Positions 1 to 58,179 are shown, counted from the first letter of the whole stretch. The stretch: 58,179 bases of DNA, filler included, from Nemertoderma westbladi (GCA_032718475.1; 2 parts of 2 records of this genome joined end to end with filler, not necessarily neighbours in it), one strand, 5' to 3'. Numbers and translations: made by a program. Notes: generated by a model from the letters alone, not told the origin.

Positions 1-1076
1 TAAACCTACTAGTGTACGACTAAAAAGCAGTACAGCACAAAATACTTCCAAGCCGTTCTTTCTTTGGCTCAGGACTGAATGTAAACACTGCACATAGGCA
101 TTGCGTCATTTCTCGGAAATTTTCTGTACAAGGAGCCACAAAAACGCTCTCATTGGCTGACTGAACTGAGAGACGCCGTAGAACAAAGGAAATCAACACG
201 TATGAATGTCAGCTGTTACCCTGCAAACAATTTAACGTTCAAATGGCGTTGAAAAACGAAAAATTTATAACAAATAAACGCTAGAATCTGACGTTAGTAA
301 AAGTAGATCGAACGTTCGTTTGGCCGCTTTTGTGACGTTAAAATTGCCCCCAAATCAACGTTGAATTTTACGTCAAATATATATATTCCATCGTTATCTT
401 TAACCGTTGAATTTGCAGTATATTAATCGTTAAACCAACTTCAGTTAATCAACAAAACTAACGTTAGATATCCATATTCCAACGTTTATTTAATCAGGGA
501 TTTTCAGTTTTTCAGGCCACTAGGTAAATTTCACGTTACCTTACGTTGTACATTGCACATTATAATTATCTCATCAGCATTATTAATACAACATATAGGC
601 CTATAATATGTTATGCGAATTATAAATGAATGGAAACTTGATGTTTGAAACTGGAAACTTATTCATTTATTTATTTACATTATAAATGAAATTATTACAA
701 AATAATCAGATAGTTAGTTGACAGCACAGATACAGTCTATAGTTCGCATTGGCAAAAATAAGTCTTACTGAAACAAATTACAAGTCCACATCCGCATCGT
801 CACCATCATCGTCCTCATTATCGCTAATTGTCGATCCCGCGTCGTCTTTGCTGCATCGTTCTTTCGGTATTCCGCGAGCCACACTAAAAAAACAAAATAA
901 TTAATTAATCAACTAATTTACTGTAAACGAATTCCTGTATAATAATAATGTAATAACGTAAGTAAGTACTGTATGTATATTGTATGTACTCAGCACCGCA
1001 AATTTATTAATTACTTGCAATTTAATGCAATGGCGATAAACAGTTTCAGAGCGTAATATTGTAGCAGAATGGATGC

Positions 1077-1982
1077 CATAATGTAGGCCTACAGTACTAA
1101 CCCAATCCTAACACATCTCAACCCTGCAGACTAGATGCCATAATGTAGACCTACAGTACTAACCCAATCCCCCATAATGTAGACCTACAGTACTAACCCA
1201 ATCCCCCATAATGTAGGCCTACAGTACTAACCCAATCCCCCATAATGTAGACCTACAGTACTAACCCAATCCCCCATAATGTAGGCCTACAGTACTAACC
1301 CAATCCCCCATAATGTAGGCCTACAGTACTAACCCAATCCCCCATAATGTAGGCCTACAGTACTAACCCAATCCTAACACATCTCAACCCTGCAGACTAG
1401 ATGCCATAATGTAGACCTACAGTACTAACCCAATCCCCCATAATGTAGACCTACAGTACTAACCCAATCCCCCATAATGTAGACCTACAGTACTAACCCA
1501 ATCCCCATAATGTAGGCCTACAGTACTAACCCGATCCCCCATAATGTAGGCCTACAGTACTAACCCGATCCCCCATAATGTAGGCCTACAGTACTAACCC
1601 GATCCCCCATAATGTAGGCCTACAGTACTAACCAAATCCCCCATAATGTAGGCCTACAGTACTAACCCAATCCCCCATAATGTAGACCTACAGTACTAAC
1701 CCAATCCCCCATAATGTAGGCCTACAGTACTAACCAAATCCCCCATAATGTAGGCCTACAGAACTAACCAAATCCCCCATAATGTAGGCCTACAGTACTA
1801 ACCAAATCCCCCATAATGCAGGCCTACAGTACTAACCCGATCCCCCATAATGTAGGCCTACAGTACTAACCCAATCCCCGGTAATGTAGACCTACAGTAC
1901 TAACCCAATCCCCCATAATGTAGGCCTACAGTACTAACCCAATCCCCCATAATGTAGGCCTACAGTACTAACCCAATCCCCA
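1077..1982. repeat. 34-bp minisatellite (ATAATGTAGGCCTACAGTACTAACCCAATCCCCC), ~25 copies
   Basis: Visible tandem array with two longer variant units. Confidence 0.95.
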
Positions 1983-2374
1983 ATTCATTGGAAAGTAGAG
2001 AGATGCTACGTGGTTCTAGTTGTCCAATATTCAGTATTGAATTTGATTCACACTGCAAGTATTCATCACTTGGTAATTGCGAAAACTCAAGATCCTGTTG
2101 CACCAACGGCGGTGCAAGCGATGTTACATAACGATACTCAGGAATTGCAGGAATGTTTCTGAAACCAATAACAGTAAATTCGGATGCTCGTGTCATATAT
2201 AAAGTTTACATTAAAATTATTTTATTCCAAAATTGTAACATTACACATTACATTACACATTAAACATTACACAACGCCGTTAGTATTAACATCGAGTTGT
2301 TATTTAGCACTTTACAACTTTAGAGGACATTACAGCATTGTATTGGCCTGTACATTTAGTATTGTATTTGGTGT

Positions 2375-2464
2375 TATTGTTTACGTGGTAACCCATGACG
2401 GCGTTAAGTAATGTCCACTAAGGGGACATTACTTAACGCCGTCATGGATACCACGTAAACAATA
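2375..2464. repeat. Near-perfect ~42-bp-arm palindrome (hairpin/MITE-like)
   Basis: TATTGTTTACGTGGTA..CATGACGGCGTTAAGTAATGTCC and its reverse complement around a 7-nt loop. Confidence 0.85.
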
Positions 2465-2920
2465 GGTGGTATTTCCCTGGCAGCCAGATAGGCGTAACGC
2501 ATTACCTACCGGTAGGCGGGGTATAGCTATTAATAACCAGTAGGGCCTAGCTATATTATTATAACATGGCTCCAAACGCCGCGATAAATATAAGCTAACT
2601 TATTTATAACATAATTTATGTCATTTTTACATTTATTTATACAGCACCTAATATAATTTGTGCGGTTTCTATCACTTATAATGTATTTGTACAATCATTT
2701 CGTAATGTTAAAATTTTGTAATAAAACTACATACATACTTGTTGCAAAGTACTTTACAGTGTTCTGATTCTCGTGGCTTTATTTTCACTCATTCACTAAC
2801 GTTCGTTCGTGTAACAAAGCCACTGGATCATCACACTCACTGTAAAGTGCTACTTTACACACAAGTATGTAAATAGTTATTACATAATAATTCTAATGTA
2901 CTGTACTAATTATTGGTAAT

Positions 2921-3152
2921 TGTTAGAGTAACCAATATGTAATTTAATCAGATTAATTATATTGATTAATTATAATATACAACTGATTAGTCAGCTGTGC
3001 AGTAGGAGATAATTGTATGTTACACAGCTGTGCAGTTAAAGGTTGAAGGACAGAATGCATAACGATGAAGAAGAATTAATTAATATATGAACTATAGTAA
3101 ACTACAGAAATTGTTTTCTGATCCTGTGAGTAATCCTCACATTTGGTGACCC
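2921..3152 (+). repeat. 5' LTR and tRNA-Trp-type PBS of Gypsy element 1
   Basis: LTR ends ..CCTCACA at 3141, followed by TTTGGTGACCCAG. The LTR start (TGTTAG at 2921) is uncertain because no second LTR survives. Confidence 0.6.
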
Positions 3153-3198
3153 AGCGATTTCTTTCTTTTTTTTTAAATAAATTAGTTGCTATTGTCCA

Positions 3199-5910
3199 AT
3201 GTCTTTCACTGCTTACCGTAAGGCTGATCTGGCTGAAGTCCTCCAGCAACTGAACAGTTCAGATCCCAACTACTCGCTACCCGACAAGAAAGCCGACATG
3301 ATCGATGAACTCAGCAAAGAGAATCCTGTCGCAATTAAGATTCTTCTGTCGCATATACAGAAGAGTCAAACGGTTCTACAGCCATCAGTACCTCATCCGC
3401 AAACACCACATTCGTATCCACAAAAGGTAAAACTACCCGAATTCTATGAGAAAGACGCTAGAGTATGGTTCCAACAAGTGGAAGCCGTGCTTGAAGGACA
3501 CCCAGCTGCAGCAATGAGATCCAATTTGTTGGCTGCTTTGCCAACAGAAACAATATTTGATGCTGGAGTCAACCTCAGTGATACTTTCGAGACGATTAAA
3601 GATAATATAATAAATCATTTGGCTGACAGCGACAACAAACGCCTGCGTAAATTACTTGCAGCTCAAGAGCTTGGTGACAGAAAGCCTTCAGCAGCCCTGC
3701 GGCAAATGCTGCGCCTAGCACCAGCAAATGAACAAATCGTACGTTTGCGTTTTCTAGAAATCTTACCATCCTCGGTTAGTATAGTTCTAACAACTTTGAG
3801 TGGTCTTTCACTGGAACAAATGGGTGATGTTGCTGATAAAATGATTGAGCAACAGGATTCCCAATCGTCAACTAGTTTATCCGCACCAATCCATCATCAG
3901 ACTGAAATCAACATGCTCCAGGAGTCGCAAAAGATCCTTGTCCAATCTCAGAAGTCACTCGCTGATCAAATTTCGCAGATAAACACGCAACTAAGAGACC
4001 TCTCAACACGCCGAGATGGAGATCGTTCCCGTTCTCGATACAACTCATCACGCTCTGGTTCTCGTTCAGCAACACCTCATCGTCAGCGCTCACATTCTCG
4101 CTCCCAATCTCGAGAATACAACCCAAATGGAGCCTGGTGTTACTACCATTACACTTATGGCAGAGAAGCATCCACGTGTCGACCGCCCTGTTCATGGCGC
4201 AATCTAACAAACCGACGTTGTGGAAATCCAGGTAACTCTGACAGTAATAATGAAAACAATAATACCGGTGGTAGTGATATTTGTAATATTCACGTAGAAG
4301 CTTTACCGGTAGGAGAATTTCTAATTGATTCTGGCAGTGGTTATTCTATATTACCCCAGAAATTCCAATCCCTTCTGAAAAATAAATCCCAGAATAATGT
4401 CCTGTTGAAAGCAGCTAATTATTCTGAAATACGAAATTATGGGAGCGGAATACTTGAATTTTATATTCCAACCCTTAGAAAGGAACCATTTACTTGGAAT
4501 TTTATAGTGGCAGACGTAACACAACCCATTCTTGGAATTGATTTTCTCCGACACAATAATATCAATATTGATTGTGCGAGTAAACAAATTTATTTCAAAA
4601 CTCCAATGAATATGTCGATTCAAAACGAAAACAATAAACCCAATAAAAATCAAGAACAACCCTCAAAAATCAGCAACCAGAATCAATCCAACTTTATCTA
4701 CAGTACGACTTCTAACATGACCAGAACCCCACATATATTTTCAGTAACTGGTGGCAGGAATTATCGTTTAAAGCTAATAGTGATGATTTTAATGATTCTC
4801 TCTATTTTTTACCCTTTAGCATATTGTGTTAGCAAGTTACCGTTATCCATATTTGCCTTACCTTTCTTCTTTATATTTGGTACTGGTGCGATATTAGGTT
4901 TAACATTGGATTGTTTTACAATTGGTGATGAACTATTTGGTTATGCAGGACCGCCCAAAGTAGACATTAGTAGTAAATCGTCTGATTTTTGGTTTCCAAT
5001 TTCAACTGTTTCAAGTAAGGAAATTAATAAGGAAATTTCAAGAGTTAACTTTATCAATTCAAATACCAAAACAAGGTTAAATAAATTGTTAAATAAGTAT
5101 GATACTGTTTTCTCTCTGAGATGGAAAAACGAACCAGTAAAACATAATATAGAACACCATATAATCACTAGCGGACCTCCGTGTTTTTCTAGACCGCGTA
5201 GATTATTTGGTGAAAAATTAACCGCCGCAACTTCCGATTTTAATAATTTAGTTAAAAATAGCATTGCAGAACGCAGCGATTCGCTATGGTGTTCTCCGTT
5301 GCACATGGTACCAAAATCTGATGGTACTTGGAGAAATTGTGGTGATTATTGTCGCTTAAATCGGCAAACTGTTTATGACTGCTATCCTATGCCAAACATA
5401 GCAGACATAAGCAATAACTTTAGGGGCTGCACCGTCTTTACAAAAATAGATCTCGAAAAATCTTTTTACCAAATTCCTATGGCGGATAATGACGTAAAAA
5501 AAACTGCTATTACTACAACTTTTGGTATGTTTTGTTTTAAAAGAATGCCTTTTGGTCTCAAAAACGCAAGCCAAACCTTTCAACGATTAATAGATACTGC
5601 TCTTTCAGGTTTACCTTTTGCTGTGGGTTACATTGACGATATATTAATCGCAAGCCCAAACGAAGAACAACATTTTAAGGACCTGGAGGCAGTACTAAAA
5701 CGATTTGAGAGTTACGGTTTGAAAGCCAAAATATCAAAGTGTTCATATTTTCAAACTGAAGTGCAATTTTTAGGTTACGTGATATCTAAAAATGGCGTTT
5801 CTCCAAATCCATCCAAAATTCAAGCGATAAAAGAAGTACCACAACCTAAATCTATTTCTTCATTGCGTCGATTTTTAGGAATGTGTGGATTTTACAATAA
5901 TAAGATATAA
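3199..5910 (+). CDS. 3'-truncated Ty3/Gypsy (CsRn1-clade-like) Gag-PR-RT polyprotein
   Basis: LPEFY..WFQQVE and LGDRKPS Gag motifs, CHCC knuckle WCYYHYTYGREASTCRPPC, protease FLIDSG, RT MPFGLKNA/YIDD. Homology stops at FLGMCGFY (~5895); no RNase H, integrase or 3' LTR. Confidence 0.92.
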   Translation: MSFTAYRKADLAEVLQQLNSSDPNYSLPDKKADMIDELSKENPVAIKILLSHIQKSQTVLQPSVPHPQTPHSYPQKVKLPEFYEKDARVWFQQVEAVLEGHPAAAMRSNLLAALPTETIFDAGVNLSDTFETIKDNIINHLADSDNKRLRKLLAAQELGDRKPSAALRQMLRLAPANEQIVRLRFLEILPSSVSIVLTTLSGLSLEQMGDVADKMIEQQDSQSSTSLSAPIHHQTEINMLQESQKILVQSQKSLADQISQINTQLRDLSTRRDGDRSRSRYNSSRSGSRSATPHRQRSHSRSQSREYNPNGAWCYYHYTYGREASTCRPPCSWRNLTNRRCGNPGNSDSNNENNNTGGSDICNIHVEALPVGEFLIDSGSGYSILPQKFQSLLKNKSQNNVLLKAANYSEIRNYGSGILEFYIPTLRKEPFTWNFIVADVTQPILGIDFLRHNNINIDCASKQIYFKTPMNMSIQNENNKPNKNQEQPSKISNQNQSNFIYSTTSNMTRTPHIFSVTGGRNYRLKLIVMILMILSIFYPLAYCVSKLPLSIFALPFFFIFGTGAILGLTLDCFTIGDELFGYAGPPKVDISSKSSDFWFPISTVSSKEINKEISRVNFINSNTKTRLNKLLNKYDTVFSLRWKNEPVKHNIEHHIITSGPPCFSRPRRLFGEKLTAATSDFNNLVKNSIAERSDSLWCSPLHMVPKSDGTWRNCGDYCRLNRQTVYDCYPMPNIADISNNFRGCTVFTKIDLEKSFYQIPMADNDVKKTAITTTFGMFCFKRMPFGLKNASQTFQRLIDTALSGLPFAVGYIDDILIASPNEEQHFKDLEAVLKRFESYGLKAKISKCSYFQTEVQFLGYVISKNGVSPNPSKIQAIKEVPQPKSISSLRRFLGMCGFYNNKI

Positions 5911-7464
5911 ATTTTACCTGCTGCTGCTAGTGCACTGAATGTCCTGTCGAACTCCAGCTGTTTCTTCATCCATAGTATCACTCTCATTTCCAACCGCAAC
6001 CCGTTTCTTTCCTCTGAATCGTGTTGCGATACCAATGGAATAATACCCATCTTGATCGCTAGCACTTGCAATGTCCGAACCCTCACAGACAACGCGCTCC
6101 TCTATTGCCTTAGCTGCCAATAGATCATCTGAAAAATATTATTAACATTGAAATATAGTCTACAGTACTGTAATAATTATTATTTGATTTAATAATTATT
6201 AGATTGTTAGATATTCATATACGATGATCCTATCTAATTATCAGTATACTACCGTTAAAATACCTTTGATGAGTTTCGAATAAATGTGCGAGGCCAAGAT
6301 CCCCATTGCCCAACTGCAGTGTCACCAGCACGTAACGAGTGTTTATGGGATATGCTGATGTAAGTCCATCGGCCGACAACCATCCACTACATATTGTTGC
6401 AACTTCCTCAACGCCATCCGGGCCCGTGAAGATGACAACACAATAAGCCATATGTACAGAATATATACAGAATATCGTATATAAACAGAATATCGAAATA
6501 TTACAGTTAGTTCAGGTTTACCAATAAGACAGCAATTTAATTAATGTATAACAAAAATTTAAGGAAATAAAAAAAACAATAAAACTGTTCATGCAATAAT
6601 ATCCATCACAGTTCAGTACCTACTTGTATTGCAAGCATATATGTTCTTTAGGTAAGTAGATGCATTTACTAATAATGTGAATAATAATAATAGTGTGAAT
6701 ATAGTAAACATTATACTGTAATACGCAACTTTACTCAAATCCTATAATATAATAATACACAATGAGATGGCAGTGTGAGTCAGAATAATACTGACAAATA
6801 TAGTGTAAGTAACCAATCAGAAGCAATATATTATAACACCATAGGCAGGTATTGTGTTATTGGGCAGTGTGTCTACTGTAATATCCATCCACCCACATGA
6901 GAATGTATCATGGCGTCTGTCTGGCACATTGTAGAACTACAATATGAACGTTATTTCGCTTAAAAATAACGTTGAAAATTAACGTTTATAATTAAACTCG
7001 GAATTAACGTTGCTATCGAACGTCATCACACATTGAGAGATCGATGAAAATTAACGTTCGAATTTTACACTGAATTAACGATTATGATTGGTTTATTTTA
7101 AACATGTAATTTTTCTAGCATAGTGGAACGTTAATCAAACGTTGAACAATATGTTATTTATTCATGTGATTTTCCAACTTAATCCACACCTATATTAACG
7201 TAAATTTAACGTACCATGTTTGCAGGGTAACCGTAGTCATAGTAACTACTGTTCAAGAGTAGCTATCACCCCTTTGCGTCACGAATTGCCATAGAATCAC
7301 AAAATATGCCTTTCACAGTACACATACGGAGGAAATAGGTCTTAGATCCTCTAAAAACACCGATACAGCAATAATACGGTCTCTTACACTTATTAAATCA
7401 ACTACAGAGTATTTTAATGTAAAAGATAATAAAAATAACGGGGCAATTCAGCAAAGGCTTTTAC

Positions 7465-7616
7465 ACCGGGTAGTGTACAAATTTAGGAATCGCGTAATTT
7501 TTCTTGAAATTAATATCTCATATCAGTAAGGTCGAAACGCGTACGTGGTTTGGAGAGATATGAGATATTAATTTCAAGAAAAATTACGCGATTCCTAAAT
7601 TTGTACACTACCCGGT
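7465..7616. repeat. Perfect 60-bp inverted repeat with 32-nt loop
   Basis: Arms 7465-7524 and 7557-7616 are exact reverse complements. Confidence 0.95.
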
Positions 7617-10600
7617 TAAAAAAAGTACGCATGTGATGGGATTAGTCCTACAATTGCGCCAATAAAAGATAAGTTATTTTCGGTAAAATAAACTTATCAT
7701 TCGAGGTTAAGACCCCTAGATCCCTTCCTATAATAAATGTATAATAACAAACACCTCGAAAAATACAGCTTGCCAACACATTCTTACTATCAAGGTCTTT
7801 TATGGAATTCAATTTGTTGCATTCAAGCGCGTGTAGAAGAGTGCACTACAGTACAGTATGGTGTAGAAGAGTTCACTACAGTACAGTATGGTTCCCACAG
7901 AGTACACAAACACTATTCATTCATGTTATTACATTTAGGTTCATTGCAGAGTTTATGGTGAAACTCTTGGCAGCTGAGTCGGATAGTTTGAATCCTTCCA
8001 ATTTCGTTGTGTCATGATAGGCGATAAAAAGAACTCGTATTCCCAGATAGGCGGGGGGGGGGGGGGGGGGGGGGGGGGGCTTTCGATTGTAAAATTTACG
8101 TAATTTAATATAATTTAACGTGGGGTTTACGCAAGTAAAACGACGTTTGCCCGGCGTTCGTTTAGTTATACTGCACAGCTGTTTGGAACGCACTGCCCTG
8201 TAACCTGCGAGATCCCGGATTAACTCTAGATATTTTTAAAACGAGACTCAACGAGACTTATTTAATGAACATTTCAATACTTAGAATATAATTTTTAATC
8301 ACAATCAACCATTTTTTCGAATTTTTTAGGTAATGAAGAACTCACATTTTTACATTTTTTACTGTATGTATGTTTTAAATATCAAAACAATTTTTAAAAG
8401 CTTGGCATATTTTCTACAAACTAGATTTCGTAAATCATTTTTTAACATCATCTCGGCATATGGCTTCTTTATTTAACATTAGTAAGTTGAATTTTATTCG
8501 TTGTATGATGGCCAAATTGGTGAAAAATTATTTTATCACGTTTTTATCATATTGTATTTTTTAACCTGTGTATCATAAGTTTGTAGGCTAATTTGTAATT
8601 AGTGTGTTTTATAAATAAGTAATTTTTGTATTTTTACTTAAATATGTGCAGAACAATTAATGTGTGTACGGTGCCCTCTGCCCTCTCAGCCTCTGCATGA
8701 CAGCATGACAGATGTTAGAAGGGGGCACCTTAATAAGCCAATATTACTATTATTATATTAAAACTATCTGTATAAGAATCCCCGACCAGGCAGATCTATA
8801 TGTGTGATCTACCAATCAACGATTCCCGGGTCGAGATCTCCACAAAGAATATAATTTACCGCTATAGCGGGTCCTTATCTGATCTACTTAACAGCCTCCC
8901 CAGAATGTGTATTTTCTAGGATAATCTATTGAAAATTGCGAGTTCAATAAAAATTTCAGGTTTTTATAGAAAACTTTTCCCATATGAACAGCAATTGCTG
9001 AATATGTAGGAGAGGGTTGGGACATTTGGCATGTTTTTGTCTAAAACGCTCATACTGTATCTTCCAATTTGTTTACTCATTTGTTTAATATGAGTTCTCA
9101 TTTTGTCCAGAATTTAATGGGCTATCTTTCAGTCATAGTTTGTATTTATTTTAAACAGATTTCGAATTGTTAGGGTCCATTTTGTCGATGGAGGTCAAAC
9201 AGGCCAAATTCTCCCAATACGTGGGGACATTTGGCAGAGAGGACAGGGATATTTGGCATTCTTTTTTAAACGCCCTGTTCTATATGCATTTACAGCCTAA
9301 TTTGCAAATATTTATCATATATCTGGTATAGTAACTATCAGCTGACAAGCTCCATTTACTTATTCTGTTAATCTTCTCTAAGTTTAACTTCAAGATTTAC
9401 TTTTCGCGTTATTCAAGGAATTCCCCGGGCCGATGATGGTTCCTTTCCGTTGTTGTTTGCTGGATGGTAGGGGTGGTATGTGGGGAGTATTCAAGGGGTG
9501 GTATAGGGGGAGTGGTCAGGTCATGTTCAACTGGATTCTTACTAAATTCGTAGCATAGAATAAATAATTTAGGATGGGGGGGGGGGGGGGGTTGGGGGCT
9601 GTTCACCTAGATTCTTAATAAATTCGTAGCATAGAATAACGAATTTAGTACGTGTTTGTTATGTTTTTAATTACACTAAAGATTATTAATTAAAATAAAG
9701 TTGCCTATCAAGAAATAAATAGTTTTAAAATATAAAATGGATGAATACGAATTATCTAATATGGCTGTCGAATACAGAGAATATATTAATAGATTTTTTA
9801 GAATTGAAAATTATAGGGAATAGGGATAGTTAAAAGTGTATCATGGTTGTTCTAATCTATTTGTATTATCCTCTATATAACCAACCATTTCTAGTATTGA
9901 TTCATACAGCATGTCTAATGTTCTAAGTCTAGAGAGTGAAATGTACAGTAATGCAAGGTAAGTACAGTAGGCAGATGATACGGAAGCCCATAGTATCAAA
10001 CAGTAGTGGAATAATGCTCACTAATGCGGACTTGGACTATAGGGGCTGTTGCGCTGTCAGTCAGAGAGGTAACGGCCCATGGGGTAAGGATTTACCCATG
10101 GGGCGCTAACTATCAGATAGTTTGATACCAACTGTCAGACAGTCTTTTTCAACTATCAGATAGATGATCGCCCAGTTACAAGTTGCTCTTGCCCGATAGT
10201 TAAACCCCGAGCAGCCGAGTGTTGTTGACGGAGTCTGTTACTTCCGAAATCGTTGGTCGTGGTGCCGGTGCCGGAATTCTGGCTTTGATTAATAACACTG
10301 AACTGCTGAACGATGGCGGAATCTACGAAACCCGGCCGGATTCCTAATCCATAATCCGAGGAGGCGACGGAGTCAATTAAACGGAAACAATGAAACGATC
10401 GCGATGGACAATGGACTGATTGAGTCTATTCAATGTATCCAGAACGATACGATGGCGGCGGAGTCTATTACAGTATTAAACACGCAACCAAAGCGATCAG
10501 ACGATGGCGAAGTAATCTACAAAACAGAGAACGACAGGAAGGCGATGGAGTTTATTAAACCCAGTAAGATGGTGCATAGCGAAGCGATCGAGACGGATAA

Positions 10601-11541
10601 CGGAGACTATTACAGTATTAAACCTGGAACGAAGACGGCGGAATCTATAGGCCTAAACCTGGAAGAATGCGAACAAGGCCACTCTGAAGTTAGACAAGAC
10701 TGGTTTGTGAGATTAACTTGCCAATACTAACTCAATACAATTTGCTTTCTTCGAATTCCTAATAATATATTTTAATCTTAATAATAATTATTCAACATCA
10801 ATTATTTTATAAGTCTTGTCAATGTATAAGATTGCTAATGACTAAAGAGCTAACTTTAGGAAAATCTGCCTTATATTTTTAGAATTATTATAATTAATTT
10901 TGTTATGTTTATAATGAATTGTATCTTTTGACAGACTACTTGATGTGCGACCGTGATAATAAAATTAAATGGTGCCGAAATATTTTCACTTATTGCAGTA
11001 GGGGGGGGGGGGGGGGGGGGCAATCAATATTCTTCCCTCTCCATGTGAAAATCGACGCAAATAACAGCTTGTTTACTACTAAAATAAAACTGCATCATGT
11101 TCTATGGGAAAAAACATTATAGGGGAAACTTTAGCAAGTTGTGTTTATTTGAGCCGATAGACAAGATTACATGTTTACCAAGTTTGGTATAATTTAGTCA
11201 AAGATTGAATGAGTTACGATTTTAAATTATCAGTGTAGGGTGAAGGCGGCGGGCCAGGATTCAGTTATACTTGAATAAAGAATAGTGATTAAACCAAGGG
11301 ATACGCGATATATGACACTGCTGTTTAAGTTCATTGAATGACTGTTGATTTCGAAACATTTAATTCAAAACTATATAAAATGTTAATATAATGTTGGATT
11401 TTTTTTTTTTAATAATTAACAGATGAATTACATTTCATTAATTTATTTTTTTATCTAATCACATTATTAAATAACGAAGCACAGAAGTAATACTAAGATT
11501 GAATATTGAATTGAAGGTACAGTACCGAATTGAATATTTGA

Positions 11542-11734
11542 ATGGGAGAATCTTTTAGGCTCGTTAAGCCAAGGAATGCCTGTTCACCACCATGGGTGAT
11601 CTTCCACAGTAAACCCGTCCACTCTGTTTCCCAAGTTGCCTTGGTTCCCAATCGACCACTGAAGGATGAAAGCCAGGGTTGGGCTAGGCTGCAGCACCGT
11701 GCCCAAACAGTACTGCCCCATCTAGGGATCGAAC
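11542..11734 (-). mobile_element. 5'-truncated tRNA-derived SINE
   Basis: B-box GTTCGATCCC at the 5' end on the minus strand. 13-bp TSD ATTGAATATTTGA (11529-11541, 11735-11747). Absent from copy B. Confidence 0.75.
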
Positions 11735-11749
11735 ATTGAATATTTGAGA

Positions 11750-12160
11750 TTGCATAAGATAGAGTATTGAATATTGAATATCTTCGGCCGTCATCCCGTT
11801 GGTGACTCCATTGGCAACCATTTCGACAGTTTCGATTGGTTTCGGCTCTTCAGTCCCCGACTAGACCGATGGTCGGCGTGGTTGCTGTCCCCATGACTGA
11901 GGCTGCATTACCAACCAAAATTGCCATCTCCAGGTGCTGGAGCAGAAACTGGTGTAACCGCGGTTCGTGGGTGGCACTGTGGAGACGAGCCCCGATCTCC
12001 CCGAGGAAGGTGGGTGGATGTCTCAAAGGCCACGGGGTGAAAGAAATGGCCCCGGTCCATTAGGTCGCGATACTTAAGAGTTTTTAATGCGCTCCGCCCC
12101 CTCATCTGAGTGCCCCCCGGCAATGATGGTTTGTTGAAGGTGGCTGGGGGCCAGTGGATC
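11750..12160 (-). pseudogene. 3' fragment of a CRE-like non-LTR retrotransposon (restriction-like endonuclease C-terminus)
   Basis: Frameshifted translation DPLAPSH..AE..K..KYRDL..FHPVAFET..FLLQHLEMAILVGNAASVMGT matches the CRE C-terminal pattern, followed by a TATTCAA-repeat tail. Confidence 0.65.
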
Positions 12161-12345
12161 TAGTAATAATTAACGCAAAGATATGATTAGGTAAACCTAC
12201 GTGATATTAGTTTCTCAAACCAAACCTATCCATCCATTGACGTCCAAATATATCCAATTTCTCAATCCATACTAATCCGTATGTAATAATGTACACTGTA
12301 ATGCAATAATGTCAATGTCCAACCAAACAATGCGTTGAGTGTTAT

Positions 12346-13541
12346 TATTATTATTATTATTTAACAGTGAAATATTAATTAAAATAAAGACACCGGAGAA
12401 AAACAAACCAGGTACACTTACGGTAAACCAGGTACACTTACGGTAGGTTATATAGAGCATACAAATTTGCAACAGTTTAAAATAAATCTAAAATAGTTCA
12501 AAATATCTACAAAGTTTTAAAATAGTTTAAAATAAATCTAAAATAGTTCAAAATATCTAAAAATTTATAAAATAGTTTACAATAAAAATAACGTATTAGC
12601 AGATAAAATTCGACATTTAGTACATAAAACCCACTTAAAAAAAATACATGAAGGACAGACAACAATAACTGGTTATATTATTATTAAAACATATTTATCA
12701 CATAGCTCGGTTAAAATAACAAAAAGAAAGTAGATTCAGGCCTTTAACTTTATTAGAGAAAATGCTTTTAGACAATGAGTTAACAATCTCAGCAGGGAGC
12801 CAGTTCCAAATAGGAACAACTCTGTACGCAAATATATTTTTACACATTAACAGTCGAGACTGTCGGTGGTGCAACTTGCGGTCATGTCCTCTCAACCCAG
12901 CCCTAGGAGCCAAGCTGAAGAAGTCAGAAGTATTTAAGTCAACGTCGTTATGATATATAGCAAAGGTCATCTTCAGGTCATAGATTATTCGTCGGACTTC
13001 TAATGGTTGCAACTGTCTGACTGTAGGTCAGTAAGGCGATCTAAATAACTTAACGAACAATCTAAATTACAACGTTTAAAAAGGCGGCGTGTAAAATATC
13101 GCTGGACACGCTCAATTAAATCTATACTTCCTAAATGATACGGAGACCACACTGATGTACAGTATTCTAACAAGGGTCGCACATAAGATTTGTAAGCTAT
13201 AATTAATGCACTACGGTTGTTGGTGTGAAAGCACTTAAATATAAGGTTGATCATTTTGAAAGCCTTTGCAGATTGTTCACGACAATAGGTATCAAAATAA
13301 GGTTACTGCACATTGTAATACCGAGGTCCCTACAAGATGTTTCTACATTTAATAACTTCCCCCCTAACATATATTGACAATCAGTGCGGTCTGCCGAGCC
13401 GATGTGAAGCATGCTGCATTTATGTGCTGCAATTATGCAGTTGCCAGGTGGCAGACCACATTTCCAAATCTAATAAGGCTTTGTTAAGTAGGCCTATTAA
13501 TCTATCTGAAGTCTGTGCATATAGCTTTACATCGTCGGCAA
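12346..13541 (-). mobile_element. 5'-truncated CR1-clade LINE
   Basis: ADDVKLY RT motif, YKSYVRPLLEYCTSVWSP, IERVQR, LRGH..KL, FAYRVVPIWNWLP, (AAT)n tail. TSD TGTTAT (12340-12345, 13542-13547) is confirmed by the empty site in copy B. Confidence 0.9.
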
Positions 13542-15257
13542 TGTTATCGGACCAGCCTCCGAAAAATGTTAGGCTAACGGCACCTCGCTCTGTCGCATCA
13601 GTTTTTGTAGTGGTCTAGTTCCAGGCTACCAGAATCCGTTAGGCCTAGTGCATGATATAGAATCAGCACATCCTGACATCTGTGCAACTCCTGAACTCAC
13701 TCGAGCATTTTACAGATGGTGGTCTAATTTATATGGTCTTGTACCGCGAAACCGTGTATTATTTACAGATGTAGGCTAAATTTCGGGTCTTGTACCGTGC
13801 ACAGTACTGGTGGGCCTACACAGCTACTGCTATTTTGCCTAATACAGGCCCCAGAGGTAAATCCTTACCCCACAGGCTGTTACCTCTCTGACTGACAGCG
13901 CAACAGCCCTCTCTCGACTTGGAGGTGTCAGTGTAGGTTGCGGGGCCGGGGAGGTATCAGTGTAGTTGGTAGGTAGCGGGTTCAGATTGTTAAATACATA
14001 AACTTTAAACTTTTTAAATTTCCCGCTCAATTTTAATCGTTTGTTCAATGTAAATAGGTGATTGGTGTTGTTTTATGTGTGCATTTTTGAAAGTTTTTAA
14101 TATTCTGTAATTAAACAAGACTTGTAAGAGTGGAAAAAAAACAGTAGTGGAATAATCAACTACTGTATCATATTTTCTGTCACAAAAGGTCTCAATGTAT
14201 TACACAAAAATCACAACCAGTAGATTTTTGCGATATTTATGTGTTATGACGCTTGAAAGTCGCAAGTGAATCGCATGTGAGTTTTATGCGACTGAACGCA
14301 AGTTGTTGTGATTTTTAAACGACTTATACGCAAGTTGTTGCGATATTTATGTGACATAACTCAAGTAGATCGCTTGCGTAAAGGTCGGGCCATAACTCTT
14401 GGGAATCACATGAGATACGCCTGCGTTGCACACTTGCGATACGCTTGCGCACTTTCCACTGGGGGATTCCTATGGAGAATAATCCGTATGTGATTTTAGA
14501 GATTAGGCATTGCGGACCAGTGAGAAGTGCACAACACACATGCAGACTGAAGACAGGTAGGCCTACTTAAAGCTAAGTGCTGAAGTGATTTAAAGAGTGT
14601 GTATCAACCACCAAGATCGAAGTTTGAAGTTTTTTATTACCGGTACGCCAAAACACTATAGAAACAATAATAGAGACGCAAATAGAAACAAATTATATCT
14701 TCTTAAACTAAACAAACATGACTCGACTATGTAGGAGGTCACAAGTATAATATATTCACTAAGTATACAATTATTACAATTCACCAATAAAATAAAATAA
14801 TGAATGGGAGGATATGATGACACCAAATATTTTAGAATCGATTTCGAACGCAAACACATACATTAAAATACGAACACAAATGCATTAAGTAAAGGTAAAA
14901 CATACTGTATAAGATTACATTCTAATTAAAACTTTGATATGTTCAATAAAACATGGCAGTGGTTGATTACATTATAAAAAGTGCTGGATTATAATTAACT
15001 AAAATTGAAATTAAAATTCGCCTCCCGCCTTCTTTATAATAAAATTGTTATTATTTTAATAAGTGTAGTAAGAACAAATTACTGTACATATACAACGGAG
15101 AAGCAGGCCATATATTAAAAAGAAATATAAAATATAGTTTGTCTGATACGCTTTGCAACGTAAATTTGAGTGAGGTGGCGCTTGAGGATTCCCTCATGAG
15201 GTAAAACCTCGTTTCCATGAGGGTCCTCGGGCTGTCGGGGAATAATGCAAGAATAGA

Positions 15258-15545
15258 CAATATTTAAAATTCTAACTGATAAATATACAATATTTAAAAT
15301 TATAACTAAAATGGACAATATTTAAAATCATAACTAAGACAGAGAATCTTTAAAGATTCTTTATTCTTTTTTTTATTAATTTCGGTTTTTATTTTATTTA
15401 ATTGTCTACAGTAATAATTTCAATGATTTTCTATTTTAGTTATAATCATAAATATTGTATATTTTAGTGATAATTTTAAATATTGTCAATTTTATTTATA
15501 GTTTTAAAGATTCTCTGTCTTAGTTATGATTTTAAATGTTCTCAA
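15258..15545. repeat. AT-rich foldback/MITE-like inverted repeat upstream of Aurora
   Basis: ATTTAAAATCATAACTAAGACAGAGAATCTTTAAA (~15320) is mirrored at ~15503-15537, with shorter ACAATATTTAAAAT subrepeats. Confidence 0.6.
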
Positions 15546-15812
15546 TTTTATTTTATTTATCGTTCAATTTAGGCCTACTTTCTTAGGGCCTATTTTATTG
15601 TGCATTACGGTAATCGAAATCAAAAACAAACGTCTGGCTATTCACTATTTCGAGATTTAGGCTAATCAGCTAATTGAAGATAGATAATAGAAGAAATATA
15701 AATAAGCCAATAGTGACAGTCTGACACTGCTCTGCTTCTGCAGTGATAGCTGGGCAGTCTGACAGTAACGGTACCGGTACCCCAGTACCCTAAATACTGA
15801 AATAAGTGAATT

Positions 15813-17552
15813 ATGTCTGAGTCGAAGGTTCAACTTCCTTCCTCTGAGGTCTCCTCGAATATTGGCCAACCGCAACACAGCGGCCAGACATCCAAAGACA
15901 GCAGATGGAGCCTAGAGGACTTCGATATCGGAAAACCGCTGGGAAAAGGTAAATTTGGAAACGTATACTTAGCTAGAGAGAAGCGCCACAAATTCATAGT
16001 CGCGCTAAAAGTTATATTTAAAAGCCAGTTGGCCAAGTCCGGTGTTGAACATCAATTGAGACGGGAGATTGAAATCCAAGCGCATTTGCGACACGAAAAC
16101 ATTCTGAGGTTGTACGGATATTTCTACGACGAGAAACGTGTTTATTTAATCCTAGAATACGCGCCTAAAGGTGAGTTATATAAACACCTGAGTAGCCAAC
16201 CCTTGAAACGGTTGGATGAGGCTTACTCCGCCACTCTGCTGCTACAAGTAATTTCCGCTCTAAAATATTGCCACGATAATAAAGTTATCCATCGGGACAT
16301 AAAACCCGAGAATCTTCTCCTCGGGATCTACGGGGATATAAAGATAGCGGATTTCGGTTGGAGCGTCCACGCTCCGTCGTCCTCCCGTCGAACTCTCTGC
16401 GGAACGTTGGATTATCTTCCGCCCGAGATGATTGCCAACGAAGATCACGACGAGAAGGTGGATCTCTGGTGCATCGGGATCCTGTGCTTCGAGTTCATCG
16501 TCGGTAAACCCCCGTTCGAGGCGTCGGATTCGGACGGAACGTACAGTCGAATCCTCCGGGTGGATCTCCGCTTCCCGTCGTTCGTATCCGAAGGAGCCAA
16601 GGATCTCATCCGCGGGCTGCTAAGGCGGAGACCCAAAGATAGAATCACGTTGGAGGAAGCCGCCAGGCATCCGTGGATAGTGGCAAACGCGACCCCGATA
16701 GCGCAGATGAGAGAGCAAACACTCGCCAAGTCCCAACAAGAACAGCCAGCAACCAGGGTTCAACAACTGCAGGCTCCGCAGCCAGTGACCAATACGCAAC
16801 AGCAAACAGCCAAGGTTCAACAACCGCAGGCACCACAGCCAGTGAAAAATACGCAGCAGCCAACAGCCAAGGTGATCATGGCTCAACAGCCACATCAATC
16901 AGTGACCATGGCCCAACAGCCACATCAACCAGTAACCATGGCCCAACAGCCACATCAACCAGTGACCATGGCCCAACAGCCACATCAACCAGTGACCATG
17001 GCCCAACAGCCACATCAACCAGTGACCATGGCCAAACAGCCACATCAACCAGTGACCATGGCCAAACAGCCACATCAACCAGTGACCATGGCCCAACAGC
17101 CACATCAATCAGTGACCATGGCCCAACAGCCACATCAACCAGTGACCATGGCCCAACAGCCACATCAACCAGTGACCATGGCCCAACAGCCACATCAACC
17201 AGTGACCATGGCCCAACAGCCACATCAACCAGTGACCATGGCTAAACAGCCACATCAACCAGTGACCATGGCCAAACAGCCACATCAACCAGTGACCATG
17301 GCCCAACAGCGACATCAACCAGTGACCATGGCCCAACGGCCACATCAACCAGTGACCATGGCCCAACAGCCACATCAACCAGTGACCAAGTTCCATCAGT
17401 CGCATCAGCCAGCAGCTAGGGGTCAACAGCCACATCAACCCGTTACCATGGTCAAACAGCGACCAGTGGTCAGAGCTCAACAACCAATGGCCCGGGCCCA
17501 ACCACAACAATCCGTTTATAGGCCCCAACAAACATCTACAACGCAAAGGTGA
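15813..17552 (+). CDS. AURKA: Aurora kinase (Aurora A-like), intronless, with long Q/P/H repeat C-terminus
   Basis: [58 protein letters not shown] carries the Gly typical of Aurora A (Asn in Aurora B). The A versus B assignment is tentative. Confidence 0.93.
16878..17447 (+). repeat. Coding 30-bp tandem repeat ([10 protein letters not shown]) x17 plus degenerate units
   Basis: In-frame array within the Aurora ORF. Confidence 0.95.
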
Positions 17553-19242
17553 CTTTGATATTCCAATTTATTTCATCGTTGATATTCTATACTAAACAGA
17601 TGCAGTTTAAAGGTACATCCTTCCTTTGCTACCAAATTAGTGGCGGGATAGGATTGGTCTGCCAGAGTTTAATTTCAATATTGTTTTTGTTTATTTCCCA
17701 TTTTCAAACATAAATAAACAAAAATACCAAAATATGGCCTATTTACTTTGCCCATTCGTATTGTAATATACTACTTTACTTACCCCACGTTTCACTTGGA
17801 ATATTTTATCTTAAATTAATCCTCAATTTACCCACTTTTTTTCAATGTCCCGACATTTTACCGGATACGTTAAAATTTAGATTTTCGCTTCCAATCCTTT
17901 TTTACAAGCTTTTGATAACATGCAGATCAGCTATCGAAATTCCCTCTTCTTATTTCTCAATAAAGTTCAGAGATCGATATTGGTACGAAACAAACCTGCG
18001 AACAAACGGCAAATAATAGCTGCGGTGCGACTATTGGTAATTTACCGAGTAACAAGTTTATCAAAAACTTATGTAGCAAAACTAACTCACACACTAAAAA
18101 GTCGGGGATTGAATGGGGAGACTGGCTGTCTAGAAAGTCGGGCGATCTAATTTAGATTTGCAGAAAATTTATGGGGGAGGGGGGGGGGGGGGGGGGAACC
18201 TGAATTAAAACACACGATGTAATAGATAATGTTTAGTTGATTTAATAGTAAGGGATTTAAATGATATGATATTTAAGTTAAACTCTGAATGTATACTGTA
18301 CAAGAAAACCCTGCCAACTAGTAATAGCAGGTGCTACCCACCTGACACATTGTTTTTTATCACTCAATGGAATACCATTGAGCCTGACTTCGACTTATGA
18401 CGTTTGGTAATTGATATATAATTTTGAATTTCTACTGTTTTAGCTAATGATTAATGTGTATTTTTTTTAATATCCATAATTTACTTTATTAAACCGTTCT
18501 GTATTTTTCTTCAGTAGGACTTAATAATAAATTTAATTACTATTAGAATAATTTAATTAATTAATATTATATATGCATATCAACGCAACCGTAACATACA
18601 TCCATACTGTACTAGTACAGGTACAACTCTAGTGCAATACTTACTAATTAGAGCGCGCGCTCTAATTTATTGTGAATTTTAGACGACGGAATACGACCCG
18701 GTACTTACAGAACCGCAATATATCTAGGCCACATACACATTAATACTCGAAATCTACAGTATTAAATTATAATAAATACAATTTTAGTTGCCCGAAAGAT
18801 ATTATGACATCGACAACTATATCGATTTATTGTATCGTATACATCCCCTTGTTGTTGTTAGTATAAATTTAATTTTTAGGGATGTGTATTTGGTACATTG
18901 TGCTTATTTAGATCTTGCAGTGACAGATTACATTACCGGTACGTATCTACTTTGCTATAATCATATTGAACCAAACTATATCCATCTATGCAAATGTAAT
19001 TTTAGTAATGTTGTCATGTGTTTATTTATTTTTGTGTTGAATAGAGGATTTTAGTGTCTAAAAGGCCCGTCCATTTGTCATAGGACTTATATGATTTACA
19101 TTTATTAAAATTCGCGAAATTAAACTATTATGTAATCGATAGAAAGACATATTCAATTCACCGCCGCCGGCAAATATGGCCGACTTCATTGCGTACTACA
19201 ATTCCCTGGAGTATCATTTTACCTCAAAACTGTCAAAAGCCA

Positions 19243-19542
19243 CCGGTTTAGGCCCGTTTTCATATAGGCCAAGCCGGTTTAGGCCCGTTTTCATATAGGC
19301 CAAGCCGGTTTAGGCCCGTTTTCATATAGGCCAACCCGGTTTAGGCCCGTTTTCATATAGGCCAAGCCGGTTTAGGCCCGTTATCGTATAGGCCAACCCG
19401 GTTTAGGCCCGTTTTCATATAGGCCAAGCCGGTTTAGGCCCGTTATCGTATAGGCCAACCCGGTTTAGGCCCGTTTTCATATAGGCCAAGCCGGTTTAGG
19501 CCCGTTTTCATATAGGCCAAGCCGGTTTAGGCCCGTTTTCAT
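19243..19542. repeat. 31-bp minisatellite (CCGGTTTAGGCCCGTTTTCATATAGGCCAAG), ~9.5 copies
   Basis: Visible tandem array. Confidence 0.95.
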
Positions 19543-20197
19543 GCTCATTTTCATCCGATGCTCCAAAAAATCTGACCGTAACACTTTCAATTATCTTTCC
19601 TTAGCAACATGTATGTTACATAGAAACAAAGGTAACTATTGGCGAGATTTTTCCCAAATTTTGTGAAAAACAAACTTTAGCTTGAATGACTATCGATTGA
19701 CTGAACTATGTACTTCTACGTAGTTAACAATTTAGTTTCCATAGCAAAGGTAATACAGTATGTCTAATCATTTAATAAGTTTGATTTTTTGCTGACATTA
19801 TAAGAAGCTATTAACGCTAATTCTCGAACAAATCTCAGTCCAAAAATATTGACTCATTTTGTTATTAAATTATCGTGGTTTTTAAACTAAAACAAATAAA
19901 TAAATTACACCTAAATTCAATACAATAATCCCAATTGTATTGTATAAAATCCAATTCCCGCTATCATTAGTGTAAATTATTGAATTCCCTCGCAGCGGAA
20001 TAGAATAATTTTTTCTATCAGTCAGGTTACCTTAATATGTTGGGCAATTTTTTATATATTAAAAATTGTATGCGAGTTCTAGTTACCGAGACCGCAATTA
20101 ATGTGCGACACCAACTGGAAATCTGGTAGCCCATTTTTGTTACAGTGATAAATTAATATTATAGTATATATTATGATAAATATAAAAAATACAAAAA

Positions 20198-20305
20198 TCG
20201 GACGTTCGAATTTAGCCAACCCCCACCCCCCCCCCCCTGTCCGAAGATGTCCGGATTTCGAAGACCCCATCCTGACCGCGGACGGCCTTTATGGATGCCC
20301 CCTTA
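20198..20305 (-). mobile_element. Single terminus of a MITE/DNA transposon (Zator/Harbinger-like end)
   Basis: Minus strand reads TAAGGGGGCATCCATAAAGGCCGTCCGC..GGGGGG..CGTCCG, a common invertebrate MITE end style. Partner end not found. Confidence 0.4.
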
Positions 20306-21340
20306 TACAATTGATTAAATTATTCTGGAACATACCACTAATTTCTTTACAATTTCCAGCAATAAATATAATTAATGTTGACACTACAAATATTTTTTGG
20401 GATTCTATCCCGGCCCGTGTGAAGTATACCAAACTTGATGTTGCCTCTTCTCTCTTTTTACTTTTGTCACAATTTTTTCGCTAAACCACTCCACAAATTT
20501 TAACCGCTGATTTTCCACAAAAAAATGTAGAAAAAGTAGTCAAGTAATTGTTAACACTTTTCGCGATCAACAATTTATTTCCATCACTATAAGTGCAATT
20601 ATCAGGAATTTACCTTGACTCTGGAATATTTGTTTATTTTTTAATTGACCTGCGACCAAGATCTTATATTTCTGCTTATAAACCCATTTGTTTTTATCGT
20701 GTATTCAGTACTATAAGCTTCACTTTTTAAAAATATTTTGGTTACATATTTTATGCTTGAGAACTTAGTCCTCTTCTTTGTTTCATATTTGGGCACATGA
20801 TTATTATTTATATATTTTTTATAAATTGTCTTATTAATCCTGTCATTATTGTAACACTAAATACTATGGTGTGAATAAATAATGTTGTGTTGTTGCTAGG
20901 CTTGCTACAGGTTACGTATTCGTACTGGTACGCGGTAGGTTACAGTAACATTGGCTTATTTACGAATTTGGCAGTATTGTTTGCCCCATTATCATTATTG
21001 AACTTAAATACAATTATTTAATAATGGCTTTGTTTTTTCATAAAGTTACCAATTTCCATTGGCCGGTTGGAGGTGGGTGGCGGTAGGTTACTAAATTCAC
21101 ATTCGGTTGCTATTATAATTGTAAACTTTTTATTTATTATGTGTTGTTTACAGCCTACAGCTGGTACTCCGCACCTACAGCACACACTCCGAAAACGCTT
21201 TGAGTCCAACCGACTAATTTCGCAAGCTTTTACTTGTAGATCTAAATAGCCCAAGGTGTTCTAGAACGCGTATATTTACTTATACTTGGGTATATTTACT
21301 ACACCATGTCCTGGAATATAGTATCGTTATTCAGGTACAC

Positions 21341-21376
<36 letters not shown>

Positions 21377-21716
21377 TTTTCTACAAATCTTAATGAGATT
21401 GCATGAAATTTGAATCGGAGATAGTTTCACCTCCCTCCTCCTTGCTGGGTGAGCCAGAATTTTTATTTTTGTTTTCATTCTTTAGTTAGAAGCGTTTGAA
21501 AACGTGTCTCCGTCGATATTGCGCCAGTTACAGCACAGTTATTCGTTCAACCTTAGAGTTATTTGTTGGTATTTATGGAAAGCTGGTCGTGCAGGGATTC
21601 CAAATATATAAAAACATTTGAATTTGGTTGGGAAATAGCTGAGATATGGGCATTCCAAAGTTGCATGTATTTACTTCCGCTGCAGGCCATTTATTCTATT
21701 TAATAAATGCCACCAA

Positions 21717-24165
21717 AGTACCACCATCCCCGCCCCCTCCTACACTCCAACCTCTTGAACTGACCGCGGATCTGTTGCGTATTGTTTCTTCTAGTTCCGC
21801 CATCCCCGCCCCCCTCCTACACTCCAACGTCTTGAACTGACCGCGGATCTGTTGCGTATTGTTTCTCCTAGTACCACCATCCCCGCCCCCTCCTACACTC
21901 CAACCTCTTGAACTGATCGCGGATCTGTTACGTATTGTTTATCCTAGTACCACCATCCCCGCCCCCTCCTACACTCCAACCTCTTGAACTGATCGCGGAT
22001 CTGTTACGTATTGTTTCTCCTAGTACCACCATCCCCGCCCCCTCCTACACTCCAACCTCTTGAACTGATCGCGGATCTGTTACGTATTGTTTATCCTAGT
22101 ACCACCATCCCCGCCCCCTCCTACACTCCAACCTCTTGAACTGACCGCGGATCTGTTGCGTATTGTTTCTCCTAGTACCACCATCCCCGCCCCCTCCTAC
22201 ACTCCAACCTCTTGAACTGATCGCGGGATCTGTTACGTATTGTTTATCCTAGTACCACCATCCCCGCCCCCTCCTACACTCCAACCTCTTGAACTGATCG
22301 CGGGATCTGTTACGTATTGTTTATCCTAGTACCACCATCCCCGCCACCTCCTACACTCCAACCTCTTGAACTGTCCGCGGATCTGTTGCGTATTGTTTCT
22401 CCTAGTACCACCATCCCCGCCCCCTCCTACACTCCAACCTCTTGAACTGACCGCGGATCTGTTGCGTATTGTTCCTCTTGAACTGACCGCGGATCTGTTG
22501 CGTATTGTTTCTCCTAGTACCACCATCCCCGCCCCTTCCTACACCCCAACCTCTTGAACTGACCGAGGATCTGTTGCGTATTGTTTCTCCTAGTACCACC
22601 ATCCCCGCCCCCTCCTACACTCCAACCTCTTGAACTGACCGCGGATCTGTTGCGTATTGTTCCTCTTGAACTGACCGCGGATCTGTTGCATATTGTTTCT
22701 CCTAGTACCACCATCCCCGCCCCCTCCTACACTCCAACCTCTTGAACTGACCGAGGATCTGTTGCGTATTGTTTATCCTAGTACCACCATCCCCGCCCCC
22801 TCCTACACTCCAACCTCTTGAACTGACCGCGGATCTGTTGCGTATTGTTCCTCTTGAACTGACCGCGGATCTGTTGCGTATTGTTTATCCTAGTACCACC
22901 ATCCCCGCCCCTTCCTACACCCCAACCTCTTGAACTGACCGAGGATCTGTTGCGTATTGTTTATCCTAGTACCACCATCCCCGCCCCCTTCTACACTCCA
23001 ACCTCTTGAACTGATCGCGGATCTGTTACGTATTGTTTCTCCTAGTACCACCATCCCCGCCCCCTCCTACACTCCAACCTCTTGAACTGACCGCGGATCT
23101 GTTGCGTATTGTTCCTCTTGAACTGACCGCGGATCTGTTGCGTATTGTTTCTCCTAGTACCACCATCCCCGCCCCTTCCTACACCCCAACCTCTTGAACT
23201 GACCGAGGATCTGTTGCGTATTGTTTATCCTAGTACCACCATCCCCGCCCCCTTCTACACTCCAACCTCTTGAACTGATCGCGGATCTGTTACGTATTGT
23301 TTATCCTAGTACCACCATCCCCGCCCCCTCCTACACTCCAACCTCTTGAACTGACCGCGGATCTGTTGCGTATTGTTTCTACTAGTACCACCATCCCCGC
23401 CCCCTCCTACACTCCAACCTCTTGAACTGATCGCGGATCTGTTACGTATTGTTTATCCTAGTACCACCATCCCCGCCCCCTCCTACACTCCAACCTCTTG
23501 AACTGACCGCGGATCTGTTGCGTATTGTTTCTCCTAGTACCACCATCCCCGCCCCCTCCTACACTCCACCTCTTGAACTGACCGCGGATCTGTTGCGTAT
23601 TGTTTCTCCTAGTACCACCATCCCCGCCCCCTCCTACACTCCAACCTCTTGAACTGACCGCGGATCTGTTGCGTATTGTTTCTCCTACTACCACCATCCC
23701 CGCCCCCTCCTACACTCCAACCTCTTGAACTGACCGCGGATCTGTTGCGTATTGTTTCTCTTGAACTGACCGCGGATCTGTTGCGTATTGTTTCTCCTAG
23801 TACCACCATCCCCGCCCCCTCCTACACTCCAACCTCTTGAACTGACCGCGGATCTGTTGCGTATTGTTTCTCCTAGTACCACCATCCCCGCCCCCTCCTA
23901 CACTCCAACCTCTTGAACTGACCGCGGATCTGTTGCGTATTGTTTCTCCTAGTACCACCATCCCCGCCCCCTCCTACACTCCAACCTCTTGAACTGACCG
24001 CGGATCTGTTGCGTATTGTTTCTCTTGAACTGACCGCGGATCTGTTGCGTATTGTTTCTCCTAGTACCACCATCCCCGCCCCCTCCTACACTCCAACCTC
24101 TTGAACTGTCCGCGGATCTGTTGCGTATTGTTTCTCCTAGTACCACCATCCCCGCCCCCTCCCCT
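21717..24165. repeat. 76-bp satellite with recurrent 36-bp internal sub-duplications, ~30 units
   Basis: Unit TAGTACCACCATCCCCGCCCCCTCCTACACTCCAACCTCTTGAACTGACCGCGGATCTGTTGCGTATTGTTTCTCC. Confidence 0.95.
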
Positions 24166-25209
24166 AGTTCCCACATTGTTATACATTTCGATATCAGAAA
24201 GCGAAACATTTCAATATTATAACATCGTTGCCAAATACATTTTACCTTACACACTTACAATATAATTATAATACTTTTAAATAATTAATAAATATCACAT
24301 AAATGGAGCTACATAAACATGGTAACTACTTTATATAAAATCAATTGGATACCAAAACCATTAAAAACCAAACCAATAAACAACATGTTAAATAAATATA
24401 AATGAATAATATGCACAAATGTACGTCTCCAGATTTTCTAAATTTCAGTAAGTCCCAGAAAAGGTTTCGTGATGACCCAATAAATATAGGCCGAAGTGTG
24501 TGCAGAAATAAAAAGCACAAAAAAGTTATTATTATGGATTACGTAGCAATATCGGGATTGCAGAAAAGGTCGTATCGTCATTGGATGTTTGAGATTTGAC
24601 GTCACACTGACCTGAATGTTTGTGTTTCATACGGACATTGAAATTTAACCATTCAAAAACACACAATATAAATGTAAATTTCAGATATTGTTTATATCAT
24701 TAGGAAACTGGGTATCTCTTAATATCTCGTCTCCAAATAAATTAGGTTGAGTAAAATTTGATTCCTTTTCATAAATAGTAATTATTCCACAAGATTACTT
24801 TTTAACGGATTTAACAATTAAAACCAAAGTTACAGGAATACATATTGGACTTATTTCTACAAAATACGTAGAAGCAAGGGGAAAAATGGACCCTCAGCCA
24901 ATTCTACTAGGATTACTGTTTATCGGAGGGAGGGGGGGGGGGGGGGGGGTATGTTTTCGGTTAAAAATCAATTTTATGGAATAAAATAGCTTTTTTCCTC
25001 TAACGACCCTTTGTTGAACCAGGGGGTCACAGCTGGTAAAAACATTTACTTTCTAGGAAATATATAGTTAATTTTACTTAAATTAAATATCATGAGAATG
25101 CCTGTTTCCACCATCCCAAATACCAAAGGAAATCCATTTAAAATGTAACTTGTGATGTTGTCTGTCTGTCGGCTGACCAGAATGTTTAGTAAATAAAACA
25201 CCGCAAACA

Positions 25210-26616
25210 TCAGCCTGACCCGGGGCGGTTTGGCAGCGCCGTGGGTGACTCTGCGGAATTCCGAGTCCGTCCGGAGTCGGAACGGAAAATAGCCGAGTTG
25301 GTTGGTGTGGAACGATCGGAACGCAAGGAATCGGAGTCGGAACGTGCGTCGGTCTGGACGGAACGTACACTACCGTTGGCCGCAGCCACGGGATGACTTG
25401 CACCGGAGTCGGAATTGTACGAATTGGTGGACACTTTTGTCCTTCCGGAATCCGCTTTTGTTCGCACCGACTCCGGCGGATTGACGGATTGTTGTTTCTC
25501 GCGCGTCCGCGATATAACTCGCCCGTGCTCGTCGGTAATGTTATATAGCCCCGGCTCGTCGTCGCTATCTACATCCGGTGTGACGTACACAACCTCGAGG
25601 ATGACGTCACCAACCTGATCAGACAGAATGTTGACGGCTTCTGTGTGTCTGGCTTCGCGAAGATCAACACCGTTCACCGACAGTATAGCATCTCCCACAA
25701 ACAGGTTTTGGGAGCGGTGTGCGGGTAGCCCGGAATGTACCTCGGATATAAGCACAGGGACTCCGTGCTCCTTCCCTCCCGTTATGCTCATTCCGAGCCC
25801 CTCCTCTGCCCGTTTGTGTAGGGTAACCCATCGAACCTCGCCGATTCCCTGTCTGTTCCGCATCTGCCCTGCGGGGGGCGGTGCCTGCAGACGATTCTTG
25901 GGACTGGCTCGACCTCGACATGCCTTTATCACGGTTTTGTGGCGGTGTAGATGGATTTCGGCTTCCAGTTGGTTCCATAAACGGTCGTGCTCGGGGCCTC
26001 TAAGATCCCGACCCAGAAGTTGAATCTGTTGGATTCTCCCCGCCAACTCCTTGTCGAGGTACTTAGCCGCCAGTCGCGCTCCATACAACTCCCCTTGTAT
26101 TGCCACAGTGTGCTGCCTGAGCTCCAGATTCTCCGCCATCAACTCATCGACTTCCGACTGCAACCGACTCTCACGGAACTTATCCACTTTAAAGCTGTGA
26201 CTCTCCGCTTCTAGTTTTCGAAGAATGCTCTCGGAGTCTGAATCCTTAGACGTTTTATTGTGCAACTGGAGTTGCAATGAGTGTAACTGTAACATTTGGC
26301 GTTGCAGTTCTTTCTGAAGAACTTCCACCAAAGCAGTAGAATCCAAAGAGTTCGATTTCGACTTATTTAAATCTCTTTCAAGTTTCAGATTCGTCTGGAA
26401 CACCGTCTGTGATCGGTGACACAGTTGCGCGAATGCGGCACTTAACGAGGTCATCTTCTGTCGTCCATCGTACGTTATCTCGCATTGGTCCGGGTCAATG
26501 TCTCCCAGAAGAATATCCAAGTCGACGAATGCTTTATCGAAATCTTTTTCTAAGGATTCTAGCCATTGGAATAGATTTAACGATCCCCCAACATTGTTAT
26601 TAACATTAGTGGCCAT
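25210..26616 (-). CDS. GOPC: Golgi-associated PDZ and coiled-coil motif protein (PIST/CAL), intronless
   Basis: [73 protein letters not shown], and PDZ motif [21 protein letters not shown]. Confidence 0.95.
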
Positions 26617-26868
26617 TGTGAAGTATCAGTTCAGATTTTTCAGAAGGAATTTAGAAGTAGGCCTTAACCTTTAGGCCTAGCTGCCTAGTGCAAGTGCAGT
26701 AGTTGGTGTCAGACACAGACGGTACCTACAGTACCAGCACCACAGTCCACAGTACCACTTAGCTGCTTAGTTAACAGTAGTTGTTCTCCAGAATAAGAAA
26801 ACAGGCAGACAGGTGCCGGACCTGTACTTCGTGACTCGGCGTACCCTGCGTACCTGGTCCTTCAATCT

Positions 26869-26968
26869 NNNNNNNNNNNNNNNNNNNNNNNNNNNNNNNN
26901 NNNNNNNNNNNNTTAATTAATTAANNNNNNNNNNNNNNNNNNNNNNNNNNNNNNNNNNNNNNNNNNNN
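26869..26968. other. Artificial assembly spacer (44 N + TTAATTAATTAA + 44 N)
   Basis: Exactly 100 nt with a six-frame stop linker, so this is a contig join. Confidence 0.95.
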
Positions 26969-28811
26969 CGTAAATGATTTAGGTAATTCAATATTCAATG
27001 TAATTGATAAAACATCCGTTACTAGTTGTAGAGTTGTGACTGCCAAGAAATATACTAGATTATTCTTCTATATATTTGTCTTGGTTAGTTAGGTGGTTGG
27101 GTTAGGAAGGGGGGGGGGGGGGGGGGGGGTCACCGTTGCAAACCTACTAAGCAACAATGTCAACAACCAAAATATATATTAAAAATAGGCCTATTCATTT
27201 AATTCCTTTACTTTCTCTACAACATATATATATATATAACTGAAAACTAATTTGTAATTAATTATTTATTCGTTTATTATATCAGGTTCAGGTTCGATAT
27301 AATTGTTTCACACAAATCTCAAACTTAGTTTATTTATAATAAAATTAAACAAACAAGTATCACAATTAAGGACTACATAACATAATTAAGTTAAACATAA
27401 ATATGTAATTTATATATATTTACCATATATAGAACATTAAATAAAAAAAAAACGAAAATATAACTGTACGGTGTGAGAACCAAATGTATGCAATAAAAAA
27501 CATTTTTAAGTGATTTGACGTCAGTTGTTTTTCAAAACACCACTAGCAATTATTTACCATATATATATATTTATTTACCATAAAATAGAATAAAGGATTT
27601 AATCCTTTATTCCGTATTGCTTACAACTGGTTCTCTCACCCTACAGTTATATTTTTGGTTTTAATTAATATTATATATTTACCATATACCAAAGTTTTTA
27701 ATTACTCATTTAATCTGGTGCTATATAAATTGTTTAACTCGATAATGTAATGTACCGCATCGAATAAACGTATATACATTGATATTTACCAAGTATATTG
27801 AATGTATATAATATATATTATATAGAGACAAAGTAACTGTTTTTAACCCCATTATGATTGTGTTTATTTCACGAGCGCATATCAAACGTAGGTCTATTTA
27901 TAATTAAAGAATAGCTGTTTTTAATTACAATTGTCTTTTTTTATATAGTTTCAATCTCGACACGGAGTTAAAAAACAGTTAATTTTTTCATAATAAAGAA
28001 AATTAATAATCACGATTTATACAAATATTAATAATATATTTGTATTATATTTATCTTTGTTTTAATACAACGAATAATAATTCAGTTGAATCTTTGTGCT
28101 GTGTTTTTTTTTATATAACAATTAGTTTTGCTGTCACTATTTGCTACTTGTATCCGATTGGCTGTTGGGTATGTACGCAACTTTACCTGTCGGCTTTACT
28201 ACCTATACCTTTACTAAAGTTAGCAGATACCTCCCTATGCCCTGAATGCTGTCATTAAAGAACAAAATCAAATTGAAATTCGCTGTACCGTAATCAGAAA
28301 GACAGTTTCTAAGATGAGATTAATTCAGTCCGGTAGTGCTGGTGGTAGAGATTTATTAATAATCACTAATTTATTTCTGCAATACTTTGTGTTTTACTAA
28401 CACTAATTAGCTAAGGGTTACTCGTGTTAATACAGTAGCTTCGCCACTTACCATACACCACTACTCACACCTAGACACAAAACATCCATCATCACATTAT
28501 TCACAACCAAATGCAATTATCAATCAAGTCAATAAGATAATAATAATAATAAGACAGTCAATAACTTATATTCTGGAGTTTTAGTAAATTTTAGAACTCA
28601 GAAAGTTAATTCAAGAATTATTACATCCACCTACTCCTTTCCACTTCAGTGGAAGACTGTAACAGAAGGGCTCAATCTAACCAAAACAACAAACTAATTA
28701 GTCTGTACAGACAGGTTATAAGAAAGCAATCAGCTCTATATAACACTTAATATGAAGTAATTAAAGAAATACAAATTATTCATATATAAAATGTCAATAA
28801 CCGAAAAAGTG

Positions 28812-31135
28812 AAAACCTGCTATTCTACACACGTGAGCATAAAACCTGCTATTCTACACACGTGAGCATAAAACCTGCTATTCTACACACGTGAGCATAA
28901 AACCTGCTATTCTACACACGTGAGCATAAAACCTGCTATTCTACACACGTGAGCATAAAACCTGCTATTCTACACACGTGAGCATAAAACCTGCTATTCT
29001 ACACACGTGTGCATAAAACCTGCTATTCTACACACGTGAGCATAAAACCTGCCATTCTACACACGTGAGCATAAAACCTGCTATTCTACACACGTGAGCA
29101 TAAAACCTGCTATTCTACACACGTGAGCATAAAACCTGCTATTCTACACACGTGAGCATAAAACCTGCTATTCTACACACGTGAGCATAAAACCTGCTAT
29201 TCTACACACGTGAGCATAAAACCTGCTATTCTACACACGTGAGCATAAAACCTGCTATTCTACACACGTGAGCATAAAACCTGCTATTCTACACACGTGA
29301 GCATAAAACCTGCTATTCTACACACGTGAGCATAAAACCTGCTATTCTACACACGTGAGCATAAAACCTGCTATTCTACACACGTGAGCATAAAACCTGC
29401 TATTCTACACACGTGAGCATAAAACCTGCTATTCTACACACGTGAGCATAAAACCTGCTATTCTACACACGTGAGCATAAAACCTGCTATTCTACACACG
29501 TGAGCATAAAACCTGCTATTCTACACACGTGAGCATAAAACCTGCTATTCTACACACGTGAACATAAAACCTGCTATTCTACACACGTGAGCATAAAACC
29601 TGCTATTCTACACACGTGAGCATAAAACCTGCTATTCTACACACGTGAGCATAAAACCTGCTATTCTACACACGTGAGCATAAAACCTGCTATTCTACAC
29701 ACGTGAGCATAAAACCTGCTATTCTACACACATGAGCATAAAACCTGCTATTCTACACACGTGAGCATAAAACCTGCTATTCTACACACGTGAGCATAAA
29801 ACCTGCTATTCTACACACGTGAGCATAAAACCTGCTATTCTACACACGTGAGCATAAAACCTGCTATTCTACACACGTGAGCATAAAACCTGCTATTCTA
29901 CACACGTGAGCATAAAGCCTGCTATTCTACACACGTGAGCATAAAACCTGCTATTCTACACACGTGAGCATAAAACCTGCTATTCTACACACGTGAGCAT
30001 AAAACCTGCTATTCTACACACGTGAGCATAAAACCTGCTATTCTACACACGTGAGCATAAAACCTGCTATTCTACACACGTGAGCATAAAACCTGCTATT
30101 CTACACACGTGAGCATAAAACCTGCTATTATACACACGTGAGCATAAAACCTGCTATTCTACACACGTGAGCATAAAACCTGCTATTCTACACACGTGAG
30201 CATAAAACCTGCTATTCTACACACGTGAGCATAAAACCTGCTATTCTACACACGTGAGCATAAAACCTGCTATTCTACACACGTGAGCATAAAACCTGCT
30301 ATTCTACACACGTGAGCATAAAACCTGCTATTCTACACACGTGAGCATAAAACCTGCTATTCTACACACGTGAGCATAAAACCTGCTATTCTACACACGT
30401 GAGCATAAAACCTGCTATTCTACACACGTGAGCATAAAACCTGCTATTCTACACACGTGAGCATAAAACCTGCTATTCTACACACGTGAGCATAAAACCT
30501 GCTATTCTACACACGTGAGCATAAAACCTGCTATTCTACACACGTGAGCATAAAACCTGCTATTCTACACACGTGAGCATAAAACCTGCTATTCTACACA
30601 CGTGAGCATAAAACCTGCTATTCTAACACGTGAGCATAAAACCTGCTATTCTACACACGTGAGCATAAAACCTGCTATTCTACACACGTGAGCATAAAAC
30701 CTGCTATTCTACACACGTGAGCATAAAACCTGCTATTCTACACACGTGAGCATAAAACCTGCTATTCTACACACGTGAGCATAAAACCTGCTATTCTACA
30801 CACGTGAGCATAAAACCTGCTATTCTACACACGTGAGCTTAAAACCTGCTATTCTACACACGTGAGCATAAAACCTGCTATTCTACACACGTGAGCATAA
30901 AACCTGCTATTCTACACACGTGAGCATAAAACCTGCTATTCTACACACGTGAGCATAAAACCTGCTATTCTACACACGTGAGCATAAAACCTGCTATTCT
31001 ACACACGTGAGCATAAAACCTGCTATTCTACACACGTGAGCATAAAACCTGCTATTCTACACACGTGAGCATAAAACCTGCTATTCTACACACGTGAGCA
31101 TAAAACCTGCTATTCTACACACGTGAGCATAAAAC
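28812..31135. repeat. Highly homogeneous 29-bp minisatellite (AAAACCTGCTATTCTACACACGTGAGCAT), ~80 copies
   Basis: Visible array with very few variant units. Confidence 0.97.
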
Positions 31136-31302
31136 CACAGCTAAAATAGATTGATGTAATTAAATATATATATAATCTTTGATTAAATGCATTATATTAT
31201 CTATTCTGTCTGTTTCGTGTCACTTTAAACTGTATATTTTTTGCTGGACTTAATGGCTTTCCTGTGGCGTACTTTCAATATTATTATTTACCCCATTTAG
31301 TC

Positions 31303-31625
31303 AATAAATAAATAAATAAAATAAAATAAAATAAAATAAAATAAAATAAAATAAAATAAAATAAAATAAAATAAAATAAAATAAAATAAAATAAAATAAA
31401 ATAAAATAAAATAAAATAAAATAAAATAAAATAAAATAAAATAAAATAAAATAAAATAAAATAAAATAAAATAAAATAAAATAAAATAAAATAAAATAAA
31501 ATAAAATAAAATAAAATAAAATAAAATAAAATAAAATAAAATAAAATAAAATAAAATAAAATAAAATAAAATAAAATAAAATAAAATAAAATAAAATAAA
31601 ATAAAATAAAATAAAATAAAATAAA
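31303..31625. repeat. (AAAAT)n microsatellite, ~60 units
   Basis: Visible pentamer run; explains the spurious FYFIL ORFs. Confidence 0.97.
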
Positions 31626-31685
31626 TAATAATATCAACCAATAATGAATATCGCCATAAACCTCAGAAATGTAAAAAATGAGAAA

Positions 31686-31763
31686 GCGCGTCACCGGGGG
31701 TTGAACCAGCGTTTCAGCCTAACAGGCCTCATCAGTAGCGCTAACCAGTTCAGCCACTTGTCC
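31686..31763 (-). ncRNA. tRNA-like Pol III element with hammerhead-ribozyme-like core (probably degenerate, repeat-derived)
   Basis: GGACAAG-TGGCTGAACTGG (A box)-TTAGCGCTA-CTGATGA-GGCCTGTTAGGCT-GAAAC-GCTGGTTCAACCCC (B box)-CGGTGACGCGC. Confidence 0.5.
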
Positions 31764-33059
31764 CTGACATTCACTCTCCCACCTAATACACTTCTATTGA
31801 ACAGGCAGTTTTAAGTTGCATATCCTATCTTAACAGCGGACCTACCGGCCTTTATGCCTTTATATTTTTAGTTTATTTTTATGAGGTATTTTAATCGTTC
31901 CAGTGCCAGTTCCAGTTCCAGATCAGTTGTTTCTACTGACATCCGCTTACAGCACTCGGCCACTGTGTAACTGTTTTTCTAAATAGGACAGTTCTGTAAT
32001 AGTAGTTATCTTACAGCACTGCACCGGACTCTCCAACCTGCCATCCTTTCATTCAGCGAGTTAATCACCATTCATATCATTTTGTCAGATGGACGTCTCT
32101 TTTGTCCAGAGTAGGTTATTAAAATCCAATTCATATTATATTCAGTTATACCAACTTTTATAAAAATTTACCAATCATGAAAATAAATAAGTATATAAGT
32201 AACGGAAAGGGATGTATTCAAATAGTAATAGGTGTGCTAACATTATTAGACACAGTAAGCAAGTGTAATTATACGTCAATTCTCTTGTTTTTCCTCTTGT
32301 TCTAACATGTAGTAGTGTTGCTGATTAGTCATTAGTTGGTTTACCGGTACTTATTTAATTTCCTCTACCCTCTCTGGTGCATTATGAACGCGGCTTGCTG
32401 CTGTAACGGTGCAATATTTGGGATTGTATTTATACTGAATGCACACTACCAGGTCTATAGTAAGCCTACTATGTGGAGTGAAGTACATGTTGACCTATAT
32501 AAAATAATATTACCTTATACCTATAATGGACAGGATACAAGGCCCGCCCTGTTTGCCCATTCGTTTCTTAATAAATTCTAAAAAGAAGTTTTAATTACCG
32601 AAATCTCGCCTCCCCTGCAATAACCCGGTATACTATTGGTGTCCAGTTTTCAGTACTGCACTAGAGCTCTCACTCAGTTCCGAAGTATTCGCTGGGAGTA
32701 GTAGACACTTGGACTTGGACCCCACTGACTGGCGCCAGACTGTCTTAAAATTAAACCCTAATAGGTGTCTTATGACTCCTAGTTAGGGTTTAATTGATTA
32801 TCCTAATTAATCAGACTGATTAGCGCCCTGACACACAATGGTCATCAGTGTTGTCCAAGTGTCACAAAGAGGTGCAAAGTGTGTCATCCTCAGCTCTTTT
32901 ATTTATTAATACTTATTTATTTCTATTTAATTTTACTTTAATTATTTGTATTTAATATTACTTTATATATTGATTCCTATTTTTAGAATTACCAATAATT
33001 AGTTTATAAATTACTTTCTAAATGATGTCTTTGTTGACACCGCATTGCTATATTTAGCA

Positions 33060-33180
33060 ATTTGCTGGTCGAAAAGCCAACCAACCACCAAGGTTAAGGC
33101 TGAATCACCAGCCGATCGCCTCAATGGTTGGAAGGCCCACTTTGAAAAGCTCCTCAATAATGACAGGGTATTGCCTGAGA
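33060..33180 (+). pseudogene. Short LINE ORF2 fragment (RTE-like)
   Basis: DRLNGWKAHFEKLLN resembles the W..HF..LLN motif upstream of LINE RT domains. Confidence 0.45.
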
Positions 33181-33563
33181 CAGACTATGCCTCACTGAGG
33201 CACAGACTATGCCTCACTGAGGCACAGACTATGCCTCACTGAGGCACAGACTATGCCTCACTGAGGCACAGACTATGCCTCACTGAGGCACAGACTATGC
33301 CTCACTGAGGCACAGACTATGCCTCATTGAGGCACAGACTATGCCTCACTGAGGCACAGACTATGCCTCACTGAGGCACAGACTATGCCTCACTGAGGCA
33401 CAGACTATGCCTCACTGAGGCACAGACTATGCCTTACTGAGGCACAGACTATGCCTCACTGAGGCACAGACTATGCCTCACTGAGGCACAGACTATGCCT
33501 CACTGAGGCACAGACTATGACTCACTGAGGCACAGACTATGACTCACTGAGGCACAGACTATG
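33172..33563. repeat. 22-bp minisatellite with internal palindrome (CTGAGGCACAGACTATGCCTCA), ~17 copies
   Basis: Visible array; each unit has a TGAGGCA/TGCCTCA stem. Confidence 0.95.
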
Positions 33564-33923
33564 TGAATGAGAATGTTTTTTAGTTTGAATATCTTTTAGT
33601 TTGAATGTTTTGGCCTAAAATGCTTAGAAGTAATTTAAAAAAACTGATCATTTCATGATCATGATCTTTTGACCCCCTAGAATTGAACTTTTTTATGCCC
33701 AAATTTTGGGCCCCCCAAGTCGAGGGTGAGGAATCTTTTTGTAATGTTAAGTTTTTCCATAATGGTGAACTCACAGGACTTGATCTTTGAAAAAACACTG
33801 AAAACTCATTCTTTTCTGATCGCGGCCTGATCAAATCGCTTTTTGGAAATTTCGAAATATATAAAAATTGCCCCTTCCGAATATAAGTCGATTAGTAAAT
33901 CGGGTGTCTCGAAGATAGTTAAT

Positions 33924-34576
33924 TGTAATTAACAATAATAACTGTTTGTAATTAACAATAATAACTGTTTGTAATTAACAATAATAACTGTTTGTAATTA
34001 ACAATAATAACTGTTTGTAATTAACAATAATAACTGTTTGTAATTAACATTAATAACTGTTTGTAATTAACAATAATAACTGTTTGTAATTAACAATAAT
34101 AACTGTTTGTAATTAACAATAATAACTGTTTGTAATTAACAATAATAACTGTTTGTAATTAACAATAATAACTGTTTGTAATTAACAATAATAACTGTTT
34201 GTAATTAACAATAATAACTGTTTGTAATTAACAATAATAACTGTTTGTAATTAACAATAATAACTGTTTGTAATTAACAATAATAACTGTTTGTAATTAA
34301 CAATAATAACTGTTTGTAATTAACAATAATAACTGTTTGTAATTAACAATAATAACTGTTTGTAATTAACAATAATAACTGTTTGTAATTAACAATAATA
34401 ACTGTTTGTAATTAACAATAATAACTGTTTGTAATTAACAATAATAACTGTTTGTAATTAACAATAATAACTGTTTGTAATTAACAATAATAACTGTTTG
34501 TAATTAACAATAATAACTGTTTGTAATTAACAATAATAACTGTTTGTAATTAACAATAATAACTGTTTGTAATTAA
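33924..34576. repeat. 23-bp minisatellite (TGTAATTAACAATAATAACTGTT), ~28 copies
   Basis: Visible array. Confidence 0.95.
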
Positions 34577-34918
34577 GCCCATGAGCTATTAAATTGGAAC
34601 TATAATGACTTTCACAATTATAACTACTGACGCTTTGATTTAGAACTATTGACGTACCCGGTTTGGAACTAAACTGCTTTTGAACTAACGACACCCAATC
34701 ATATCAGGATGCCACCAAACTTAGTCTATCAAAAGTTTAATATTATATACACAGACATACTTGTTCCTCTGTGGGCTGTTAGGGGGCGAAGAACTAGGTC
34801 CACTAATTGTACACAAGGGCTTAAATAGACTTCAACTCAATTATGCCCCCATGTACATGTTATTATATTCAAAGCCGAAACCAATAAGCAATAAAACTGT
34901 AGCTTCCTATATATATTG

Positions 34919-36360
34919 GGCAGTGATTTTTTATGTCCTTTTATTTGACTTTTTTTGTCCTTTTTTTTTACGAATTGTGCATAATGACTTTTGTTGTCCT
35001 TTTAATGACTTTTGTTGTCCTTTTTATGTATGTATTTCTTCAAACTGTCAGACTGCTGATTTCTGGACTGTCAGACAGTTGATTTCAACATGCCTATGCC
35101 AAAGCATTCGAAATTTGTTGATTTCTGGTCTGTCGGACAGTTGGTTTCACTATGCCTGTGCCAAAACATTCAAAATTCCATGATTTATAAACTATGAGAT
35201 AGATTTCCATATGCGCCTGTGGTAAAAGACTCTAAATTTAATAGTTTGTGGTTGTTGTCGATAATCGATTACCACATGACGTATCAAAACACTCATTTTA
35301 TAGCCAAAAACAATTACCAATTGATGGAAAGGAGCAGGTTAAGGCCGGATTTTCTAACCAAAACAATAAACAGTCACTTTACCAAATGAAGGAAAGGAGC
35401 AGGTTACAGAGGCGGGCCTTTCTAACCAAAACAATAAACGATCATTCAACTAATTGAGGGAAAGGAGCGGGTTATAGAGGTGGGATTTTCTAACCAAAAC
35501 AATAAACAGTCACTATACCAAATCAGGGAAAGGAGCAGGTTACAGAGGCGGGCCTTTCTAACCAAAACAATAAAGGATCATTCAACTAATTGAGGGAAAG
35601 GAGCGGGTTACAGAGGCGGGATTTTCTAACCAAAACAATAAACAGTCACATTACCAAATCAGGGAAAGGAGCAGGTTACAGAGACGGGATTTTCTAACCA
35701 AAACAATAAACGATAACATTACCAATTGAGAGAAAGGAGCAGGTTACAGAGGCGAGATTTTCTAACAATAAATACAATAAATAAACAATAAAATGTCATG
35801 AACATAACAATAAACTATGTAAAACCGGTACCGGTACTAAAATTCTGAAATTACCGTAATTAATAAATTACCTTTATCATTATTATTATTATATTATGTG
35901 GGTGGAGACACCGCTGTCATAGAAGCGTATAAACAAAACTGCACATAATAAACAGGAGAAAGTTGAACAGTGAATAAAACAAAATGACTTATACTATGGA
36001 CTACTTTATCACAATTCAGCAATTAGGCCTATCATATTTACAACTGTACATATCACAGAATCAGTGAGTCAATACCTAATGCTGTAATGTAGTATAATAC
36101 AGTCAGACAGTATAATTATTTCTAAGGCATATGCTTTATAGTTTATACCTACATACAATGCAATACTGCAAAATAGTGCTCTATATATCTGTATATACTA
36201 ATACCGGTACTTATAGCCTAAGAGAACAGCAGTAGAGAAACCGGTAGCAAGGAACCCAACGGTAGATTTGCGGAGGACATAAAAAGTAAAAAAAAAGGAC
36301 ATAAAAAGTAAAAAAAAAAGGACAAAAAAAGGATTTAAACGGACAAGAAAAATTATTGCG
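34919..36360. mobile_element. Non-autonomous MULE-like element
   Basis: 9-bp TSD TATATATTG (34910-34918, 36361-36369). Imperfect TIRs GGCAGTGATTTTTTATGTCC / GGACAAGAAAAATTATTGCG with mirrored TTTTGTCC/GGACAAAA subterminal repeats. Confidence 0.7.
35300..35770. repeat. ~67-bp tandem repeat, ~7 copies, inside the MULE-like element
   Basis: GGAAAGGAGCAGGTTACAGAGGCGGGATTTTCTAACCAAAACAATAAA recurs with alternating variants. Confidence 0.9.
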
Positions 36361-36393
36361 TATATATTGTATTAATTAATATTTATATAAACG

Positions 36394-36666
36394 ATGAAGA
36401 CTTCCTGTTTATTAACTATACTATGCGCTGCGACACTTCCGCTATGGGGGGCTACGAGTGGAGCGGACTTGCATTCAGTACTTTTGGAGGACTACGACAT
36501 GCGAACTATTCCAATGATTGAAGAGAAAGCGGTTGATCTCAAAATGAAACTCGCACTATTGAAAATTGTAGAGTTCGACATCGCAACTCGAGTTATTTCT
36601 GTGGTCGTCTGGCAGTACATGGGATGGCAGGACGATAGATTAGCGTGGAATACAACTGAACACGAG
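36394..36666 (+). CDS. Cys-loop ligand-gated ion channel (nAChR-like) subunit, first coding exon
   Basis: Signal peptide, LHSVLLEDYD..P, VWQYMGWQDDRLAWN. Phase-0 donor GAG|GTAAC. Confidence 0.85.
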
Positions 36667-36914
36667 GTAACAAGCCAGTAATATTATAATACACTCTTTT
36701 ATTGATCGAAGTGAGAGTAAAATTTAAATAAGGTCGCTTGTTTATAGTTTATTTAATAATTATATCTTATAGATATAGATAGTCTAGATCTACATAGGCA
36801 ATCTAAATATAGATGGTGATAGCCTACCTGCCTACTTCATAACAGCATATGGCCTATGGCTGAATGACAAAGGTACAATGAAGGTAGTAGGCCTACAGCC
36901 TGTTAGGTGTTTAT

Positions 36915-37130
36915 ATGGGTAAATGCAAGGCATGCGGAGGATTCCAACAGAAACTGAGAAGCGGGGGTTATTGCAACACTTGCGCTGTATCCGTCCCAAT
37001 TAATCCTTCACAGATGCATACAGGTACGCCTCAGACAGCAATAGGTTTAGCATTCCCCAATACCACCTTTCAATTGCCGCAATCACAACCCGCTACCGGA
37101 TCGTCCATAGGTTTGCTCGGCCCGCAGTTG
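36915..37130 (+). pseudogene. Probable 5' part of LINE ORF1, interrupted by TIR element copy B
   Basis: MGKCKACGG..GYCNTC CxxC pair. The ORF is cut exactly at the TIR, and ORF1-like sequence resumes at 52352. Confidence 0.45.
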
Positions 37131-38629
37131 GAGAGAGGGCTGTTGCGCTGTCAGTCAGAGAGGTAACAGCCCGGGGGTAAGGATTTACCCTGGGACCTGT
37201 ATTAGGCAAAATAGCAGTAGCTGTGTAGGCCCACCAGTACTGTGCACGGTACAAGATCCGAAATTTAGCCTACATCTGTAAATAATACACGGTTTCGCGG
37301 TGCCAGACCATATAAATTAGACCACCATCTGTAAAATGCTCGCCTGAGTTCAGGAGTTGCATAGATGTCAGGATGTGCTGATTCTATATCATCCACTAAC
37401 AGATTCTGGTACCGTAGCCTGGAACTAGACCACTACAAAAACTGTTGCGAAAGAGTGGGGTGCTGTTAGCGGCATTAGCCTAACATTTCTCGGAGGCTGG
37501 TCCGATAACACTCCACGCATTGTTTGGTCGGACATTGTGTGACGGGATCCGAAAATCCCGATTTATCCGGTTGGTTTGTTCACGCGTCCCCGCCGTGTAT
37601 AAAAGAGTTATTAGAGTTCTTCCGTTGTTATTGATATATGTATATGTATATAAAGACATAGAATAAAGCAAGATAGCACAGTTGATGATAATACCGGTAC
37701 TATTGGATGATGGTGGCGACGGCGACGACGGTAACAAAAGTCACCGCTCTGCCCTAGGTGTACTGAGATGACTGAAGTGATGATATGATACAGTGACTGG
37801 TAATATATATTGCACTGGTTGGCCGTATTACATTACTCAGCCGATGCCTTCCCCCCATTGGCTAATAACTCACTTCTCACCCTCTCATCTCTCTGGGAGT
37901 GCCTCCCCCCGCTGCTGTCATTCCCTCTCTCTCAGAGGTGTAACCTCTAACCCCCATTGTGCGTATGTCCTCTGGGGTTTCTTGTCCCCATCTCATTGGG
38001 GTGACACGAGGTTGATTGGCAATCAACCTCGTGTTCCCAATATTGCTTAAGGCGCTCTTTCCCACTTTATGGGGGTTGGTGTGGCGGAATTGAATACGCT
38101 CACACTCCCCCCCATGCTATCTTCCCGGTGAGAAGATAGCATCAACCTCAAAGTGCGCTTCAATTCCGCTGGAACTCGATCTACTATCGGGTGTGGGTGG
38201 AGTTGTTTTTTTTTTCGGAGCCGGCTTTCCAGGCCGCTCCCTATGGGTATGATATCGCTACCCTGGCGTCCCGTGTCGGGCCAATCGTGGCTTTCTCTCA
38301 CACGATTTTTGTTTCCCCAACACTCTCTCCACTCTAACTCCACTCTCTAACTCAACTCGCTCTTACTCTCTCCCCACACCTGAATCGCACTCTTCTCTCT
38401 CTTCTCTCTCGCCAGCAGCTCCTCTCCATACTCCTCTCTACTCTCTACCACTCCCTAAGGCCCTAATCTCTAATGCTACCCCTGTGCTATCATACTATCT
38501 AACTAACTCTCTAACTTACTAACTACTTACTACATTCTAACTCTCTAGCTTACTAACTACTTACTACCTTCTAACTCTCTATTAGCTCTAGCTAAAAACC
38601 CTCTAACTAAGAACTCTCTGCCTATTACT

Positions 38630-39140
38630 TTCTACGTGGCGCTTGCGGTGCCCACAACCACTCTGCTTACTGGCACCCTATGTGCCCGTCTCTACTACTC
38701 TACTACCTGGCACCCTATGTGCCCTCTTTACTACTCTACTACCTCTACATCTCCACCTCCACTACTACCTCTATCTATGTGGCGCTTGCGGTGCCCACAA
38801 CCACTCTGCTGCTACCTCTACGTGGCGCTTTCGGTGCCCACAACCACCCTCTGCTACTACCTCCATCTACGTGGCGCTTCCGGTGCCCACAACCACTCTA
38901 CTACTTCTTTCTACATGGCGCTTCCGGTGCCCACAACCACTCTGCTGCTACTTCCATCTACGTGGCGCTTCCGGTGCCCACAACCTCTCTACTACTACTT
39001 CTTTCTACGTGGCGCTTCCAGTGCCCACAACCACTCTGCTGCTACTTCCATCTACGTGGCGCTTCCGGTGCCCACAACCTCTCTACTACTACTTCCTACG
39101 TGGCGCTTCCGGTGCCCACAACCCCTCTGCTACTACTCGT
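38630..39140. repeat. ~45-bp tandem repeat in the BEL element 3' region
   Basis: CTACGTGGCGCTTCCGGTGCCCACAACC core, ~9 copies. Confidence 0.9.
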
Positions 39141-39401
39141 GGCATGTTAATATACCACACTCCCTATACCCCGCCGCCTTCTAACTACTAACTTCTACCT
39201 AACTTTCTAGCTAATTTTCTGACTACTACTTACTAACTCTTCTTACTAACTTCTGAATTTCTTAAAAAATTACTTTATCTAACTTTCTATTTATTTTATT
39301 ATTTAATTATTTTTATTATTTATTTTAAATTAAATAATTAATTTTTGTGGGAAGGGCGTCTCGCCCTCATTCCCACCCCCCTCAGTCCAAATATTGGACG
39401 A

Positions 39402-40580
39402 CTAAACTCTAAGCTGCCCCTCGATCTTCCATTGATTCTTCCATGAGGCACTGTCCCGCTGTCCCCCTGTGCGTCCTCTTATCTGACGACCCACTTTCCT
39501 CGCCAATTCCAACTCACCAGGAATTGGCTCTCCCTCTTCCGCAACCCTAAAGTCGGGTCTCTCCGCTGCCTTCTTAACTTCCTCGCCACTTGGCATCAAA
39601 ATGCCACCTCCCACTTTGTTGTCTCCCGGCGGCAGAATGAAAAGAAAGTGAAAGAATAGGCAAAACAGAAGGTACAATAATAGTCCTATCCCTTTCCATC
39701 CTGTCTTCCTACTCGAGCTCCCCCTTGTCGGTATGCCTCTCAACCGGACCGGCATCTCTTCCGGACACTCCTCTGGACACTCCTTCCGACACTCCTTCCG
39801 ACACTCCTCCGGGCACTCCTCCGGAGTGTTGTCCTCCGGACATCTCGCCGTCCGCTCCTCTCCATCTCCATACCGATACTTGCTGGGATATCCATTCTCC
39901 TCCGCCCACTCTCTTACTTCTACTTCCCCATCTGGCTCATCTACCACCTCCGGTTTCTTATCTTCGTCCTCTGTGTCTACGGTGCCTGGTAACATGCACC
40001 CTGATGTCTCCGTCACTCTGGATGGAATCTTGGTTTTAACTGGGCCGCTAAGCGTCCATCCGAATGGCGTGAGGATCGCCGTCGGGTCCTGCTGCCTGTC
40101 TTCGCCGAAGACCGTCTGTGTTCTCTCGTGGGCCGTCGGGCAGTCCATTCCTACTATGATGGATACCTTCCTAACGTCCACCTCTGGTATTGAGAAATCG
40201 ATACCGTCCAGGAATGTATATTGTTCGACTTCGATGTTGGTTGGTCGCCTGGCGTTGATATTTATCGATTCTATCACGTGGATGGGGTCGATGGTCGCCC
40301 CATAGTCGCATCCCGGTGCAATCGCTGATATCCTGCACCGCCCCGTCCTCATCTCCAGGACCTCATCTTTACTTGAGACGGTAGTTACCGCCATTCTATT
40401 CGGCCTCGTCTTTAGCCCTATCTCTTCGGCCACCCAGTTCTCCACCAGCGTGAAGGCTGCTCCGCTGTCGACCAGCATTAATGTCGTTACTGATCGACCG
40501 CCCTCTCCTGATATCTTCACTGGTACTACCCCGAGTAGTACTTTTCTCTTCTTTCTTGCCACTGTCGTGCTTGTAGCCAT
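39402..40580 (-). CDS. BEL/Pao aspartic protease with atypical C-terminal extension
   Basis: VLLGVVPVKI..LVDSGAAFTL, IIVGMD, PTAILTPFGWTLSGP, followed by acidic/PEEC repeats and a hydrophobic stretch in place of RT. Confidence 0.8.
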   Translation of the reverse strand: MATSTTVARKKRKVLLGVVPVKISGEGGRSVTTLMLVDSGAAFTLVENWVAEEIGLKTRPNRMAVTTVSSKDEVLEMRTGRCRISAIAPGCDYGATIDPIHVIESININARRPTNIEVEQYTFLDGIDFSIPEVDVRKVSIIVGMDCPTAHERTQTVFGEDRQQDPTAILTPFGWTLSGPVKTKIPSRVTETSGCMLPGTVDTEDEDKKPEVVDEPDGEVEVREWAEENGYPSKYRYGDGEERTARCPEDNTPEECPEECRKECRKECPEECPEEMPVRLRGIPTRGSSSRKTGWKGIGLLLYLLFCLFFHFLFILPPGDNKVGGGILMPSGEEVKKAAERPDFRVAEEGEPIPGELELARKVGRQIRGRTGGQRDSASWKNQWKIEGQLRV

Positions 40581-41848
40581 TGTTTGGCCTCCAGTCTCGT
40601 TATCTCCTGTGCTGTTTCTCTACACTCTCCGGATCTGTGTCCTTCTACCACACATCGATGACATAGTCCGTTTGCGTCTGTGTAGGCTATACGATCTTGT
40701 TTGGGCAACGCTTGCCAGTGCTTACAACTCATGGTCTTATGGGTTCCGTCCCGATGTAATTGACATTCGAATCCTGGATTATAGCGTTCCCTATATAGTC
40801 CTTCACGTATCGCGCGTAGGTTTATATCTACCGATTTAGTGTTTTGGTTGTCTGTACTCGGCCTACTGGGTATGTTGGGATTATGTTTATTTATGGTGTT
40901 ATTTTCTTTCTGTCCCTGCCACGGTGTGGCCCTACTCCCAGCTAACTGTGGGCTTGTAGCCCCCTGTGTGGCCGCATGTGGTAGCGACTGTCTTACTCTC
41001 GAGAATGGATCTGTCGGATTATGTTCGGGTCTAGGCCTGTTGTATTCGGTCTTTGGCGCCTTCCCCAAACTATCCTCACTATAGACTGGGTCTGTAATCA
41101 ACTCGGCTTCGTAGTTGAGGAAGTTTGACATTTCCTCCAGCCCCGGTTCCGCACCTTTCTTCTCTCGAGTGGAGAAGGCGATCTTCCTCCACTTGCTCCG
41201 CAGCCAGATCGGCAGTGCCTGCGCTATCGTGGTGATGTTATTAGATGCGTTGAGTTCGTATGGCGCGTCTAGCGTCTTTAACACGATTAACGCCTTCTCG
41301 ACCTTGTTCGCAAAGGTCTTTATGCTAACGGGGTTGTCCTGTAGGCCACCCGATGTTATACCTCTCAGGGTTTGCCGGATGATCTTGGCTGGGTGTCCGT
41401 ATTCCCTGTCTAGCGCCCGCCATGCAGTCGTGAAGCCGCCCTCGATGCCCTGGTACTGCCTCACGATGTCGTATGCTGGGCCTCCTGTATACACTTGTAG
41501 ATATTTTAGGCACTCCGCCTGCGTCAAGTTCTTACTTAATATCTCGTTGCTGTACATGCGCCGAAATTGCAGGTATTCTTCCGGCCTACTTCCGTCGAAT
41601 TTAAATGGCTCGACTGGTGGTAACTCGATCCTGGTCTTTAATGCATCGATTAGCGTCGCCATTCCCATCGCCTGTGCTTCCAATGGGTTCGAGGGATGCT
41701 GTACAGATTCTCCTATTGGGTGCGATCCGTTCGTCCTATCTGCTGTTGATCTTGTTTGTTGCGTCGGATATATCATTGGGGGTAACGGCCCCCTCCATAT
41801 TTCCGTGTCGCACGACCTGTTCTCGTCCAGGGGGTTCGATGTTCTCAT
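40526..41848 (-). CDS. BEL/Pao Gag core with Zn knuckles
   Basis: LPPVEPFKFDG..YLQF, KYLQVYTGGPA, ALDREYGHP, CQLH..H..C and CHRC..GH..C. Upstream Gag frames (41889-43696) are broken at poly-G runs. Confidence 0.85.
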   Translation of the reverse strand: MRTSNPLDENRSCDTEIWRGPLPPMIYPTQQTRSTADRTNGSHPIGESVQHPSNPLEAQAMGMATLIDALKTRIELPPVEPFKFDGSRPEEYLQFRRMYSNEILSKNLTQAECLKYLQVYTGGPAYDIVRQYQGIEGGFTTAWRALDREYGHPAKIIRQTLRGITSGGLQDNPVSIKTFANKVEKALIVLKTLDAPYELNASNNITTIAQALPIWLRSKWRKIAFSTREKKGAEPGLEEMSNFLNYEAELITDPVYSEDSLGKAPKTEYNRPRPEHNPTDPFSRVRQSLPHAATQGATSPQLAGSRATPWQGQKENNTINKHNPNIPSRPSTDNQNTKSVDINLRAIREGLYRERYNPGFECQLHRDGTHKTMSCKHWQALPKQDRIAYTDANGLCHRCVVEGHRSGECRETAQEITRLEAKQWLQARQWQERREKYYSG

Positions 41849-43701
41849 TGCTGTTCGAGTATATTGTTGATATTGTAATGGGGGAATGTCACCCTGTCCC
41901 CCCCCCCCCCCCCCCCCCCACCGGTATGTTTGGTACTGGGGTTGATGTTAATATATTGGGGCCCATACATCTATCTGCAATAACTCTCCCCTCCCCTGGA
42001 TATATGTTATGTCCCTGTGTATTATAGTCATGCTGCTGTGCCGGTACCGATATAGGCCTATCTACTTCTCGCCTACCTACCGGTATGTACTCCGCGACTT
42101 CCGGGTTTAATCCCGTCGTCCGCGCTACCCTATCGCCTACTCTATCTCTCCCAGCATGGCCTATAATAGTATGTGCAGTAAGGCCTACAGTATGTCCTGC
42201 AGTCTGCATGTGCCCTTCCGAACCGAAGTTTAATTCTCCGAATCTCGAATCTCCCCGTACTACCGTACTCTCGATCGGCAGCTATATCCCGTCGGGAAGT
42301 TTCTCTTCGATCCCCTCTCCTGTTCTCGTCTTCGTATCGGTACTTCCTGTACCACTCTCCTGGCGTGCGGTGCGTTTCTCCGGGGCGACGGCAATCTCCC
42401 GAAGTTCGACCCCACTGACTCCCTAACTCCATCTCTACTATCGACGGCTCGCTATCCGTCCTCGCTCTCCGGTTGCTCCTAGCAACGACTCTTCTATTAT
42501 CTTCACTTCTTCTCTCTTCGACCTTCCGGTTAAACTCTACTAATCTTCTTCTATCGTCGACCTCTCGGTTAAACTCTACTAACATCTGACTACTCTGTCC
42601 GGTTGGACCTTCCTGGGGATACTCGCCATCCCCCTACTATACTCCGTCGTCGGGTGCCGCGGTTCACCTAACTTGCCCCGCGCATTATCCGCCGACGCCT
42701 GTGGGACATTCTCTGCCCCCCCCCCCCCCCCCCTTCTCGCTACTAATCTCTAGTGGTGGGGCGCCCGTAGCCCCCCCCCCCCACCCGCTACTTCTAACTT
42801 CACTATCTCTTACTACACTTCTGCGTCCCTCTTGTCAGACATTTTCTACCCCCCCTCTCTCGCCACTAATCTTCCGTGGTGGGGCGCCCGTAGCCCCCCC
42901 CCCCCCCCCCCCACCCGCTACTTCTAACTTCACTATCTCTTACTACACTTCTATGCCCCCCTTGTGGGGCATTCTCTGCCCCCCCCCTCTCTCGCTACTA
43001 ATCTTCCGTGGCGGGGCGCCCGTAGCCCCCCCCCCCCCCACTCGCCACATCTAACTTCACTATCTATCACTTCACTTCTACACCCCTCTCTAGTCGACAC
43101 ACTAACCCTACTGCGGCTGGGTCTATTCACCCCCGCCTCTCTCTCTACTACTACGTGGCCTACCAGGCCCACCTCGGGTTGACTCAACCCCGCTACTTCC
43201 TGCCTACTAACTACGTGGCCTACCAGGCCCTCATTGGGGTCTCTCGCCCCCGCTACTCTCTGCGCACTAACTGCGTTGCCTTGCAGGCTACCGTTGGCCG
43301 GACTACCTGTGTCTCCTACATTAGTATTAATAGCCCCATTGTTAATATTATTATTTTCTAAATTATTCAAATTATTTGAATTATTCTGTATATTTAAATT
43401 TAAATTATTCGGATTATTTTGAATAGTTGAATTAATATTATTATTTGGATTTAAATTTAAATTACTACTACCAGGTAAAATATTATTTGCTGCAATGAAA
43501 GTTTGATTAGAATTATCCACTATGGTACTATTAATATTAATGTTATCTACTGTATTATTATTACCCCCCCCCCCCGCCTGTACGGTCACACCAGTCTTGG
43601 GTCTGTCGTGCGGTCCCTGTAAGTGGAGTATTAATAAATGTTTCCCTAACTCCTGTCTCCTCGTAAATACTCGAGCCAGTCTCGCTCTCTGATAGCCCCA
43701 T

Positions 43702-46700
43702 TATAAGACTGACTAGTCTCATAAAATAAAAACAAAGGTTTTCTGTTAACTAGTGAATGAATTTATTACATTAAGAATAGTGGTATATGATACAATACAA
43801 GGCCAAAGGTTAAATGTGTGTTAGCTCCGTGTACTGTATGAATACTCATAGTTACATGATAATTAATTATTGATTGCGGTAATTAGATATTGACATATCA
43901 ATTCTACTGTACACTGTCATATAGTTAGTCTTACATAACTCCCTTTCTTAAAAAGCGGAGCACTAATATAAATTTGGAAGTAATACAATATATTTGTTTC
44001 TAGATTACACATGATATCGTCACAAAATAGGAAAATATTATTCAGATATTCACTAATTATGTTAAATAAGATTTAAATACGATTAAGTTAAATTCAATTC
44101 CATATTAACAATACATATATAATACGCACTGCATTAAAGAAAAAAATGTAATTTAAAAATATGAAATTATAATTTGAATGTAACACGCTTATTTAATTTT
44201 ACTTGAGTTTCATTTTTAGCCTCACTTTCTATAACTGGTTTCACCCGGTCTAGAGAAATTACCTCGGGTGTATTGTGTCGTTGAATGGTGACGGTTTTGT
44301 CACCCAATTGTATTACTGGGTATGGTCCGAGATAGCAAGGTTTCAGTGATCCACGTTTAATGGGGTCTCTCAACCAAATCTGCTTCGCATATTTCAGTGA
44401 AGTCGGAACATAGGATTTAGATTTATGAACTCTTACCGGTGGAATGAAAGAATCAACTTTATTATAGAGCTTAGAAACGAAGTCTGGCAAATCGGTTAAT
44501 TTCTCAGGTTCGAAGAATTGTCCGGGTAGATATAACTCAGTTCCGTAGAGAAGCTGTGATGGGGAGTAACCATGGCAACCAGCTGCGGATCTAATTCCAA
44601 GAAGTACTAATGGCAATTCGTTGAACCATTTTTCGTTATTACATTTCGCTCGAAGTGAGTTTTTAAGTTGCCTGTGAAACCTTTCTACAAGACCATTGCA
44701 AGCAGGATGGTATGCAGTTGTCCTCGCACGTTCAATTCCTAGTTGATTTGTTAAAATTCTGAATAACCTCGACTCAAATTGAGATCCTTGATCTGTAATT
44801 ATTTTACGTGGGATACCGAAACGACTAATCCACGAATCCAGAAATGCATTAGCTATACTCTCAGCGGAAATAGATCGTAGGGGCACAACTTCTGGCCAGC
44901 GAGTAAACCGATCGACCGCAGTGAATAGATATCTGTGTCCACATGAAGATGGCAATGGGCCGACTATATCCAGGTGAACTGTATCTAGACGCGACAAAGT
45001 TGGAATAGTTCCAATGGGCGGTTTAGTATGAAGAGAGATTTTTGACTTCTGACATTCAAGACATTCCCGTGCCCATTCTTTTATTTGACGATTCATTGCG
45101 GGCCAAATATATCGCGCGCATATTAGTTTCCGTGTTTCTTCAGGACCGGCATGAGATAGATTGTGAAAAGTGTGAAAAATTTTCTTTCTGAGTTTAGTTG
45201 GTAAGTATGGTCTAAGATTTTCACCAGAGTTGTCATAGTAAACAGTTTTGCCGTTTTGTTTCAGCTGTTTTAAGGGCAATGTTGTTTTAGCAAAGAATTG
45301 CTGCAACGAATTATCTTCATACTGATAGTCAGATAATTCCTCAAAATTATCTAACGAAATGGCCGCTAGAGGGCGTGATAGGGCATCAGCAACTATATTT
45401 TCTGAACCAGCTATGTATTTAATTGTGCTGTCAAACTCGGAAATGTAGGAAAGCCAACGAGCCTGCTGCGGACTTGGATTTTTCATATTGAGACAGTTCA
45501 AAAGTGGTTTGTGGTCCGTCAATATAGTGATATTCTGTCCAAGCAACCATTCATGATGCTTTAAAGCAGAGAATATCGCTAAAAGTTCTCGATCGAATGT
45601 TGATTTTTGACATTCATTTGGCGTTAGTTTTTTAGAGTAAAATGCTAAAGGTTCGGAATGGCCATTTACGGTTTGATTAATCACTGCGCCGATGGCGTAA
45701 TTCGATGCATCGGTGGTAACCACAATAGGTGCGTCTTTCTGAGGAAATGCCAAGGTGACTGCGTTGGATAGAGCTTGTTTCAATGAATTAAATGCGAATC
45801 TTTCATCTGGAGTAAATTCAATATCAGCACTCTTTAATGTATTTCTTGTTAGATCAGTTAAGGGAGCAGCTATTGTAGAAAATTTTGGTACAAAGCGGTG
45901 ATAGAAACCACAAGTACCGAGAAAGCGTCGGAGCGAAGCAACTGTTTTCGGTTCTGAAAAATTTCTAACTGCTTCCAATTTAGTATCAATGGGGCGAACT
46001 CCATGTTTCGAAATTTCGTAACCTAAAAATTTGACTTCATTTTTGAAGAATGAGCACTTCGAGATTTTTGCCTTTAATCCGTAGCGTTTCAAACGTTCGA
46101 GAACTGCTTCAACATCTCTGTAATGTTGTTCAGGATTTTGACTCGCAATTAAGATGTCATCTATATATCCCACAGCAAATTTAACGTCATATAATACCAT
46201 ATCTATGAGCCTTTGAAATGACTGACTTGCGTTTCTTAATCCGAAAGGCATTCTACGATATGAAAACATACCAAACGGTGTAGTGATAGAAGTTTTGTTT
46301 ACATCTTCATCTGCTACAGGAATTTGATGAAATGCTTTAGCTAAATCAATTTTTGTGAAAATTGTACAACCTCGAAAATTATCTGTTATATCGGCCATGT
46401 TGGGCATTGGGTAGTTGTCAGGCACAGTCTGCTTATTTAAATTTCTATAATCACCACAGGGCCTTATAGAACCGTCTGCTTTTAATACTGTATGCAGCGC
46501 AGAACTCCAAGGTGATTCACTCCGCTCAATAATTCTGTTGCGAAGTAAGATGTCAAATTCATTACGTACAGATTCTAATCGACTTCCAAACAATCGCCTG
46601 GGTTTTGAGTAACAAGGCGGGCCTGTAGTTATAATATGATGCTTAACTGGATGCTTAATGGGATCTGCTGCAGAAATTTCGCTGAAAACTGACTTATATT

Positions 46701-48829
46701 CACACAATAAATTTTTAACTTGGGGATTTTGTACATTGTATAAGTTCATGTCTGTCGTGGCTTTTATAAAATTAACTTTATACGTCCCTGTGCTACCGAC
46801 TGCACTTTTGTCACTTGTAATACCAATAACACTTACAAAACATAATAATATACCAAAGATAAGAAAAAGTTGCGATAGGAAAGATCGATTAGATATGAAA
46901 ATAAATGGACAACTAGCAACAAAAAGCAAAATAAGCAAAATATGTTTCAACAAAAATATAGAAGATTTATTAGATTTGCGAACAGACGCACTACTAAAAG
47001 TTTCAGAATAATTACTAGAATCGTGATTTATACCATTGATATTTGTATTTCTAGTTTCCATAAAGATACGTCCGTTCTTACAATCAATATTTACTTTATA
47101 ATGCCGCAAAAAATCCAAACCCAAAATAGGTTGACTCACATCAGCTACTATGAATTTCCACGAAAATTTCCTAGCAGATAAACTCGGAATGGAAAAATTT
47201 AAATTTCCACAACCGTAGGTTTTGATATTAGACGAATTGGCGGCTGTTAAAGTAGTAAGTAAATTATCAGAAGTAGATTCTAACAAATGTGAGTAACATT
47301 TAGGTACAATCGAAAAGTCACTGCCAGAATCTACTAAAAATTGATCAACAGGATCTGCCTTTACATTTATGGAGTAAATTTCATTATTATTATTAGCACT
47401 ATTACTATTATTTGCATTAAATCCTATATTATTATCTGAGTTACCTGGATTATTCGGTCCCTTTCGCATTTGGTAATTGCATGGTGGTTGACATTTGGCA
47501 GCGTCTTGTCCAAACTGAAAGTGGTAATAGCACCATGATCCTTTAGGATCGTAGCTGCGACTATGTGACTGCGATCGATAGGGACCACGCGACTGGGATC
47601 GATTACGAGAATAACCTCCCCTAGATGGCGTTCGGCGATAACGGGAACGACCGCTCCGAGATGATGAAAGATCTTTTAGCTGAGCGTTGATCTCAGCAAC
47701 TTGATCGCTGAGCAACTTTTGAGACTCAATCAGAAGTTTCTGTGACTGTTGTAGAATATTAAGTTCGGAGACCTGTGCAACTGGACATGGATTGGTAGAT
47801 TGTGATTGCTGTTGCTCGATCATTTTGTCGGCAATTTCTGCAAGCTTCTCTAAAGACAGATCACCGAGAGTACTTAGAACAATGCTGATAGTTGGCGGTA
47901 GGATCTCCAGGAAACGGAGACGTATGATTTGATCATTACCAGTACCTGGAGCTAGGCGCTGCATCTGCCTAATGATGGCAGAGGGTTTGCGGTCCCCGAG
48001 CTCCTGGGCCTCAAGTAGTTTTCGCAATCGTCGCTCATCACTATCGGCTAAATGTGATATGATGTTCTCTTTGATAGTATTGAATGAGTCTTCCACATTA
48101 ACACCTGCATCGAGAATAATTTCCGTTGGAAGAGCCGCTAGTAAATTGGATTTCTTTGAGTGGTTGGTCTGTCCGTGAAGCACAGCTTCAATCTGTTGAA
48201 ACCATGTTCGAGCGTCTTTGTTGTAAAATTCGGGTAATCGAGTTTTTAGAATAATGGCTGTTGGATCACCTCTCCCTGAAGACTCGTCATGACCGGCATC
48301 CACAATCTTTTGGAGAATCATGCGCACGGCCGAAGGATTTTCTTTTTCCAATTCGAGAATTATTTCGGCCTTCACTTTTGGGGGTTCGTAGTTAGGAACG
48401 TGAGAATTGAGTTGAACCAGAGTTTCTATTAATTCAGCCTTCCGAAATTTCTGAAGTTGTTCGGGTTTCGACATTATTACGTTGGTTTTGTACAGTAGAT
48501 TTTATAGCAGTTTTTAATAGTGATTGTAATAAAAAAAATGGTAAATGTTTTTTTAAATATAATTTAGGCTGTTTGTTTTAAGTCCGGGTCACCAATATAA
48601 GACTGACTAGTCTCATAAAATAAAAACAAAGGTTTTCTGTTAACTAGTGAATGAATTTATTACATTAAGAATAGTGGTATATGATACAATACAAGGCCAA
48701 AGGTTAAATGTGTGTTAGCTCCGTGTACTGTATGAATACTCATAGTTACATGATAATTAATTATTGATTGCGGTAATTAGATATTGACATATCAATTCTA
48801 CTGTACACTGTCATATAGTTAGTCTTACA
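43702..48829 (-). mobile_element. Intact Ty3/Gypsy (CsRn1-clade-like) LTR retrotransposon, element 2
   Basis: Apparently identical 234-bp LTRs (43702-43935, 48596-48829), TSD CCCAT, PBS TGGTGACCCGG (tRNA-Trp type), PPT AAGAAAGGGAG. Confidence 0.97.
44167..48474 (-). CDS. Single-ORF Gag-PR-RT-RNaseH-IN polyprotein (1435 aa)
   Basis: CHCC knuckle, FLVDSG, YIDD, TTDASNYAIG, HHCC (H..H..CLEC), DDE core (HLDIVGP, TDQG, VER). Confidence 0.97.
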   Translation of the reverse strand: MSKPEQLQKFRKAELIETLVQLNSHVPNYEPPKVKAEIILELEKENPSAVRMILQKIVDAGHDESSGRGDPTAIILKTRLPEFYNKDARTWFQQIEAVLHGQTNHSKKSNLLAALPTEIILDAGVNVEDSFNTIKENIISHLADSDERRLRKLLEAQELGDRKPSAIIRQMQRLAPGTGNDQIIRLRFLEILPPTISIVLSTLGDLSLEKLAEIADKMIEQQQSQSTNPCPVAQVSELNILQQSQKLLIESQKLLSDQVAEINAQLKDLSSSRSGRSRYRRTPSRGGYSRNRSQSRGPYRSQSHSRSYDPKGSWCYYHFQFGQDAAKCQPPCNYQMRKGPNNPGNSDNNIGFNANNSNSANNNNEIYSINVKADPVDQFLVDSGSDFSIVPKCYSHLLESTSDNLLTTLTAANSSNIKTYGCGNLNFSIPSLSARKFSWKFIVADVSQPILGLDFLRHYKVNIDCKNGRIFMETRNTNINGINHDSSNYSETFSSASVRKSNKSSIFLLKHILLILLFVASCPFIFISNRSFLSQLFLIFGILLCFVSVIGITSDKSAVGSTGTYKVNFIKATTDMNLYNVQNPQVKNLLCEYKSVFSEISAADPIKHPVKHHIITTGPPCYSKPRRLFGSRLESVRNEFDILLRNRIIERSESPWSSALHTVLKADGSIRPCGDYRNLNKQTVPDNYPMPNMADITDNFRGCTIFTKIDLAKAFHQIPVADEDVNKTSITTPFGMFSYRRMPFGLRNASQSFQRLIDMVLYDVKFAVGYIDDILIASQNPEQHYRDVEAVLERLKRYGLKAKISKCSFFKNEVKFLGYEISKHGVRPIDTKLEAVRNFSEPKTVASLRRFLGTCGFYHRFVPKFSTIAAPLTDLTRNTLKSADIEFTPDERFAFNSLKQALSNAVTLAFPQKDAPIVVTTDASNYAIGAVINQTVNGHSEPLAFYSKKLTPNECQKSTFDRELLAIFSALKHHEWLLGQNITILTDHKPLLNCLNMKNPSPQQARWLSYISEFDSTIKYIAGSENIVADALSRPLAAISLDNFEELSDYQYEDNSLQQFFAKTTLPLKQLKQNGKTVYYDNSGENLRPYLPTKLRKKIFHTFHNLSHAGPEETRKLICARYIWPAMNRQIKEWARECLECQKSKISLHTKPPIGTIPTLSRLDTVHLDIVGPLPSSCGHRYLFTAVDRFTRWPEVVPLRSISAESIANAFLDSWISRFGIPRKIITDQGSQFESRLFRILTNQLGIERARTTAYHPACNGLVERFHRQLKNSLRAKCNNEKWFNELPLVLLGIRSAAGCHGYSPSQLLYGTELYLPGQFFEPEKLTDLPDFVSKLYNKVDSFIPPVRVHKSKSYVPTSLKYAKQIWLRDPIKRGSLKPCYLGPYPVIQLGDKTVTIQRHNTPEVISLDRVKPVIESEAKNETQVKLNKRVTFKL

Positions 48830-48834
48830 CCCAT

Positions 48835-50112
48835 CTGCGCCAGTTCCAGTCGGCGCTTCTGTTTGGCTTGATATTGAATAAGCCCCCTTAGGCGGGCATG
48901 CAAATCATCCCGCACACGCTTCCCCGTTGCCTTTCTTTCTAGATCCTCCCGCGCACTCTGATCGGCTAATTCCACCTCTCTCGCAACTCTCTCCAGTCGT
49001 CTCGCCTCGCGCTCTTTTCGCTCGCTCTGCTCTCTCGCCTCACGCTCTTCACGTCTATTCTGCTCTCTCGCCTCACGCTCTTCACGTCTACTCTGCTCTC
49101 TCGCCTCGCGCTCTTCTTGCTCCTTCCTTTCTATCCTCCCTATTTCCTCGCACTCCTTAAAGCTTCTCGCGGCCTTCTCGGCCCTCTCTCTGTTCTCTCT
49201 AACCAGTTCCATTTCCTCCTCTAATAGCGCACTCCCCTCCTCTAACTGTCTCTCTATTTCTCTCTGGTCTAGCGCCACCAGATCGAGTTGGCACGCCAGA
49301 TTTATTGCCGTCACCCGTCTTTCCTTTGCGGAGGATGTAGCAGACTTATCGGTTGTGACGGACTCTCTCTGCCCTCCCGTCCTACTGGCTTTCCCCCGCC
49401 TCCCGGAACTTCCTCTGACCGACGAGACCGAATCCTCGGGGTTAACCTCGGATTCGCCCTCCTCAGGTCTCCTCCAACCCACTAATTTTACTCCCCGGGC
49501 ATCGACTAAGTATGGCCCTACGTACACTACGCTAGGTTCCATACCCCTACATTCCCATAGTTCGAACAGTTCGCTGGCAACCCCTCTCGCTCTCTCATCG
49601 GCTAGTTCTCCCTGCCCAAAACGCATTAGGTAATCAAAATGTCTGTTCGACTCACCTAGTCGTTTCTTCAACTTCACCTCGTCTATCTTCGCCCCTCCTT
49701 TGTCCTCTCTCAGCTGCTTCCGGGTTGCGGCGTAGGCCCGTCGAAGCCGGTCGCTGACCCCGACGTCCTCGTCGCTGACATCTCCTCTATCTCTCCGGGT
49801 CCGGCGTCGTACCGGCGGCCCCACCGTCGCCGTTCCGGTGGGCCGTCCGTCGCCCTCGGCCTGTGGCTGGCCGGCGACATCGGCACGTCGACCGCTGTCG
49901 TGTGTCGACTCGTCTCTCCCTTCTCTCAACTCGTCTCTCCCTTCTCTCGACTCGTCTTCTGGTTGTAGACGGCCCCCATCATCTTTGGTTGCCGGATCGC
50001 CCGTTATCGATGGGTCCGGCGTCTTGGGTCTGTACCGTCGCGTCGCGGCCTCGCGGATCGTTAGGTCGCCGTCCGGGGTCCGCGGCGGTGTCGTTTCTCC
50101 TTCCCGACTCAT
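48835..50112 (-). CDS. N-terminal charged/coiled-coil part of BEL/Pao Gag, interrupted by the Gypsy insertion
   Basis: ORF starts ~90 nt after the 5' LTR and continues in frame (MGLSESETG..) at 43701 once the Gypsy is removed. Confidence 0.7.
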
Positions 50113-50939
50113 CTTTAGTCTTATCGGTGGATCGGTGGCTTTCAGTCAGTTCGGGCTGTTGGATTCTATTACTGTTAGGGCAGCTGCTAAGATTTTGTTA
50201 CTGTGACGGGATCCGAAAATCCCGATTTATCCGGTTGGTTTGTTCACACGTCCCCGCCGTGTATAAAAGAGTTATTAGAGTTCTTCCGTTGTTATTGATA
50301 TATGTATATGTGTATAAAGACATAGAATAAAGCAAGATAGCACAGTTGATGATAATACCGGTACTGATGGATGATGGTGGCGACGATGACGACGGTAACA
50401 AAAGTCACCATTCTGCCCTAGGTGTACTGAGATGACTGAAGTGATGATATGATACAGTGACTGGTAATATATATTTTACTGGTTGGCCGTATTACATTAC
50501 TCAGCCGATGCCTTCCCCCCATTGGCTAATAACTCACTTCTCACCCTCTCATCTCTCTGGGAGTGCCTCCCCCCGCTGCTGTCATTCCCTCTCTCTCAGA
50601 GGTGTAACCTCTGACCCCCATTATGCGTATGTCCTCTGGGGTTTCTTGTCCCCATCTCATCGGGGTGACACGAGGTTGATTGGCAATCAACCTCGTGTTC
50701 CCAATATTGCTTAAGGCGCTCTTTCCCACTTTATGGGGGTTGGTGTGGCGGAATTGAATACGCTCACACATTGACATTATTGCATTACAGTGTACATTAT
50801 TACATACCGGTACTGATTAGTATGGATTGAGAAATTGGATAGGCCTATATTTGGACGTCAATGGATGGTTAGGTTTGGTTTGGGAAACTAATATCACGTA
50901 GGCCTACCTAATCATATCTTTGCTGCGATAATTATTACT

Positions 50940-51390
50940 AGATCCACTGGCCCCCAGCCACCTTCAACAGACCATCATTGCCGGGGGGCACTCAGCTGAG
51001 GGGGCGGAGCGCATTAAAAACTCTTTTCACCCCGGGGCCTTTGAGACCTTTGGCCGCCCCGGTCTAGAGACATCCACCTTCCTCCAGGAGATCGGGGCTC
51101 TCTCCACAGTGCCACCCACGAACCGCGGTCACACCAGTTTCTGCTCCAGCGCCTGGAGATGGCAATTTTGGTTGGTAATGCAGCCTCAGTCATGGGGACA
51201 GCAACCACGCCGACCATCGGTCTATTCGGGGACTGAAAAGCCGAAACCAATCGAAACTGTCGAAATGGTTGCCAATGGAGTCACCAACGGGATGACGGCC
51301 AAAGATATTCAATATTCAATACTCTATCTCTGTATCTTATGCAATCTCAAATATTCAATTCGGTACTGTACCTTCAATTCAATATTCAAT
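50940..51390 (+). pseudogene. CRE-like 3' fragment inside TIR element copy B
   Basis: DPLAPSHLQQT..AEGAERIKN..FETFGRPG..FLQEIG..FLLQRLEMAILVGNAASVMGT plus TATTCAA tail. Confidence 0.65.
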
Positions 51391-52351
51391 CTTAGTATTA
51401 TTTCTGTGCTTCGTTATTTAATAATGTGATTAGATAAAAAATAAATTAATGAAATATAATTCATCTGTTAATTATTACAAAAAAAATCCAAAATTATATT
51501 AACATTTATATAGTTTTGAATTAAATGTTTCGAAATCAACAGTCATTCAATGAACATTTATACAGCAGTGTCATATATCGCGTATCCCTTGGTTTAATCA
51601 CTATTCTTTATTCAAGTATAACTGAATCCTGGCCCGCCGCCTTCACCCTCCACTGATAATTTAAAATCGTAACTCATTCAATCTTTGACTAAATTATACC
51701 AAACTTGGTAAACATGTAATCTTTGTCTATCGGCTAAAATAAACACAACTTGCTAAAAAATTCCCCCTATAGGCCTAATGTTTTTTCGTATAGAACAGGA
51801 TGCAATTTTATTTTTAATAGTAAATAAGCTGCTTTTGCGTCGATTTTCACCTGGAGAGGGAAGAATATTGATTGCCCCCCCCCCCCCCCCCCCCCCCTAC
51901 TTGCAGTTAAGTGAAAATATTTTGGCACCATTTAATTTTATTATCACGGTCGCGCATCAAGTAGTAGTCTGTCAAAAGATACAATTCATTATAAACATAA
52001 CACAATTAATTATAATAATTCTAAAAATATAAGGCAGATTTTCCTAAAGTTAGCTCTTTAGTCTTTAGCAATCTTATACATTGACAAGACTTTTAAAATA
52101 ATTGATGTTGAATAATTATTATTAAGATTAAAATATATTATTAGGAATTCGAAGAAAGCAAATTGTATTGAGTTAGTATTGGCAAGTTAATCTCACAAAC
52201 CAGTCTAGTCTAACTTTAGAGTAGCCTTGTTCGCATTCTTCCAGGTTTAGGCCTATAATTTCCACCGTCTCCGTTCCAGGTTTAATACTGTAATAGACTC
52301 CGTTATCCGTCTCGATCGCTTCGTTATGCACCATCTTACTGGGTTTAATAA

Positions 52352-55300
52352 GGACTTAGCAATAAACCAAAGTGTTTCCGCATTTGAGGGTCGGGTTGAA
52401 GTCCTTCATCAATAGAATTTACAGTTAAAGAAGGCGTGCTCTAATCAATAGAAATTCTGCGAATCCTTGGATAGATCTGCACGTGCTCGTAACCTAATAG
52501 TCACTGGAGTTTCGGAAACCAAGCCATTGTCAAACGCGGTATCTGACAGTGAAAAGTGTAACGTCATCGACTATTGCCCCCAATGACGTAACAGTCCGCC
52601 GACTAGGAAGAATGACGTCCGACAGAAACGGTTAACGGTACCAGACAACGACCCTTACTTGTGGTTCTTAGCCCCAACGTATGCGACTGTGCTGAGATTT
52701 TAAAGCATTCAAAGAACCTCAAGGAGAAGGAAATTCTCCGAAAGATTTATGATGACCGGACATGAACCCCGAGAGGCGAGAGATCATGCGGTTTCAGAAC
52801 GTTGCGAGAACCGAGTCCATAAAACCAGAAAATGCGGGTCGAGGTGTCTGGTACATCCCGTCTACAAGAAATATTACTAGGGACGGCGTAGTTATTCATT
52901 CGTATAATCCGATTTTTTAACCCTTTCGGTACCATGGCATTTATTCGATTTCTAAGAAGGGAAAATGTTGCTGGACTCTTAAGTACATGCTTCTATATGT
53001 TAGCAGCGCATTTCAGCTTGTATCTACTGTAATTTAACTACGGTAGGCCTAATGCAGACCTGCTTACAGAATGCCAGACTTTAGCAATAACAGAATAAGG
53101 CAGTACTGCAGTAAGGTAGGCCTAAACTGACTAAACATCCTAAACAAAAAAGCCTAAACAGACTGACCGACAGACAGACCGACAGAAGTCTGGATAGGGT
53201 CAAAAGTGAAAACTGACAGCGGAAATGAAATCCTTGACCAGGAAAACCCCAATAGAGAGAATTTTAATTAGCTAATGAGATTCCTTATATTTTTGACAGA
53301 CAGACAGACCGACAGACAGTCTGGATAGGGTCAAAAGTGAAAACTGACAGCGGAAATGAAATCCTTGACCAGGAAAACCCCCATAGAGAGAATTTTAATT
53401 AGCTAATGTGATTCCTTATATTTTTGACGGACAGAGCGACAGACAGACCGACAGACAGTCTGAATAGGGTCAAAAGTGAAAACTGACAGCGGAAATGAAT
53501 TCCTTGACCAGGAAAACCCCCACGGCGAGAATTTTAATTAGCTAATGTGATTCCTTATACTTTTGACGGACAGACTGACAGACAGACGGACAGACAGACC
53601 GACAGACAGTCTGGATAGGGTCAAAAGTAAAAACTGACAGCGGAAATAAAATCCTCGACAAGGAAAACCCCCATAGCGAGAATGTTAGTATATTTTATTC
53701 TTTCTAAAGTCTTGACAGACAAACTGACAGAAAGACTGACAGACTTCAGAAATTCATGAATTAGAGTTGGGCACTTGGGGGTTTGAATAATTTCCACTTA
53801 GGTACCGAAAGGGTTAAGTTCTAGCTGCGGTAACTCATCCACTCTAAATTTACTATCTTGGAACTCTGATGGTCTCAGGGAAAAATATCTCCTCAAGAAG
53901 GTCTTAGACTTATTTAATCAATGTGAAGTTATATTTATTCAAGAGATTAAATACTCTTACGATTTCGTTGTTCCTGGCTTCGTTGTGTTCAGGTCAAAGA
54001 GAGGTAAAGACTCGCACCGGGAAGGTTGTGCCATACTACGGCGACACCACATCTACTCCTCTGGTGTCTCAGTAGAATCAGATTCCGATATGATTTCGAT
54101 CCATCTGCATCTATATGTATTCTGTATTGTATTCTCTATTCTGTATTTACAGCTCCCCCTCAAACTCACGATATTACACGCAGGGAATTTGGGGCTGGTT
54201 ACAGGCAAAGATTTTGGGCGGTCCGCAGTGGAGGCAGTTTATCATTGCAGGCGATATTAACACCCGCCTCAGGTACCTCAGGACGACTACCGATAAGCTT
54301 CTCACTAATTCTATGGCCTATTGAAGGCCAGATGATTTAATTCTTAATGTGGTCGGTCAACGTGTTATCCAGTTATGTGAGGACCTGTATGCTTTACAAT
54401 GTAAGTTATTCATCTACAAGGCAAACCGCAATGGGCGGAGGGTTAACCTTCGGGAGGCAAGCTGGTTTTATTTCCGAATTGGACCATTGTCTACTCACTA
54501 CCAGCCTTGCCCCTTTTGTTACTGACTCTCATATTTGCCCAGAAAATCTACCTTCTGGACACGCTGCAATCTCGTTATCCATTGAGTTGGGAAACCAGCT
54601 TTCAGCAACCTTCATCGCAGAATGTTCAGCTATGTTGGGGGAATATGTAACATTCAGCTCTAAATCACAACTCTGTAGACGTCCTCTGAAGTCCCCGAAC
54701 ATAAACCCAACAAATTTCCTCACTTTGCTCGGTGATTCCGCTGAGATTGCTGTTAACGAATGCAAACCAGAACATTGACACAATTGTTTCGGCATTCAAA
54801 CAAGCGATATACAGCGCTGCTGCCTCAAGCCTCATACCGCACCCTACCCCCACGCGGGGCATTGGTGGAATGACACGGATGACCTCTTTTGGAATTCGCT
54901 CATTCGTAACAACGAGCCCACCACTATCTGGAAACGGATCGGTTGGTCTGGTAGTATAATGGACGCCAACTCCCATGTTAAACCAAAAGAAGAGGAATTC
55001 CAGTTTCATTTTGAATCTCTGTTGAACTCTGGAGATACCGACGAGCCATTCGACACGCAGGATTGTCCATTCATTCCTATACTCGACGACCCTATATCAG
55101 TGGAGGAAGTCCGAGAGGGCATACTAGAATTGAGAGCTTCAAAGGCTGCTGGCCTGGACGGAATCGGTCTAGGGTTGCTTAAATTCCTTTCGCTGCAGTG
55201 GATATTTGTTCACCCAGTAGTTGTTTCTTATTCACCTTGTTTATAAACCCGTTTATACGCATGCTACAGCTTTGTATGCCGGATGGCTTTTTAGATTCGC

Positions 55301-56825
55301 TGCACTTTCTAATCCTTATGGATGTAATTTTAGCGACCAACCGCGACCGTTGTGTATAGAATCCGGGTGTATTATTAAATTTTTGCTCAAAGTCGTGATT
55401 ATAAACCGTAAGAAAACCAAATTTATGGTTATTGGGAAAATCACTCCTGATGAGAAAAACGATATATATGTTAATGACAATGTATACGGGTGCCTTTCAA
55501 TCGAGAATTGTGACTCATATATTTACCTCGGGTCACCAATTACCCAAGACGGGTCAATGAACTCTGTATTGCTGTACATATGAGGGCTAAAATGAAACAT
55601 GTTAATAAGTATTTTGCTTTTCTAACGAAGCACTGCGAGACACCTGTTTTCGTGAAACTGAAAGTTTTCCGTGCCACATTGGTAGCCTCAATCTGCTACG
55701 GGTGCGATACGTGGATCGGTAACTCCGCTTCCACAATTGTAGTACATTACAATAATCTATTGTGTGCTGCTTTAGGGGTGCTCAATAATATTTGCAGAGA
55801 TATTTTGTATATTGAATCGGGTGAACCTGAGCCTACTGCAATGTTTCTGACTAGTCAACGAAATCTTATGCAGAAACTCATGACTAGGAGAAACTTGCAC
55901 AGACCCACATTTTTTCGCGAGCGAGCTCGTCTGCAAAGCTGGGACCCCTATGGGCGGGGTCATTTCAGGCCTTTTCAACAGACCAAATGACCCCGCTCAC
56001 ACAAAACTGTCCGAACTGCGCAACAGAGTGCTCATAAACAGCTCAACCCGTAATAAGGTTTACAAATCCTTCACTTGTGACGCCAACTATTTATACTCGG
56101 CCACAGCATGATATTCAGGAAGCAAACTGCAAAGCGTGGACCAGGTTCCGCCTTCTGTTGACGAATCTCAGTGTTGAGATAGGGAGATGGAACCGAGATC
56201 CGTATGAACGACGCTTATGCAAGTGTGGCTCGCCCCAATCCGAATCACATGTTATTTGTTCATGCCCCTTTGTTGAGGGCGTTAGGAATAAATACTCTCT
56301 AGATTATTGGTCCCCCTCCGCTGTCTTGTCTAGTGATCCAATACATACCATTATGCAATTCATATACAAACTGTTAGAAGTGCTGGAGATTTAGTATTTA
56401 TTCTATTTAGGTTTCGATTTGTTATATATTATGTAGTCGACATATTTTTCTAACTCTAATTTATTTATTTATATGTACGTAACGTTTGGGTTCTCTCTGA
56501 GTATATATACAAATTATTTATATGTACGTAACGTTTGGGTTCTCTCTGAGTATATATACAAATTATTTTCATCTTGTTTGTTACTCGGATTATGGTGTTT
56601 ATTTAGGATTATATGGATCTTTCAGAATCCTTGAGTGCCGCGGCTGGTACCCATTTTCTTTTATTTTATAGGTTTTGCTATACTTTACCGATATTATGAA
56701 TCATTATGATATTGCTTTTCACATTTCGTTTCGTAAAGTATCAATTTGTTGCGTTGAACTGATTATTGTGTTGTGTATATTGAATTCCAACTGGACCTTT
56801 CTGGTCAATAATAAATAATAAAAAT
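52352..56825 (+). mobile_element. Degenerate non-LTR retrotransposon (ORF1 remnant plus APE-RT-CCHC ORF2; RTEX/Proto2/L2-group, clade uncertain)
   Basis: RNLIVTGVSE (ORF1); LSWNSDGL, FIQE, IIAGDIN, ELDH (APE); PISVEEV..KAAGLDG, INRKKTKFM, YIYLG (RT, internally deleted); EIGRW..RLCKC..ESHV..C; AATAA-rich tail. Confidence 0.8.
52921..53813. mobile_element. piggyBac-type MITE
   Basis: TTAA TSD on both sides, 13-bp perfect TIR CCCTTTCGGTACC, four internal ~140-bp tandem units with GACA repeats. Confidence 0.9.
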
Positions 56826-57128
56826 ATATAAACAAACCCTGCACCGCTAATCATCGCAAAATGCACTGCAACGTTTGTCTCCCACCTTGGTGTTGTGCTC
56901 AAATCCGTTGCATAATTTTCACTGTACTTTCTCCGGACAAGCAGTTATCCTAGCAGCGCCTAATTGGAACCTATGTCTATTACTAGAAACTAGAGACTAT
57001 TCTCTAAAAAAAGGCAGTCTTACCGTATTGAATTATTCAAATATCAATTTAATTTATATTTGGTTTTGGGTATATGATTGTGATAAATATAAACTTGTAC
57101 AGCTATAAAGATATTCCCATTTCCTTAG

Positions 57129-57332
57129 GAGACCTATATTATTATGCAACCAGCCGATATTTGGCGCCCCGATATGATATGCATCAACTCAGCAGACACG
57201 CCACCCGATAAACCCGAATATTGGCACTTTAAAGTCTCAGTTAACTCAACAGGGTGGGTCTCACATGTGTACCCAGGTATCTATGCAACGTCATGCGAAG
57301 TGAAAACCAAATCATTTCCATTTGATACACAG
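57129..57332 (+). CDS. nAChR-like subunit, next coding exon
   Basis: Phase-0 acceptor TTCCTTAG|, IWRPDM..NS (loop A), Cys-loop start SCEVKTKSFPFDTQ, donor CAG|GTAAAT. Joins in frame with the exon ending at 36666. The gene continues beyond the window. Confidence 0.88.
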
Positions 57333-57361
57333 GTAAATCTTATTATTTAACATTTTGTTCT

Positions 57362-57670
57362 TATCTTTCTACCCCAGGGTAATAAAGCGATACGTTTCTG
57401 CCCAGGGCAATAAAGCTATTTGTTTTCTACCCAGGGTAATATAAAGTGATTTGTTTTCTACCCAGGGTAATATAAAGCCATTTGTTTTCTACCCAGGGTA
57501 ATATAAAGTGATTTGTTTTCTACCCAGGGCAATAAAGCAATTTGTTTTCTACCCAGGGTAATAAAGCGATTTCTTTTCCACCCAGGAAAATATAGCTTTT
57601 TAAAGCTATTGGTATTCTACCCAGGGTAATAAAGCTATTGATGTTCTACCCAGGATAATGAAGCAATTTG
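57362..57670. repeat. ~32-bp imperfect minisatellite (TTTTCTACCCAGGGTAATAAAGC..), ~10 copies
   Basis: Visible array just after the exon donor. Confidence 0.9.
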
Positions 57671-57699
57671 TGTGAACTCGTGTGCAGAACACTATTCAA

Positions 57700-57905
57700 C
57701 AAAGGGGGACCAATCTAAAACCTAAGTGTTTGCTATGCGAGGGGCCACACTACTTTGAGTAAGTGTGAGGAATGGCGAGGAAGGACAGGCGTAGTGTAAC
57801 TTGGGATAAGAGGTTATGTTACAACTGTTTGAGGAAAGGACCTTAGAGGAAGACCTGTTATTTAGACTCTAAGTGTGGAGCTAAACACCATTTGTTGCTA
57901 CACAG
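57700..57905 (+). pseudogene. Degenerate BEL/Pao Gag triple Zn-knuckle fragment
   Basis: KCLLCEGPH..SKC / KRLCYNCLRKG..C / KCGAKHHLLLH across frameshifts and a stop. Confidence 0.6.
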
Positions 57906-58179
57906 TGAGTTTGACAAGGTAAGTGAACCTAAACTGCATGTCCAATTCAGTGACATGAATGACACAGACCAGAGTTCGGAGATGGAAGGATTCTACACAG
58001 ATGAGTTTTCTGATGAGAACGAATCCTGTTATATTATTTACGCTGCCATCTATAGAGCCCTTACCCATGAGACGACGATTCACTGAGAGGAAATCAAACC
58101 ATCTATTCCTGATAAACAAGTTTTGTGGAAGGTCTCCAACCATCTATAGGCATCCGAGAATTTCCCGTGGTGCAGCTCA

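Follow-up and report, generated by a model that had tools for sequence, protein, structure and literature searches.

Structure of elements A and B

The window, a stretch of 58,179 nucleotides of DNA from Nemertoderma westbladi (GCA_032718475.1) including filler, contains retrotransposons of two families, referred to here as elements A and B (Table 1). Element A is an intact Ty3/Gypsy element of the CsRn1 type, which lies on the minus strand and spans 43702-48829. Its LTRs are identical and its 1435-aa ORF is open; a reading made from the sequence alone, which took the element to be intact rather than decayed, was correct on this point. The primer-binding site (PBS) starts one base past the 5' LTR. 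Pfam profiles identify RT, RNase H and integrase, with DUF7041 slightly below the cut-off. Contigs of the empty site skip 5133 nt, i.e. the element plus 5.

The peptide quoted in the sequence-only reading is exact: it occupies aa 499-553 on the minus strand, inside this ORF and between protease and RT. It begins with RKSNK at 46980 (aa 499); the hydrophobic pair lies at 46816-46968. Contigs from all four runs (three studies) cross this region without gaps. Among the variants listed, these contigs have three substitutions at 46955-46980 and none at 46816-46954.

Table 1. Coordinates of features of elements A and B in the window
Feature	Position	Strand	Remarks
5' LTR, element A	48596..48829	-	234 nt, TGT...ATA
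3' LTR, element A	43702..43935	-	same sequence as 5' LTR
Target-site duplication, element A	43697..43701	.	5 bp; twin at 48830-48834
Primer-binding site, element A	48583..48594	-	agrees at 11/12 bases with the published tRNA-Trp-type PBS of CsRn1-like elements
Gag-pol ORF, element A	44167..48474	-	single, 1435 aa: Gag DUF7041, CHCC knuckle, PR, insert, RT, RNase H, IN, GPY
CHCC knuckle C-x2-H-x9-C-x3-C, element A	47479..47532	-	aa 315-332
Aspartic protease (DSG), element A	47062..47364	-	retropepsin fold
Lineage-specific insertion in PR-RT linker, element A	46777..47025	-	approximately aa 484-566, edges approximate
Hydrophobic segment 1, element A	46894..46968	-	aa 503-527, predicted membrane helix; basic RKSNK before it
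Polar loop SNRS, element A	46882..46893	-	aa 528-531, short
Hydrophobic segment 2, element A	46816..46881	-	aa 532-553, predicted membrane helix
Reverse transcriptase core PF00078, element A	46012..46485	-	aa 664-821
RNase H PF17919/PF17917, element A	45433..45816	-	aa 887-1014
Integrase zinc finger and core (PF17921, PF00665), element A	44704..45201	-	
Polypurine tract, element A	43939..43949	-	a few bases upstream of 3' LTR
Element B	3199..5910	+	fused gag-PR-insert-RT ORF, 903 aa; this copy broken off at RT end
Primer-binding site, element B	3144-3155		10/12 bases as in the CsRn1-like PBS printed in PMC2582038
Hydrophobic segment 1, element B	4765..4830	+	aa 523-544, predicted membrane helix; GGRNYRLK before it
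Hydrophobic segment 2, element B	4843..4908	+	aa 549-570, predicted membrane helix

Element B, which the sequence-only reading did not mention, belongs to a diverged family; identity to A is 57% in Gag, 54% in PR and 64% in RT. The predicted hairpin is kept in this truncated copy. Its CHCC knuckle (C-x2-H-x9-C-x3-C) lies at aa 314-331. The B linker is covered without gaps by contigs in two of four runs, and in two runs contigs extend beyond 5895; longer copies of B therefore exist. Run X6 (organism B) gave no contigs matching element B, which does not prove absence.

Two other features in the window were set aside. A slippery-type heptamer, seen by eye approximately 35 codons past the hairpin of A, has no counterpart visible in B and was dropped. 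Two antisense ORFs, one of 117 aa at 46658-47011 and one of 121 aa at 4941-5306, occupy non-matching positions and were treated as chance.

Classification

Both elements have the CHCC signature and a tRNA-Trp-type PBS, and A has TGT...ATA LTR ends. Other traits of the CsRn1 clade are also found: PR-RT-RH-IN order, GPY/F, and the lack of env and of a chromodomain. In the available text of the clade description (PMC2582038), CsRn1, PwRn1 and AgCR are alike in the CHCC knuckle, tRNA-Trp-type PBS, TGT...ATA ends and lack of env; the DSG/YxDD/DAS/GPY motifs are likewise shared, and CsRn1 and PwRn1 have a fused single ORF, as in A. LTR ends in the clade are TGT...AAA or TGT...ATA (PMC2582038). In contrast to A and B, no hydrophobic PR-RT insertion of 85-130 aa appears in that text, and the target duplication in the clade is 4 bp as opposed to 5 bp in A (PMC2582038). 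Because of the 5-bp duplication, which is known from one insertion, A is filed as CsRn1-type and not as a typical member of the clade.

Predicted membrane hairpin

The best 19-residue Kyte-Doolittle windows score 2.34 and 2.60 in element A, where the next best in the polyprotein scores 1.41, and 2.50 and 2.02 in element B. A pair of windows of at least 2.0, placed 19-35 aa apart, arises in 2/2000 whole-protein shuffles of A and in 20/20000 shuffles of its linker. The +1 frame of the A core is equally hydrophobic (2.69) and contains stops.

AlphaFold2 models two helices in each linker. In A these are at aa 503-524 and 532-553 (pLDDT 66-83 by block, with low-confidence flanks); in B they are at 519-544 and 550-577. 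The output for A consists of secondary structure only, so that the helices are modelled while hairpin packing is outside what the model shows. The model of aa 365-640 of A matches retropepsins. The two hydrophobic segments, short loop and basic N-flank described in the sequence-only reading are thus borne out by hydropathy and AlphaFold2, and membrane helices are predicted.

On a translocon scale, each pair includes one marginal helix (+1.4 and +0.7 in A and B). Hydrophobic moments of the helices are low (0.07-0.23). The N-flanks (24 residues) contain 3 and 4 K/R and 1 and 0 D/E in A and B, respectively; the C-flank is acidic in B and basic in A. With basic N-flanks, loops of 4-6 residues and two helices of approximately 22 residues, the predicted topology is a hairpin with both ends in the cytosol. 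The segment is probably a real membrane-embedded module.

Distribution among relatives

A total of 297 related proteins were fetched. Linkers were measured in the 206 which contain both the PR and the RT anchor; the 91 lacking one anchor are omitted from the linker count. Among the 206 measured relatives, many of which are close kin of one another and hence not independent, median anchor spacing is 78 aa (IQR 76-78) as compared with 162 in A and 209 in B. The highest 19-residue hydropathy score in their linkers is 1.54 (mean 0.56, sd 0.40) versus 2.60 in A and 2.50 in B. No hydrophobic pair was found in the 206 measurable linkers, and no hydropathy window of at least 2.0 was found anywhere in the 297 fetched proteins. 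Such linkers are therefore not routine in CsRn1-type elements. The earlier statement that PR-RT linkers are short holds within the CsRn1 clade (median 78 versus 162); it does not hold for Ty3/Gypsy elements generally, where Ty3 J, dUTPase and the Ogre intron occupy the same junction. So far as these points can be tested, the sequence-only reading thus survives on each ground that it had named against itself: membrane helices are predicted, the segment was not found to be frameshifted or neutrally evolving, and comparable linkers are not commonplace.

A and B are sisters (SH-aLRT 98) within an 11-row branch (98) of a 145-row RT tree, which was built in the quick mode of IQ-TREE with SH-aLRT as its only support measure and drawn with a midpoint root and without a named CsRn1 reference. 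The other nine rows of this branch lack the pair. On the simplest reading of these sequences, the insertion would have been gained once, before A and B split. Among the relatives from a word-seeded search are DUF7041 polyproteins of trematodes, cestodes and insects, at 46-51%.

Eight of the nine sister proteins start 14-58 aa ahead of the protease motif, and none of the nine has a Gag knuckle. Protein starts alone thus suggest that gag and pol are separate ORFs in the sisters. As the sisters are apparently unfused, in contrast to A and B, the fusion may have arisen on the branch on which the hairpin was gained. Seven other fused gag-pol relatives have ordinary linkers with no hairpin. One close sister, P0187, has a UPF0029 domain at the PR-RT junction.

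No third family with the hairpin was found. The best 150 of 3103 phmmer matches against 1.84 billion representatives contain none, and their best stretches end at or before query residue 146; the matches listed from three word-seeded searches (1, 31 and 120 of 1314) likewise contain none. Of 13 loci on metagenome contigs, 12 show the PR motif and none has the hydrophobic pair by eye; viral contigs gave no matches. This blank carries little weight: element A itself is unmatched in the protein libraries, which probably sample the host lineage poorly. ESM Atlas yields protease clusters only; the best score for the insert (0.90, with 101 shared features) is a lead at most. Foldseek (PDB, BFVD) matches the protease only. 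Pfam gives no match above cut-off for the inserts, with two matches below cut-off for A (E 0.07) and none for B. The two hydrophobic segments are lineage-specific and likely selected.

Composition and selection

In the cores, T is in excess at position 2 relative to PR plus flanks, both in A (31/51 versus 50/179, p 3e-5) and in B (28/52 versus 66/231, p 1e-3). It is not enriched at position 3 (p 0.20 in A, 0.88 in B); p values for position 1 are 0.09 and 0.008. Enrichment at position 2 and not at position 3, together with open frames, points to selection on the protein more than to a U-rich signal or to an intron of the Ogre type.

An improbable alternative is that the segment has no membrane role: it would be a tolerated in-frame spacer whose hydrophobicity is a by-product of U-rich sequence, caused by mutation bias or serving as an RNA signal. 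The A core is T-rich at silent sites as well: T at four-fold sites is 0.68 in the core (n=19), 0.73 in the N-flank (n=11) and 0.37 in RT, and the second frame is hydrophobic too. However, the hydrophilic N-flank of A shares the T content at position 3 (0.65) and yet has only 0.16 at position 2, and the B core is no richer in T at position 3 than its flanks (0.38 versus 0.40). Stop-free nucleotide shuffles of the cores yield the pair in 65/669 cases for A and 7/424 for B. Polar or charged residues make up 2/47 of the B core versus 22% expected (p 7e-4), which also argues against a by-product.

Comparison of A with B gives a mixed picture. Alignment of the cores needs a single 1-aa gap in 47 columns, as against 16 and 25 gap columns in the flanks. 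Core identity (25%) equals that of the flanks (26% and 30%), as a by-product would predict, and the core alignment score is equalled by 123/5000 full shuffles and 1132/5000 block shuffles. Where A has F/L/I/M/V and B has a different residue, 13 of 24 columns stay within F/L/I/M/V; neutral codons at the same base composition would give 45%, so column-wise constraint is not evident. No polar residue within the helices is conserved between A and B. Hydrophobicity, position and spacing are kept between the two elements; individual residues mostly are not. This pattern would suit a plain anchor more than a channel, whose lining would have to be specific.

A possible tether for Gag-Pol

In A and B, approximately 85-130 residues containing two strongly hydrophobic segments are inserted between protease and RT. 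Since the insert lies inside a single ORF, translation of unspliced RNA places it in each Gag chain. The favoured reading, tentative and somewhat short of an even bet, is that the hairpin tethers fused Gag-Pol to an internal membrane until the element's protease frees Gag and RT-IN. Tethering would concentrate polyproteins in two dimensions and aid protease dimerisation; the protease at the membrane would then release Gag for assembly. RT-IN would be cut loose at an [IVL]-x-x-[IVL] pattern downstream of the hairpin, and the hairpin would be left in the membrane as a J-like by-product. Until then the tether could hold back the surplus RT-IN which an element without a frameshift makes.

In ordinary linkers, [IVL]-x-x-[IVL] precedes the RT N-terminal helix in 77% and 59% of 179 rows; it may be a protease cleavage site. 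The pattern, although weak, is retained downstream of the hairpin in A and B, which makes a cut freeing RT plausible. Such release would have to precede packaging, since a capsid could not enclose RT-IN that is still tethered. The earlier suggestion of a membrane anchor is therefore plausible, with the qualification that RT-IN has to be freed in order to enter the capsid. The evidence for a tether comes from two families, which represent one evolutionary event.

A Ty3 fusion mutant is reportedly limited by capsid protein. Gag-Pol in Ty1 and Ty3 is present at 5% of Gag (PMC4974528, in the text available). Membrane-linked assembly has a precedent in Ty1: SRP directs its RNA to the ER, a step which nucleates assembly sites, according to the accessible part of PMC3945221. 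A hydrophobic segment first met approximately 500 aa into the chain may escape SRP, as indicated in the text available of PMC4517110.

The sequence-only reading also allowed that the hairpin is cleaved out as a small viroporin- or fusogen-like protein. Excised on both sides, it would act as a small membrane protein, a class IIB viroporin or a fusogen, in env-free exit or cell-to-cell spread. This is unlikely. The predicted layout is that of class IIB as outlined in the available text of PMC4517110 (two segments, a loop of 1-8 residues, cytosolic ends, origin in a polyprotein), and the single marginal helix and the Lys near a helix start also agree with it. One copy would be produced per Gag. 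The closest analogue in architecture would be poliovirus 2B, which resembles the insert in its two-helix hairpin, short loop, cytosolic ends and place after a protease (PMC4517110); in contrast to 2B, the insert is low in amphipathicity, and the two show no sequence or fold match.

Env-less insect LTR elements of the MDG1 group spread with a small membrane protein, the FAST-like sORF2, in the available account (PMC11952523), and A and B likewise have a small membrane module and no env. In contrast to the in-frame, internal, two-segment hairpin, sORF2 is encoded by a short ORF of its own and crosses the membrane once; it has an N-terminal ectodomain and is often N-myristoylated (MGxxxS/T). This layout is absent from A and B, which counts against a fusogen. 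Searches by sequence, profile and fold matched the insert to no viroporin or FAST protein, the helices are weakly amphipathic, and neither the lack of conserved polar residues nor the block-shuffle result points to such a function. The viroporin or fusogen function put forward earlier thus gained no support from any result. More doubtful still is the full claim that a Ty3/Gypsy lineage encodes a protease-released two-helix membrane protein which acts like picornavirus 2B or a fusogen in env-free cell exit.

Other insertions at the PR-RT junction

A tether at the PR-RT junction would not be the first addition to it. Ty3 J is approximately 10 kDa and dispensable. Like the insert in A and B, it is an extra piece between PR and RT (PR-J-RT-IN), and membrane character is not mentioned in the available text (PMC5371799). 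In bdelloid Juno, Vesta and TelKA and in basidiomycete elements, dUTPase is located between PR and RT, so the same junction takes foreign sequence (PMC5408684, in the part available). Ogre has an intron at this junction, between two ORFs, as described in the accessible text of PMC6317226. The A/B insert differs from both, as dUTPase is a soluble enzyme and the Ogre intron is non-coding while the insert is a predicted membrane hairpin (PMC5408684, PMC6317226).

It is very improbable that the insertion is itself an Ogre-type intron removed from some transcripts: in-frame GT-AG pairs whose splicing would bring the spacing back to the ordinary range do occur (19 in A, 4 in B), as does one GTAAGT in A at aa 547, but Ogre's intron splits two ORFs whereas the A and B linkers are open to an extent matched by 1/20000 and 0/20000 nucleotide shuffles, candidate donors and acceptors are weak and do not correspond in place between A and B, GTRAGT is absent from B, and no DNA contig among those listed lacks the segment.

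Diaspora has a predicted transmembrane segment after pol, according to the available text of PMC1142308. Extra pieces at the PR-RT junction and small membrane ORFs in env-less elements are thus known. A membrane hairpin in the PR-RT linker is not described in the open literature searched, outside which lie subscription papers, Repbase/GyDB and supplements.

Implications

Membrane functions of LTR retrotransposons have so far been sought in separate ORFs such as env and sORF2. The sORF2 survey filtered for short ORFs and would miss a module within a polyprotein (PMC11952523, in the part available). If the hairpin does release a membrane protein, ORF-level screens for env and sORFs would miss such modules. 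The hydropathy of PR-RT linkers offers a cheap screen over element libraries, and the insert is a small testable fragment.

If the hairpin is kept in Gag-Pol, these elements could anchor their polyprotein to membranes much as plus-strand RNA viruses do. This would mean either processing and assembly at a membrane, with Pol rationed in the absence of a frameshift, or a hidden viroporin-like protein.

Insertion site of element A and other features of the window

Element A, the intact CsRn1-type Ty3/Gypsy element with a predicted hydrophobic hairpin in its PR-RT linker, lies inside a BEL/Pao-type repeat (39402-43696 and 48830-50112) that encodes a DUF1759 Gag and a protease; the empty site of element A is bridged by contigs from three runs. 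Other repeats and two uninterrupted ORFs are also found in the window. The kinase ORF, which is presumably Aurora-like, ends in a long C-terminal tail made up of repeated decamers ([14 protein letters not shown]); the PDZ ORF we take to be GOPC/PIST-like.

Other repeats and uninterrupted ORFs in the window
Feature	Position	Strand	Details
Repeat, ~1.7 kb, two copies	10552-12318 and 50768-52351		mutually inverted; blocks 89-100% alike
Tandem arrays, 29-nt and 34-nt units	from 28667, and 1036-2081		
Protein kinase ORF	15813-17552	+	579 aa, uninterrupted; PF00069
PDZ protein ORF	25210-26616	-	468 aa, uninterrupted

Variant matches in one run

Two matches to element A come from contigs of run X4. 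One contig skips 1194 nt (window 47343-48538), so that nearly the whole gag is absent; this is a copy with an internal deletion. Another contig matches only 34 bases of the second predicted membrane helix (window 46834-46867) and diverges on both sides; this match may reflect chance or a third family.

Domains of the sister elements

The nine sister proteins share an RT-tree branch with element A and lack its hydrophobic pair. In contrast to element A, they include proteins with an unusual PWWP integrase tail: precomputed annotation places a PWWP domain in six of the nine (P0182, P0183, P0185, P0186, P0014 and P0187), and its C-terminal position was confirmed for two of these six. P0187 also contains a UPF0029 domain (PF01205, E 2e-25; aa 112-216) within its PR-RT linker. 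This is a second capture at the PR-RT junction in one small clade, unrelated to the first.
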